In this document: positions 1 to 64,000 of the stretch, piece by piece
How positions within the stretch are numbered: position 1 is the stretch's first letter
Layout: every line of letters starts with the position of its first letter
Source: Alphaproteobacteria bacterium
GTDB taxonomy: Bacteria; Pseudomonadota; Alphaproteobacteria; UBA8317
Assembly: GCA_038131935.1 (NCBI GenBank)
Contig: JAYPQH010000030.1
Span: 64,001 to 128,000, forward strand
DNA: 64,000 nt
Direction of reading: 5' to 3'
Notes under the pieces: model-generated
Seen by the model: the letters and a program-made list of their open reading frames with translations, nothing else
Told to the model about the DNA's origin: nothing
The model's database searches: none
Made by a program: the position numbers and the translations under genes

Positions 1-317
1 TCATGAGCGCAGCTTTGCAAGCTGTTGAACATATTGATAGCTGCTTGGGTGCTGTACGAGCTGCAGTTGACGAAACCCATGCTACATTATTGGTAACAGC
101 TGATCACGGAAATATTGAGATGATGAAAGACCCTGAAACAGGGGCCCCTTCAACATCTCACACGGTAGGTGAGGTTCCCTTTATTCTTTACCCCAGAACT
201 GCAGCCTCACATCTTCGTGAAGGTCGGTTATGTGACATTGCACCGACGATCCTTGATCTCATGGATTTGGAGCAGCCACAGGATATGACAGGAACGTCTC
301 TGGTGCGTGCCGTTTAA
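1..317 (+). CDS. gpmI: 2,3-bisphosphoglycerate-independent phosphoglycerate mutase, C-terminal part (5' end outside window)
   Basis: Metal-binding motifs VTADHGN and TSHT, plus GRLCDIAPTIL...MTG.SL, typical of the iPGM C-terminus. Confidence 0.93.
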   Translation, partial: MSAALQAVEHIDSCLGAVRAAVDETHATLLVTADHGNIEMMKDPETGAPSTSHTVGEVPFILYPRTAASHLREGRLCDIAPTILDLMDLEQPQDMTGTSLVRAV

Positions 318-1099
318 CCAACAAACGCGCGTTCAACGACAAACTGACCTGGCATGCTGTTGGATCCCTCTGTTAATCCTGCAGCTTCAACACAGGCTTT
401 GGTGTCTTTGATCATCGGCATGGAACCACACATCATCACACGATCTGTCTGAGCATCAAGGGGGGGCAGGTTCAACAGTTCAAAAAGCTTTTGGGAGGTA
501 ATGAGATCTGTAATGCGTCCCATGACGGGTGATGGTTCGCGCGTGCTCGTGGCTAGATGTCGAAGCTTGCCGGCTGTCATCTCTCCCAAAAATTCATGCT
601 GGGTGATTTGTTGTATCAAATCATATCCATAACGCAGCTCGGCCACTTCACGACATGTATGGGTTACAATGACCTCATCAAATTTTTCATAAGTCTCTGG
701 ATCACGCATAACGGAGGCAAATGGAGCCAGGCCGGTTCCTGTTGAGAACATATATAGGCGTTTACCAGGCAGCAGCGCATCATGAACAAGTGTCCCGGTC
801 GGTTTTTTCTTCATAAAAACACAGTCACCTTTTTTGACATGCTGTAAATGTGAGGTGAGTGGCCCGTCTGGAACCTTGATAGAATAAAATTCAAGCTCCT
901 CATCCCAAGATGGTGAGGCGACAGAATAAGCACGCCATATGCGCTCTACCTGTGGTAAACCAATCATGACAAATTCACCCGAACGAAAACGAAATTCTCG
1001 TGGGCGATGGGTGCGAAAGCGAAACAATTTTTCCGTATAATGCTCGGTCTCTAAAACCTCTAGTTGATAGCTGCCTGCAGGGATATCTGTGGTACTCAT
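314..1099 (-). CDS. fpr: Ferredoxin/flavodoxin-NADP+ reductase
   Basis: FRSGEFVMIGL, RAYS, STGTGLAPF, MMCGS and terminal VERAF motifs; start is 1099 or 1117. Confidence 0.93.
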   Translation of the reverse strand: MSTTDIPAGSYQLEVLETEHYTEKLFRFRTHRPREFRFRSGEFVMIGLPQVERIWRAYSVASPSWDEELEFYSIKVPDGPLTSHLQHVKKGDCVFMKKKPTGTLVHDALLPGKRLYMFSTGTGLAPFASVMRDPETYEKFDEVIVTHTCREVAELRYGYDLIQQITQHEFLGEMTAGKLRHLATSTREPSPVMGRITDLITSQKLFELLNLPPLDAQTDRVMMCGSMPMIKDTKACVEAAGLTEGSNSMPGQFVVERAFVG

Positions 1100-1227
1100 T
1101 GTTTTGTTCCAAGCCATTGATAATGTTTTGCATACAAGGGTTACGCGTAGCGCATGGAAGGCTGTCTTGGCAATTTCGTCGATGTTGGCCTATGGCTAAA
1201 GTTGCAAATTGTTGAAGGATTGTCGAG

Positions 1228-2112
1228 ATGAGTGGGTCATTGCTTGTCCTCATAGCCACCATAGCATTGGCCTTTAAGGGGATTATCGCCAGCCTTATTT
1301 TTCAATATGGATTGGGTGTTTCTGAACTCGTTACGTTGAGATTTGTAATTTCAGCGCCTTTTTTCCTTTTGTTTTGTCTGCTCAGTTGGTCACAGAGGTC
1401 ACATATCCAACGTCAAGATATTCCTGGTTTGGCCGCCTTAAGTGCCTTGTTCTTTGTCGGGACATACGCCGATGCTGTCTCCGTGAAATATCTTGGGGCG
1501 GGTTTGTCCCGTATGATTTTATTCCTTTTTCCCCTATTCATTATGATTTATGACGCTTTTCGCTCACAGCAAATCCCATCTTGGGAGAAATTGGCGGTCT
1601 TCTCAATTGCCTATTTGGGAATAGGTTTGATGATATTGGGGCCAGGACTTCAGTCACTAACCCATGAAATATGGATAGGGGTAGCGTGTGGGCTTACGTC
1701 CGCGCTCACCTATGCAACTTTTCTGAGGTTGAACCAGCATATGCTCAAATCCGTAAGACCTCAGGCCATTAACGCCCAAGTGGCGTTGGTGGCTTCCGTG
1801 ATGATGTTAACCCTTGAGGGTCAAAGCCTTGATCTTAGCCCCATGAATGGTGAGGTTTGGGCTTTGATTATCTTGCTCGCTATTGCGGCCACTGTCATCC
1901 CATTTTGGTTGATGTTAGAGGGTATGCGGAGAACCACAGCTGGACATGCATCCTTAATTGCCATGGTAGGTCCAGCCATAACCATGACTGCAGCGATGGT
2001 GATACTCAATGAGCAATTTAGCTTGATACAATGGGTAGGTTTTGCATTGATCATGGTGGGTATGGGGGTTTTACAATGGCCATCTCAAAGGGCAAAGTCA
2101 GCTTCACCCTAA
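1228..2112 (+). CDS. EamA/DMT family transporter
   Basis: 294 aa, about 10 hydrophobic segments, C-terminal LNE.FSLIQWVG pattern of EamA. Confidence 0.85.
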   Translation: MSGSLLVLIATIALAFKGIIASLIFQYGLGVSELVTLRFVISAPFFLLFCLLSWSQRSHIQRQDIPGLAALSALFFVGTYADAVSVKYLGAGLSRMILFLFPLFIMIYDAFRSQQIPSWEKLAVFSIAYLGIGLMILGPGLQSLTHEIWIGVACGLTSALTYATFLRLNQHMLKSVRPQAINAQVALVASVMMLTLEGQSLDLSPMNGEVWALIILLAIAATVIPFWLMLEGMRRTTAGHASLIAMVGPAITMTAAMVILNEQFSLIQWVGFALIMVGMGVLQWPSQRAKSASP

Positions 2113-2132
2113 GCCCTGCTCGCATGTTTTTC

Positions 2133-2651
2133 TTAAGATGTTGAACAAGCTGCCTTTGCGAGACCATCTGGCATTGCGTCCTGCCAAGCATCTTTTGCTA
2201 CCTGATAGTTGGCTTGTAGCAACTGTTCCTTGTCACGGATCAAGGCGAGCTTTTCCTCTGCACAATCAACCAAAACCAAGGCTTTGAGTGGCTGTTGGTA
2301 GCGTGCCCGCAAATGGCTCTCTACAAGACGTAAGCTAGGCTTGTCAGATGGGGTTTGCACGGCTGATGGGTCAATAGCGGCAAAGCGTAAAACCCGAGGA
2401 GCCACAAAACTCCACGGTGCGAAAAGACTCTGACTTGGGAATGTTTCTGCCACCACAAGATGGGGAGGAAGCGCACGCTGCGCGTGCGCAAACCAGCTAT
2501 ATTGTTGGTACATGCTATGCCCCATGACGCCGATCAATACGGCCACAGGTGTCACAAAAAAAGGTAATGGCTTTGCATACCGTGAAATAAGCTGAACCAA
2601 TGCAAACATTACGAGTCCAGCCAGCAAGCTGGTTAGCAAATCAACAGCCAT
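2133..2651 (-). CDS. Hypothetical membrane protein at the end of the ABC operon
   Basis: 172 aa ORF with two N-terminal TM segments, co-oriented 30 bp after the LivF-like gene. Confidence 0.7.
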   Translation of the reverse strand: MAVDLLTSLLAGLVMFALVQLISRYAKPLPFFVTPVAVLIGVMGHSMYQQYSWFAHAQRALPPHLVVAETFPSQSLFAPWSFVAPRVLRFAAIDPSAVQTPSDKPSLRLVESHLRARYQQPLKALVLVDCAEEKLALIRDKEQLLQANYQVAKDAWQDAMPDGLAKAACSTS

Positions 2652-2681
2652 ATTCCCATCACTTTTTTTGCGGCAACCTTA

Positions 2682-3431
2682 TTAGATTGCTAGATATTCC
2701 CGACGAAGATCAGCATTGTCCAGAACTTCTTTAGCCGTTCCATCAAACACCACCGAACCGGTGTCGAGTATCACGGAACGGTCGGACAATTCTAGGGCCG
2801 CAATGGCATTTTGTTCAACAATGATGGTTGTGATTCCTTGTTCGCGAATATGATGGAGTGTTTTTTCAATTTCTTGAACGATCACCGGTGCTAGCCCCTC
2901 GAAAGGTTCATCGAGCAATAAGACTTTAATATCGCGAGCAAGGGCCCTGGCAATGGCCAACATTTGCTGTTCACCACCTGACAAGGTAACGCCTTCTTGT
3001 TTCTTCCGCTCGCCAAGTCTTGGGAAAAGGTCATAGATTCGATCTAACGTCCAACCAACAGGTTCAACAATCTGTGCCAGCTGAAGGTTTTCTTCAACAG
3101 TTAAGCCAGGAATAATACGCCTATCTTCAGGAACCAGCGCACAACCTGCAACCGCAGCTTCATGGGCTTTCATACTATGCAGATGCTGATGGTCGAGCCA
3201 GATTTCACCTTGGACCAATTGCGGGTCACCAAGTCTGGCAATGGTTCGCAACGTTGAGGTTTTACCTGCCCCGTTGCGGCCAAGTAACGCCAAGATTTCA
3301 CCTTCATGAACATTAAAGCTTATTCCTTGAACAATGTAGCTTTCGCCATAATATGCGTGGACATTGTATAAGGACAGATAAGCGGGTGCTGTTGAGGCAT
3401 GATTGGCATTTTTTTCAAGTTTGGATTCCAT
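2682..3431 (-). CDS. ABC transporter ATP-binding protein (LivF-like)
   Basis: GRNGAGKT, LSGGEQQML, LLLDEP; start moved to MESKLEK (3431) because the longer ORF overlaps the LivG-like gene. Confidence 0.92.
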   Translation of the reverse strand: MESKLEKNANHASTAPAYLSLYNVHAYYGESYIVQGISFNVHEGEILALLGRNGAGKTSTLRTIARLGDPQLVQGEIWLDHQHLHSMKAHEAAVAGCALVPEDRRIIPGLTVEENLQLAQIVEPVGWTLDRIYDLFPRLGERKKQEGVTLSGGEQQMLAIARALARDIKVLLLDEPFEGLAPVIVQEIEKTLHHIREQGITTIIVEQNAIAALELSDRSVILDTGSVVFDGTAKEVLDNADLRREYLAI

Positions 3432-3444
3432 AATATCAGTCCTC

Positions 3445-4200
3445 TCAACCATGCCCGCCAAGATAAGCTTCTTGAACTTTGGGGTGACCTTTGATGTTTT
3501 CTGGCTTGTCATCGACAAGTGGCGTGCCGCGCGCCATGACGGTGACATGCTCTGCGAGAGAAAAGACAACATGCATATCATGTTCGATGATGGCCATGGT
3601 AATTTTTCGCTTGGAACGAATTTCTTTAAGCAAATCGATGGTGTTGTTGGTATCTGCACGCGCCATGCCTGCGGTCGGTTCATCCAACAACAAAAGCTCA
3701 GGTTCTTGGCTGAGACACATGGCCATTTCCAGACGCCTTTTGTCACCTCGCGACATACTTGCTGCGCGCATCTGCCTTTTATCAATCATGTTCACATCTT
3801 GGAGCATCATCTCAGCTTGCTCCAGGATATCTCTCTCATCGCGAACAGCACGAAAAGCTTTTAAGCTGAATGAGCCGTCCCTTTTGGCCAACAAGGGTAT
3901 CAAGATATTCTCCATCACCGTCAGATCGCCAAAGATTTCTGGTGTTTGAAAGACCCTGCTGATTCCCAGCTGGTTAATTTGGTAGGGTTTGCGCCCAATC
4001 AAGCTAGCCCCTTTGAACGTAACGGTCCCTTCATCAGGTGTGAGTTTCCCAACAAGGCAATTCAGCAAGGTCGATTTGCCCGCCCCATTGGGGCCAATAA
4101 TGGCATGGACGCTATCTTCCTTGATGGCGATGTTAACGTTGTCTAGTGCTTTGAGTCCTCCAAAACGTTTGGAGACGCCTTTGATTTCAAGTATGCTCAA
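3445..4200 (-). CDS. ABC transporter ATP-binding protein (LivG-like)
   Basis: GPNGAGKST, LLLDEPTAG, IEHDM, C-terminal EAYLG. Confidence 0.93.
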   Translation of the reverse strand: MSILEIKGVSKRFGGLKALDNVNIAIKEDSVHAIIGPNGAGKSTLLNCLVGKLTPDEGTVTFKGASLIGRKPYQINQLGISRVFQTPEIFGDLTVMENILIPLLAKRDGSFSLKAFRAVRDERDILEQAEMMLQDVNMIDKRQMRAASMSRGDKRRLEMAMCLSQEPELLLLDEPTAGMARADTNNTIDLLKEIRSKRKITMAIIEHDMHVVFSLAEHVTVMARGTPLVDDKPENIKGHPKVQEAYLGGHG

Positions 4201-4211
4201 CTGCTTGCTCC

Positions 4212-5417
4212 TTATTCTGAAGGTTCAACTTGCCGTTGGGTTTGGCCGGCAGAATTTTTTTCGTTATTTTTACTGAACATTTTACCGATCTTTTGAGCGC
4301 CCTCGACAAGACCACCTGGTAGGAAAATCACAACCAGCATAAATACCAAGCCAAGTGTAAGATGCCAGCCTTTACCAACAAAGGGGTAAAAAATTGCAAC
4401 GATAACGTCTTCCAATCCATCAGGCATGAAGGCGAACCATTGATGCAAAATCTCAGAATTGATCTTGGATATGATGTTTTCCATATATTTGATCACACTT
4501 GCTCCCAAGATCGGTCCAATCAAAGTTCCCACCCCGCCAAGAATGGTCATCAGAACCACTTCGCCACTGGCGGTCCAAAACATGCGTTCGGGGCCTACTT
4601 GGGTATCCATGGCAACCATTAAGCCGCCAGCAAGGCCAGCATACATACCGGAGATCACAAAGGCAGCAAGCGTATGTGGTTTTGGGCTCAAACCCGTGTA
4701 ATTCATTCGCTGCTGATTGGATTTCACTGCACGCAACATCATCCCAAATGGTGATCGGAATATGCGGATCGCAATATATAAGCTGACCAGCATGAACAGT
4801 GCTGCCACATAATAGCCCATGTTAAAGGTGAAGGCCCATTGTCCCAATTCCCACTCAATGCTGTTGGTCATTTGAATACCAAACAATTCCGCCCGTGGGG
4901 CTTCCCCAGGTTGCAAAGCAGCATCTAATATCCGTGGATCGTCTAATTTTGGTTGCAAGCCTGTTTCTCCACCTGTAATTGGCGTGAGAACCGAATAGGC
5001 AAGAGCATAAGACATTTGAGCAAAAGCCAAGGTGAGAATAGAGAAATAAATTCCAGTTCTTCTGAGTGAAACATAACCCACCAACACTGAAAATAACCCT
5101 GCAATCAGGACAGCCATAATGATGGCTGGGAAAACATTTACCGTAAACAATTTGATCATCCAAATCGCTGCATAGCTTCCCACGCCTAAAAAGGCTGCAT
5201 GGCCGAAGGAAAGATAGCCGGTTAATCCAAATAAAATATTAAACCCGATGGCAAAAATACCAAAAATGACAAATCGCTGCATCAAGTCAGGATAGCCTGC
5301 ATTGAATTGTGCCAGTTCGGAACCCTCTGGAAAGGGGTTCAATAGGATAGGCGCAAACATGGTGAGGATCGCCACCACGATGAAAAGAAACAGATCTTTG
5401 CGTTCAAGTCCGAGCAT
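4212..5417 (-). CDS. Branched-chain amino acid-type ABC permease (LivM-like)
   Basis: [29 protein letters not shown] motifs. Confidence 0.92.
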
Positions 5418-5420
5418 GAC

Positions 5421-6461
5421 TTAGTCCTCCATCACGCCGCGACGGCCCATAAGGCCGCGAGGACGGGTCAATAGGATGATGATGGCCACCAGATAAATAA
5501 TGATTTGGTTGATGCCTGGGATAAAGGCGATGACTTCCTTCATGGATGCGAAGCTCTCGAGAATACCTAGCAAAAAACCTGCCAAGACAGCCCCAGGAAG
5601 CGAACCCATGCCACCGACGACGACAACCACAAAGCTTAAGACAAGAAAGTCCATGCCCATATGATAATTGGGGGCATTAATGGGGGTGTACATCAATCCA
5701 GCCAAACCTGCGACAACCGCCGCCAAGGCAAACATTATGGTAAAACGACGATCGATATTGATACCCAACAACCCAACAGTTTCTCGATCTGCCATCCCCG
5801 CGCGTACAACCATACCAAAGGTGGTGAATTGTAAAAAACAGAAGACAGCACCGATAATTGTTAAAGAAAATAGAAAGTAAACGAGGCGCCAATAAGGGTA
5901 AATAATGCTATTTTCTGCAAGACCAATCATCGCACCAAAATCAAAGCTACCTGCAAAAACTTCAGGAGCTGGGGTTGGGATAGGGTTGGCGCCATAAAAC
6001 AACTTGATGATTTCTTGAAGAACAATGGCAAGTCCAAAGGTGACCAAGATCTGGTCAGCATGGGGTCTTTTGTAAAAATGTTTGATCAGGCCACGCTCCA
6101 TCGCAAAGCCTATGGCAATCATCACAGGTATCGCAAAAACAATGGCTAAGGGCACTGCCCAGTCGAGCACAAATCCACCCCATTCTGCGCCCAACCAATG
6201 CTCTATATAAGGGGTGTCAACCTTGAGGGGGTTTCCTAAAAAATCTTTGCGGGTAGGATCGATCGTTTCAAACGAGATATTGATAAGACGCTGAAATGTG
6301 ACCGCGCAGAATGCTCCCACCATGAAAAGTGCGCCATGGGCGAAGTTGACAACACCAAGTGTTCCAAAAATCAATGTAAGTCCCAGAGCGATCAGGGCAT
6401 AAGCGGACCCCTTATCTAAGCCGTTGAGTATTTGCAACAAAATTGCATCCATCATCCCCAC
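5421..6461 (-). CDS. Branched-chain amino acid-type ABC permease (LivH-like)
   Basis: YALIALGLTLIFG..GVVNFAHG, VVVVGGMGS. Confidence 0.92.
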   Translation of the reverse strand: MGMMDAILLQILNGLDKGSAYALIALGLTLIFGTLGVVNFAHGALFMVGAFCAVTFQRLINISFETIDPTRKDFLGNPLKVDTPYIEHWLGAEWGGFVLDWAVPLAIVFAIPVMIAIGFAMERGLIKHFYKRPHADQILVTFGLAIVLQEIIKLFYGANPIPTPAPEVFAGSFDFGAMIGLAENSIIYPYWRLVYFLFSLTIIGAVFCFLQFTTFGMVVRAGMADRETVGLLGINIDRRFTIMFALAAVVAGLAGLMYTPINAPNYHMGMDFLVLSFVVVVVGGMGSLPGAVLAGFLLGILESFASMKEVIAFIPGINQIIIYLVAIIILLTRPRGLMGRRGVMED

Positions 6462-6512
6462 CTTTCACTGCATGACGTAAGCCTGGCACATATGAGATAT
6501 GGCCAGTTAAAG

Positions 6513-6537
6513 AAGCCAGCCGTAAGGCGGCTGGCTT
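6513..6537 (-). terminator. Strong hairpin between substrate-binding gene and first permease (partial terminator or mRNA-stabilising stem)
   Basis: Perfect 10-bp stem AAGCCAGCCG-TAAGG-CGGCTGGCTT, followed by CTTT on the minus strand. Confidence 0.7.
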
Positions 6538-6554
6538 GTTCGATTGTAGGACTA

Positions 6555-7946
6555 TTAGGCGCCTGGGTTGCAGGTTCCCAGATTGCCGCCAAAAATGGCT
6601 GCATCATAGGTAACTTGAGAAACAGGCGTGATTTCAACAACTTCCAGAAGGTCGAATTCTGAGGTGGGGTTTTCTTTACCACGCACAACCAGAACGTCTT
6701 TGAAGCATTGGTGGTCATTGGCGCGGTAGAGTGTTGGACCATTGCCCAAGCCGTCGAATTTGAATCCTTCCAAAGCTTCCACAACCGCACAAGGGTTGAA
6801 GCTTTTGGCCCTTGTAACAGCATCCGCATACAATAAGGTTTGGCAATATACGGTATGTGCCGCCTGGCTTGGTGGGAAGCCATACTTTTCACCAAACGAA
6901 CGCACAAATGCGGCTGACGCAGCATCTGGTGCAATTTGGTTGCCTTTGGCGTCTTTGAAACCTTGAGCCAAGGACCAATGCCAGTTGGTTGATCCAAAAA
7001 TGCCCTTAACGTTGGCACCTGCACCCTTAGCCATCAAACGAGAATATAGGGGAACAACAATTTCAAAGTTTTTCCCATTAACTTGTTTAGAGCGGAGTCC
7101 AAACTGCACAGCATTGGTCAATGAGTTAACCATATTGCCGCCATAATGGTTGAGGACGAGTACGTCGGCACCCGATTGCAACACAGGGGCAATATAGGAA
7201 GAAAAGTCCGTTTGCGTTAAGGGTGTACGCACTGCAGCAACTGTTTCCCAACCCATGGCCTCAGTTGAATTTTTGACGGCTTCTTCCGTTGTGTACCCCC
7301 AGTTATAGTCGGCGGTAAGGTGGTAAGCCTTGCGGTCTTTGCCATAAGCTCCAGCAAGAACCGGCGCCAGGGCTGCACCTGACATGTAAGAGTTGAAGAA
7401 GTGACGGAAGCCGTTGGCTTTTTTGTCTTTTCCAGTTGTATCATTGGAGTGGGTTAGGCCAGCCATGAAGATGACACCAGCTTCTTGGCAAAGTGCTTGC
7501 ACAGCCACAGCCACACCTGATGATGAACCACCGGTGATCATGATGGCGCCATCTTTTTCAATCATGGAGCGTGCTGACGCACGCGCGGCGTCTGATTTTG
7601 TCTGGGTATCACCTGTCACATAGGTAACTTTCTTCCCCAAAATACCTGTTCCATCAAGAACCTTCGAAGAAAAGGTATTAAGCATACCGCCATCACCGAC
7701 GCCATTGAGGTGGTCGACAGCCAATTTATAGGCACGCAATTCGTCCGCACCCTCATCAGCGTAAGCGCCTGTTTGAGGTACGTTAAAGCCTAATGTGACT
7801 GTGCTACCTGTGGGAGCATTGGTGAAGCCACTATGACCACCAGCCCATGAAGCTGATGTGAAGATTGTTGGCATTGCCAACCCTACACCAGCTGCCGTTG
7901 ACACTTTTAACATGTCCCTGCGGGACCATTTTGTATGAGCGCTCAA
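6555..7946 (-). CDS. ABC substrate-binding protein (Leu/Ile/Val-binding fold) with Tat signal peptide
   Basis: SRRDMLK twin-arginine motif; GGAGG RBS before TTG at 7946; PBP1 motifs GDTQTK, GGSSS, TADYNWG. Confidence 0.9.
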   Translation of the reverse strand: MSAHTKWSRRDMLKVSTAAGVGLAMPTIFTSASWAGGHSGFTNAPTGSTVTLGFNVPQTGAYADEGADELRAYKLAVDHLNGVGDGGMLNTFSSKVLDGTGILGKKVTYVTGDTQTKSDAARASARSMIEKDGAIMITGGSSSGVAVAVQALCQEAGVIFMAGLTHSNDTTGKDKKANGFRHFFNSYMSGAALAPVLAGAYGKDRKAYHLTADYNWGYTTEEAVKNSTEAMGWETVAAVRTPLTQTDFSSYIAPVLQSGADVLVLNHYGGNMVNSLTNAVQFGLRSKQVNGKNFEIVVPLYSRLMAKGAGANVKGIFGSTNWHWSLAQGFKDAKGNQIAPDAASAAFVRSFGEKYGFPPSQAAHTVYCQTLLYADAVTRAKSFNPCAVVEALEGFKFDGLGNGPTLYRANDHQCFKDVLVVRGKENPTSEFDLLEVVEITPVSQVTYDAAIFGGNLGTCNPGA

Positions 7947-8126
7947 ATTACCCTCCCTTGGTTTCGTTATGGCGCAACGCATGAAGTGTTTTGGGTATTT
8001 TTTTCTTGTTATTCGTCCACTACACTTGACTGCTAAAATAGGCAGACATGAAGATACATCACAATAAAAATTATCACTGTATTTGTAATACTTTAGGGCA
8101 AGATAATGCAGGTTTTTGGGCGATGC

Positions 8127-8157
8127 TTAGACTTTTGTAGTTGTCCTTTTGTCGTAA
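8127..8157. promoter_or_regulatory. Two tandem degenerate GAC-N4-GTC-like boxes, candidate CrbR/ErdR operator
   Basis: TTAGACTTTTGTAGT followed by TGTCCTTTTGTCGTAA in the divergent promoter region; both copies are imperfect. Confidence 0.35.
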
Positions 8158-8203
8158 ATTGCTCTTTGATAATGTTACCTTGAAGCAACTTTATTGGTAA
8201 AAA

Positions 8204-11200
8204 ATGATGTTGGATCCTTTCTTCATTACTTTGATCCTTTCTATTTATCTTGCGTTCCTCATTTTTGCAGCTGCGAAATTGGAGCATGTAAGTAGGTCTT
8301 CACGCGTTGCGCCCTTGGTCTATGTTTTGGGTCTTGCTGTATATTGTACCTCATGGACATTTTTTGGCTCAGTAGGCCTGGCAGCCAACTCCGGTTGGGC
8401 ATTCGCATTTGTTTATCTTGGACCGATCTTTTTGTTCATCGCTGGTCGCTCCTTCCTTCAACGATTTGTTGATATGGCCAGGGATAACAATGTGACCTCA
8501 TTGGCGGACTTTTTAGGGGCCCGTTATGGGAAGAGTCGAGGTCTTGCTGTTATGGTAACGCTCACCATGTTGCTGGTTTCACTTCCTTATCTGGCACTTC
8601 AAATCAAAGCTATTGATAATTCAGTAGGTTTTTTGGTGGCTTCTGATGATGTAGGGGAAGGGATTTCATTGCCGCTTTTGTTGGTGCTGGCATTTTTTGC
8701 AACCTCCTTCATTGGACGTGATGGGGGGGTGTCTGCACGATCAAATGGATTGTTGGTCACGGTCGTCATTGAATCTGCGCTCAAAATCACCGCCGCGGTT
8801 TTGGTAGGAGGCAGCCTGATGGTGCTGTTTGGAGAGCAACAGGTTTTTCGACAAGAAGCATGGCAACAAATTTCTATCAAGACGCCACCATGGCCGGACA
8901 TGGCCATTATTACATTGATTTCCGCGGCTGCAGCACTTTGTTTGCCGAGGCAATTTCATATGATGGTTCTTGAATATCCTAAAAAACAAGACGGTTTGAA
9001 AGCCGCATCATGGGGGTTCCCTCTTTATCTTGTCTTGATCAACCTCTTTGTTGTGCCTGTCGCCATGATTGGCAGCGATATGTTTGGACAAACACCCATG
9101 CCCGCAGATCTCTATCTTTTGGCGGTTCCCTCTGCTGTTCAAGCAGACTGGCTGGCCGTTTTGGCTCTTTTGGGTGGGTTTTCCGCCGCCACAGCCATGA
9201 TATTGGTTACCTCTTTTGCACTGTCTACCATGATTACCAACGAAGTGATGGTGCCAACGGTCCTGACTTTTTCATCCCGCGGGGATCGGTTTGATGCGCG
9301 TAAGTTGGTTATTTATCGCAGGGCAGCAATCGTATTGATCTTACTGTCTTCATACATGGCCTACCGTTGGATGGCTCATGATCGTGGCTTATGGAAATCG
9401 GACTGGTGTCATTTGCAGGTGTGGCCCAATTTGCTCCACCTTTGGTTGCCGCTGTGCTTTGGCAAAAAGCAAGTAAAAAGGGCGCTGTCATCGGTCTCAG
9501 CATGGGGCTATTATCTTGGGTCTGTTTGGTTATGGTGCCTGAATTGGGGCTAGGTATGCCTCAATTGGCTTTGGAACATTGGTTCCCTGGCGTCTTGTTG
9601 CCTTTGCTACCCGGTGAGACAAATTTTTCCCAAGCGACCTTATTATCTATAGGTCTAAATGTTGTCTGCCTTGTGTTGTTTTCAAAAGTTTTTCCCGCCA
9701 CAAAAACAGAGCATTTGCAAACCCTACGCTTCACAGATCCTTTTCGGGCGGTTCGCCGACATCGGGAACGTGTTTTAGAAAATGGTTATGGCACGATCAC
9801 AGTGGGTGATCTTCGGCAATTGTTAGAACCATATTTAGGCGAAAATGCGGTGCAACAATTGTTGCGTGAAAAGGCTGAAATATCGGGGCAGCTCATTGCT
9901 GACCAAACCCCCGTAAGTATCACTCTTTTGCGTGATGGAGAAAGATTACTTGCAGGGGTTCTAGGGGTCTCTAGCGCGCGCCTCGTTTTAGGTATGGCGT
10001 TAGAAAGACAAAGGTTAAATGTTGACGTAACCATGTCTTTGTTGGATGACGCGACGGAAGCTATCCAGTATTCTCGTGCCGTGTTGGAGGCGACCATTGA
10101 GAATGTCTCTCAAGGCATAGGTGTTTTTGACCAAAATTTAACCTTGATTTGTCGAAACGAACATTTTGTTGATCGACTAAGATTGCCACAGCGTCTGGTT
10201 GGTATAGGCACGCCCCTAGAAGACATCCTCGTCTATCTGGCTCAAATCGGCGACTTTGGTCCCGGTGATATTCATGACCTTGTGGCTCAGAGGATGGCGG
10301 TTTATCGACGCGAGGAGGAAGAACGTTTGGTGCGTACCCGACCTGATGGAACGGTTCTGGAAATCATCACCACGCCGATACCAAACCTTGGTGTTGTCGC
10401 GAGTTATAATGACATTACAGATGAAGTGCGGGCTCAGGAGACGTTAAAAATGGCAAACGCCTTGTTGGAGCGTAGGGTAGGTGAACGTACAAGAGAATTG
10501 CGAGATACCAACAAGGCATTGCGCCAAGCGCAACTTCAAGCGGAACAAGCCAATCGCTCCAAAACGAGGTTTCTGGCAGCTGCAAGTCATGACCTCTTGC
10601 AACCTCTGAATGCCGCACGGTTGTTCGTGTCATCGCTTGAAGGAAGGATCGATGCACAAGATGATCGGCTGCTGCTGCAGCGTGCCGAAGTATCTTTGGC
10701 GGCTGTTGATGACTTGTTAAACACGTTGCTTGATATCACAAAATTGGATGCTGGTGTGATGCCTGTTCATGTATCTCAATTCCCGTTGGATGATATCTTA
10801 GCGCCCTTGACCGTCGAATTCTCCGCCTTTGCTGAGCGAAAAAACCTCAAATTAATTTATGTGCCCACGACAGCGATGGTTCGTTCAGATCCCAAATTGT
10901 TGCGGCGTGTGGTTGCAAACTTTCTTGCAAATGCGGTGCGTTATACAGAACAAGGTCGAATTCTTCTTGGATGTCGTCACCAAAATGATCAACTCATTTT
11001 GCAGGTGATAGACACGGGTGTGGGAATTGATGAACAGAAAATACCAGATATTTTCAAAGAATTTTCTCGATTGGAGAGCACAGAAAATATGTCCCATGGT
11101 TTGGGGTTAGGGCTCTCTATTGTTCAACGAATCGCCAACGCATTGGGTCATGAGCTGGGTATTGCCTCCAAATTGCGTAAAGGTACGCTCATGAGTATCA

Positions 11201-11652
11201 GCCTTCCTAAGGTGGCTCATAAAAAAGTTTTCACAACCAAGCCGGTGAAAGCAAAACCTCAAAATGCCAGTGGTTTTGAGGGTTTGCGGGCGTGGGTCAT
11301 TGATGATGAACCTGATATACGTTTGGCGATGAAAACGCTTCTTGAGCGTTGGAAGCTTCACGTTGAGGTTTTTGCGACCGCAGGCGATGTGCTGCGCAGC
11401 TGTGAACAGGTGGGGCCGCCGGATCTATTATTGGCAGACAATTATCTTTCTTCTCAAGTCACTGGTATGGATGTGATCACTCAGATCAAACATAAAAATC
11501 CAGCGGCCAAAGCAGTTTTGATCACTGCTGATCGAACTGATGCGCTTAAATCTCATGCCGACAATTTGTCCGTGCCGGTGCTCTATAAGCCCTTACGTCC
11601 AGCAGCGCTCAGGGCCACTTTGATGCATCTGGTGCAACGTACAGATCCGTGA
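8204..11652 (+). CDS. Hybrid sensor kinase with N-terminal SLC5/Na+:solute symporter domain, PAS, HisKA, HATPase and REC (CrbS/MxtR-like); one frameshift near 9390
   Basis: AVYCTSWTFFGSVG and LPRQFH in the first ORF; FAGVAQFAP, AAASHDLLQPL, G-boxes and a receiver domain in the second; frames join at ...DRGL/MEIG. Confidence 0.88.
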
Positions 11653-11707
11653 TGTGTGCCTTTGTTGTCAAAAATGCTTAGGATCAATTCTTTAAGGGGC
11701 TTAATTG

Positions 11708-12385
11708 TTAAGTTTGCGTAGCTTCTTCCCGTGCCATGTTGGCGGATTTATCCTCAACAAGAAGTTTGCTTGCAACAATGACCGCTTGCGTACGGCTGTT
11801 GACGCCCAACTTTTGCAGAATTGCTGATACATGAGCTTTGACCGTCGCCTCTGAAATGTTAAGTTCATAAGCAATTTGTTTGTTAAGCTTGCCCTCAGTT
11901 AAGAAGGTGAGCACACGTATTTGCTGCGGGGTCAATGATGCCATTCGGCGACCTAAATCCTGAGAAGCATCTGGCACTCCTGCTATCATATCAGCTGGAA
12001 AAGATGTCTCCCCAGATAAGACTTTTTCTATCGCCTCTTTGATCTCGCGTAGGCTAGATGACTTTGGAATATAACCAGAGGCACCAAATGAAGCTGCGGA
12101 GCGTATGACGTCGTCATCTTCAATGGCAGAGACAATGATGACTGGAATTTGCGGTTGATCCGCACGAAGATAGACCAAACCAGAAAAACCTCTCATCCCG
12201 GGCATGTTAAGATCCAAAACCATGAGTTCAGCATCTTGATGTCGGCCCAGTGCAGCATAAGCCTCATCATAATCGGAGGTTTCAATGATGCGTATCTGAG
12301 GGTCTAAACTTGCGATGGCTTGTGACAGCGCCACACGAAATAAAGGATGATCATCCGCAACAATAATCACGCGTCCTTGAGACAT
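11708..12385 (-). CDS. NarL/LuxR family response regulator (CrbR/ErdR-like)
   Basis: ADDHPLFR, DLNMPG, LTPQQ...LNKQIAYEL.ISEATVKAHVS; convergent with the kinase. Confidence 0.9.
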   Translation of the reverse strand: MSQGRVIIVADDHPLFRVALSQAIASLDPQIRIIETSDYDEAYAALGRHQDAELMVLDLNMPGMRGFSGLVYLRADQPQIPVIIVSAIEDDDVIRSAASFGASGYIPKSSSLREIKEAIEKVLSGETSFPADMIAGVPDASQDLGRRMASLTPQQIRVLTFLTEGKLNKQIAYELNISEATVKAHVSAILQKLGVNSRTQAVIVASKLLVEDKSANMAREEATQT

Positions 12386-12479
12386 TTTACCAAATCCCTG
12401 TTTTTTTGTTTTATGCTCTATTATACCCATCAATCGTTAAGTTGATGTCAACCTTATTTTTTTGATGCTGGGGGCTCAT

Positions 12480-13840
12480 ATGACCGTGACCATGCCGGAT
12501 GACTGTTGGAATAAGTTTCCATTACCTTTTAGAGATGGTGATGGCTTAGAAGTTCATGAGGTTGAACCGGGGGTATCTTGGACAAATTTTACAACCGAAG
12601 AAGAACAAAAAGATTAAAAATACAAGGTTTTGAGGGTAGGCTTCATGAATGGGCTGTGTTGGATGATCGCCGAACAATTTTGTTGGTCACCACCTGCGAT
12701 AGCCTCTCATCAAGCTGGGGCATTTTGGCGCAAAAGTTGGGGGCTGTGAACCTTAAGCTCGACCCTTCTGATGAGGGCTTCATGGCCCGTGCTGCGGGGT
12801 TTTTGGCGGCAAGGCGTACATTTGGGACAGAAACACCCGCACTTTCTTGTGAGGGCAAACTATCGCCAACGCAACGGGCTATTCTGCAAGCTTATGGTTC
12901 TGCCCTAAAATTGATTGAGGCGCCAACATCACAATTACATGTTGCTGAGTTGGTGCATGCAGGGGTTATGCTTGCTGAGCAGTATGATGCTAGATGTCAG
13001 GTATTTTCTATTGATGACGATCCTGATGCGTTTCCTGCCATCCATGCTGTGGGACGCACGGCTTTGGGGCGTCCTCAATTGCTTAGGTTTACTTGGGGGA
13101 ATATTGATCACCCGCGTGTGAGTTTGGTTGGAAAAGGGGTTGTTTTTGATACCGGTGGTCTAAACCTCAAGCCTGGTCAATCCATGGGTTTAATGCGTAA
13201 GGATATGGGGGGCGCGGCTTTTGTGCTCAGTCTGGCATCAGCCATCATGGCAAAAGGTTTGCCCGTCTATTTGGATGTCCTTATCCCTGCTGTTGAGAAT
13301 GGAATTGGCATAGGTGCGATGCGTCCCGGTGATATTCTCTCAACGCGTGCCGGTATAAGTGTGGAGATTGGCAATACCGATGCAGAAGGCCGTTTGATCT
13401 TGGCTGATGCCATGGATTTGGCGGTTGAAGCTCAGCCTGATTTGTTGATTGACGTGGCTACCCTCACAGGTGCTGCAAGGGTTGCCATGGGCTTTGACAT
13501 AACCCCCTATTTCTCAAGAGACCCCAAAACAAGGGTTGATCTATTGTCTATGTCCCAGAAAATAGGTGATCCATTATGGCCTTTGCCCCTATGGGAACCT
13601 TATGAGCGCAAACTTAGATCTGGTTTTGCTGATATCAATAATGTTGGTGATGATGGTTTTGGGGGGGCGATCATCGCTGCCTGTTTCTTGTCAAAATTTT
13701 GTGAAGATGTAGAGGACTGGTTACATTTGGATTTGGCAGCATGGGATCATGGAGATCGACCCGGACATCGTAAAGGTGCAGCCATGGCTGGCTGGTTCTC
13801 CATTCTAGCTTACCTAGAGGAACGTTATGGATCTTCATGA
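12480..13840 (+). CDS. M17 leucyl aminopeptidase family protein; frameshift in the A-run at ~12610
   Basis: VGKGVVFDTGG, KDMGGA, NTDAEGRL; the upstream ATG at 12480 joins the frame if one A is added at 12607-12611. Confidence 0.88.
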
Positions 13841-14705
13841 GCGATTTTCTGATCGGCTGCGTGCGGCACGTGAAGATTTGGCGTGGTCAGGTTTAAAAGG
13901 TGATCTGGGCACGGCTCATCTTGTCCCTGGTTTCGTTCGTCAGGTCACCAAACCGCTGGCCCCTTTATGGGATGGTCCTCATCTTGATGCATCCCAGTCC
14001 AGTACCTTGGTATTCGGACGTTTGTTTAGGGTTTTAGAAACAGATTCCATGCGTTGTTGGGGGCAAGTGTTGGATGATGGATATGTAGGGTGGATTGATC
14101 GTGGGTCGTTGGGTAAGCCCATCCCTACTGACCATGAAGTCATCATGAGGTCCGTGGTCTTGAGCAGAAAGCCGCAACTCAAAAGTCCTCCACGCGATCA
14201 TCTCCCTCTTGGGGCCAAGGTCCAAGTATTGGGGTGGATAGATAACGGTTTTGCACAAACCCCTAATGGTTTCGTCCCTGCCTCGGCTTTGCGCAAGTCT
14301 TATGAAGCCATAGATGCTTCTTTGATCTTACATGTGGGTGAAAGTATGCTTGGTACGCCTTATGTCTGGGGGGGTGGTGGCTATGATGGAATTGATTGTT
14401 CAGGGCTTGTACAAGCACTCTATCGCTTGGTGGAACCAGGGGTGTTGCGTGATGCAGACATGCAAGAGCAAACCCTAGGGACTCCATGTGAGGGGGCTCA
14501 TCTTCCCGGTGATTTGCTGTTTTGGCCGGGGCATGTTGCAATCATGTGGACTCATGGGAGGGTTTTGCATGCATCAGGGCATCATATGCATGTGTTGCTC
14601 GAGCCGTGGACGCAAGCCGCTGCACGTTTGGAAAAACAAGTTGGGTCTGTTCGAACCAGACGCCGTCATCCCATCATGGCTGCTTTGATGAGCTCTTTGG
14701 TGTAG
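13827..14705 (+). CDS. NlpC/P60 (C40) peptidase with SH3-like N-terminus
   Basis: LGTPYVWGG...GIDCSGLVQ, RDADMQ, GHVAI, LHASG. Confidence 0.9.
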   Translation: MDLHERFSDRLRAAREDLAWSGLKGDLGTAHLVPGFVRQVTKPLAPLWDGPHLDASQSSTLVFGRLFRVLETDSMRCWGQVLDDGYVGWIDRGSLGKPIPTDHEVIMRSVVLSRKPQLKSPPRDHLPLGAKVQVLGWIDNGFAQTPNGFVPASALRKSYEAIDASLILHVGESMLGTPYVWGGGGYDGIDCSGLVQALYRLVEPGVLRDADMQEQTLGTPCEGAHLPGDLLFWPGHVAIMWTHGRVLHASGHHMHVLLEPWTQAAARLEKQVGSVRTRRRHPIMAALMSSLV

Positions 14706-16227
14706 GTTTGCTTGGGCTGGGAAAAAATCTCTGACGTGGTGCCTTTTTCAATCAGCTTTCCTGCTTTCATAACCAGGATTTCATCGGCCAAAGCTCTGAT
14801 GACACGGAGATCATGGCTGATAAATATATAGCTCAAATGACGGGTTTCTTGCAGGTGCCGCAGCAAGGAAATGATATGCATTTGAACGGACAAATCCAAT
14901 GCGGATGTCGGTTCATCAAGAACCAACAAACGAGGGTTGAGAATTAATGCACGGGCTAGTGCAATGCGTTGACGTTGTCCCCCTGAAAATTCATGAGGGT
15001 AACGATGGCGCATCTCTGGGTCGAGATCTACTTCCCTCAAAGCCTCTTGCACCATGCGATCACGTTCTTCCGCGGTTAATGAGCGGTGGTGAACCTCAAG
15101 TCCTTCTGCCACAATGCGACCAACATCCATGCGCGGAGAAAGGGATCCAAATGGGTCTTGAAAAACAACTTGCATCCGGGCACGCAAGCCAGCGGGCGTT
15201 TTTTTCAATCGTTGTAAGTTTTGACCTTCAAAAAGAATATCGCCTTGGGAGGAAAGCAGTCGTAAGATGGCTAAGCATGCCGTTGTTTTGCCAGAACCCG
15301 ATTCCCCAACAACCCCTAGGGTCCGGCCCTGAGGCAGTGTAAATGAAAGTCCATCTACAGCTTTTATGACATCAACCTGCTTGCGAAGAAGGCCTCGTTT
15401 GACAGGGAAATGGACTTTTAGGTTGCTCACTTCGAGTATGTTGTTGTCAGTTGGTTTGCGGATAATGGGGGCTGGGGAGAGGCATTTAAAAGCTTTTGTG
15501 TGTAAGGATGCTGTGGCTTACGGAAAATATCATCAACAGCTCCTTGTTCAACGACACAACCTTGCTGCATGACACTGACATGATGAGCCATGGCCTGAAC
15601 CACATGCAGGTCATGGCTAATCATCAAGATAGCCAAGCCAAATTGTTCGTTAAGGGTTTTTAGAAGATCTAAAATTTGCGCTTGGACAGTCACATCAAGG
15701 GCTGTTGTGGGCTCGTCTGCAATGAGCAATGCTGGTGACTTGGCCAGCGCCATGGCAATCATGACACGTTGCCGTTGTCCACCTGAAAGCTCATGTGGAT
15801 AGGCCTGGCAGCGCTGTTCTGGGTCGCGGATACCCACTTGGTCTAGCAACGTAACAACGCGTTTGGGGATGTCTGCTTTAGGAACCCCTACAAGTTCTAA
15901 CGCTTCACCAATTTGCTTTATTACACGGTGCAAAGGGTTGAGGGATGTCATGGGTTCTTGAAAGATATAACCCAGAGACTCTTTGCGTAACATCACTTGA
16001 TGGGCAGGGGTTAAGGTTTCTCCACGGAACAACAATGCACCGCTGCATTGAGCAGATGGGGGTAGAAGTCCTCCAATCGAAAGTCCTGTCAGGGACTTCC
16101 CAGAACCCGATTCTCCAACAATCGCATGGATAGCACCAGGGTTGATGCTGATATTGACGCCATTCACCACTGGTGGGTTCGGGCCAAATTGGATGGTTAG
16201 GTCTTTTATATCAAGAAGTGGGCTCAT
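14666..16227 (-). CDS. yejF: Two-domain ABC ATPase YejF; split by a frameshift at ~15470
   Basis: Two GESGSGK/YPHE.SGGQRQR domains; one extra C in the C-run fuses them; follows yejE. Confidence 0.85.
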
Positions 16228-17270
16228 GAATCAGATCCTTGAAAGGTTTTTCGAGGGTCTAAGGCGTCACGCACGGCCTCTCCAAAAAAAACCAAAAGGG
16301 ATAAGGTTAAAGCAATCACCACAAAGCCTGTGATGGCCAACCATGGCGCTTCCAAATTGTTTTTGCCTTGACGGAGTAACTCGCCCAAAGAAGCTGACCC
16401 AGCAGGCATACCTAGTCCTAAAAAATCCAAAGAGGTGAGGGTTGTGATGCCCGCATTCAATATAAAAGGCATAAAGGTTAGTGTGGCGACCATGGCATTG
16501 GGTAGGATATGGCGTGTCATGATGGTGCGATCTGAGACGCCTAAGGCACGGGCTGCGCGCACATATTCAAAATTTCTGGCGCGAAGGAATTCCGCACGAA
16601 CCACCCCTACCAAGGTAACCCAGGATGTCGCGGCCATGATAGCCAACAAAATCCAAAAGCCAGGTGTGAATACCGCAGAAAGGATGATCAACAGATAGAG
16701 GTAGGGGATGGCGTTCCATATTTCCACAAATCGCTGAAATAACAAATCAACCCAGCCACCAAGATAGCCCTGAATAGCGCCTGCCATGACACCAATGAAG
16801 GAGGATACCAACGTCAACAGGATGCCAAACAAAACAGATATACGAAAACCGTAAATAAGTCGTGCCAAGACATCTCGTTGTTGATCATCTGTTCCCAACC
16901 AATGTCGTGAAGATGGTGGGGCAGGGGCAGGTTCATTCAAATCAAGGTCGTGGGTATCATAAGAAAAGGGGATTAATGGCCAAAGCATCTTGCCATCACC
17001 TTGCTTAATCAGATCTTGAATAAAGGGATCTTTGTAATCAGGTTCCAAATCAAATTCACCACCAAAGGTGGTCTCGGGATAATAGAACAAAATAGGTGTA
17101 TAAATTTCTCCCTTATAGGAGATATAAATTGGTTTATCATTCGCAAGAAATTCTGCACCTAGAGAGAGCAAAAACAAGAACAAAAAAATGATAGAAGCAT
17201 AAAACCCGCGTTTGTTTGCGCGAAATAAAGCCCAACGTCTTTGGTTAATGGGGTCTTTGATCCAGGTCAT
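16224..17270 (-). CDS. yejE: Peptide/microcin C ABC permease
   Basis: NQRRW..FRANKRG, LGTDD..RDVLAR, RAEFLR.RN. Confidence 0.9.
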
Positions 17271-18364
17271 GACAGATTTCGGCTTTCAAAATCTATGCGC
17301 GGGTCAATCAATGTGTAGGTTATATCCGTGATTAAACCCATCACGAGACCGATCAAGGAAAAAATAAATAAGGTGGCGAACACAACGGGGTAATCACGCT
17401 GTAAAGCTGCTTCAAATGCAAGCAAACCCAAGCCATCCAACGAAAAAATAGTTTCGATCAGTAAAGAGCCTGTGAAAAATAGCGATACAAATGCTGCTGG
17501 AAATCCTGCGATCACGATAAGCATCGCATTTCTGAATACATGTCCATAAAGCACCTTGCGGTCGGATAGGCCTTTTGCCCGTGCGGTTATGACATACTGC
17601 TTAGAGATTTCATCGAGGAATGAATTTTTGGTCAACAATGTTAAGGTGGCAAAGCCAGAAATAGACATTGCCAACACAGGTAGGGTGATATGCCAAAAAT
17701 AATCCAAGACCTGTTGGAAAAAAGTCATTTGATCTGCATGATCAGAGGCAAGACCTCTTAGCGGGAAAATAGAGAAAAATGACCCCCCAGCGAAGAGAAC
17801 AATCAACAAAATACCAAATAAAAACCCAGGAATCGCATAACCAACCACCACAAGAAAGGAGGTCACAACGTCAAATTTGGTTCCATCAAGAACGGCTTTT
17901 CGGATCCCAAGCGGTATGGATATCAGATAGGACAACAAGGTGGTCCAGAGTCCCAATGAAATGGATACAGGCAACTTCTCAATAATGAGATCAATCACCG
18001 CTATGGAGCGAAAATAACTCTCGCCAAAATCAAATCTTATGTAATCCCACAACATGATGGCAAAGCGTTCATAGGCAGGCTTGTCAAAACCAAATTGTTT
18101 TTCCAGTTCCGCGATAAAAGCTGGGTCTAGCCCTTGGGATCCTCGATAGTCACTATTGGCTGTGCTGGCGACATCCCCCGTTGCGCCGCCTGTTACCCGT
18201 GAGAGGACAGAGCCATGGTCACCTTGCAGTTGCGCAATCATTTGTTCAACGGGGCCGCCTGGAGCAAATTGAATGATGGCAAAATTGATGAGCATAATCC
18301 CCAAAATGGTAGGGATCATGAACAAAAGTCGCCGCAGGATATAGTGACTCAAGGCTTCACCCAC
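17267..18364 (-). CDS. yejB: Peptide/microcin C ABC permease
   Basis: [34 protein letters not shown]. Confidence 0.92.
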
Positions 18365-20127
18365 CAGATTTCTGGGAAGCCAATGTCATGGCTAGGGAAT
18401 GGTTCTGGATGGTCAAGTTTGGCATCATAGGCAATACGTTCACCAGGAAAATACCAATTGGGCACCAAATAATGTCCCCATAACAAAACACGGTCGAGTG
18501 CACGGCATGCTGCGATCAACGCCTGTCGGTCTTCCGCGAAGATAATGGCATCCACCAAACTGTCCACAACAGGGTCAGAGACCCCCATGAGGTTTCTGCT
18601 GCCAGGCCTATTGGCTGCATCACGCGACCAAAAATCACGTTGTTCATTTCCTGGACTGGTTGATTGTGCAAACCCTGCAGACACCATGTCAAAATCAAAT
18701 TCTTCCAATCTTTTTTCATATTGGGCCGCATCCACCATCCTGATACGCGCCTCAATGCCAAGGTCACCAAGATTGTTGACAAAAGGAGCGACAACCCTCT
18801 CACTATCCGCATTGTTAATGAGAAATTCTAGGGTGAATGGCTCACCCTCAGCATTGATAAGGCGGCCATTGTTGAGTGACCATCCTGCCTTTTTCAATTC
18901 AGATAACGCCATGCGCAGTTGACGTCGGCGTTGATAGCCCCCTTGTTCTTCACCAGGGATGATCACGGGAGACGTGAAGATTCCCTTTGGGAGTTGATCA
19001 GCAAATGGCTCTAACAATGCAAGTTCCTGGCCTTCAGGCAGTCCACGCGCTGCCAACTCAGAGCCTTGGAAGTAGCTTTTCGTTCGAAAATATTGATCAA
19101 AGAAAAGATTTTTATTGAGCCAAGCGAAGTCAAACATTCTTGCAAGTGCTTGGCGCACCAGGGGATCGGAAAACTTTGATCGGCGGGTGTTGAAGACAAA
19201 GCCTTGCATAGGTTTTACCCCAGCCAATGGCACCGATTGCCTCACGACATCCCCTTTGAGAAATCTTGGGAAATCATAGCCTGTTGCCCAACGCTTGGCT
19301 TGGTTTTCGGTGTGGTAATCATAAACACCCGTTTTGAAAGCCTCAAAAGCAACGGCAGGATCTCGAAAATATTCTACCCGAATTTGGTCAATATGATGCA
19401 AGCCTTTTCGGCTTGCTGTCTGATCTGCCCAGTAATCACGTCGTCGCTGATAGGTGATTTGTTTTCCAACATCGACATCACTCACCATGTAAGGGCCAGA
19501 GGTTATCAATGGTATGAGCGAAGATTCATCAAAGGCACGTTCTTGAAAACTATCGGTGAAGAAAATAGGCAATTGGCTAACAATAAAGGGAAGTTCACGG
19601 TTGTTTTTTTCATTGAATTCAAAACGGATGGTTTGAGGACCTGTGACGGTGATGTTTGAAACATTTTTGTAATAATAACGGAAAAAAGGGCGCCCTTTAT
19701 CCCTTAACAACGAGAAACTTTCTTGGATATGTCGCGGGGTAATAGGTTGTCCATTGGAGAAGGTGGCACGCGGATCAATCGCAAATTCCACCCAAGAGAA
19801 ATCTTCAGGATGACGTAATTTTTCAGCGATGAGTGGATATTGTACGGAAGACTCATCCAAAGATCTTGTCATTAAGCTATCAAGGGTGAAGCCAATGCCT
19901 GTAACAGGGTTTCCTTTGAGAATAAATGGATTGACGCTATCAAAACTTCCAATCGCCGCTAGCCGCACCGCACCTCCTTGAGGTGAATCAGGGGTGGCAT
20001 AATCAAAATAAGAGAACCCAGTTTTGTATTTGGGAGGGTTCTCCAAACTTAAAGAGAATTGCCAAGACGGGTTAGCGTGCGCCGAAAACCCCCATAAACC
20101 AATTAAGAGAATCCATAATGCCTTCAT
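18349..20127 (-). CDS. yejA: Peptide ABC substrate-binding protein
   Basis: Signal peptide MKALW..AHA after a GGAG RBS; [20 protein letters not shown]. Confidence 0.9.
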
Positions 20128-20216
20128 GTTTACTCCCTTAACAAACCCTACCACGAATATGTGGGGTTTTGTGTCGATCAAACAACCATTTTGGATGTAA
20201 AAAAGGCGGTAAGGAC

Positions 20217-20780
20217 CTAATTGGCGGCTGGCAATGCAGCTGGGTTGTCAGACAAGCTTCTCAAATAGGCAATAATTGCGGCGCGATCCTCTGGTTTTTT
20301 AAGCCCAGCAAATCCCATTTTTGTTCCAGGAGCCCAATCTTTAGGATTGTGTAAGAAGCCATCAAGGTTTTCATAATTCCATTGATCACCGTTGGCATTC
20401 ATGCCTGCGAGCACCTCTGAGTAGCCAAAGCCATCAGCATGACCAATCGGTCCATTGACCAAACCCCATAAATTTGGACCAACTTTGTTGGCGCCACCGT
20501 TGTCAAAAGAGTGGCAACCAGCGCACTTCTTGGCGACTTTGGTGCCCTTATTGGTCAAATCTGACACATCCATTGAGGCGAGTAGCATGACGGTGGAAAC
20601 CTCTTCCACAGCCTGAGCTGTTTCGGTTGCTGGTTCAGGCTCAGGAACGGCAACTGCATAAGCAGGCTCTTCCAGTTTGTCTTCGTGAAAAATAACTTCT
20701 GCGAAAAAACCAGAAAGCAGAACCACAAGCACGGCAGTCAATACACCACCAGCAATTTTGTTGATTTCCATCATGTCCAT
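20217..20780 (-). CDS. cycM: Membrane-anchored cytochrome c (c552/CycM)
   Basis: N-terminal TM (EINKIAGGVL), CAGCH heme motif, PGTKMGFAG. Confidence 0.88.
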   Translation of the reverse strand: MDMMEINKIAGGVLTAVLVVLLSGFFAEVIFHEDKLEEPAYAVAVPEPEPATETAQAVEEVSTVMLLASMDVSDLTNKGTKVAKKCAGCHSFDNGGANKVGPNLWGLVNGPIGHADGFGYSEVLAGMNANGDQWNYENLDGFLHNPKDWAPGTKMGFAGLKKPEDRAAIIAYLRSLSDNPAALPAAN

Positions 20781-20926
20781 AACAGACCACCTCTTATGTT
20801 CGTCACGTTTCTCTTTGCCCTGCATAATGCGAGAAATAGGGTTTGCTCAAGGGGTAAATGCGGTTCAAGGAGACGCAGGGGCATTTATGACAGCAAAAAA
20901 GATCTAAATTGGCGATTTTCACACCC

Positions 20927-21415
20927 TTATACTTTTGTTGATGCTGCGTTGTGGGGCAATAAATGTAATTCAATGCCAATTTGTTCATACAAACTTCGTT
21001 TGAATGGGACGATGCAATCCAGCAACTCCTCATAATGGAACCATGACCAGGCTCTAAATTCTGGATGTTCGGTGGCAATGTTGATATCAGCGTCGCGGCC
21101 CAAATAGTCCAACAAAAACCATTTTTGCCTTTGACCACGATACCGACCCTTCCAAATGGTGGCTTGGAGGTCTTCAGGCAGGTCATAATCAAGCCACATA
21201 GATGTCACAGCCTTGATCTTAGCCTTGTCTGTCCCTATTTCTTCCAGCAATTCGCGAAAAATGGTTGTTGATGGGGCCTCTCCCTCATCAATTCCGCCTT
21301 GGGGCATCTGCCAGGCTGGTTCAGGATTATCAAGTCGCTGTGCAGCGAATACGCGGCCATCTTTATGACGCAATACTGCGCCTACACCAAGTCGATAGGG
21401 TTTTTGAAACAGCAT
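20927..21415 (-). CDS. rppH: RNA pyrophosphohydrolase
   Basis: YRLGVG, WQMPQGGIDEGE, RELLEEIG Nudix box, GQRQKWF, IVPFKR. Confidence 0.93.
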   Translation of the reverse strand: MLFQKPYRLGVGAVLRHKDGRVFAAQRLDNPEPAWQMPQGGIDEGEAPSTTIFRELLEEIGTDKAKIKAVTSMWLDYDLPEDLQATIWKGRYRGQRQKWFLLDYLGRDADINIATEHPEFRAWSWFHYEELLDCIVPFKRSLYEQIGIELHLLPHNAASTKV

Positions 21416-21557
21416 CTCGTCCTCTTTTTTTGTGGGTTTGAGATTTCCATAATGCCTATATGTTGCGATGTCATGTTGACCGAGGCAGGTCAAGAATATT
21501 TGAACATGTGCACCATGGTATGGCGTTGCTTAAAAAATAGAGATAAGTCGAACGATT

Positions 21558-22289
21558 ATGAGCATCATGATTATTATACCCGCCCGCATGGCATCAACGC
21601 GGCTTCCTGGAAAACCTTTGGCAGACATTGGTGGGAAGCCGATGATTGGTCATATGATTGATATTGCACAACGATCAGGTCTGGGGCCTGTCTTGGTGGC
21701 TGCCGGAGATCAAGCCATTGTAGATGCAGTGGCCGATGTACCCGTTATTTTAACGGATCCTGACTTGCCTTCAGGATCAGATCGGATTGAGCAAGCATTG
21801 CAGGCCTCTGGAGCGACACCAGAAATCGTGGTTAATCTGCAAGGTGATGTTCCTCTTCTTGACCCTGCTGCACTGCGTGATTGTGTGGAAATTTTACAAG
21901 TTTCTGATGCGGACATTGCAACCCTTGTTGTTGCCGTGCCACGCTTGGATATTGCCGATGATACATCCTCCGTTAAGGCCGTTGTTGATTGGAAAGACCA
22001 ACAATTGGGGAAAGCGTTGTATTTTTCTCGTGCGGCGGTACCTTTCGGTCAAGATCCTTTATATTATCATGTCGGTATCTACGCTTATAAGAGGCAATCC
22101 CTAGCAGAATTTGTTGCAGCCCCACCTCATCCTTTGGAAGAGATTGAAAAATTGGAGCAATTACGCGCTCTGGGGTTGGGTATGCATATTGCGGTAGGAC
22201 GCACCCAAGAAATTCCTCTTGGGGTGGACACGGCAGCTGATCTTGAGAAGGCCCGTCAAATAGTACAAAGGAAAACCCATGAGCCTTGA
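21558..22289 (+). CDS. kdsB: 3-deoxy-manno-octulosonate cytidylyltransferase
   Basis: IIPARMASTRLPGKPL, VNLQGD, EKLEQLRAL. Confidence 0.95.
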   Translation: MSIMIIIPARMASTRLPGKPLADIGGKPMIGHMIDIAQRSGLGPVLVAAGDQAIVDAVADVPVILTDPDLPSGSDRIEQALQASGATPEIVVNLQGDVPLLDPAALRDCVEILQVSDADIATLVVAVPRLDIADDTSSVKAVVDWKDQQLGKALYFSRAAVPFGQDPLYYHVGIYAYKRQSLAEFVAAPPHPLEEIEKLEQLRALGLGMHIAVGRTQEIPLGVDTAADLEKARQIVQRKTHEP

Positions 22290-23181
22290 TGAATATCTCT
22301 CTTTATCGCACCCCAAGTTACACGCCTTGGGCGGTAGCCCAGAGCAAACAATCGTTTTTCAAGGGGAGGCTGGTGCATACTCCCACTTGGCCTGTATCGA
22401 GGCTGCGCCTGATATGGTGCCTTTGGCTTGTGGAACATTTGAGGAGGCAATCGATAAGGTCCTTGATGGTGAGGCTTCTAGGGTTCTACTGCCAGTAGAA
22501 AATTCTATTTATGGTCGGGTTGCAGATATCCATCACCTTCTTCCCTCATCAGGTCTATTTATCGTGCAAGAGCATTTTATGCGGATACAGCATATGTTGT
22601 TAGGTTTGCCGCAAGCCAAGATGGCTGATGTGCTCACGGCAAAATCACATGCGATGGCATTGGGTCAATGTATGCGTAACCTCAAGACATTTGGTATCAA
22701 AGCTATTCAAGGTGCAGACACGGCTGGTTCTGCTCGGGAAATTGCAGAGCAAGGTGAACCTCATCAATCTGCCATTGCGTCCCAGCTGGCTGCGGCCATT
22801 TATGACCTTCAAATCCTCAAAGAAGGTATTGAAGATGAAGCCCATAATACCACAAGGTTTTTGGCCATGTCTGCACAACCTCGAGATGCGGAACCGCATG
22901 GCGATGTGATGACGACATTTGTCTTTCAGGTTCGGAATGTGCCCGCATCTTTGTACAAAGCATTGGGTGGTTTTGCCACCAATGGTGTGAATATGACAAA
23001 GCTGGAGAGCTATCAAATTGAAGGAAGCTTCCAAGCTACACAGTTTTATGCTGACATTGTCGGTCATCCAGAGGATGAACATGTGCGCCGTGCGCTGGAA
23101 GAACTGGAATTTTTCTCAAGAAAATTGACCATTTTGGGCGTGTATCCTCAGCATGAGTTTCGTAAGCTCATTACTTTGTGA
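22279..23181 (+). CDS. pheA: Prephenate dehydratase
   Basis: FQGE.GAYS, PVENS, NTTRF, ACT domain with NMTKLES. Confidence 0.94.
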   Translation: MSLDEYLSLSHPKLHALGGSPEQTIVFQGEAGAYSHLACIEAAPDMVPLACGTFEEAIDKVLDGEASRVLLPVENSIYGRVADIHHLLPSSGLFIVQEHFMRIQHMLLGLPQAKMADVLTAKSHAMALGQCMRNLKTFGIKAIQGADTAGSAREIAEQGEPHQSAIASQLAAAIYDLQILKEGIEDEAHNTTRFLAMSAQPRDAEPHGDVMTTFVFQVRNVPASLYKALGGFATNGVNMTKLESYQIEGSFQATQFYADIVGHPEDEHVRRALEELEFFSRKLTILGVYPQHEFRKLITL

Positions 23182-23268
23182 GCATATAAACCAGTTAGCA
23201 GGCGGAAAACTTCGCAAAAAACATCATCATGCTTGCGTGATGGGATTGAAAATCTTACATAGGAGTTT

Positions 23269-23361
23269 GGGAGGTTGGCGCGGACGGAATCCTCGCGAAC
23301 CCGGTCAGGTCCGGAAGGAAGCAGCCGTAACGAGTCTTTTTCGGGTCGTCGCCAATCTCCT
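23269..23361 (+). ncRNA. ffs: Signal recognition particle (4.5S) RNA
   Basis: Conserved core GGTCAGGTCCGGAAGGAAGCAGCC; pairing ends GGAGGTTGGCG/CGCCAATCTCC; lies upstream of dnaX. Confidence 0.95.
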
Positions 23362-23590
23362 TGATGATATCTTCCCACTGAAGAAGGTTCTATCTTTCTA
23401 GCGAGGACCTTGAGGCAAGCGATACTGCTCGTTTGGCGAATGAGACGCAAATGGTGCGGGTATATGCCTTGGGGATGGTGAGTGATCTTTGATGGTGGAT
23501 ATATCAAGATTGTTGGTGTGACATAGTTTTTTACTGTTTTTTTTGTTAAAAACAACTTCAACCGGTGTTTGTGGGGGATAAGACTGAGAA

Positions 23591-25227
23591 ATGCTTGAGC
23601 AAGTTACTGTGGCGCAGAAACAACTCGGCTACTTGGTATTGGCCCGAAAATATCGGCCTCAAAAATTTTCTGATTTGGTGGGGCAAGAAGCCCTTGTGCG
23701 TACCCTGCAGCACGCCTTTTCAAGCGGGAGAATTGCCCATGCATTCATGCTCACAGGTATCAGGGGGTAGGCAAAACCACCACCGCACGCATCATTGCGA
23801 AAGGACTGAATTGCGCATCGACCTCAGAGCCAACGATGGAGCCATGTGGCCAGTGCGGTCCATGCCTTGGAATTGCTCAAGGCCGGCATGTTGATGTTTT
23901 GGAAATGGATGCCGCATCACGAACGGGCATAGATGATATCCGTGAAATTCTTGATTCTGTTGCGTATAAACCTGTGGAAGCTCGCTACAAATTATACATC
24001 ATTGATGAGGTGCATATGCTGTCCAAAGCGGCGTTTAATGGGCTGCTGAAGACATTGGAAGAACCCCCACCTCATGTGAAGTTTCTTTTTGCAACCACGG
24101 AAATCAAAAAAGTCCCTGTTACGGTTTTGTCGCGTTGCCAGCGTTTTGATTTACGTCGCATAGAAGTCTCAGAAATCGCAAGTTACTTGGATCATGTTTG
24201 CCAAAAAGAGCAAGTTGATGCTGAGCCCCATGCGTTGAAGCGCCTCGCGCGGGCGTCAGAGGGGTCTATGCGAGATGCCCTGTCTATGTTGGATCAAGCT
24301 ATTGCCCATGATGGCGGTCAAAAGCTGACAGCTTCCGTCGTTGAGGCGATGCTCGGTTTGATGGATGAGGGGCGAAAGGTCGATCTTTTAGAGGATCTTC
24401 TATCTGGACGTATCGCGGAGGCTCTGCATCTGCATGATGAGTTGTTTCGTTCAGGTGCGGATCCTGTTTCCACCATCGCAGATTTGGCTGGTTTGGTGCA
24501 TGAGCTGACGCGTTTGAAAATTGATCAAGAATTTCCCATGGAGGAAAAATTTCCATCAGACATCGCAAAGAAGTTGTTGGATATTGCAGCAGCTATGGAT
24601 ATTGGCGTCTTGGTACGCCTATTTGACATGCTGGAAAAAGCATTCCAGCACATCCAATTATCGGAACAAAAGAAAGCAGCTCTTGATATGGCGCTGATCC
24701 GTATTGCCTACACTTCCGTTCAGCCAACCCCTGGCGACGTGGTGCGGATGATACAGGAAAACAAATCACAGGCCATTGATGCACAGCCAAAGACGAAACC
24801 GGAACCTCAAAACGAAACAGTATCAACCCAAAGTTTGCCGAATTTTGAGGCTATAATGGCTGCCCTAGATGACCAAAGAGAAGTCACACTTTCGCGTGAG
24901 GTCATGCGTTATCTCCGCATTGAACAATGCCGTGACGGTTATCTTGAGATGGGTTTGGCGGATGGTGCTCCCAAAGATATAGCCAACAGGTTAAAGCAGT
25001 TCTTGCATCGATATACAGGATCAAATTGGGTTGTTTCCGTTGTGCAATCGATCAAGCCAACAGAACAAGAACGACAAGAACATTTGAAAGAACAGTTGCG
25101 TCAACGGGTGGTGGAATCACCATTTGCGCGGATGCTCAGAGAACATTTCCCAGGCGCCCAATTGACAGACGTTAAAGAAATTCAACAGACACAAACCCCT
25201 CAAACCAGGAGAGCAGCCGATGTTTAA
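23591..25227 (+). CDS. dnaX: DNA polymerase III subunit gamma/tau; frameshift in the G-run at 23763-23767
   Basis: YLVLARKYRPQKF from ATG 23591; the P-loop G.RGVGKT is restored by adding one G; IIDEVHML, SRCQRF. Confidence 0.93.
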
Positions 25228-25552
25228 AGGTCTAGGCAATATGGCCGGCATGATGAAACAAATGCAAGAAATGCAGTCTAAAATGGCGGAGGTGCAAGAC
25301 CGTTTGGACGACATAGAAGTCATTGGAAGTGCCGCAGCAGGTTTGGTGCAAATCACAGCAACAGCCAAAGGAGAAGTAAAGCAATGTCGTATTGACCCCT
25401 CACTGTTGGCAGATGGGGATATATCTATCATCGAAGATTTGGTTGTTGCTGCGGTGAATGACGTTCGAGAAAAAGCTGCGTCCAAAACCCAAGAGGAAAT
25501 GGCAGAATTAACCAAAGGCTTGCCATTACCTCCTGGCTTTAACCTCGGATGA
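25220..25552 (+). CDS. ybaB: YbaB/EbfC nucleoid-associated protein
   Basis: MMKQ.QEMQ.KM, EDLVVAA.ND, GLPLPPG; between dnaX and recR. Confidence 0.93.
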   Translation: MFKGLGNMAGMMKQMQEMQSKMAEVQDRLDDIEVIGSAAAGLVQITATAKGEVKQCRIDPSLLADGDISIIEDLVVAAVNDVREKAASKTQEEMAELTKGLPLPPGFNLG

Positions 25553-25574
25553 AGTTAGCCATAGGTCAAAGATC

Positions 25575-26180
25575 ATGAATGACACGTTTCAGGTGGCTTC
25601 AGAGCTAGAGCGGCTGATCAAATTGCTGGCAAAACTACCTGGTTTAGGACCACGATCTTCCCGGCGCATGGCCCTTCAAATGTTAACCCAACGTGAGCTG
25701 CTGCTAGAGCCTATCAGAGAAGCATTGGCTGCAGTGGCAGATCAGGTGGGTGAGTGTCAGCATTGTGGCAATCTTGACACGCGACAACCATGTACCATTT
25801 GCGCCAATCCACGTCGCAATTCAAAAGAGTTATGTCTTGTGGAAGCCGTTGGCGATTTGTGGGCTATGGAGCGCAGTGGTGCGTTTCAGGGGCGCTATCT
25901 GGTATTAGGTGGCTTGATGTCTGCTTTGGAGGGTGTTGGCCCTGAACAGTTGCGCTTGCACCGGTTGGAAAATGCAATTGGTGAAGGTGCACAGGAAATC
26001 ATCATGGCATTACCTGCGACGATGGAAGGGCAGGCCACGGCTCATTATATTGCTGAGATGGTGCGACCACATCAAGTCCATATCAGCAGTTTGGCAAGGG
26101 GGATTCCATTGGGTGGTGAGTTGGACTATCTCGATGATGGAACGTTAAAATTGGCTTTTGGTACGCGACAACGGATATAA
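25575..26180 (+). CDS. recR: Recombination mediator RecR
   Basis: LPGLGPRS, C4 zinc finger, GIPLGGELDYLD. Confidence 0.95.
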   Translation: MNDTFQVASELERLIKLLAKLPGLGPRSSRRMALQMLTQRELLLEPIREALAAVADQVGECQHCGNLDTRQPCTICANPRRNSKELCLVEAVGDLWAMERSGAFQGRYLVLGGLMSALEGVGPEQLRLHRLENAIGEGAQEIIMALPATMEGQATAHYIAEMVRPHQVHISSLARGIPLGGELDYLDDGTLKLAFGTRQRI

Positions 26181-26216
26181 AGGCGCGTGAGAAGCCTGAA
26201 TTGTTAAAAGGAATTT

Positions 26217-26738
26217 GTGATGGCTATCCTTGAGATATTAACCGCACCTGATCCACGGCTTGAAGAAGTTTGCAAACCGGTCGAGGCTGTTGATGCATCT
26301 ATACGTCAACTGATGGATGATATGTTGGAGACCATGTATGACGCGCCAGGAATTGGCTTGGCAGCTATCCAGGTGGGTGTGCATAAGCGGGTGATTGTTG
26401 TGGATGTGGCAAAAGATGGTGAGGAACCTAACCCTATTCGCATGGCCAACCCGGAAATCATAGACGAAGATGAAGAGCTCTCCGTTTATCAAGAAGGTTG
26501 TTTGTCTGTGCCGGACATCTTTGAAGATGTCACCAGACCCAAGCGTTGCGTTGTGCGTTACCTAGATGAGCACAATCAGCCCAATGAATTGGCCATGGAC
26601 GGCTTGCTTGCAACCTGCGTGCAGCATGAAATTGATCATTTGAATGGTATCTTGTTTATCGATCATCTCTCACGTTTAAAAAAGACGATGGCGATAAAAA
26701 AACTTGTAAAACGGCGCAAGCTGAAGGCAGCATCATAA
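26217..26738 (+). CDS. def: Peptide deformylase
   Basis: GIGLAA.Q, EGCLS, QHEIDHL. Confidence 0.96.
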   Translation: MMAILEILTAPDPRLEEVCKPVEAVDASIRQLMDDMLETMYDAPGIGLAAIQVGVHKRVIVVDVAKDGEEPNPIRMANPEIIDEDEELSVYQEGCLSVPDIFEDVTRPKRCVVRYLDEHNQPNELAMDGLLATCVQHEIDHLNGILFIDHLSRLKKTMAIKKLVKRRKLKAAS

Positions 26739-26742
26739 ATCC

Positions 26743-27675
26743 ATGGCGCGTATATTTTTTATGGGCACCCCAGAATTTGCCCAGCATAGTTTGGAAGCAC
26801 TTGTTGCATCCCCACATGAAGTGGTGGCGGTGGCAAGCCAACCCCCACGGCGTTCTGGTCGAGGCATGAAGGAACGTTTAAGCCCCGTTCATGAATATGC
26901 ATGCCAACATGATATTCCCGTGATAACACCCCTTAGGCTGCGTGATCCTGTTGTGCAGCAGGAAATGGCATCATTTGATGCAGATTTGGCCATTGTCGCT
27001 GCATATGGATTGCTTTTGCCTAGCGCTGTGTTGGGTATGTTCCCATTGGGATGTATGAATTTGCATGCGTCTTTATTGCCTCGTTGGCGTGGTGCTGCCC
27101 CCATTCAGAGGGCGATCATGGCAGGTGATGATGAGACCGGGATTTGCTTTATGCGCATGACAGAAGGCCTTGATGAAGGTCCTGTCCATGACCGCGTACA
27201 TTGCACCATCCATGAAAACGATACCTTCATGGATGTACATGATCGATTGACACAATTGGCATCAGTCCATGTGGTTTCATGGGTCGATGACTTGGTTGCA
27301 GGTGTATCTCAGCCTGTTGAGCAAACACATGAAAAGGCTGTTTATGCATCCAAAATCACCAAGGCAGAGGCGGAATTATCCTTTGCTCAATCAAGCCAAA
27401 TTATTGCCCGCAAGATAAATGCTTTGTCACCCTTTCCTGGTGCTTTTGTTATGCTGGATGGTCAAAGAATTAAATTTCTCCGTGCCCAAGCATGTGATCA
27501 AGATATCCAAAAGCCTCAGGGATCTATTCTAGACGTCAATGATCAAGGCGTTGATATAGCATGCGCACAAGGCGTTGTCCGCATAACAAGACTGCAACGT
27601 GCCGGCAAAGGCCCCCAGGATGTGGCTGAATTTTTGCGCGGCTTTTCTTTTCCCCAAGATGGAATTTTAGGCTGA
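26743..27675 (+). CDS. fmt: Methionyl-tRNA formyltransferase
   Basis: FMGTPEFA, NLHASLLPRWRGAAPI. Confidence 0.96.
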   Translation: MARIFFMGTPEFAQHSLEALVASPHEVVAVASQPPRRSGRGMKERLSPVHEYACQHDIPVITPLRLRDPVVQQEMASFDADLAIVAAYGLLLPSAVLGMFPLGCMNLHASLLPRWRGAAPIQRAIMAGDDETGICFMRMTEGLDEGPVHDRVHCTIHENDTFMDVHDRLTQLASVHVVSWVDDLVAGVSQPVEQTHEKAVYASKITKAEAELSFAQSSQIIARKINALSPFPGAFVMLDGQRIKFLRAQACDQDIQKPQGSILDVNDQGVDIACAQGVVRITRLQRAGKGPQDVAEFLRGFSFPQDGILG

Positions 27676-28457
27676 TGCCACGTTACTTCTTGTTGATTGA
27701 GTATCATGGTGGTGCATTTTCTGGGTGGCAGCGTCAGCATGATCAGCCATCAGTGCAAGCGGTTATTGAAGATGCCTGTGCGCAATTGGGAGAACGTGAT
27801 GTTTTGGTCTATGGCGCAGGGCGCACAGATGCGGGTGTTCATGCCCGTGGAATGGTGGCGCATGTGGATATGCAACGTGAATGGCCCGAGCGTAAGCTGC
27901 CGCTGGCGCTGAATGCGCATATTGCAAGATCTGATGTGGCTATTTTGAAAACGTTCAGGGTAGGAGACGATCATCATGCAAGGTTTGATGCCGTGGCAAG
28001 AACCTATGAGTTTCGGTTTCTTGATCATGCTGTCCGTTCACCTTTGCGCCATGGTCAAGTTTGGTACCGGAACAAAATATTGCAAGCTGATGTGATGCAT
28101 CATGCGGCCCAATGTTTGATCGGTCGACATGATTTGACAACATTTCGTTCGACGCAGTGTCAGGCAAAGTCACCGATTAGGACCATTACAAAAGTGGATA
28201 TTACACGCCAGGCCGATGAAGTTTTGATGACTGTGACGGCACCATCTTTTTTACATAATCAAATACGCTCCCTAGCCGGAAGTTTAGATTTGGTGGGTCA
28301 AGGGAAATGGTCAGCTGAGAATTTTGCTGATGCATTGAAGGCTTGTGATCGTTCAGCCTGTGGGCCCGTGGCTCCAGCTGAAGGTCTTTGTCTCACGGAG
28401 ATACAATATGCCGCAGACATTCAACGTATAATAGATCAAGAGTCCAGCGTAATTTAG
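27675..28457 (+). CDS. truA: tRNA pseudouridine(38-40) synthase
   Basis: GWQRQ, AGRTDAGVHA, FLHNQIR. Confidence 0.95.
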   Translation: MPRYFLLIEYHGGAFSGWQRQHDQPSVQAVIEDACAQLGERDVLVYGAGRTDAGVHARGMVAHVDMQREWPERKLPLALNAHIARSDVAILKTFRVGDDHHARFDAVARTYEFRFLDHAVRSPLRHGQVWYRNKILQADVMHHAAQCLIGRHDLTTFRSTQCQAKSPIRTITKVDITRQADEVLMTVTAPSFLHNQIRSLAGSLDLVGQGKWSAENFADALKACDRSACGPVAPAEGLCLTEIQYAADIQRIIDQESSVI

Positions 28458-28561
28458 GTAACTTGGTCAAAAAAACATTTTGGTTTGGGGCTGTTTTGTT
28501 TGATCAAATGCCATAGTTCTGGTGAAATACAGACTTGAGTAGAGTCTTGAAAGGACGAAAC

Positions 28562-29847
28562 ATGAGGTTTGCTCTTCTGACAGGTGCCGTGGTTGGGGCT
28601 ATGATTGGCCTTGCGATAGAGGTTGTCGATTCGTCTCGACCTCGCGTCGAGGCTGCCGATGTTGAGACATATAAGCAGTTGAATTTGTTTGGGGAGATAT
28701 TTGATCGCGTCAAAGAAAATTACGTCTCTGAAACATCAGACAAAGAGCTGATCAACGCGGCTATCAATGGAATGCTTTCCAAGTTAGACCCACACTCAGC
28801 CTTTCTTGATGCCGAAAGTTTTAAAGCCATGCGTATCCAAACCAAGGGAGAGTTTGGAGGGTTGGGCATTGAAGTCGGAATGGAGAATGGTTTGGTAAAA
28901 GTCATTTCACCTATCGATGATACACCGCTGCGCGTGCAGGTATGAAGTCTGGTGATCTTATTGTAAAATTAGATGATGCAGAGGTGATGGGGCTTACGTT
29001 ACGTGAAGCCGTCGATTTGATGCGTGGTGAAGTGGGCAGGTCCATTCGCTTGTCGGTCAAACGTCCTGGTGTCGAGGATCTGTTGGAGATTACCATTGTA
29101 CGCGATGTGATACGTCTTAGACCCGTACGCCACCGGGTTGAAGATGATATTGGGTATGTCAGGGTCGTGACCTTTAACGAACATACGACCGAAGAGTTAG
29201 AAAAAGCGACGGCAGATTTGATTGAAAAGATAGGTTTATCAAACCTGAAGGGCTTTGTGTTGGATTTGCGTAACAATCCTGGAGGGTTGCTCAACCAAGC
29301 GGTGCAAGTAAGTGACGCTTTCCTAGAGCGTGGAGATATTGTTTCGACCCGCGGAAGAGAGAAGGATTCAGAAGTCCGCTACGCGGCCCGTCGCGGAGAT
29401 ATTTCTCAAGGAAAGCCCCTTGTGGTGTTGGTCAATGGCGGAAGTGCATCTGCTTCAGAAATCGTCGCGGGTGCGCTTCAGGATCATGGACGGGCGCTGA
29501 TTTTGGGGACAAAAACATTTGGGAAAGGCTCTGTGCAAACCATCATTCCGGTGGGGCCTCAAGGTGCGCTAAAGCTCACAACAGGGTTGTATTACACCCC
29601 ATCTGGTCGTTCCATCCAGGCCGCTGGTATCATTCCTGATCTTGAGATTGAACAAGGACGCTTGGAAACCAATGATAATGGGCAAAAACCGCGCAAAGAA
29701 GCAGATTTGCGTGGACGTTTGGACAACCCTGATGGTGACGCAGGCCAACCAGTTCAACCGAAAGATGATCAAGTGCTGGAAGAAAAAAGTGATTACCAGT
29801 TAACTTATGCGTTGAACCTGTTGCGTGGTTTGTCCAAGCTTAAATGA
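28562..29847 (+). CDS. ctpA: S41 carboxyl-terminal protease; frameshift at ~28925
   Basis: LDPHS, GEFGGLGIEV, DLRNNPGG, SASASEI, TFGKGSVQ; adding one C gives DDTPAARAG. Confidence 0.9.
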
Positions 29848-29849
29848 AG

Positions 29850-30452
29850 CTAGGACGCAGGTGGGGGGCCAGGAGGTTGAGGCAAATCTCCTAATCCTCC
29901 ACTGAGAACGATGGCAACATACGTGCTGAGCATATCAATGGCGACGATGGCCGTTGCACTCCATCCCCCAATACTCAGAAGTGATTTTGCAATTCGCCAG
30001 CGATAGATCATCAAATAAACACCCACAACCATAAGAATAATTTGGGCCCCGATCGCTCCGGTCGCACTACTTGCGAGCAAAAAAATAGGAAGAATGCTGA
30101 TAGCTTCAATAACAACATTTGACCAATTCCAACCCACAAGAAAGCTAAGGACGTGATTTTTACGATCAATCAATACCGCTAAAGGGATCATAATGATGGG
30201 AAAAGTGACCCAACGAAGAATGTAATACCATATGTCAAACTTCATGAGGTTGGCGTTGGAACCATCAGGCGTGGTAAATTCAAGGGTAGAAAGCATAAGG
30301 TGAAGGGGAAGAACAATAAGCGGGGCCAAAAAAGAGACAGCGACCCCATGAAGGCTTAAGTCAAAAGCGTCTTTTGCATTCGGTTTGTTTGCCAAAAAAC
30401 CAATGGCTCCGCGCAAACCTGCTTGTATAGATGCCCCTATTGCTTGCATCAC
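29850..30452 (-). CDS. Hypothetical integral membrane protein downstream of dapE
   Basis: 200 aa with about 5 TM segments; 4-bp overlap with the dapE stop. Confidence 0.75.
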   Translation of the reverse strand: MMQAIGASIQAGLRGAIGFLANKPNAKDAFDLSLHGVAVSFLAPLIVLPLHLMLSTLEFTTPDGSNANLMKFDIWYYILRWVTFPIIMIPLAVLIDRKNHVLSFLVGWNWSNVVIEAISILPIFLLASSATGAIGAQIILMVVGVYLMIYRWRIAKSLLSIGGWSATAIVAIDMLSTYVAIVLSGGLGDLPQPPGPPPAS

Positions 30453-31615
30453 AGACCATAAAAACGCTGTAAAAATTTCAGGTAGACTTGGTGTAGCGTT
30501 TCCAAGTCAGCCATCATTACCCGTTCATCAATTTGGTGCATGGTCGCGCCAATAACACCATATTCCATGACCGGACAAATCTCTTTGATGAAGCGACCAT
30601 CTGAGGTGCCTCCAGTTGTTGAGAGCTCGGGACGACGTCCTGTTACGGCTTCAATAACGTCTTGGAGGCTGTGGGCATGGGTTGTGTCATCCATGACGAA
30701 ACTTGTTCCCGAGCAGCTCCATTCAAATGTAACCTGATCTGAGCAACCTGATTGATGAATGAGGTCACGGATATGGGCTTCCAAGGCCCATTCATCATGC
30801 GCATCGTTAAACCGAATATTAAACCTTGCACTTGCTTGGGCTGGGATAATGTTGGTGACGGCATTGCCGACATCTATGCTTGTGATTTCCAAATTGCTGG
30901 GTTGGAAATGTTCTGTTCCATCGTCCAAATGCCAATTTTTGAGTTTGTGCAGAATGTCGAGTAGTTTGGGAACGGGATTGTCGGCGCGATGAGGGTAGGC
31001 GACATGCCCTTGGGTTCCTTCAACATGAATAACACCATTAAACGAGCCGCGTCTGCCTACTTTGATCATATCGCCCATATGTGATGGGTTGGTAGGCTCT
31101 CCAATCAGGCATAAGTCAGGTATCATGTTATGTTCACGTAACCATTCTACCTGCCGGCGGGTTCCATTGATCGCTGCACCTTCTTCATCTCCGGTGATGA
31201 TGAGAGACATCTGAACATCTGGATACTGGGTAACAAAGCGCTCGGCAGCAACCACAAATGCCGCAATTGCCCCCTTCATATCTGAGACCCCACGACCGAC
31301 AATCATGCCGTCATCAATATGCATTTGGAATGGATCTGATCGCCACTCATCAAGGGGGCCTGGAGGAACCACATCCGTATGACCAGCAAAAGCCAGATGC
31401 GGTCCTTGCTCACCCCGATGTGCAATCAAATTCATGACCCGCTCTTCTCCCTCGCCAAATGGTAGAAGATGCGTTTGAAACCCACTCTGTTCCAGCCTGT
31501 TGGCCAAAAATGCCAACAGTCCCTCATCTTTTGGGGCCACTGATGGATAGCTAACCAATTCTGCTGTGAGGGCTATCACGGGAGAGAGATGTTGGTCCGT
31601 CATTTGTTTACTCAA
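30449..31615 (-). CDS. dapE: Succinyl-diaminopimelate desuccinylase
   Basis: [27 protein letters not shown]. Confidence 0.95.
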
Positions 31616-32442
31616 TCCCTCAACAGCTCATTAATACCTGTTTTGGAACGTGTCTGTGCGTCCACTGTTTTGACAATGACGGCGCAGTAGAGTGATGGAC
31701 CTCCACGTGGGTCAGGTAGGCTACCAGGGACCACAACAGAATAGGCTGGTACCTCACCTCGATGAACTGTTCCTGAAGCACGGTCAATAATTTTTGTAGA
31801 TGCACCAAGATAAACGCCCATGGATAATACAGAGCCCTCGCGCACAATCACACCTTCGGCGACCTCTGAACGCGCGCCTACAAAGACGTTATCCTCAATG
31901 ATGACAGGGCCAGCCTGTAAGGGCTCAAGAACCCCGCCTATACCGGCACCACCTGAAATGTGACAATTCTTACCGATTTGCGCACAAGATCCCACCGTCG
32001 CCCAAGTATCAACCATGGTGCCCTCATCAACATAGGCGCCCAAATTTACAAACGATGGCATCAAGACCACGCCTGGTGCGACAAAAGCTGAATGACGAAC
32101 AATGGCCCCGGGTACAGAACGGAAGCCTGCATCTGTAAAGTTTTTGGCATCCCAATGGGAAAACTTTGATGGCACTTTATCCCACCAATTGGCATGTCCA
32201 GGGCCGCCAGAAATCACCTCCATGGGGTTGAGGCGGAATGATAACAACACAGCCATTTTCAGCCATTGATGAACAACCCACTGGCCGTCCTCATTGCGCG
32301 AGGCCACCCTGAGTTGACCATTGTCCAAATAGGTTAGGGCCTCTTTGACCGCATCACGTATTTCTCCTTTGGTGTTGGCATTGACGCTGTCGCGCTGTTC
32401 AAAGGCAGTTTCGATGATGTTCTGCAATGTTTGATGGTCCAT
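31612..32442 (-). CDS. dapD: Tetrahydrodipicolinate N-succinyltransferase
   Basis: [37 protein letters not shown]. Confidence 0.96.
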
Positions 32443-32486
32443 GGTCCCGCTCCGTCGATTTGTTTCATTACCTCAATATGGTATCT

Positions 32487-33188
32487 CTATGACGGGAATC
32501 CATGGCTGGACGCAATGCCTGCGTCAAGTTGTTGAGGTAAATTTTCTAAAATCCATTCCAAATGTTGGCAAAGTGTTGTGGCACATCTATCCCAAGATGG
32601 ATGCATTGTAACCGGTTCCTCACCAATATGAAATGTGCGAAACCCAAATTTTTGAGCCATGTTCAGGTTAGGTATGTTGTCTTCAAACATAGCATGCGCA
32701 TGGGGAGGATAGCCACTTTGCTGCAAAAGATAGTTAAACCCCATGCGATGCGGCTTGGGTTTGTATTGGGTATGTTCAATCCCCACGATATCGTGAAACA
32801 AAGATAGGATGTCCATTTTTTGTAAAATGGTATGGGCATGTTCTAAGGGACCATTGGTAAACACCCATTTCTGTCCTGGAAGTAAGGAAATCAGCTGTTT
32901 TGTCTGAGGGCAGGGTGTAATGGTGGAATAGTCAATATCATGCGCGTAAGCTAAAAAATGTTGTGGGGACAATCCATGGATATGATGCAACCCATGTAAC
33001 GTAGCCCCAAAATGCTGCCAGTAATGCCGGCGACGGAGGTTGGCGTCTGTCCAGGGAAGTCCTGTCATCTGCGCAATATAATTGGTCATGCGCTTGTCAA
33101 TTTGTGGGAAAATGTCGGACCTTGCATCATAGATGGTATTGTCTAGGTCGAAGACCCATACATCAATATCCCTAAGCCATGCTGCCAT
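32487..33188 (-). CDS. Pyrimidine 5'-nucleotidase (HAD family)
   Basis: WVFDLDNT, FTNG, KP, MFED; sits between argB and dapD. Confidence 0.85.
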   Translation of the reverse strand: MAAWLRDIDVWVFDLDNTIYDARSDIFPQIDKRMTNYIAQMTGLPWTDANLRRRHYWQHFGATLHGLHHIHGLSPQHFLAYAHDIDYSTITPCPQTKQLISLLPGQKWVFTNGPLEHAHTILQKMDILSLFHDIVGIEHTQYKPKPHRMGFNYLLQQSGYPPHAHAMFEDNIPNLNMAQKFGFRTFHIGEEPVTMHPSWDRCATTLCQHLEWILENLPQQLDAGIASSHGFPS

Positions 33189-34093
33189 CAGCGGTGAACC
33201 AATGTTCCAGCCCCATGTTCTGTAAACAATTCAAGCAAAACAGCATGTGGAGCTCTACCATCCATAACGACTGCAGCTTCAACACCATGATGCAACGCAT
33301 TGATACAGGTCTCCAGTTTGGGGATCATGCCACCTGTTGCGATATTGTTATCAACCAAATGTTGTGCATCGTCTTTGGACATTTTGGGAATAACATCGCC
33401 ATCTGCATTTTTAACCCCGGCAACATCAGTCAACAACAAAAGACGGGTAGCCCCAATGGCTGCGGCGACCGCTCCGGCTGCGGTATCCGCATTGATGTTG
33501 TATGTCTCACCTTGCTCTCCAAAGCCTACAGGTGCAATTACCGGGATAACATCAGAACCAAAGAAGACTTCTAGGATATCTGGTGTTACCTGAAGGGGTT
33601 CGCCGACGAAACCTAAGTCTATGAAGCGCTCAATATTGCTGTCACTTTCACGTGAGCGTCGCATGAGTTTTTTTGCTCGGATCAAAGAGCCATCTTTCCC
33701 TGAGAGGCCCACCGCTTTACCACCTGCTTTGTTGATGGCGGATACAATCATTTTGTTGATGGAGCCGGCCAAAACCATTTCAACAACTTCTACCATGGCC
33801 GCGTCCGTCACCCGCAATCCATCCACAAAGGTGGATTGAATTTTTAACCGTTCCAACATTTGGGCAATCTGTGGACCACCGCCATGCACCACCACTGGGT
33901 CAATACCCACCTGTTTCATCAAGACGATGTCACGGGCAAATTCCTCAGAACGCTCTCTATTGCCCATGGCATGTCCGCCATATTTGATGACGATACGCTT
34001 TCCTTCATAACGCTGTAGGTAAGGAAGCGCCTGAGATAGCGTGCTGGCGGTAGAAAGCCATTTTGCTGTTTTGGTGTCTGCGCTTGTTGTCAT
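33188..34093 (-). CDS. argB: Acetylglutamate kinase
   Basis: [30 protein letters not shown]. Confidence 0.96.
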
Positions 34094-34110
34094 GGCACGA
34101 TCCTCATCAT

Positions 34111-34731
34111 TTATGATTTTGCAAAGCTATAAAGGACTCCGCGAACAGCGTCCAACCCCTCACCATCTTTCGAGCTCGTGATAATGACGTCAGGATGGCA
34201 GGCAATTAAACCTTTGGTGGCTGCATGTAAATCATCTGCCGCTTTTTTGCGTTCTTTCTGGGTCAGCTTATCGGCTTTGGTTCCAATGAGTTGATAGGAT
34301 ACGGCAGCCTCATCAAGCATTTTGGTGATTTCACGGTCATTGGCTTTCATGCCATGACGCAAATCAATCAACACCAGCACCCGTCGTAATTGCTGACGGC
34401 CACGAAGATATTGGCGTAACAAACGGTTCCATGAGTCAACCAAACTTTTGGGTGCCTCAGCATAGCCATAGCCAGGCATGTCCACGACACTTAATTGTTT
34501 CTCACCTAGAATGAAGAAATTAAGTTGTTGGGTGCGTCCAGGTTGGTTTGATGTACGTGCGACCGTGCTGTCTCCTGCCAAGGCATTAATAAGGCTTGAT
34601 TTCCCAACATTAGAGCGTCCAGCAAACGCAACCTCTGGAATCATGGCCAGCGGTAATTGCTGCAAATGGGCAACGCCGCCCAAGAAGTTCCATGGACGGC
34701 GCACAAATTTTGTGGCGGGGCCTGCACTCAT
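34111..34731 (-). CDS. yihA: Ribosome biogenesis GTPase YihA/YsxC
   Basis: [24 protein letters not shown]. Confidence 0.95.
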
Positions 34732-34743
34732 AACTCAGTGCCC

Positions 34744-36436
34744 TTAGTTGCGGGTCTCCAAGATCCGTCGCGCCACCACGGTTGCTTGGATTTCAGCGGC
34801 ACCTTCAAAAATATTAAGGATGCGTGCGTCGCACAAAACCCGCGAGATTGGATATTCAAGAGCAAAGCCATTACCACCATGTATTTGTAATCCATTATCT
34901 GCACAGGCCCAAGCGACCCGAGCAGCAAGTAATTTTGCCATGCCTGCCTCAAGGTCGCAACGGCGTCCTGCATCTTTTTCCCGCGCAGAAAAATAAGTGA
35001 TTTGTCTTGCAACCATGGTTTCTACAGCCATCATTGCAATCTTTGACCAAATCCGTGGGAACGCCTGCAGTTTGCTGCCGAATTGCGTGCGCTCTTCGGC
35101 ATAGCGTAAGGAGAGATCCATGGCGCACTGCGCCACGCCTACCGCGCGTGCAGCTGTTTGAATGCGTGCGCCTTCAAATGTTGCCATGAGTTGTTTGAAG
35201 CCTTGGCCTTCTACACCGCCCAGGAGATTTTCTTCTGCCACATGAAAATTGTCGAACGACAGTTCATATTCTTTCATGCCACGATAGCCCAACACATGGA
35301 TTTCTCCACCCGTCATACCTTCAGCTGGAAAGGGGTTTGCACAATCACCGCGGGGTTTTTCTCCCATCAACATTGAAAGTCCACGGTACCCTTGTTCGTC
35401 AGGATTGGTGCGTACCAGCATCGTCATCATGTCTGTGCGTGCCGCATGGGTAATCCATGTCTTGTTGCCAAAGACTGCATAACCACCATCAACTTTTTCA
35501 GCGCGGGTTTTTAATGAGGCGAGGTCAGAACCCGTATTGGGTTCAGTAAACACAGCTGTGGGGAGGATTTCGCCTGATGCCAATTTGGGCAACCAGCGTT
35601 GTTTCTGCTCTTCTGTTCCACCACAAAGGATCAATTCACCAGCAATTTCTGTACGGGTGCCCAAAGAACCAACCCCTGATGTAGCCACGTGAAAGTTCTT
35701 CTGAAACAACACACATCGACATCTTGGACAAACCAAGACCACCATATTCTTCAGGTATCGTCAGGCCAAAAACCCCCAATTCTGATAACTCATCAATAAC
35801 TTCGATAGGGATCAGTTCATCCTTGAGGTGCCATTCATGAGCATAGGGAGCAACTTTGTCATCAACAAAACGCTGCATTTGGGTGCGGAACATTTCCATG
35901 TCCTCATCAAGCCCAGAGCAACCAAAGATTGAAGCTTGTGGGTTTTCGAGGATCAATTCGGCAATTCGTTGCCTTGTTTGTGTGCTGTTGCCCCGTTGTG
36001 CCAACAGATGGGCAGCTCCTTGTTGAAGGTCGGCAACGTCAGCCTCTGTCAACAACATATCGACTGGGCGTACGATCTCCATTTGCGACATGGGAATACC
36101 ATGGGCGATATGGTTGATGTATTCTCCAAAAGCAGCCTGGGTCAAAAGCTGTTCCAATTCGCCCAAAAGGCCGTCTTGCTGCAGGTTTCGGGCCCATCTG
36201 TCGACCTGTCTCAGCGCTTCCACATAGGTGCCCAACCAAGCAAGCCCATGTGCGGCATACTGTTCCTGGGCAAATTTCTTGCCTGAAATCTTGTCTCCAT
36301 CGGCGACAGCCTCTCTGATTACCTGTTTGGCCCGATTTAAATAGTGATCAAGCTGGATCATTGCTTGTCCAGTGGTGGTCAAAAGATCTGGTAATGTGCT
36401 GACGGAAAAATTGGTTTCAGGCTGCATTAAGGTCAT
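34744..36436 (-). CDS. mcd: Acyl-CoA dehydrogenase, probably methylsuccinyl-CoA dehydrogenase; one extra base at ~35678
   Basis: Long N-terminal extension with [10 protein letters not shown], then [19 protein letters not shown] and LPTAVFTEP; directly downstream of ccr. Confidence 0.85.
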
Positions 36437-36585
36437 AAAAACATCCTCGCATGAAGGTTTACGTCTGTTGATGGGCCGCCATGTGCATGTCCATAAGCGG
36501 CATTTTGGGTCATTTTAAAAATATCGGTTTGGCAGGCATTCCATCATTTAGGTGGAGTACCTGTCAAAGCATCTCTTACAAAATC

Positions 36586-37878
36586 CTAACGCAGCGCGTC
36601 AAAAGCTTCTATGGCGGCCTCCACCGTGCGTAATCCTGGTCTACATGAAGACACCAACACAGCCATGTTCCCTGGTTTATGTTCATTGTTCAGCATTTTT
36701 TCATGAGCCAGTGGAATTTCTTCAAAGCCAAAAACTTCAGACATGCAAGGATCAATCCGACGCTCAATCACCAATTTGTTGGCGGCAGACGCTTGCATAA
36801 GGTTTGCAAAATGCGACCCTTGAATACGCTTTTGACGCATCCAGACAAAACGTGCATCGAAGGTCAAATTAAACCCTGTGGTTCCGGCGCAAAAGACCAC
36901 CATACCGCCACGTTTCGCAACAAAACAGGATACAGGGAATGTTGACTCGCCGGGATGTTCGAAAACCATGTCCACGTCTTGGCCTTTTCCTGTGAAGGCC
37001 CAAATGGCTTTACCAAATCGCCTGACTTCTTTCATGTAATTCGAAAATTCTGGGCCATTCACTGTAGGCAGTTGTCCCCAGCAGTTAAAATCTTTTCGAT
37101 TGATGACCCCTTTTGCGCCCAAGCTCATCACGAAGTCACGTTTGCTTTCATCCGAAATAACACCAATCGCATGCGCACCAGCTGCATGGGCCAATTGAAT
37201 GGCGAAAGAGCCCAAGCCACCAGATGCGCCCCAAACCAATACATGTTGACCAGGTTGGATAACGTGAGGTGCATGCCCAAATAACATCCGGTAAGCGGTT
37301 GCTAAGGTGAGGGTATAGCAGGCACTTTCTTCCCAGGTCAGGTGGCGCGGTCTTGGCATAAGTTGTTGCGATTGAACGGCGGTGAATTGTGCAAAAGAAC
37401 CATCAGGGGTTTCATACCCCCAGATCGGTTGCGATGGTGAAAACATTGGATCACCACCATTACATTCCTCATCATCCCCATCATCCTGGTTGCAATGAAC
37501 AACCACTTCATCGCCGACTTTCCATCTCGTGACCTTGTCCCCGACCTTCCAAACGATTCCAGATGCATCAGATCCAGCGATATGGAAGGGTGCCTTGTGC
37601 ACATCAAATGGTGAAATAGGCTGCCCCAAGCCTGCCCATATGCCATTATAGTTAACGCCCGCGGCCATCACCAAAACAAGAACTTCATGTGAATCCACCT
37701 CTGGGGTATCCACAACCTCTAGCTGAAATGACTCCTGAGGGCGACCATGCCTCTCTCGTCTTATGGCCCAAGCATACATTGACTTTGGGACATGTCCTAG
37801 CGGGGGAATATCACCAACTTCGTAGAGGTCGCGATATTCATTGTTTGTATTTTCAAGGACGTCATCCATCAGTGCCAT
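36586..37878 (-). CDS. ccrA: Crotonyl-CoA carboxylase/reductase
   Basis: VMAAGVNYNG.WA, IWGYETPDGSF, KRIQGSHFAN, HKPGNM. Confidence 0.95.
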   Translation of the reverse strand: MALMDDVLENTNNEYRDLYEVGDIPPLGHVPKSMYAWAIRRERHGRPQESFQLEVVDTPEVDSHEVLVLVMAAGVNYNGIWAGLGQPISPFDVHKAPFHIAGSDASGIVWKVGDKVTRWKVGDEVVVHCNQDDGDDEECNGGDPMFSPSQPIWGYETPDGSFAQFTAVQSQQLMPRPRHLTWEESACYTLTLATAYRMLFGHAPHVIQPGQHVLVWGASGGLGSFAIQLAHAAGAHAIGVISDESKRDFVMSLGAKGVINRKDFNCWGQLPTVNGPEFSNYMKEVRRFGKAIWAFTGKGQDVDMVFEHPGESTFPVSCFVAKRGGMVVFCAGTTGFNLTFDARFVWMRQKRIQGSHFANLMQASAANKLVIERRIDPCMSEVFGFEEIPLAHEKMLNNEHKPGNMAVLVSSCRPGLRTVEAAIEAFDALR

Positions 37879-38040
37879 GATTTTTCTCCATTTTGCTGCG
37901 TTTGCGAAAAGCCACTTCGCTTTCTTGGTTGATCAATTAGTTTTGATTTATCATTTCGTCAATAATAATTTTTATGAAATTTTATTATAAAAATTACTAC
38001 TATACTTTATAAGTATTGCGTGTGGAAAAAAAATAGCTTG

Positions 38041-38068
38041 TGCTATGCAGCATTTTTGTTGCATAGCA
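38041..38068. promoter_or_regulatory. Near-perfect 12-4-12 inverted repeat in the ccr/ecm divergent promoter (candidate operator, PhaR-like TGC-N3-GCA arms)
   Basis: TGCTATGCAGCA-TTTT-TGTTGCATAGCA, one mismatch between arms. Confidence 0.55.
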
Positions 38069-38168
38069 TGAGGCAGAAGATCGCATGGTGTGCAAAAAGG
38101 TTTGGTTTTTTGTGAACGCTTGGGCGGTTTTTCATTTTTGGTCATGATGGTTCGTTAAAGGAAAGAGA

Positions 38169-40156
38169 ATGGGTGGAGAAAAAGCAGTCGGGCGCACGCC
38201 CTTGGATTATGAGAACCTATGCAGGGCATTCTACTGCAGCGGAATCAAACGCGCTTTACCGAACCAATCTTGCCTAAAGGACAAACTGGGCTTTCCATTG
38301 CGTTCGATTTGCCAACACAAACAGGATATGATGCAGATCACGTTCTGGCACGTGGAGAGGTCGGCAAGGTAGGGGTGCCCATATCTCATATCGGTGATAT
38401 GCGGGCTTTGTTTGACCAAATACCATTGGATCAAATGAATACGTCTATGACCATTAATGCCACGGCGGCCTGGTTGCTTGCGCTTTATATTGCGGTGGCA
38501 GAAGAGCAAGGCGTGCCACGAAGTGCCCTTCAAGGGACAACGCAAAACGACATTATTAAAGAATATTTGTCACGTGGAACCTATGTGTTCCACCACAGCC
38601 CAGTTTGCGGCTGATCAATGATATGATTGCCTTCACCTATCAAGAAGTTCCCAAATGGAACCCCATGAATGTATGTTCCTATCATTTGCAAGAAGCAGGC
38701 GCGACGCCAGTTCAAGAACTTGCTTTTGCCCTAGCAACCGCCATAGCTGTGCTTGATAAGGTGCGCGCAGATGGCCAGGTTCCAGAGGCAGATTTCCCAA
38801 AAGTGGTAGGCCGGATTTCATTTTTTGTGAATGCAGGAATCCAATTTATCACAGAAATTTGTAAAATGCGCGCTTTCACCGAGCTCTGGGATGAGATTTG
38901 TCGTGAGCGTTATGGCGTTGAGGAAGAGAAATACAGGCGCTTTCGTTATGGTGTGCAGGTAAATTCTTTAGGCCTTACAGAGCAACAGCCTGAAAACAAT
39001 GTGTACCGTATCCTATTGGAAATGTTGGCGGTAACCTTATCAAAGAACGCGCGTGCCCGCGCTGTTCAATTGCCTGCATGGAATGAAGCTTTGGGGCTTC
39101 CCAGGCCCTGGGATCAACAATGGTCTTTGCGCCTCCAGCAAGTTGTCGCTTATGAAACGGATCTATTGCAATATGGTGATATTTTCGATGGCAGCCATGT
39201 TATCGAGGAAAAGGTGGCTGAGTTAAAGCAAGCAGCTCGTGAAGAATTGGCACAGATAGACGCCATGGGGGGGCCATGGCTGCGGTCGAAAATGCTTACA
39301 TGAAACAACAACTTGTTCGGTCTAATGCAGCACGCGTAGCTGCGATAGAAAGTGGTGAGCAAGTGGTTGTTGGGGTCAATAAATTCCTAAGCTCTGAGCC
39401 ATCACCGTTGACCACAGGTGACGGAGGAATCCTGACCGTTGATCCCGCAGTTGAGGAAGAACAAAAACATTCCCTAGATCACTGGCGTCAGCATCGTGAC
39501 GCTCAGGCTGTGCAAGAAGCTTTGCGCCAACTTGAGTCAGATGCACGCGCGGGGCGAAATATTATGCCAGCGTCTATTCAAGCAGCCAAAGCAGGCGTGA
39601 CCACAGGAGAGTGGGGCCAAATGATGCGGGATATTTTTGGGAATATCGTGCGCCCACAGGTGTTGGAACGCATGTTGCGGCCTCAGAAGATGGTGACCTT
39701 ACCCATTTGCAAAAACGTGCCGATGCTCTTGCGGATAAAATGGGCCGACGTGTGAAGTTTTTGGTTGGAAAGCCAGGGCTTGATGGACATTCTAATGGCG
39801 CTGAGCAAATTGCCGTGCGGGCGCGTGATTGTGGTATGGAGGTTGTCTATGAAGGCATTCGTCTTACCCCTGCGCAGATTGTCAATGCAGCTGTCGAGGA
39901 AGCGGTTCATGTGGTAGGGCTGTCGATATTGTCAGGGTCACATATGTCATTGGTGCGTGATATCATGGATCGGATGGCTGATGCAGGCCTTGATGATGTC
40001 ATTCTTATTGTTGGTGGTATCATCCCAGAAGATGATGCCGCGCAAATGCGCGAATGGGGTGTGTCAGGTGTCTACACGCCTAAAGATTTTCGTTTAAACG
40101 ACATCATGCATGATATTTTCACATTGCTCGAAGGTGATGTCGAGGAAGCTGCGTGA
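38169..40156 (+). CDS. ecm: Ethylmalonyl-CoA mutase (MeaA/Ecm); at least 4 apparent frameshifts (~38275, ~38590, ~39270, ~39640)
   Basis: [49 protein letters not shown]12-binding motif; divergent from ccr. Confidence 0.9.
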
Positions 40157-40227
40157 TGAGCTTGGCAAGAGCCTTAATCCTTCTATAAGAACAGTAACTT
40201 GGGCGACCAGTGATAGGGGTATAAGGC

Positions 40228-40434
40228 ATGAGTTCAGCATTATATATTTTGATTCCTCTCATGGTAGCGGTGACCGCTATTATTGTTGCTGTGGGAATTG
40301 TGAGTTACTTCCAAGGTGGGCGTTTTCACGCGAATTGGTCCAACAAATTGATGCGCATGCGTATCGTGGCACAAGCTGTCGCGGTTGTCTTGATCATGGC
40401 ACTTATTTGGATCAATGGCACACCACCTGTGTGA
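40228..40434 (+). CDS. Twin transmembrane helix small protein (HIG1-like)
   Basis: 68 aa, TM-SNKLMRMRI.AQ-TM signature. Confidence 0.85.
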   Translation: MSSALYILIPLMVAVTAIIVAVGIVSYFQGGRFHANWSNKLMRMRIVAQAVAVVLIMALIWINGTPPV

Positions 40435-40439
40435 AAATA

Positions 40440-41366
40440 TTATAGGGCTTTGACGCGGTCCATCATTGGTTTTGTCTTTTCCATCAATGCTGTTATGGGG
40501 CGCCAGATATCGGTTGTTGATTGCTGCTTTGCGATGATATCTTGTAGTGCTTGTGCCTGATGGCGCTTAGCTAGTCTCTGCGCGTTTTGATCCCGTACCA
40601 AGGCGTGATGGAAATAGTGTGGTGTGGGTAATTGAAGCAATTTTTGTAACAAGACTTGAATGGGGGTTGTGAGAAAGAGGTCCTGTCCTCTGCTCACCAG
40701 GGAAATATTTTGAGCTGCATCGCAGAGGATCACCGCAAGGTGATAGCTTATACCGATATCTTTGCGGGCCAATATCACGTCTCCCAGCGTTCTCTGCATG
40801 GTTGTGCGGCTGATTTGAATGTGACCAGATGGGCCTACAGTTGGTGTCCCCCATTCATAAAAATCCAGATGTTCGTAGTTCATCATGGCCTTGTTTATGT
40901 CCAAACGCCAAGCAGGGGTTTTGCCTGCGGCGCGTAGGTCCTCAACTTGGCTTGCATGAAGATGACGACATGTCCCTGGGTAAACCGATTGTGCTGGATC
41001 TCCTTCTTGAGGTGCTTGAACGGCGGACAAAATATCTTTGCGTGAACAAAAACAAGGATAAAGAAGCCCAAGCTTTTTTAATTGCTCCAGTCCCCATTGT
41101 TGCAGAAAATGGTGTTGAGATTGAATGCGGTAAGGCTTGCCGCTATCCAAGTGAAGCAATTTTAGATCATGTTCGATCGCGGTGTAGAATTCTGGACGTG
41201 CGCGGGTCTGGTCAATATCTTCAATTCTAACATGATAATGTCCATCGTCAGCCAAATACTGAGCAACCCATGCAGAGAACAAATGTCCAAGATGCAGCAG
41301 CCCTGTTGGGCTTGGTGCAAACCGTGTAATCATAGGTTGAGGTGGCGTAATATCGTCCTTGGGCAT
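40440..41366 (-). CDS. gluQ: tRNA glutamyl-Q(34) synthetase
   Basis: RFAPSPTG.LHLGH, RIEDID, YPCFCSR, RLAKR; lacks the anticodon-binding domain; start 41366 or 41333. Confidence 0.9.
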   Translation of the reverse strand: MPKDDITPPQPMITRFAPSPTGLLHLGHLFSAWVAQYLADDGHYHVRIEDIDQTRARPEFYTAIEHDLKLLHLDSGKPYRIQSQHHFLQQWGLEQLKKLGLLYPCFCSRKDILSAVQAPQEGDPAQSVYPGTCRHLHASQVEDLRAAGKTPAWRLDINKAMMNYEHLDFYEWGTPTVGPSGHIQISRTTMQRTLGDVILARKDIGISYHLAVILCDAAQNISLVSRGQDLFLTTPIQVLLQKLLQLPTPHYFHHALVRDQNAQRLAKRHQAQALQDIIAKQQSTTDIWRPITALMEKTKPMMDRVKAL

Positions 41367-41378
41367 GAAGAGAGAATA

Positions 41379-42044
41379 ATGGATAGTGAGCATATCAAGC
41401 AAGAACAAGCACTCATGATATCGCAGGAAGATTTTATGCGTGAAGTGGATCTATTATGCGCGTTGGAGCCAAGGTTTCGTGCGGTGCCGGATCAATGGGG
41501 GATCCCTCCTATTAGGTTAAGGCCGAAGGGGCCTGAAGCATTGGTGCGCATTATATGTGCACAACAACTCTCGAAAAGTTCAGCGGAGGCCATCTCAAAA
41601 CGTGTGTTGGCAAAATGGCCTGAGCTTTCCCTTGCCATCATCGCGCAGGATCCTGAAACCTCTTTGGATGGTCTTGGGTTATCCCGGGCAAAGAAATTGG
41701 CACTCGGTGACTTGGCAAAGCATATCCTAGACGATCAATTAATGCTGGAGCAGTTGGTGTTTTGGCCTGTGGATAAAGCCATTGCGCATCTAACAAAGAT
41801 AAGAGGAATAGGGCCTTGGTCTGCCCAGCTTTATCTTATGTTTTCCTTAAACCATTCTGATATTTTTGCCCCAGGTGATTTGGCGCTACAGCGAGGGGCT
41901 GATCATTTGTTTGGTTGGTCGACCCCATGTAATGAGGTCTCTCTTGCGGAAATTGCAAAAAGTTGGGCGCCGCATCGATCAGCGGCTGCCCATCTTTTGT
42001 GGCACCATTATGGCCATGCTGTCAGGCCGACGTCTAAGAATTAG
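41379..42044 (+). CDS. DNA-3-methyladenine glycosylase II family (AlkA-like)
   Basis: I.AQQLS, HhH motif LTKIRGIGPWSA, GDLAL, WAPHRS. Confidence 0.88.
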   Translation: MDSEHIKQEQALMISQEDFMREVDLLCALEPRFRAVPDQWGIPPIRLRPKGPEALVRIICAQQLSKSSAEAISKRVLAKWPELSLAIIAQDPETSLDGLGLSRAKKLALGDLAKHILDDQLMLEQLVFWPVDKAIAHLTKIRGIGPWSAQLYLMFSLNHSDIFAPGDLALQRGADHLFGWSTPCNEVSLAEIAKSWAPHRSAAAHLLWHHYGHAVRPTSKN

Positions 42045-43788
42045 GTTTTTTCGCCTTGTTCCCAATATGTAATTCTATGGGGACGCCCATCCTCTTCATA
42101 ATCAACGCTTGCTGCAATATTGAGAGTAGGTTGTTGAATGTCCAGTAAATCACCAAGCCCGCCGCGAATGTTCCAAGCATGAATGTGAACACAACCGGCA
42201 AGAAAGCAAAAATTTGTGCTTGTGTGGGGTCGGTGGGGGGTGGGTTAAGTTTTTGCTGCACAAACATCGTCATTCCCATAAGGACAGGCCAAATGCCAAT
42301 CATGAGAAAACCTGGGACGTCATATGGTAGAAGACCAAATAGGTTAAACAAAGTTGTGGGGTCTGGCGCAGACAAATCTTCGATCCAGCCAAAAAATGGT
42401 GCATGACGCATTTCAATGGTGGTGAACAAAACCTTATAAAGAGAAAAAAACACAGGTATTTGTATCAGCATTGGCAAACAGCCAGAGACCGGGTTTACCT
42501 TCTCGCGCTTATATAACTCCATGGTCTCTTGTTGGAGTTTTTGTTTGTCATCTTTGTGGCGCTCACGGATCTTCATCATTTCTGGTGTGAGTGCTTTCAT
42601 TCGCGACATGGCTTTGTAGGATGTGTTGGCCAACGGAAAGAAAATGATTTTCACCAGAACAGTCAGTAGAATAATAGCAACACCAAAGTTACCTACCAGC
42701 TTGTTGAGGAAATCCAACACGATAAACATAGGTTTGGTCAAAAAGAAGAACCAACCCCAATCAATGGAAAGATCAAATCGTGAAACGCCCGCATCTGCAT
42801 AGCCATCAATAAATTCCACAACTTTGGCACCTGCAAAAAGCCTGTGTTTGTATTGAGCTTTCTCACCGGACCCAAGTTGAACCTCTTGAGCGGTATATTC
42901 TGCTTGATAGGTTTGAACAGCTGCTTTTCTATCTGCCCGCATTTGCATTCTTACAGGCACAGTTTGATCTGGTATCAGCGTGGCCATGAAATATTTATCA
43001 GTGATGCCAACCCATCCACCCGTAGAGGTGAAACTTTGATCACCGTCATCATAAACACTATCGTAAGATACCTCCTGTAAAGTATCTTGGCTCACGCCAA
43101 TAAAGCCCTCATGGGCAATGTAGAAATTTTCTAATTTGGGGAGTCCAACCCGGCGCAATAATCCATAAGGTGCCAGCGTCATGACGGCATCTGATTGGTT
43201 GATGATCTCATCCTCTAGGGTGATCATATAACTTTCATCAGTAGAAATGGTCCGGTTCACGGTGATCCCGTCTGGCCCAGACCAAGTTAACGTAAGGGGG
43301 CATTCTGGGGATAGGTCCGGGCAGGTGGAGGTTTTGGTCCATATAGACTGAGAATCAGGTAAGGTCGCTTTTCCCGCTGATAGGCTCCAACCAAAACGCG
43401 CAAAGAAGGGTAGCTCTGAGCCTTTTGGAGACAACAGCACGATATCATCTGAATTCTGATCAAGTTCTTGCCTGTATTGGGTCAGAACAATGTTATCTAT
43501 GGCCGATCCCTTTACAGCAATGGAACCTTGGACGAGAGGGCTGCGTAGGTTGATCCGCTCGGATTGCTTCAAAATATCTTCACGTGACAACTTTATCTGG
43601 GCTTGCGTTTCCAAGGCACTTCCTGTGTCTAGTGGAGCAACATTGTCCAATTCTGTTGATGGTGACTGTGTAACAGCCTCAGAAGGAGCCGGCGCAGGTG
43701 GTTGAGGTGGTGGGAAAAGCATTTGCCATCCAATCAACACAACGGCTGAAAGAACAACGGCGATGGCAAGATTTTTGTTGTCACTCAT
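42034..43788 (-). CDS. yidC: Membrane protein insertase
   Basis: MSDNKNL start, IDWGWF, NPVSGCLP, GLVIYWT.NN. Confidence 0.96.
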   Translation of the reverse strand: MSDNKNLAIAVVLSAVVLIGWQMLFPPPQPPAPAPSEAVTQSPSTELDNVAPLDTGSALETQAQIKLSREDILKQSERINLRSPLVQGSIAVKGSAIDNIVLTQYRQELDQNSDDIVLLSPKGSELPFFARFGWSLSAGKATLPDSQSIWTKTSTCPDLSPECPLTLTWSGPDGITVNRTISTDESYMITLEDEIINQSDAVMTLAPYGLLRRVGLPKLENFYIAHEGFIGVSQDTLQEVSYDSVYDDGDQSFTSTGGWVGITDKYFMATLIPDQTVPVRMQMRADRKAAVQTYQAEYTAQEVQLGSGEKAQYKHRLFAGAKVVEFIDGYADAGVSRFDLSIDWGWFFFLTKPMFIVLDFLNKLVGNFGVAIILLTVLVKIIFFPLANTSYKAMSRMKALTPEMMKIRERHKDDKQKLQQETMELYKREKVNPVSGCLPMLIQIPVFFSLYKVLFTTIEMRHAPFFGWIEDLSAPDPTTLFNLFGLLPYDVPGFLMIGIWPVLMGMTMFVQQKLNPPPTDPTQAQIFAFLPVVFTFMLGTFAAGLVIYWTFNNLLSILQQALIMKRMGVPIELHIGNKAKKPNS

Positions 43789-44095
43789 ATCGTGAAGACT
43801 CACTTGTTTGTTTTTGAATAGATGCAGACCTACTAGCCGTCGGAGCCGTAGGGCCGCAAGGGGGTGGTACAGGGTCAAAGGTCCAAGATTTTGTTCGGCC
43901 AAAGGGATGGCAACGCATAAGCCGCCTGCATGTAAGCAAAATGCCACGCCATGGGCCATGATATTCGAGTGCCTCTAGGGCATAAACTGAACATGTCGGT
44001 TGAAATCTACAACGGTTACCAATGAGCGCAGAAAACGTATACCGATAGGCATAAATCAGCATCTTCAATGCTATCACCATGACTTTGTTGATCAT
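43781..44095 (-). CDS. yidD: Membrane protein insertion efficiency factor
   Basis: CRFQPTCS.Y, RCHPFG, FDPVP. Confidence 0.93.
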   Translation of the reverse strand: MINKVMVIALKMLIYAYRYTFSALIGNRCRFQPTCSVYALEALEYHGPWRGILLTCRRLMRCHPFGRTKSWTFDPVPPPCGPTAPTASRSASIQKQTSESSRYE

Positions 44096-44442
44096 GTTGA
44101 TGCCTTCGATATGTCTAGAAATACGTTCTTAATGTCTGTGGCTAGTCGATCAAAGGCGACGTGAAGGACGGCGGGTCTGGCGATCATATTGATGTCTACA
44201 TTCGACTCTATCAACAAATGATGATGAAGCCGCATCGCCTCCCGCAATCTACGCTTGGCACGATTACGGTGAACGGCATTGCCAATTTTTTTACTGGCGG
44301 TCACACCCAAACGACAGGATGTCTGCTGGCCAGCCCTATTGCTATGTCCATACCTACAAACAAAAGCAAAGCGCACTACTTTGCCCGCTTTGTTGAGCCG
44401 CAGGAAATCGCGACGTTTCTTTAATGTTTGGGGAATGGTCAC
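44092..44442 (-). CDS. rnpA: Ribonuclease P protein component
   Basis: LKKRRDF, G.TASKKIGNAV.RNRAKRRLR. Confidence 0.94.
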   Translation of the reverse strand: MTIPQTLKKRRDFLRLNKAGKVVRFAFVCRYGHSNRAGQQTSCRLGVTASKKIGNAVHRNRAKRRLREAMRLHHHLLIESNVDINMIARPAVLHVAFDRLATDIKNVFLDISKAST

Positions 44443-44464
44443 GTCGACTACCCCACGTCAAACT

Positions 44465-44599
44465 TTAGGCAGAGAGGCTTTTACGGCCTAGGTTCCGCTG
44501 ACGCGCAATGATCTTACGACCATTTTTAGTTGCCATTCGGCTACGAAATCCATGCCGACGTTTGCGTACAAGACGGCTAGGTTGAAAAGTACGTTTCAT
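44465..44599 (-). CDS. rpmH: 50S ribosomal protein L34 (not in the ORF track)
   Basis: Manual translation [44 protein letters not shown]. Confidence 0.97.
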
Positions 44600-44745
44600 T
44601 GTGTTGTCTCCCCATGGCCAAACCCCCGGCGCATCCCGAGGGCGGAGTCCTGGATTACATGTGAAAGGTTGTCCGATAGCGTCCAGTGGCGTTACATGTC
44701 AAGAACAACCGTTCGGTTTGGCTCATCTTTTATGGGAAAATCATC

Positions 44746-45259
44746 ATGGAGAACAAACAAACGAGTCGTGATGGATGGCTTTGTGCTTACACTGCACAGC
44801 GTGGTGAGTTCCTCATGGTTAATGACGCTGAAAAAATTGGCCGTGATATTTACTGCCCTTGGTTTTTTCGTACTATCCGCCATGCACGAAAAGTTCAAAC
44901 AGTCCGTAGACCCCTCTTTCCTCGCTATGTATTTGTAAAGGTCAATGAAGATGGCTGGTCCTGGGTGCGTGAAATTCGTGGATTTGAACGATTGATCGGG
45001 CACACATGCGCCATGGAGGGTGCCAGCGTCATTCTTATCCTATCTTAGACAGTGCGAAGATGCTGAAGGTCAAATTCACTCATTGCAACCTAATTTGGCG
45101 CCCGGCGAAGACGTTTTCGTAACGGAGGGGCCATTCCGAGGTATGTCCGCGAAGGTTGTGCGCATTCCTGATGCGCAAAGGGTGCAGATCTTGATCTCAA
45201 TGTTTGGTCGTGAGCACACCGTTGATGTTGCGGGAATATATCTTCAAAAACAGTCGTGA
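44746..45259 (+). CDS. NusG/RfaH-family transcription antiterminator paralog; frameshift at ~45000
   Basis: NGN domain (WLCAYT..RGE, RPLFPRYVFV) and KOW domain (PGEDVFVTEGPFRG...RV.ILISMFGRE). Confidence 0.82.
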
Positions 45260-45355
45260 TCATCGAAGCAAATCACCGCGACAATTTAAAACGTCATAAT
45301 TCTGTCATGCTGTTATGATGTTTAGTAGTTAAGTGATTCAGATGGTGATTCTTCT

Positions 45356-45924
45356 ATGACAGTTCACATTCAACCACCAAGTCTTGAAGCCAGTCCGGCT
45401 TTGGTTCTTAACGCGGATTTTAGACCGCTATCTTATTTCCCACTTTCGCTTTGGTCTTGGCAGGATGCTGTGAAAGCTGCCTTTTTAGAAAGGGTGAATA
45501 TTGTTTCGGAGTATGATCGCGAAATTTCCTCGCCATCTTTCACGATGAAGCTTCCCTCCGTTGTCTCGTTGAAGGAATATGTGAAGCCAGCGGATACGCC
45601 AGCCTTTACCCGCTTTAATGTCTTTTTACGAGATGGATTTTCTTGCCAATATTGTGGTGCTACTGAAGATCTTACCTTTGACCATCTAGTGCCAAGGTCA
45701 AAAGGGGGAATGACAACGTGGGACAATGTGATTACGGCCTGTTCTCCGTGTAATTTGAGAAAATCTGATCGTTTGGCAGAAGATATCGGTATGTTGCCTC
45801 TCGTCACCGGCCTTTTTCTCCCTCGGTTTTCCATCTTCAGCGGATGGGGCGAAGGTTCCCACCAAACCATCTTCATGAAAGCTGGTTGGACTATCTTTAC
45901 TGGGATGCTGAACTGGAAGCCTAA
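45356..45924 (+). CDS. HNH endonuclease (conserved McrA-like family); apparent 2-nt insertion at ~45800
   Basis: ALVLNADFRPLSY, RFNVFLRD, CQYCG, TFDHLVPRS.GG, CSPCN; the conserved tail PPNHLHESWLDYLYWDAELEA* lies in a shifted frame ending at 45924. Confidence 0.85.
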
Positions 45925-46076
45925 TATGGTGGATGTTCGTACATTCCTTTTGACGCAAAAAAATTGCTTTACAACTAATATATTGGTACAGATCTTAACC
46001 TAAAGATAGCTTTCGTATTTTACTAAATAGAATTACTATAAGATTATATTTATATATATATTTATGAGAGGCAGCG

Positions 46077-47099
46077 ATGACTGATACGTCAAAACTTGCG
46101 CCAAAAGAGCGTCCATCTATGCCACCTGTTGGCAAACCGTCTGAAGGCATACGTATTGGGTCTGTCACCCTGGCAAGCTTTATTGTTGTGGTGATCGGTT
46201 TGTTCGCCTTTGTTGTTTATGCGATTGATAAAATCGATATGGAGGCAGAGGAGCAATTGTTGCTAGCCACAACGCTTGAGACTGAGGATGGTCAACGAAC
46301 TTCCATATCAGAATTTGTGGCCAAAACAATAGGTGAAGCGGAAGCAGAATTATCGGTTCTGCAAGAAAAACAGGCGGCCATTGTTCCCCTAACCCAACAA
46401 GATGATATTAAGGCCACTGCCGTGGCAAAAGTGCTAGATCTTCAGACGCAAAGCTATTGTACAGCTCTTCATTCCATGCAGTTGGTGAATGATGCCATCA
46501 AACAGGGAACTGTGGAGGTTGCAAAACGTCCCTGCAATATAGAGACCCTGAGTGCTGCTGAGGTGACATCGAGTTATCAAAGTCTTTCGCTTCCAGATAT
46601 GGCACAACTAGCCCAAGATTATCTTGGTGTTTCTCTCGTCAGTGCGTCAACCACAACTGCTGATCCAGGTGTTGAGACGACGAATATTGAGCAACCTAAA
46701 TCTGTTGAATTCGCCACAGAACTTCAACAAGATGCACCTGCTAAGAATGCTGAAGGTCTGAACATCACAGGATCGCTCGAGCAGATTAGAACGCAACTTT
46801 ATGGTGTGGTGACACAGGCCGGAGACGTGATGAGGGGGCTGGTTGCTTCAACAGAGGGCTACGCACAAAACCTAGCGCTTGATATACAACAAACCGTTGC
46901 ATCATGGTGGGGTACATGGGAACGTATGGTAAAGATGGACAGCGGCGTACCTTCAATCAATCAAGACCAAACCAATCAATTGAATGGAAATTCCCTCGGT
47001 TATATGTTGGATTATTTTGATTCCTGGAAAACTTATATCTTTCAGTTCTCCGGTGCATCCGACGCAAAAGAGGGTAACCTTATAACCAGTTCATCTTAA
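46077..47099 (+). CDS. Hypothetical membrane-anchored protein (may extend to 47194 via a frameshift)
   Basis: 340 aa ORF with RBS and N-terminal TM; no family recognised. Confidence 0.7.
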   Translation: MTDTSKLAPKERPSMPPVGKPSEGIRIGSVTLASFIVVVIGLFAFVVYAIDKIDMEAEEQLLLATTLETEDGQRTSISEFVAKTIGEAEAELSVLQEKQAAIVPLTQQDDIKATAVAKVLDLQTQSYCTALHSMQLVNDAIKQGTVEVAKRPCNIETLSAAEVTSSYQSLSLPDMAQLAQDYLGVSLVSASTTTADPGVETTNIEQPKSVEFATELQQDAPAKNAEGLNITGSLEQIRTQLYGVVTQAGDVMRGLVASTEGYAQNLALDIQQTVASWWGTWERMVKMDSGVPSINQDQTNQLNGNSLGYMLDYFDSWKTYIFQFSGASDAKEGNLITSSS

Positions 47100-47413
47100 T
47101 ATCTTTGCTTTCATTCTTGTCTATTTTTTTAAAAACAGGGGCTGTTTGCATGATAGCCCTCATGGTGATTGTTTTTGTCAGTTGGATTGCTTGATTTAGC
47201 AACAACAAAATTGTGTTTTGAGGTTTCTGATGTCATTTGGTTTGATGCGTCAAAGCAAATAGGTTGGTTTTTATTTATTGCAAACCCATGTTTTTAAATA
47301 ATAAATAGGGAAAAAATAGAATATAGAATAAGATGATGTAATCATTAATTTAATGAAAATTGATCTCTCCCAAATTTAATGTGAATATGTTAATGATATG
47401 CTCGAAGTCACAA

Positions 47414-47490
47414 GGTCCCGTAGCTCAGCAGGATAGAGCATCAGATTCCTAATCTGAGGGTCACAGGTTCGAATCCTGTCGGGATCACCA
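47414..47490 (+). tRNA. tRNA-Arg (anticodon CCT)
   Basis: 77 nt, GGTCCCG acceptor, anticodon arm TCAGA-TTCCTAA-TCTGA, GGTTCGAATCC T-arm, encoded CCA. Confidence 0.97.
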
Positions 47491-47563
47491 CTTGCATATA
47501 TGAAAAAACGCAATATTTGTGGTGAAAATTCTTGTGAGAAATTAAATAAAATAACAAAAGTAA

Positions 47564-48286
47564 ATGGTGTTAGGGCGGTATTTTGGGAGAGAAACAATTA
47601 CCAAGATTCATTTTACCCCAGATAATCGAATACTCCCTGAGGAAATAAACCCAAATGATAATGAAAATGTGCTTGTTGTGATTGATATGCAGCGTGATTT
47701 TGTCAAACCGGGAGGCTTTGGGGCGAGCCTTGGGAACGACGTTATCCGTCTGACGGCTATAGTACCGATAGTCCGCCAATTGCTTGTGGGATTTCGAACC
47801 GCAGGTCTTCCTGTTTTTCACACCAGAGAATGCCATGCACCTGACTTATCAGATTGCCCACAAGCCAAACAGATGCGGGGTAATCCCGCACTTAGAATTG
47901 GAGATATTGGCCCGATGGGACGCATTTTGATTGCTGGTGAGCCTGGTGCTGAAATAATACCGGAACTTGCCCAGATACCAGGTGAAATCGTTATTGATAA
48001 GCCTGGAAAAGGAGCATTTTACGCAACGGATTTTGGCGCCATCCTCGAAGAAAGTCGCATGCGTCAATTGGTTTTTGCTGGGGTTACAACCGAGGTATGT
48101 GTTCAGACGACAATGCGAGAAGCAAATGACCGAGGTTACGATTGTTTAGTCGCAACAGATGCAACAGATAGTTATTTTCCAGAGTTCAAAGCCGCTACGA
48201 TTGAAATGATTACTGCTCAATGAGGAATTGTCGGTTGGGCGGCTCCCGTACATGCTATTTTGAGAGCGATTCAAGATGAAACCTAA
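47564..48286 (+). pseudogene. Cysteine hydrolase (isochorismatase family), triuret hydrolase TrtA-like; in-frame TGA at 48221-48223 and atypical N-terminus
   Basis: [43 protein letters not shown]; continues as AQ*GIVGW to TAA at 48286. Confidence 0.72.
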
Positions 48287-48608
48287 ATCATTCATAAATC
48301 TTCTTCCAAATAACTGGGATAGATTGCCATTTGAGCCATTTCGAGAGGGAATAGAAATATACAATCTTTGGTCAGGCGGCCCAAATGTGTCGCTGCTACG
48401 GTATGCGCCAGGCGCTTCAGTTCCTCGCCACCGTCATTTGGGATTAGAGACTATAATCGTACTTTCGGGGAGTCAAAGTGATGAGAGGGGACTCTACGCG
48501 ACAGGATGGATTATCTTTAATCCTGCCGGCTTTGAGCATAGCGTTTGGTCGGAAGATGGTTGTACAGTGCTTATCAATTGGGAAAAGCCGGTAAAGTTTC
48601 TAGATTAG
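48276..48608 (+). CDS. Cupin domain protein (ChrR-like cupin)
   Basis: LLRY.PGASVPRHRH.G.E..VLSGSQSDE, HSVWSE.GC. Confidence 0.82.
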   Translation: MKPKSFINLLPNNWDRLPFEPFREGIEIYNLWSGGPNVSLLRYAPGASVPRHRHLGLETIIVLSGSQSDERGLYATGWIIFNPAGFEHSVWSEDGCTVLINWEKPVKFLD

Positions 48609-49250
48609 TTGGTTTTGGTTTATCGTAATTTTTGCTTCGTAATGTGATTGATACGGCAAAGGCTGGAAAAATTAAATGTGATGACATTCAAAAACAGCCG
48701 ACATGTGTTAAGATATCTCCTTGATTACAATGGATTAAGGTTTTGGTCTCGGTTCAATTCTTAGAAGAATGAAGTAGTAGGTTTTCATTTGTTAAGGCCT
48801 TTATTCCAAATACACAATATTTTGGTTTTGGAGAGATAAATGATCTCGTTAAAGAGCATTTGGAAGAAGAAGATCTGTTGTGTGTTGGTCAATGATATAG
48901 CAACAATGAAATTTTAAAATAATCGCTCAGCTGGTTCCGCTCTATTGACCTTTTCGTTTTTTTCAAAAGACACAATTCCTTTTGATGAAGAAGATTTGTC
49001 CTAAGCGTATCTGGTTAAGTAGGGCATTTGTATTCTCAGAGAAGCTAATTGTCCTTTAGTGGTAAAATCTGAAATGTTGGCATGACGCAGGCAAGTCTAC
49101 TCACGCTAAATGGTTGAAAGCGCAAGCTAGATCATATTTAGCTAATATTGTAGTTCCTCCAGATAGTTGCGGAGCTTCAACAAATATCTGAGCCAAATCT
49201 ATAGCAAATACTTTGGTCAGTGCGAGGTTTGAGATGTGAGTCGAGGAATG

Positions 49251-49649
49251 CTAGTCTTGGATATCGTTTAATTTTGTATTGAACTTTAATTGGGTAATGA
49301 CGTCCAAATTTTCTTGGCTATACACTGTGAATTTTCCGAATATGGGACACCTATCGAAGTGAAGTACATACTGATTGATTTTAACCTTGGGTCCCAATGA
49401 TTCAGAGGATAGCAAATGCCAATCGTTTAGCTTCCCGCACAATTGATTGATGTTCATGTACTGTTGGATAAGTTCATTTGTTTTCCCTGCTCTTGAGAGA
49501 AGGGAACCATTAAACCAAATGTTAACGGCTCTATCAATGAGTCCTTGCTTTAAAGCAGAAAGACCTTCGTCAATAACTGCTTCAGATCGCGCTAACCCGA
49601 AAGTCATCATTAAAATCGCGGCACCAACGATAACTTGTTTCATGTACAT
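49251..49649 (-). CDS. Small exported hypothetical protein
   Basis: Signal-peptide-like MKQVIVGAAILMMTFGLARSEA, 132 aa. Confidence 0.7.
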   Translation of the reverse strand: MYMKQVIVGAAILMMTFGLARSEAVIDEGLSALKQGLIDRAVNIWFNGSLLSRAGKTNELIQQYMNINQLCGKLNDWHLLSSESLGPKVKINQYVLHFDRCPIFGKFTVYSQENLDVITQLKFNTKLNDIQD

Positions 49650-49823
49650 GTCCCACTAACAATTAATATTGTATGATAATCCAGGAATGAAGAATTTACA
49701 TCGAAATAAGTCCCCACAATACTATAGTTGATACATAGAACAACTTACTTTATTGTTTCAGGCAACCCGGTCTTTGTCCAGAGCTGTGGTTTTAGAAAAT
49801 AGCATAGAACTAGGAGAAAACAG

Positions 49824-50570
49824 TTGTTCAAGAAGCTTGTTCCCGTCACAAAAGATGCGCACAAGGCGTTCAAAATGAAACCGCTTGTTGATTTCAAGTT
49901 TGCAGGAAATGTACATTTAGCCTCTTTGATGGCACATGAGTTTGTTCGTGCAGCGTCAGTTTACCCAATAATCTTTGTTGAAGATGGTTCCGATGGGTTT
50001 CGTCCGGTTGCGTTAATGGGATTGGTACCTGAACAAAATCTCTTCATTGATGATGATGGAAATTGGAATGCCTCATACATACCAGCCATTATTCGTCGAT
50101 ACCCATTCGCTCTGGCTAAGTTAGGGGATGGTGATCAGTACACTGTGTGCCTTGATGAAGAAAGCAGTTTATTTGCGAAGAAAGGTGATGGCAAACCGCT
50201 GTTTGATAAAGATGGTGAGCCTACAGTGGTTATAGATAACGTTAAGAAATATTTGACAGAGCTACAGCAAATGGATGTGTTCACAAAAGACTTTTGTAGT
50301 TTTCTGAAAGAACAAAACATGTTCACACTTTTGAACATGCGGGTAGTCGATGATGAGCAGCTAAAAACTATCACCGGTTGTTATGTTGTTAACGAAGAGC
50401 GTTTGAACAACCTATCCGATAAAGCTTTCCTTGATGTAAAACAAAAGAATTTTCTGCCCGCGATTTATGCGCATCTTCTATCTCTATCGCAGGTTGAGCG
50501 CTTGTCTGTGCTTAAACGTGAGAAATTAGCTCAAGCCAGTCTGGCTACAGACAAATCATCTATGCACTGA
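49824..50570 (+). CDS. SapC family protein
   Basis: EF.RAAS.YPIIF, PVALMGL...NLF, YIPA.IRRYPF, VNEERL..LSD, IYAHL.SL; AGGAG RBS before TTG. Confidence 0.9.
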   Translation: MFKKLVPVTKDAHKAFKMKPLVDFKFAGNVHLASLMAHEFVRAASVYPIIFVEDGSDGFRPVALMGLVPEQNLFIDDDGNWNASYIPAIIRRYPFALAKLGDGDQYTVCLDEESSLFAKKGDGKPLFDKDGEPTVVIDNVKKYLTELQQMDVFTKDFCSFLKEQNMFTLLNMRVVDDEQLKTITGCYVVNEERLNNLSDKAFLDVKQKNFLPAIYAHLLSLSQVERLSVLKREKLAQASLATDKSSMH

Positions 50571-50586
50571 ACGTTGAATAAATCAT

Positions 50587-51285
50587 TTAAGAGTGCTGAT
50601 CGTATGTTAAAGAGGAGGATTGGCTGCCATTAAGGTAATGGACACTCGAAATGGCGATTGCGTAGAACAGTTGGAGCCATTTACGATCGTTAAGCATAAG
50701 AGCAGATCTGTCGGGTAACCGATTGAGGCAATTTAAATCAACATAAAAGTACTTATTGCGGGCTGTTGTATCTCCAACCGGTTTCAGTAAGCCAACACGT
50801 GATGCAACAAACCCTAGTTCCTGTGCTTCGCGTAACCCTTTTGCTAACAAACTAAATAAAGCCATAAGGTTTTGGGTTTCTGTGGTGTAATTCCCGTCTT
50901 CAGAAAAAATCGGGAAATATCCAGATTCACAAAAATAGGGAGAATTTTCATCTACAAAGATCTGTGCTTCTTCTTCATTTGAGCCTTTGATCAGAAATGG
51001 GTATATTCTCAGCAAGCTTGGAACTGCACTTAATTTTATAGACCCTTCTTGACAGACCAGTTTGTTCCTCTGATTTGACGCTCCGATAACCACGGTTGGG
51101 GTGAATATGTCCTGCGAGTTTTCATGTCTATGAGTGAATACAATAGGAAAGAAGCCGGATAACGTCCAGATCTCGGATAGCGTAACGTCGATTTCAGAAA
51201 TTTGAAGCGCGAACTTGAAATCTGTGACAGGTGTAAACCGCATATTGCGATGTTTTCTGCTGTTAAGCGGAACGAAGCTAGGCAT
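50587..51285 (-). CDS. Divergent SapC family protein, last gene of the secretion operon
   Basis: VPLN...H, FPIVF, VPSLLRIYPF, L..LPD...YA...S; overlaps the secA-like stop. Confidence 0.75.
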   Translation of the reverse strand: MPSFVPLNSRKHRNMRFTPVTDFKFALQISEIDVTLSEIWTLSGFFPIVFTHRHENSQDIFTPTVVIGASNQRNKLVCQEGSIKLSAVPSLLRIYPFLIKGSNEEEAQIFVDENSPYFCESGYFPIFSEDGNYTTETQNLMALFSLLAKGLREAQELGFVASRVGLLKPVGDTTARNKYFYVDLNCLNRLPDRSALMLNDRKWLQLFYAIAISSVHYLNGSQSSSLTYDQHS

Positions 51286-53194
51286 CCCTCTTCCTTATTT
51301 CTGCCTTATTGAATGGTAGCGCTCGATGGAGCCAATCCTCATTGTCAAGCAGTTTAAGACGCTGTTTAAAAGAATTTTTCTCAAATCGATTTTGACACAA
51401 ACGGACAATACTTTTCATAATTATGCCTTCGAATTTGGGAAACATTTTCAAAACTGTAGAAAGGATCATCATTTCGAATACTCCCATTTGATTGCGGAAA
51501 AGTGCGTCATCTAGGCTCATTAATTTAAGCACACGGCCTGGGTCCCCTTGGCGCCCGCATCTACCGGTTAATTGACGGTCGATCCTAGATGATTCATTTG
51601 GTTCCGAGACAATCACATGCAGCCCTCCTTTAGACAGCGTTGCTTGATCTAATTTAATATCAACGCCTCGACCAGCCATATTGGTGGCAACGGTGACGCT
51701 TCCTGAAGTCCCTGCTTTTTCAATGAGCTGAGCTTCATTATCGTGATTAATAGCGTTTAAGACATTGTGCTGGATATTTAATTCGTCAAATATTTCCGAG
51801 ACCATCACACTATCTGAGACTGTTTTAACACCAACCAGAACTGCCTTGCCTTCTTGCTGGAGTTTTTTTGTTAAGTTTGCGACAGCAAGTACTTTTTGTT
51901 GTCTTGATTTACAGACAATTGGCTGTTCTTCGATTACTTTTCTCTTCCGGTGTCTTGGTATTTGAAGAACAGGAGTGTCGTAGACATGCCAGAACTCGGT
52001 GAAAGACTCTTTGGCAGTGCCAGTTGTGCAGGCAAGCTTTGGAAAGAGACGGAAAAAATTTTGAAAGGTCATTTGTATAAGAGGAAAGTTTGGATCAGTT
52101 AAGGGAACGCCCTCTTTTGTTTCTATGGCCTGATGCAAGCCACCCGAGAGAGTTCGTTCTGGAGTCAGGCGTCCAGTAAACTCGTCTATTAACACGATCT
52201 TTTCATGCTCTACAACATAGTGCACCCCCTTTTGGAAAAGCCATCGTACTTTCAAAGCTTGCGTTAAAAGGTCAATTACGCGCTCTGGACTCTGCCAGCC
52301 AGCAGGAGGCTTATTGCTTGATTTCGACATCATGGTTTCTGCATCGACAAGTAAAGTGACGGTTTTCCGCCTGTGGTCTAGTTTGAAATCTATTGATTGA
52401 CGGAAATTGCTGCTAGTTTTTGACGCCCAAGTTACTGCCTGATGAAGCCCTGGGATGGGTTTTGGGGCAGATATGATTAAAGGTGTCGTTGATTCATCAA
52501 TTAGCATACTGTCTGCCTCATCCACGATGGCGGAATGAATTCCTTTTTCTAGACAGATTAGGCCATCATTTTTTCCTGTTTGCCTTTTGTGCAATAGGTC
52601 TTTTAAAATATCAGCCAAAAGCGTTTTAGGCGTCACATACACCACAGAACTTTGGTAATTCTCCCGCCGAACTTCTGTGGTTTGTGTTTCCACGCACGCG
52701 CCGACGGTAAGCTGAGCATGCTCAAAAAGAGGGGCCATTTCCTCAGCGTCTCGCTGTGCTAAGTAATCGTTAGCAGTTAAAATATGACACGGCTTGCCGG
52801 ACCACCCCAGAAGGACACTGGCCATACCAACAGTGAGGGTTTTGCCTTCGCCAGTTGCCAACTCAGCCAAATAACCCCGGTGTATCGCAAGAGCCCCCAT
52901 GATTTGCTCTTTGTAGGGTTGTAAACCAAGACTTTTCTGGACCAGTATACATATTAGCGCTACACAATCGATCAGACGACCTTTCGCTGTTAATGGGTCG
53001 CGCCGAATTGCCATACGAAGGGATTCCAGTTCTTGGTTCAATTCATCACTACCACTCAATAGAAGTTGTCCCATAAGGGCTGAGACTTGATTAGCTTCAG
53101 TTTCAAGTTTCTTTAGTTGTCTTTTGCTAGATCTGGTCCTCCCGTATAGTTGGTACACGAATGAATCAAAACCTTTTTTACGTTCAGAATTCAT
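51278..53194 (-). CDS. Secondary, C-terminally short SecA paralog (SecA_DEAD protein)
   Basis: ELATGEGKT, TANDYLA.RD, IVDEADS, DEFTGR, GLHQAIE.KE, ATNMAGRG.DI, RID.QL.GRCGRQGDPG; 638 aa. Confidence 0.9.
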   Translation of the reverse strand: MNSERKKGFDSFVYQLYGRTRSSKRQLKKLETEANQVSALMGQLLLSGSDELNQELESLRMAIRRDPLTAKGRLIDCVALICILVQKSLGLQPYKEQIMGALAIHRGYLAELATGEGKTLTVGMASVLLGWSGKPCHILTANDYLAQRDAEEMAPLFEHAQLTVGACVETQTTEVRRENYQSSVVYVTPKTLLADILKDLLHKRQTGKNDGLICLEKGIHSAIVDEADSMLIDESTTPLIISAPKPIPGLHQAVTWASKTSSNFRQSIDFKLDHRRKTVTLLVDAETMMSKSSNKPPAGWQSPERVIDLLTQALKVRWLFQKGVHYVVEHEKIVLIDEFTGRLTPERTLSGGLHQAIETKEGVPLTDPNFPLIQMTFQNFFRLFPKLACTTGTAKESFTEFWHVYDTPVLQIPRHRKRKVIEEQPIVCKSRQQKVLAVANLTKKLQQEGKAVLVGVKTVSDSVMVSEIFDELNIQHNVLNAINHDNEAQLIEKAGTSGSVTVATNMAGRGVDIKLDQATLSKGGLHVIVSEPNESSRIDRQLTGRCGRQGDPGRVLKLMSLDDALFRNQMGVFEMMILSTVLKMFPKFEGIIMKSIVRLCQNRFEKNSFKQRLKLLDNEDWLHRALPFNKAEIRKRDA

Positions 53195-53199
53195 TTTCT

Positions 53200-55371
53200 T
53201 TAGATTCTAAAATGCTTTTGAAGATATTGACTTAATGCTCGATGTATTTGTGAGGCCAATGGTTCTGGAGCAAGCTCAACCCTCAGTGTTGCTAAGCCAC
53301 CATGCATCAGTTTCACATTGGTATCGCCTTCATTGAGCATAATTTTCGATTTAATTTGAAAAAAGGGCTCTGTTGCCTTGAGACCCGTCGGATCTGATGG
53401 TTCTACTGCAATTGAGCCGCCGCCTGGAATGCCGAGGGCTGGGGATGGAAGTATGCCATTATCATGTGGAATTATTTCTAGATCAGTTGTGGTGAGTGTC
53501 TCTCTTTCTTGACCATGTAACTTCAATGTTGTTTCTGCAATAAATGATGCGAAAACATACGTCTGAACCTGTGGGATGACTCCTATAAACTCCCAGGTAT
53601 GATCGTGGGTTACAGTTCCAAGTTGCTGGCCCCGAGCGATGAATTCGCCTGGTGATAACCGCGTTTCATGGCTTGTCCAGATTCCACTCTCTGGTGCTTT
53701 AACCTTGAGTCCTAGAATGTCGTTTTCTATTGTCGTAAGGTATTGATTAACTGAATCCAGTTGTTCATTAATTGGTTCCATTTCGTGTTGATTGTTTACA
53801 AGCGCGTTCTGGAGTCGCTGCTGGAGCTCTTTTTGTTTTGCTTGAGTCGCAGATTTTTGGAAAAAAAGTTCAGGGTTTTCGAGTTGAATAATAATTTGGT
53901 TCGCAACTAATGCAGTCCCGTTGTCTAGGAATTCATCAGAAATATAGCCACTAGTGGTGCTATATACTTTTTGCGTTGACGTAGGTTTTATAATCCCTGA
54001 AACACGGAAGCTATTGTCTACTGGGATGGCAGTAAGTAGAGCTGTGGATGTGACTAAAATCAAGATACTTATACTAAACACTCTCTTCCGCTGGCCATCT
54101 AGACTGTCATCAAATAGAAAATATTTTATCAATTTTAAAAGCGGTACCACAGCAGTTAATATAATGACTGCAATTGCTATGAGTAAGCCCAGATCGAGAT
54201 ACTGATTTGCGATAAAGGCGATTATACCGATCATCAGCGCAATCCAATAAAACATGCTGACAATCCCATAGACTGGAAGGATAATACTCTCGCGAAAGCT
54301 TTGTGCGACTGATTTTGCTCCTCGAACTCCCAAAATATAGCGTTTTGTAAGATATTTTAATTGATTGCGAGACTTCATAAACAAATTAGGTATGTTGAGA
54401 ATATCGACCAAAATATGATAACCGTCGAAACGAAGCAGCGGATTAGCATTGAACAGCACAGTTGATACGCTTGCGGTAAACATAATGTTGTAACAGAAAG
54501 AGTTCAGTAGACCTGGTGCGGTTGCTGACCATATTAATAGGGCTATTGTTGCCACGCCCAATTCAACACCTATGCCAGCTGCAGCAACCAAGAGTCGCTC
54601 CCTCCTGTGTCTGAACCCCCAGCTTGAGCTGGCGTCACAATATGGAATTGGAGTGAATAGGATGAACATCAGACCAATGATGTGAACCTCTCCTCCGAAA
54701 TATTTGCAGAGCGCTCCATGGCCGATTTCGTGGATAGATTTAGTGACAGCGAATCCCATGTAGAGAAGGAACAGGTTATCGAAATCAAGAATCCCCTGTG
54801 AGGGATCGAAGATTATCTCTTTATTATTTAAAAATGTTATAATGCCTGAAACGATAAGTAGGAGATATAGAAATAATCCGATCGGTCCGAACATGAATTT
54901 GATAAATGGAAGTGTTTTATTGAATAACCTATCAGGATCCCAGAGAGGGATTTTGATTGACATAAAACCTAGAAAAGTAGATAGCCGTTCTTGTGATTTT
55001 TTACTATTAAAGCGCTCTATGAAACTCTCGGTGTCCGATAATTGATCATAGATTAACATATTGGAAAGATGCAGTTGCGCTAGGATTTGAATTACTTCTT
55101 CCTGTGAGAGAGTAGTGTTTTGATCGCTTTCTACTGTTTTGTACCAAACTTCCTCTATTGTCTGATCAATGGACATTCTGGCTACAAAATTATATGCCTC
55201 TTCGGAGATTTTAAACCATTCACTGTTCATTCCATCGCGCATCACGTACCAAACCCGTGAGTCAAAAAGCTGCCTTTTTACTTGTACACTGGGACGTAAC
55301 TCACAACGCAGTGAATATACTCGGTGCCAAGAGGAAGAAAAAGTTTGGGTTGATAAGTCGACCGTGTTCAT
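53200..55371 (-). CDS. Fusion of PqqD-like domain, M50 intramembrane metalloprotease and HlyD-type adaptor domain
   Basis: HEIGH zinc motif, AAG, NANPLLRFDG; several TMs; C-terminal coiled coil then APESG lipoyl-like half-motif. Confidence 0.85.
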   Translation of the reverse strand: MNTVDLSTQTFSSSWHRVYSLRCELRPSVQVKRQLFDSRVWYVMRDGMNSEWFKISEEAYNFVARMSIDQTIEEVWYKTVESDQNTTLSQEEVIQILAQLHLSNMLIYDQLSDTESFIERFNSKKSQERLSTFLGFMSIKIPLWDPDRLFNKTLPFIKFMFGPIGLFLYLLLIVSGIITFLNNKEIIFDPSQGILDFDNLFLLYMGFAVTKSIHEIGHGALCKYFGGEVHIIGLMFILFTPIPYCDASSSWGFRHRRERLLVAAAGIGVELGVATIALLIWSATAPGLLNSFCYNIMFTASVSTVLFNANPLLRFDGYHILVDILNIPNLFMKSRNQLKYLTKRYILGVRGAKSVAQSFRESIILPVYGIVSMFYWIALMIGIIAFIANQYLDLGLLIAIAVIILTAVVPLLKLIKYFLFDDSLDGQRKRVFSISILILVTSTALLTAIPVDNSFRVSGIIKPTSTQKVYSTTSGYISDEFLDNGTALVANQIIIQLENPELFFQKSATQAKQKELQQRLQNALVNNQHEMEPINEQLDSVNQYLTTIENDILGLKVKAPESGIWTSHETRLSPGEFIARGQQLGTVTHDHTWEFIGVIPQVQTYVFASFIAETTLKLHGQERETLTTTDLEIIPHDNGILPSPALGIPGGGSIAVEPSDPTGLKATEPFFQIKSKIMLNEGDTNVKLMHGGLATLRVELAPEPLASQIHRALSQYLQKHFRI

Positions 55372-57219
55372 AACCAGAGTAATTTCCGAATAAAATTGAT
55401 CGTGCGATATGTCATCGACCAGATAAGCGGCTGCGAACCTGTTTTGATTTTAGCGGTACCTCCCATACCAGGTCGCCACCAACCCTTTTTGTCTGTCTCA
55501 AATTTACCTTTCGCTACAAAAATATTTGAACCATTTTTTACCTGCGCGATTGGATCGATGCTAGTTAACGTGAATGGAATTCGTTCATCAGGACGCCCAG
55601 CAACCAGTAATTCCCCAGAGAGATCATCGTTTAAGAAATGCATGTCGTTTTGATTGATCTCTAGCTCTAGGTACAGCTCATCTGTATCGGCCAATCGCAT
55701 AAGCATATCGCCACGCTTGACCGGTGAGCCTAGTGCTTGTGTTAAGTCTCCCTCAACAACAATCCCGTTACGTGGCGCGCGAATTTGTGCACTCGCCATT
55801 CGAAACCTAACAAGATCTAGCTTCGCCTGAGATTGGGCGAGTTGAGCTCTCGCAATTTGCAATTCTGCAAACTTGCCCGTTGCAAGAGACCTTTCTATTT
55901 CTGTTTGATGACGAGCAGTTTCCGCGACAGCAACTTTCTCTTCCTGGATTAATTCTCGTATATCCATTTCCACGAGTTTATCATCTTTTCGGACTGAGCT
56001 ACCTAATTCAACATATACGTTTGACAGGAAACCATCGAACGGAGCGGGGATTATTATCGCGTGTACAGCGCGAATTGTAGCTTTTGTATCAATACGATGA
56101 TTAGTTTCAACGGCAAAAAGTGTAGAGAAGATAATGAGACCCGCGATGGCAAAGAGTTTAGCGGTAATTTTTCTAGGGCCAAATAACCATGTAGTTAAAT
56201 TGATAAGTTTATAAAATAACTGGATAACAAAAGGTCTGCTTGAGTTTAAACTTCTCTCTAGAACTGGTCCTAAGGTAGTGACTAAAAATTCAATTTGTTT
56301 TAACTCATTATCATTTGGGTTATTCCCATTGAACTCAAGGGTTAAAACACCCAAGGTATCTTTTAGACCACGTATCGGTATTGACACTAGACTCTGATTT
56401 CCATGATTTCTGGAAAATATTTTATGCTGGCGATATATATAAAAATCCATTTGTTCAGATGGATAGGTGATGACTAGATCTTGGTCAGCGGATTCTTCCA
56501 TGGCGTTGATTAAATCTTGAGCAAGTGAAGATCGTCGATCAAAATTCGCTGATTGACTTATCGCTTTCAGGCTAATTCTTTTTCGAACGAAAATACCTAA
56601 ACTGACCCGATTTGATACCAGATGTGCGGCTAAGGAATTGCAGAGGAAAAAACAGGATTCTAAGAAACTGTCTTTTGAGCAGAGCTGGTAGACTATTGAA
56701 ATTACTTTGTCATTACTCAACCTCAACGGTTGGTCGGTTAAGCTATCCACTAAAGTTTGGTTTGACTTCCCTCCCAGATCGCGAATTGCGAACTCCATCA
56801 TTGTTCTCTGAGCCGGCTGCATTCCAGAGGTGATACTTTTAATTTCAACCCAGGCCAACACGGTGGATCTTTTCCCAAAGGACCCTTTATCGAGAGGTAG
56901 AACATGTAATACCCGAGTTTCATCAACCTGTTTGGTTTGCTTGGTGTCTGTTTGATAGGCTAGTTCACAGGTTTCTAGAAGTTCTGATGCATGGGGTAGA
57001 TAGATCAATTTGAGCTTGAGGGTATTTATGATTTGCCTTCCAAGATTGGGTATCTATCGAACGCTCAAGGTGCAAAACAATTTCAGCCATAAAGCACTTG
57101 TGGATGATGCTCAGGAGATGCACTCTAACCTTTTCATTCTCCATGGTTGAGTCGCTGATCAAATTTAGCGAATATATAAGCGAAGTCTCAATATTTTGCA
57201 CTGAGTTGAGATCATTCAT
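55368..57219 (-). CDS. GAF-domain periplasmic adaptor (HlyD/RND MFP); frameshift at ~56990
   Basis: GAF-like segment (AMEESADQ..., SLVSIPI...LGVLTLE), one TM, APFDG/APRNG lipoyl halves, WWRPGMGG; the 5' ORF MNDLNS overlaps the upstream stop. Confidence 0.82.
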
Positions 57220-58045
57220 TTGATGGCGTTTCATTTGTTGGCCTTAACTCGGCCGGAGTTCCTGGGATGATTTTAAAATCAGAATTATCTACCTCTGCAA
57301 ACAGCTTTCTCAGTCCACTCGCCGCATCTACCAGCGGAGATACGTAAGTTATTAAAGCTCTTCTTTCTACTACTTCTCCATGTTGCATTAACCGGAGGAT
57401 GGCTTCCTCTGTGGCCATGAAACGATAGTCTTGAGATATAGGGAAGGTACCCACAAAGCGGATTGTGGACACGTCGACAACGTTGACTAGTGTTTCTTGA
57501 GGTTGAATGGTCTCGCCTCTTTCGCCATGCACAAATGTAACGACCCCAGTCACCGGTGAAGTTAGTTGTTTTTGCTCGAAATACTGTTCAGCAAGTTTGT
57601 GATCAATTTCAGCTAGCCTCTTTGAAGCAATCAACGACTCCAACTGTGCCTTAGCAGCGCTGAGTGCGAGTTCTTCATCTTCGAGTTGCTTGACTGAGAT
57701 ACCACCCGTTTCAGCTAAAATCCTTCCCTCAGACACTTGTTTGGCTAGCACATCTATTCTTCCTCTTACCTCTCTTAATTCGGATTGGTCTTTCAAGATG
57801 ATCCACTTTCTTTGACGTTCCAAATTTTCAATTGAGCGATCCAGTTCTAGTAAGACTTCTCCAGCTGTTATCTGATCACCTTCAGTAACAAATATTTTAT
57901 CGATAGTCCCTTGCACTGGAAAGCTTAAACTAGCCTGGCTCTTGGGCTCTGTGATACCAATTGCAAGCCCTTCTCCATAAGCAGACGAAATATAACAAAG
58001 ACATAGAAAGGTGGGGAAAATAAGCTTGGGTAGGTAGTGACCCAT
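57212..58045 (-). CDS. Efflux RND/HlyD periplasmic adaptor subunit
   Basis: Signal peptide, LSFPVQGTI..V.EGD, coiled coil, SPVTGVV, SPLVD..SG. Confidence 0.88.
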   Translation of the reverse strand: MGHYLPKLIFPTFLCLCYISSAYGEGLAIGITEPKSQASLSFPVQGTIDKIFVTEGDQITAGEVLLELDRSIENLERQRKWIILKDQSELREVRGRIDVLAKQVSEGRILAETGGISVKQLEDEELALSAAKAQLESLIASKRLAEIDHKLAEQYFEQKQLTSPVTGVVTFVHGERGETIQPQETLVNVVDVSTIRFVGTFPISQDYRFMATEEAILRLMQHGEVVERRALITYVSPLVDAASGLRKLFAEVDNSDFKIIPGTPAELRPTNETPSNE

Positions 58046-58046
58046 G

Positions 58047-59573
58047 TCACTTTTGTCCAAAAATGTTGTTGACCTGCTCACTCAAATCCCCTTGCGCTGA
58101 GTAAAGCTGAATGAAAGCCTTTGCATATTGGGTCGACGCTTCAACTTCATTAATAGTTGCTTCTAAATTTTTCTCCTCAGACTGCAAAACCTCGATTATG
58201 TTTCCTCTGCCTTGCGCTAAACGTAACGAGGCTACTTCGAGTTGTTTTTTTGTTGAGTTAGCAATTTTTCTGGCGTTGAGCCACACTTTCTCTGTCTGAA
58301 GGGCTGTCTTGTGGCCGACTAAAACTTCATTTTCAAGGTTTTGTCGTTGGCCTTGAAGAAGCAACTCTGCTTTACGTTTTTCCAGACTGGCCTTTCTAAT
58401 CTTGGCATTGGCACCTTTGTTGGCGCCCAATGGCATCCTGTACTCTATCGATATTCGGCGCTCTGGATGGCCAGCCATGTCGTTAATCCTCAATGCGCTG
58501 GTGGCAGTTCCTGCTTGTTGAGACCATCCGGCATCCAATCGAATATCGAGTGTGTCACGAGCCATATCTGACGCTTGGTCAAGTTGAAGCAGGGCACGTT
58601 TGATCGCAACTTTTTGTGCTTTGATGTCGTAACGAGTGTTGAGGGCTACGGTATATAGTTGTTGCCAATCTGGTATGTGATAGATCTCTGTCGGGAGTAT
58701 CGATGGATCAAACTGGATTTTATCCACCGTAAGGTTTCCTTCGGGAGCAAGAAGGATGAGTTCGGTTTTGAACCGTATCAAGTCTCGTTCAGTATTTGAT
58801 ATCAGATTCTCCAGCTTATTCAGGTTGATTTCGATATCAATTTCAGACGATCGCGGAAGACGTCCATTTCTGATTAAGGTACTGACCTCCGTTTTGAGTT
58901 TTGTTAAGATGGCTACGCGGGCTTTTAACCTTTCCAAGATTAGTTGGGTTTTTAAGGCATCTATATAAACGATTGCGGCCTGTGTGGTGATCAGGTTCCG
59001 TTGGTCGAGGGTTAAGTGTTCTTGAATTTTAGCTTCCAATTCAGCGATAGCAATATCCATGTTGGTGATTTTGGCTCCTGCACCGCGCATCAGTGGCTGA
59101 ACAATAGATAACCTTAAGTCACTTCGGTACTGATAGTTGTCCATGGTGCCGGCTTTCTGCCTGTTCAAGGATGAATCAATCGAAATCTTCGTGCCGTAGC
59201 TCAACAATTTTGAGACTGTGCCCTTCAAGTCAGTTTGTTTATCAGGATACGGGTCTGGTGATCTTCCTAATAACTGATCTTCAACCGAGAGCGGTGATAG
59301 GGTGTTCCCTGCTGATGATCTTACTGTCAGCTTCGGTTCATAGATCCCAAACTGTTCAATAATATTCTCGCGAGCGACTTCTTCATCAAGCTGCGCCATT
59401 ATGAGTGATCTATTTGAGTTCAGAACCGCATTCAGGAACATTTCAAAGGAGAATGCTTCGGACTTGCCCATAGGTTGACTAGCCAACGAAGGGTTGTGTA
59501 GCCCGAGGCAGAGTGCCAGGGAAAAGTATGTGAACAATTGTCTGTTACAGCCGCAAAATGAACGAGCATTCAA
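58047..59573 (-). CDS. TolC family outer membrane channel (start uncertain, 59573-59681)
   Basis: VQPLMRGAG, helical OEP repeats, P-L-G-N motif, QG.GNIIEVLQ; first gene of the operon. Confidence 0.85.
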   Translation of the reverse strand: MNARSFCGCNRQLFTYFSLALCLGLHNPSLASQPMGKSEAFSFEMFLNAVLNSNRSLIMAQLDEEVARENIIEQFGIYEPKLTVRSSAGNTLSPLSVEDQLLGRSPDPYPDKQTDLKGTVSKLLSYGTKISIDSSLNRQKAGTMDNYQYRSDLRLSIVQPLMRGAGAKITNMDIAIAELEAKIQEHLTLDQRNLITTQAAIVYIDALKTQLILERLKARVAILTKLKTEVSTLIRNGRLPRSSEIDIEINLNKLENLISNTERDLIRFKTELILLAPEGNLTVDKIQFDPSILPTEIYHIPDWQQLYTVALNTRYDIKAQKVAIKRALLQLDQASDMARDTLDIRLDAGWSQQAGTATSALRINDMAGHPERRISIEYRMPLGANKGANAKIRKASLEKRKAELLLQGQRQNLENEVLVGHKTALQTEKVWLNARKIANSTKKQLEVASLRLAQGRGNIIEVLQSEEKNLEATINEVEASTQYAKAFIQLYSAQGDLSEQVNNIFGQK

Positions 59574-59940
59574 AATAAATGGTCTCAGCCGGCGCCAAAA
59601 AAATAGTTCAACATAGCTTGTTCCTACTTCAACGAAGTTATTGTCGATTCCAAAAAGCAATACTTCAAGGATTTTTCCCAAGAACGCTTTTTTTGACGTG
59701 TGAGCGAGCTACCTTTATTTTTCTTATTTCTGATCGCCATAAATCCTCGTTAAAAACACCCAATTATCGTATGAATTATCCATGCATTCCTCACACCACT
59801 CGATATTATAAATCCTTCAACAAATAATTCTACCCAACTGCCAATAAATTCCATATATTGGATCAAGGAAAAAAATAAACCAATAAGTTATTGAAATATA
59901 AATTCTATTTTCGGAGCAGGGCAGGGGTTTTAATTGCTTG

Positions 59941-60601
59941 TCATCTGAGATCATCAATTACACAGGTGCTCATTAGCTCCACCATCAAACTCATCAATTC
60001 GCTTTGATTTTGGGCAAGATCTTGATCAATTTTTATCGCATAAAGATAAACAGCCAGAACGTTAACGACACCGTTACACTTCCCACGATCCATTCTTAAG
60101 CCATGTTTTGCAAAATTTCGGTTAAACCCGTCGCAAATCAAATCGACCTGACTCGGTACATGGGTCATCACCTTTGAAAACGACCTTCTAAATGAGTCAG
60201 AATTATCGACGACACGAGGTGTTTTGGCAGCTTCATGTCCATCGCCAGCGAGTACCGAGCCAACATCTCAAAAAATTGCACAGGGTCTCGCCGCGGAAAT
60301 TGTCGATTTGTAGTGCCAGGCCACGCAGGAAAGAATTTGAGCCAAACTTGTAGCTGCTAAGCAGAAAATCGGGCATCGATTTCCAATTTTTATAGAATGT
60401 TGAAAACCCATATCCAGCTTTCGTGAGAATCGTTCTGATCGTGTAGCGTTTTTCGTCTTTTCCTTCTGCCAACGAATATATTAAAGCGGCTCTCATATGA
60501 TCAGCCGGCGTATGGGAGTGATCTACAGTATCAGACAGAATTTTCTTAAGGCTTTCGTCTACCTTGAATTGCTCGTTTTTGTGAATACTGTCGTTCGACA
60601 T
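59941..60601 (-). CDS. TetR-like transcriptional regulator; two apparent frameshifts (~60284, ~60178)
   Basis: HTH YTIRTILTKAGYGFSTFYKNWKS; adding one base in each of two short runs gives one ORF of about 220 aa. Confidence 0.6.
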
Positions 60602-61118
60602 AGTACATGGATCTCCTTTTATGGCGATAAACAATGGATGAATGGTTACCTGAAAACTTGATCGCAATCCCCACTCTGCCACTGCTATATTCACTGCACG
60701 CAACAAAAAAATAAGAAAGGATCAGCTCAACGAAAAGAATTCAAGGTACAGTGTGTAATTTGAAAAATAACACCCATAAAGCGTAAATTGGTATGGCTGT
60801 TTTAGCAATGCTGTCTATTTTTTACTTGGCAAAGGTGGAATAGCATCTTGCCCAAAATCAAAACGAATTGATCAATATGATGCTGGAGCTAATCAGTCCT
60901 TGTTTGGTTGATAATTTGCCCTATTCAGCAATTAAAAGGTTTGCTGTGCTCCGAGATTATTTATTATATTTCAATTCATTAACGGTATTTTTTTTTGTTT
61001 GATCCAATTAGCTTTATTCTTTGTTAAATGGGTAGAATTATTTATCGGAGAATTTATACTGCTATGTTGTGGAAAAGATGTGAAAATTGTGTAGCAGTAG
61101 TGCATTAGACGAGAATTG

Positions 61119-64000
61119 ATGGCGGCAAAAGGTAAAAAAAATAGACGTAGCTGGCTTACGCGTCAGAAAAAGCGTACATGGGAGAATTCTCGAAGTCTGG
61201 TTGACCGCCTAGAAGACAGGATTTTATTGTCGGCCGATCCTCTGCTTCAGGCGGTGCGTATCGCCTCCGATAGCGAGCCAAGCATAATTTTTGTTGATGC
61301 GGAACAACAAGCCACCACCGTTGAGGTTACCAACAGCAATGTTGGATCGATTTCGCTGGATCTTACATCTCTTGGTGATATGGCGAACCAGAATCCATTG
61401 CTAACGCCGATCGATACAGACTTGGTCCGTCTAGACGCAACCATGCTCGCAATCGAGCTTGGTTTGGGCGATGCCAGTTTGACGGACTTGTCGCTCTCTC
61501 AGGAGAGTGATGGCACGCTTAGGCTTGGTGGTGATGGCGTTGTTGATCTGCTGTTCCAAGCACCAACTGAGAGCCTTGTGATACGTGGAGGGTTGGGTCT
61601 TGATTCGATAGAGCTAGAGTCTTTTTCGGTAGCTACTGCGGACATATTTATTGAAGCGGAACATATCAAGGTTGGTGAGGCAGCAGAGATATCGGTAGGC
61701 GGAGCTCTGACTTTGAATGCCATAGCGGGTTTTACTGAACGCCACACCGGATCCTTAGACGCACTTGCACTAGCCTTTGCCGATTCAACTTACAGTTCTT
61801 CAATCGAGGTTGACGGTAAAGTTTCGGTCTCTGGTGGGATGGTATTTGCCGCAGAAACTTCCCTTGCGCTAGATATTGATCATCAAGGCGATATAACGCC
61901 AGCCATACTGCGTCCAGAATTAGTCTCTGTTGCGTACATTGGAGCGAGTGCCGAACTTAATGCTGGTTGGTTGGAGCTGACCTCTGAAACTTCAGCTGAT
62001 ATTGAGGTGGATGTTGACGGAGGTCTGGGCGTTATCTCGATAGACCTAAACCAAGTTAGTAGGTCGATGGTTTCAGGTGGTGCTAGCCTTCATCTCCATG
62101 AGAATGAAGGCGGGACAGTTCTTCTTGTCGATTCGTTTGGTCAGACCGGCTTAGATGCGCGATTTGCGCCAATTATCAATGATGGTGACCTGCAGGGATT
62201 GATGGCCGGCCAGGATAAAACAACAGATACTGCTGGTTTTGATTTGGCTTATGCTGATTTTGCTATCAACAGAGATGTTTCTGCTGTCCTGGGTGATGGT
62301 CTAGACGTTTTGACAATTGGATCTCTAGATCAGCCAATAGCTGGTAGTATTTCAGTTGGTGCCGGCGCTCTAAATCTTGGTGACGCGGGTCTGAGTGTCT
62401 CCATCGATTCAGACATCACTGGATTGCAGTTGCTGACAGTCACCGATCAAGTCTTGGCGGAAATAAGGCGTGCAGAACTTGACGTGTTTGATATTGAGGT
62501 CCTTGCATATGCTGGCTCGTCAGCGGACTCAACGTCCAAGGTGGTTCAAAATCAGATGTATGGTTCTGTAGTTGCTAGAGTTATAGACTCTAGGCTTGGC
62601 GCCTCAAATGACATCTCAATCTTGGCTACAGATAACTCGACTTCCAGCGCGTTATCCTCCGATTTTGTGGCATCGGGTAGTCAATTGAAAGGCCTTGATA
62701 TTGGTATTGCTTACGCAACTAACCTTTGGTCAAGAGATATTTTGGCTCAGATCATCAATTCGGATGTGACCAGCTCCAATCTTTATTTGGAAGCGCAGGC
62801 ACTTGCCATATTAGACGCAGAAGTTGGGTCTCAAATTGTAGCCGAGGTAACGACGGGCGAGTCTGACCCAAGCTTTTCTATGGGGGGGGCGGTTGCCTCG
62901 AATGAGGTGATGGGCCAGGTCCATGCGACGACGTCCGGTGGCTCTATTAGCGTTAACGGACTCTCTGTCCAAGCTTCCAATCTGATCTCTTTGCATTCCG
63001 ATACCGCCGCGGGTGCGGCATCTGCAGGTGATACCTCGTCTGCATTGGCGTTATCCTTTAATTTAATTGGATACACGATGACCGGAACCGTCGGTATGAT
63101 TGCTGATTCAATACTGGGTGTGGATTCAGGGATCAAAGCAATGCCGCTTCATACCCTTGCTGAACTTCTTGATACTGAGGTGACCGTTAGCGGTGATATG
63201 ACGGTCGATGCTCGCAACGCGCTGTCGGTCAATTCATCCATCGACAGCTCGATCATGGCTGAAGTCGATGACCTGAGCGAAGCAATTGCAGTGGGTGCTG
63301 CTGTTGCATTGTCAACCAACCGATATACGAGCTCTTCAGTCACACGGATAATGGGTATATCAACCGGCCAGGCACGGCCATCATTGATCGTTGGTGGCGA
63401 TCTTTCGATTTCAGCGACAGACGAATCTGAGATCCTATCAAGTTCAGATGTTAGCGTGAATTCATTGGGTGGTGGGATTGCAGCAGGTGCGCTTATTTCC
63501 AATAACCATGTTGATCGAGACGTATTGGTCGACCTATCTAACCGTGACATAGACGTTACTGGAACACTCTCAATGGCTGCACTATCGACCGGTATCCTGC
63601 AGTCGGCTGTAGAAGGTATTATCGAATTACCTGGTGCAATTTCATCGACCGAGCAAGGAGTCGATGATGGTTTAGGTATGAATGCTTTGGTGGCGTCTAA
63701 CACAATGTTGGGTTCAACCATAGTCCAGTCCGATCAGTCAAATATGAATATCGGCGGTGATTTACTGTTGTCTTCAAAAACTTCAGGTTCAATTGATGCA
63801 ACTAACAGTGCTCTGACGTCGTCCTCGGGTCGTTCGGCCGGAGTAACAACAGCTTTTAATTCTATCGGATGGCAGTCGCAGAGCTTTGGCTCTCATTTGG
63901 TCGATGGACTCCTTGGTTCTAGGCTTGCTGATCAAGATCCGCTCAACACAACTGTTGATCTCGATGCGAGTGACATATCGATCAGCGGTGATCTTAATAT
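61119..64000 (+). CDS. Large repetitive exoprotein with N-terminal LEPRxLL-type motif (3' end outside window; not in the ORF track)
   Basis: Manually translated open frame of 960 codons from ATG 61119 to the window end: MAAKGKKNRRSWLTRQKKRTWENSRSLVDRLEDRILLSADP..., rich in S/G/A/D/V/I/L. Confidence 0.9.
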   Translation, partial: MAAKGKKNRRSWLTRQKKRTWENSRSLVDRLEDRILLSADPLLQAVRIASDSEPSIIFVDAEQQATTVEVTNSNVGSISLDLTSLGDMANQNPLLTPIDTDLVRLDATMLAIELGLGDASLTDLSLSQESDGTLRLGGDGVVDLLFQAPTESLVIRGGLGLDSIELESFSVATADIFIEAEHIKVGEAAEISVGGALTLNAIAGFTERHTGSLDALALAFADSTYSSSIEVDGKVSVSGGMVFAAETSLALDIDHQGDITPAILRPELVSVAYIGASAELNAGWLELTSETSADIEVDVDGGLGVISIDLNQVSRSMVSGGASLHLHENEGGTVLLVDSFGQTGLDARFAPIINDGDLQGLMAGQDKTTDTAGFDLAYADFAINRDVSAVLGDGLDVLTIGSLDQPIAGSISVGAGALNLGDAGLSVSIDSDITGLQLLTVTDQVLAEIRRAELDVFDIEVLAYAGSSADSTSKVVQNQMYGSVVARVIDSRLGASNDISILATDNSTSSALSSDFVASGSQLKGLDIGIAYATNLWSRDILAQIINSDVTSSNLYLEAQALAILDAEVGSQIVAEVTTGESDPSFSMGGAVASNEVMGQVHATTSGGSISVNGLSVQASNLISLHSDTAAGAASAGDTSSALALSFNLIGYTMTGTVGMIADSILGVDSGIKAMPLHTLAELLDTEVTVSGDMTVDARNALSVNSSIDSSIMAEVDDLSEAIAVGAAVALSTNRYTSSSVTRIMGISTGQARPSLIVGGDLSISATDESEILSSSDVSVNSLGGGIAAGALISNNHVDRDVLVDLSNRDIDVTGTLSMAALSTGILQSAVEGIIELPGAISSTEQGVDDGLGMNALVASNTMLGSTIVQSDQSNMNIGGDLLLSSKTSGSIDATNSALTSSSGRSAGVTTAFNSIGWQSQSFGSHLVDGLLGSRLADQDPLNTTVDLDASDISISGDLN

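Follow-up and report, generated by a model that had tools for sequence, protein, structure and literature searches.

A widespread gene set predicted to export LEPR-XLL-tagged giant proteins

How might bacterial proteins with lengths from 2,000 to over 30,000 residues be exported without Sec signals or an ABC exporter? The question is raised by a locus in an alphaproteobacterial genome, where a HlyD/TolC operon with a SecA paralog lies beside a gene with an LEPR-XLL leader. The locus occupies the end of the analysed 64,000-nucleotide stretch of DNA (the window), which belongs to the 158-kb contig C30. Its features are as follows, in window positions.

49824-50570, plus strand: SapC-1 (PF07277, E 5.9e-67, 225.9 bits vs 28.9 gathering), converging on the operon
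50587-51285, minus strand: SapC-2 (PF07277, E 4.8e-34, 118.3 bits vs 28.9), the operon's final gene
51278-53194, minus strand: SecA paralog, 638 aa (SecA_DEAD 3.3e-75, PPXD 4.8e-20, P-loop_SecA 6.5e-41)
53200-55371, minus strand: RRE/M50/HlyD fusion, 723 aa (NF041824 daptide_HExxH, E 1.1e-51)
55368-57008, minus strand: GAF-HlyD adaptor, 546 aa (HlyD_D23, E 1.5e-13; GAF_2, E 0.0061, weak)
57212-58081, minus strand: plain HlyD/biotin-lipoyl adaptor, 289 aa (TIGR01730, 96 bits vs cut-off 94.9; also Pfam)
58047-59681, minus strand: TolC/OEP outer-membrane channel (OEP, E 4.6e-16), listed start TTG
59670-60025, no strand: left arm of an inverted duplication, 5' of the TolC operon
60233-60706, minus strand: 157-aa ORF between the duplication arms
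60845-61190, no strand: right arm of the inverted duplication, covering the cargo promoter region and leader codons
61116-64000 and on to C30:130650, plus strand: LEPR-XLL cargo gene, 1844 aa (NF012209)

The minus-strand operon reads TolC, HlyD, GAF-HlyD, RRE/M50/HlyD fusion, SecA paralog and SapC-2, with junctions, in that order, of a 35-nt overlap, a 203-nt gap, a 4-nt overlap, a 5-nt gap and an 8-nt overlap. The LEPR-XLL gene is divergent from it, and SapC-1 is convergent. These genes, their order and both orientations had been described in the original prediction, and all were recovered in place by Pfam and NCBIfam searches. By Pfam, NCBIfam and structure matches, the operon encodes three proteins with HlyD domains and a single OEP protein. 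The GAF-HlyD protein is composed of a cytoplasmic N-terminal domain, one membrane helix and a HlyD adaptor; of the predicted GAF adaptor, the adaptor assignment is well supported and the GAF assignment is weak. A second copy of the module is present in the same genome, on contig C8. SapC-1 is 65% identical to the SapC heading that copy, and SapC-2 is a divergent paralog with 25% identity to SapC-1 (both by tblastn).

Some parts of the locus are irregular. The duplication arms form an imperfect inverted repeat, unique in the genome, with segments that are 74-82% complementary, and the left arm copies the region upstream of the cargo gene together with its first ~26 codons. Given the first ~30 codons of the listed TolC frame fall in this duplicated cargo 5' region, the true TolC start is probably further downstream. 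The ORF between the arms has no family match, nor any homolog in 80 related loci. The 203-nt gap upstream of the GAF-HlyD gene suggests its N-terminus is longer or frameshifted, and the gene may be truncated here. Stops and frame changes divide the cargo region into a series of ORFs. Hence, given the broken cargo chain and the possibly truncated GAF-HlyD gene, part of the locus could be decaying or misassembled.

The cargo had been called giant. Its reading frame has 1844 residues and ends 2.6 kb past the window edge; a 6328-aa ORF comes next in the same frame. The N-terminus is basic and has no hydrophobic core, and is followed by SLVDRLEDRILLSADP (motif at nt 61200-61262). Family NF012209 (LEPR-8K) matches residues 29-49 with 25.1 bits, and with 29.8 bits in the genome-wide search, over a cut-off of 17; the gene adjoining the module is the genome's single LEPR match above that cut-off. 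The protein contains no Cys among 1843 residues and has a pI of 4.05, in which it resembles substrates that have to remain unfolded. Pfam detected neither RTX nor any other domain in the 1844-aa cargo or in the downstream giant ORFs, and LktA_tand_53 was the sole repeat family found in the scan of the cargo-region ORFs.

No ABC-type motor was found beside these genes, as had been predicted. ABC_membrane has zero matches on contig C30 or on C8, its matches in the genome being confined to contigs C37, C18, C1 and C33, and Peptidase_C39 has none in the genome (89.9% complete). No RND pump was matched by any of the ORFs scanned with Pfam and NCBIfam models. A separate TolC-like and ABC_membrane pair lies on contig C33. 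Among the 80 related loci, an ABC-ATPase-like ORF occurs in the flanks of just three. One of these, L074, encodes an ABC_tran protein 3' of M50-HlyD, after one ORF, at the SecA paralog's usual place.

The fusion protein has three parts. Residues ~20-110 form a PqqD-like leader-recognition (RRE) domain, followed by a membrane domain that is M50/site-2-protease-like, and residues ~450-721 form a periplasmic adaptor of HlyD type that resembles MexA/MacA in structure matching. NF041824 aligns its residues 25-409 with model positions 3-364 of 379, with a score of 176.1 bits against an equivalog cut-off of 300; on this sequence evidence, the fusion is classed as a homolog and non-member of the daptide equivalog. 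Among named families, RiPP leader peptidases (daptide and YydH/LiaK) are nearest to the protease part. The motifs HEIGH (residues 214-218) and NPLLRFDGY (310-318) are present, and H214, E215, H218, N310, P311 and D316 are invariant across 25 homologs; Pfam's Peptidase_M50 reaches 17.5 bits, short of the 27.2 required by its cut-off. At E <= 1e-30, the fusion matches 5,817 clusters (50% identity).

The predicted PqqD-like domain is invisible to Pfam but supported by fold. The N-terminal domain matches RRE domains that bind leaders, namely lasso B1 6jx3_B (Z 9.4, 84 residues, 3.2 A), TbiB1 (9.1), TigE (8.9), PqqD (8.8) and the PbtF RRE (7.8), a Z of ~9 being modestly above the structure tool's stated background of 7-8. 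Foldseek returned no match for this domain at E <= 0.001. In the AF2 model of the fusion (pLDDT 82), the RRE precedes the first membrane helix, and it is presumably cytoplasmic. The function originally proposed for the M50 fusion, that of a leader peptidase, fits the RRE fold, the intact HExxH and NPLLRFDG motifs, and the homology to daptide proteases.

The SecA paralog presents the architecture NBD1, PPXD and NBD2, with intact ATPase motifs (TGEGKT, DEADS, TGTA, NMAGRGVDI and GRCGRQGDPG). It aligns to positions 8-603 of the 789-position SecA model; therefore, its C-terminal part is missing, which we take to be the wing domain and two-helix finger. Its scores are below the cut-offs of all SecA/SecA2 NCBIfam models (TIGR00963, 473 vs 800; TIGR03714, 412 vs 930; TIGR04221, 329 vs 725; TIGR04397, 429 vs 1085; NF012136, 312 vs 1100). 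The canonical SecA is encoded elsewhere, on contig C18, and another SecA paralog on C8.

The module was then compared across the 80 related loci, whose record titles place them in Verrucomicrobiota, Pseudomonadota, Planctomycetota, Fibrobacteres and Lentisphaerae. The SecA paralog lies directly 3' of M50-HlyD in 59 of the 65 loci whose downstream sequence spans 2 kb or more, and one of the six counted as misses (L087) does carry it in the gene-order listing. In 65 of 67 loci, M50-HlyD has a GAF-HlyD ortholog on its 5' side; 33 of 50 loci have TolC and 17 lack it. SapC, listed with the operon in the original prediction and present here as a pair, occurs in just 12 of the 80 loci; it is an accessory, lineage-specific part.

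Linkage with LEPR genes is strong, in agreement with what had been predicted. LEPR-8K was found in 57 of 401 sampled genomes of the phylum and M50-HlyD in 97; M50-HlyD occurs in 53 of the 57 LEPR-positive genomes vs 44 of the 344 LEPR-negative ones, counts that are inflated by relatedness and come from a scan scoring at most two M50-HlyD candidates per genome. Out of 90 LEPR matches, 40 share a contig with an M50-HlyD match and 38 are within 50 kb of one. In the related loci, 21 LEPR N-termini were found in 20 of the 80, and 20 of them score at least 30 bits; the remaining one (L014, 6.9 bits, next-best match 5.8) was judged by eye to be a variant. Of the 34 loci with 3 kb or more on both sides, nine have an LEPR ORF, 14 more are flanked by a Cys-poor ORF of 1000 aa or longer, and 11 have no candidate cargo within that sequence.

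These comparisons also revealed a second LEPR-linked class, formed by a giant gene, one or two HlyD genes and M50-HlyD, with no SecA paralog and with unrelated housekeeping genes downstream. All five complete genomes of this class have canonical SecA only (932-991-aa frames). Given such modules exist, the SecA paralog is not universal, which counts against the original prediction: either it is dispensable for LEPR export, or another motor works in that class. The leaders differ as well. Beside SecA-containing modules, an acidic residue stands two positions before LE.R in 37 of 37 leaders and Asp follows the motif in 1 of 37, while leaders beside SecA-less modules present the reverse pattern in 14 of 14. 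One complete genome (G006) has both dialects, each adjoining its own module type. Leader dialect matches module subtype.

Taken together, the locus is a genuine copy of a widespread gene set that is predicted to recognise, trim and export LEPR-XLL-tagged giant surface proteins, and its gene content points to a likely dedicated, leader-dependent exporter. The reading we favour, with somewhat better than even confidence, is of a dedicated machine that would both mature and export the adjacent giant, acidic, Cys-free proteins upon reading their leader. Based on fold and homology, the cytoplasmic RRE of the fusion would bind the cargo leader VDRLEDRILLSADP. The site-2-protease-like domain would then, by analogy with daptides, cut the leader off, probably where the conserved motif ends. 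In the third step, the weakest, the truncated SecA paralog, with all ATPase motifs and the preprotein-binding domain retained, may act as motor and drive the unfolded cargo through the assembly in the inner membrane. Finally, domain content and gene order suggest the plain, GAF-fused and M50-fused HlyD adaptors would bridge to TolC for one-step passage.

The evidence was weighed against three other explanations. Export could proceed in two steps, with canonical SecA/SecYEG taking the cargo across the inner membrane, the paralog of this subtype serving only as a targeting factor or holdase, and M50-HlyD and the adaptors acting later as leader or anchor peptidase and as a periplasm-to-TolC conduit. 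The SecA-less modules in genomes with canonical SecA only would be explained, as would a paralog that keeps the preprotein-binding domain without the C-terminal part of SecA. However, the 22 aligned leaders consist of a basic stretch followed by LE.R, with no Sec-type hydrophobic core, and the RRE, presumably cytoplasmic, comes before the model's first membrane helix. HlyD/TolC systems, moreover, form continuous one-step conduits, as described in a 2021 review (PMC8277102). We therefore consider two-step export unlikely.

Regulated intramembrane proteolysis is the classical role of site-2 proteases, and the module could be a regulated proteolysis or retention device, in which a GAF sensor and the protease control whether the giant protein is released or anchored, while export is left to an ABC-type T1SS encoded elsewhere. 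The TolC-like and ABC_membrane pair on C33 could supply such a system, and the weak GAF-like domain found here has counterparts in the homologs described by Kamneva, Poudel and Ward (PMC4452313). Yet three adaptors and TolC in one operon ill suit a pure protease switch, the ATPase gene keeps its position across loci, the genome has no C39 match and the cargo has no RTX or other Pfam domain; this explanation is rather improbable. Export of a small RiPP-like peptide, with the giant gene adjacent by chance, would agree with the daptide and YydH/LiaK kinship of the protease part. It is nevertheless hard to reconcile with the linkage to LEPR giants, seen both across genomes and in gene position, and with dialects that track module subtype, and no RiPP-modifying enzyme was found among the ORFs scanned at the locus, which makes it very improbable.

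Returning to the dedicated leader-dependent exporter, a broader claim may be made at about even odds: that these modules represent an unnamed envelope-spanning secretion family, in which the LEPR-XLL leader would be read and removed by an RRE-site-2-protease-HlyD protein, with two dialects matched to two machine subtypes, in one of which a truncated SecA replaces the T1SS ABC motor, and which would serve many of the largest bacterial proteins known, among them symbiosis proteins of 20,000-36,000 aa from Chlorobium chlorochromatii. According to a preprint (10.64898/2026.03.19.712371), immunogold places LEPRxLL giants of that species in the partner cell, and their genes have sapC and tolC as neighbours. 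The module is very common, occurring in Verrucomicrobiota, Pseudomonadota, Planctomycetota and other groups. If true, the claim would give TolC-coupled secretion a new means of energising and gating, explain the LEPR-XLL tag, tie RiPP-style leader recognition to protein secretion, and yield a simple sequence rule to predict secreted giant adhesins or effectors.

Among the closest known systems is the secondary SecA_DEAD locus for which Kamneva and colleagues proposed SecA as ATPase and M50 as membrane pore (PLoS One 2015, PMC4452313). The original prediction described this work correctly, and presented the SecA-motor/M50-gate idea as a distinct route; the core module and the mechanistic hypothesis were already published there. 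Their locus is described with a short SecA_DEAD protein additional to canonical SecA, weak M50 + HlyD, GAF-HlyD and HlyD/biotin-lipoyl neighbours, sometimes OEP, and no ABC transporter, and the same extra SecA_DEAD protein, three neighbours and lack of ABC are found here. The paper names no substrate, has 0 occurrences of "giant" and "SapC", and its description includes no RRE domain, LEPR-XLL leader or SecA-less sister modules. The new support provided here consists of the LEPR co-occurrence, the RRE fold with daptide peptidase homology, and the two dialects tracking two subtypes.

Classical T1SS substrates carry a C-terminal signal, whereas the leader here is N-terminal. With classical T1SS (HlyB/HlyD/TolC, and LapBCE-type giant adhesin systems) the locus shares the membrane fusion protein, in the form of HlyD-type adaptors, and TolC; it has three different adaptors instead of one, no ABC inner-membrane component or C39, and a cargo with no RTX detected. 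Like T1SS giant adhesins, it is a giant acidic protein, poor in Cys and rich in repeats, and the route is presumably one-step.

Daptide DapP/MpaP (NF041824) resembles the fusion in its RRE fold, its HExxH and the joining of RRE to an intramembrane site-2 protease, which removes the leader according to the daptide preprint (10.1101/2023.03.08.531785), where the leader motif ELExMEAP loosely resembles ExLExRxLLSA(D/E)P. The fusion differs in carrying a HlyD adaptor and in a substrate of thousands of residues rather than a short peptide, with no daptide-modifying enzymes near the locus. SecA and SecA2 share NBD1-PPXD-NBD2 and all ATPase motifs with the paralog, although the latter has 638 residues, lacks the C-terminal third and is encoded inside a HlyD/TolC operon. 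The PCATs of bacteriocin export couple leader recognition and cleavage to ATP-driven export. The system proposed here would follow the same logic with unrelated proteins, i.e., RRE and M50 in place of C39, and a SecA-like protein in place of the ABC ATPase.

The gene list of the original prediction was borne out by the ORF listing together with the Pfam and NCBIfam searches. The locus is composed as follows.

Features of the locus and its surroundings (window coordinates, except in the last line; the first seven from the ORF listing, Pfam and NCBIfam)
49824-50570, plus strand, SapC-1, converging on the operon
50587-51285, minus strand, SapC-2
51278-53194, minus strand, SecA paralog, 638 aa
53200-55371, minus strand, M50-like/HlyD fusion, 723 aa
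55368-57008, minus strand, HlyD protein, 546 aa
57212-58081, minus strand, HlyD adaptor, 289 aa
58047-59681, minus strand, TolC
60233-60706, minus strand, 157-aa ORF between the arms of an inverted repeat
Contig C30 (the window's contig) 125116-158301 (L005, L006), co-directional chain of ORFs of 1844, 6328, 422, 643 and >1981 aa

Counted from TolC to SapC-2, three of the operon junctions are overlaps (the first of 35 nt, the third of 4 nt, the fifth of 8 nt) and two are gaps (the second of 203 nt, the fourth of 5 nt). The GC content is 0.40-0.44 over 46-62 kb, versus 0.45-0.49 elsewhere in the window, and the low values at 46000-62000 may reflect horizontal acquisition of the locus. A promoter and terminator scan of 49000-61400 gave counts not above those of shuffled controls (26 vs 23.8; 15 vs 10.7). 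For SapC, the sequence search returned no solved relative and the ESM Atlas no usable match. Directly upstream of the locus (47564-48608) are genes for an isochorismatase-family protein and a ChrR-like cupin, with no apparent link to it.

In a scan of species-representative genomes, 600 pattern matches yielded 538 confirmed relatives, of which the best 80 loci were kept. The order TolC, HlyD, GAF-HlyD, M50-HlyD and SecA paralog recurs across these loci. The SecA paralog follows the M50-HlyD gene in 59 of the 65 loci whose downstream sequence extends for 2 kb or more, a count in which L087 is scored as lacking the paralog, yet carries one. GAF-HlyD is found upstream of M50-HlyD in 65 of 67 loci. 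TolC occurs in 33 of 50 loci and SapC in 12 of 80, and any ABC-ATPase-like ORF in only three of the 80. Candidate culturable carriers of the module are Pseudomaricurvus alkylphenolicus KCTC 32386 (L069), Marinobacter suaedae chi1 (L084), Thiomicrospira microaerophila ASL8-2 (L056) and Methylobacterium extorquens AM1, for which Kamneva et al. give the operon META1p2399-2402. A conserved substitute for SecA in the SecA-less S-type loci was considered and rejected, given that housekeeping genes lie downstream in L040, L066 and L075 and that an ABC_tran protein is found only in L074 (12143-15523), where the M50-HlyD gene is followed by an unknown 490-aa ORF and then by the 636-aa ABC_tran protein at the usual position of the SecA paralog. 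The fusion itself is widespread: more than 1818 of 8000 scored candidates are homologs of about 720 aa, and 5,817 clusters at 50% identity match it at E <= 1e-30.

The source genome assembly comprises 2.48 Mb and is 89.9% complete. In this assembly no Peptidase_C39 match was found, and ABC_membrane matches fall only on contigs C37, C18, C1 and C33; hence the scan for an ABC exporter beyond 64 kb, proposed in the original prediction, is negative over the 30 kb that remain of contig C30 (158,301 bp, of which the window is positions 64001-128000). On contig C33 (69875-73442), an ABC_membrane protein adjoins TolC-like frames, one of them interrupted by stops; the pair probably forms an ABC/TolC system of its own, of the conventional type. 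The canonical SecA of the genome is on contig C18.

The SecA paralog of the window comprises SecA_DEAD, PPXD and P-loop domains and keeps the motifs TGEGKT, DEADS, TGTA, NMAGRGVDI and GRCGRQGDPG. It aligns to positions 8-603 only of the 789-position SecA model, and scores under every SecA and SecA2 cut-off of NCBIfam. Of the predicted GAF-adaptor, the HlyD protein of 546 aa is present, but the GAF domain is only marginal (E 0.0061). The GAF-like HlyD gene (55368-57234) looks interrupted, as an overlapping ORF of 89 aa, with no Pfam match, is present besides the 203-nt gap.

The fusion carries the motifs HEIGH and NPLLRFDGY, with H214, E215, H218, N310, P311 and D316 invariant across 25 homologs. 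Its whole-protein AF2 model (pLDDT 82) begins with a domain of strands followed by helices, continues with a membrane domain built of helices, and ends in an adaptor matching MexA, MacA and AcrA. A Foldseek search with the whole fusion returned adaptor proteins only, as did a PDB profile search, except for a marginal match to the S2P structure 3b4r (E 0.25). When the N-terminal domain was modelled alone (pLDDT 78), fold comparison matched it to leader-binding RRE domains, namely lasso B1 (6jx3_B, Z 9.4), TbiB1 (9.1), TigE (8.9), PqqD (8.8) and the PbtF RRE (7.8), and further to MccB, MibB, LynD and NisB. With this model, no Foldseek match reached E <= 0.001, and RRE proteins ranked at the top at E 0.015 or weaker. 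The description of this terminus as PqqD-like is supported by fold comparison, but PqqD is not recognised by Pfam. Over residues 25-409 the fusion aligns with the model of the daptide intramembrane metalloprotease (E 1.1e-51), at a score under the equivalog cut-off. According to the accessible part of its description (10.1101/2023.03.08.531785), the daptide enzyme joins an RRE to a site-2 protease in one fusion and removes a leader with the motif ELExMEAP. Both fold and homology support a role of the fusion as putative leader-reader and leader peptidase.

The ORF diverging from the operon at 61116 matches, at residues 29-49, the 24-residue LEPR-XLL model NF012209 with 25.1 bits (cut-off 17), and is the only match over the cut-off in the genome. 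Read beyond the window, the protein has 1844 aa; it is not the giant that had been predicted, at least not in itself. It is followed in the same frame by a 6328-aa ORF, from which it is separated by a TGA, five codons and a second TGA (15 nt apart), and then by ORFs of 422, 643 and >1981 aa, which reach the contig end. All ORFs of the chain are acidic (pI 4.05-5.06) and almost without cysteine, and some of the later ones have basic tails that are apparently out of frame. Pfam recognised no family in any of them, while a family search found LktA_tand_53 repeats in the 6328-aa ORF. The chain may be an array of genes, or else one giant gene that is broken or was misassembled.

Linkage between such leaders and the module was evaluated in the 80 loci, where a LEPR motif regular expression gave 24 matches, versus five on reversed sequences. 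An HMM built from the regular expression matches separates cleanly, with 20 ORFs at 30 bits or more; L014 (6.9 bits) was taken by eye as a LEPR variant, and the next best score is 5.8. The HMM matches are the N-termini of large ORFs directly adjoining the module. Among the 34 loci with at least 3 kb on both sides, nine have a LEPR ORF, a further 14 are flanked by a cysteine-poor ORF that reaches 1000 aa or more and begins beyond the locus boundary, and 11 have neither.

Cross-genome co-occurrence, which the original prediction proposed as a check, was found for the fusion and LEPR-8K in 401 sampled genomes of the phylum. LEPR-8K is present in 57 of these (35 of 212 genera) and the fusion in 97 (51 of 212 genera). 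The fusion occurs in 53 of the 57 LEPR genomes versus 44 of the 344 LEPR-less genomes, counts in which at most two candidates were scored per genome and related genomes are not independent. Of the four LEPR genomes without the fusion, one has as its match a 64-aa frame, a second matches the motif only in part, and the other two have a completeness of 69% and 86%. Out of 90 LEPR matches, 40 share a contig with a fusion match and 38 lie within 50 kb of one; several LEPR genes are themselves about 30 kb long. A link between machine and cargo is well supported by this comparative evidence.

The fusion matches in the 401 genomes form two groups, one strong and full-length and the other weaker, at 150-330 bits. 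The 11 weak-type loci adjoining LEPR genes contain M50-HlyD and a giant ORF, together with one HlyD gene or two.

SecA-less, mostly TolC-less sister loci
L088-L098, in genomes G046, G077, G123, G292, G138, G164, G136, G317, G083 and G322

None of these 11 loci has a SecA paralog, TolC is nearby only once, and the downstream genes are unrelated. In all five complete genomes of the weak type, the only SecA frame is the canonical one (932-991 aa). Two seemingly orphan LEPR genes in complete genomes have M50-HlyD or HlyD genes nearby. Since LEPR-linked modules exist without it, a SecA paralog is not universally required. Its proposed role as motor is plausible, yet unproven, for the SecA-containing subtype, and is not general.

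The leaders differ accordingly between subtypes. Beside SecA-containing modules, an acidic residue stands two positions before LE.R in all 37 leaders, one duplicate included (35 Glu, 2 Asp), and Asp directly follows the motif in only one. Beside SecA-less modules, the acidic residue is absent from all 14 leaders and Asp follows the motif in all 14, the dialect being LALEPRx(L/M)(L/F/Y)D(A/G)A. Both dialects are present in the complete genome G006, each adjoining its own module type. Given that the dialects split by module type, even within one genome, this argues for recognition of the leader by its cognate module.

The source genome holds a second module, on contig C8 (L007, 1-15273), with SapC, TolC, HlyD, a split GAF-like HlyD, M50-HlyD and a SecA paralog in the order of the window. 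The two SecA paralogs are 38% identical. Upstream lie about 6 kb of acidic, cysteine-free ORFs in changing frames, among them one that matches a hemagglutinin repeat; this stretch probably represents the end part of a further cargo gene. The GAF-like HlyD is split here into ORFs of 395 and 287 aa (L007 9251-11196); its apparent interruption in both modules of this genome could be due to assembly error or gene decay.

Through an imperfect inverted duplication of about 350 nt (59670-60025 and 60845-61190, 74-82% per segment), a copy of the upstream region and first ~26 codons of the cargo gene stands ahead of the TolC operon. An ATG and a frame of 38 codons survive in this copy, the frame not being in phase with TolC. 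The repeat was considered as a mobile element and rejected, as no other copy exists in the genome. We infer that it may be a shared control region for cargo and machine. The 157-aa ORF between its arms, which matched neither a Pfam nor an NCBIfam family and lacks homologs among the 80 related loci, could be a local regulator or spurious.

The literature search, with subscription journals and bioRxiv supplements outside its scope, found no published link of LEPR-XLL proteins to the module, and a single account of the module, that of Kamneva et al. 2015 (PMC4452313). As far as its available text goes, that work describes the module, notes the absence of an ABC transporter, and proposes SecA as ATPase and M50 as pore; the substrate is not named there, and the words "giant" and "SapC" do not occur. 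In Chlorobium chlorochromatii, the available text of a preprint (10.64898/2026.03.19.712371) reports LEPRxLL N-termini on Cag_663 and Cag_665 with sapC and tolC flanking, immunogold labelling within the partner cell, and a secA that was acquired horizontally and is co-expressed; "M50" does not occur in that text. The giant genes of Omnitrophota, as presented in the accessible part of a preprint (10.1101/2023.11.21.568195), encode proteins with SecA-like domains inside the giants themselves, an arrangement that differs from that of the window. The locus is a fresh member of the module noted in 2015, and represents a marked variant when set against the secretion systems that have been characterised.
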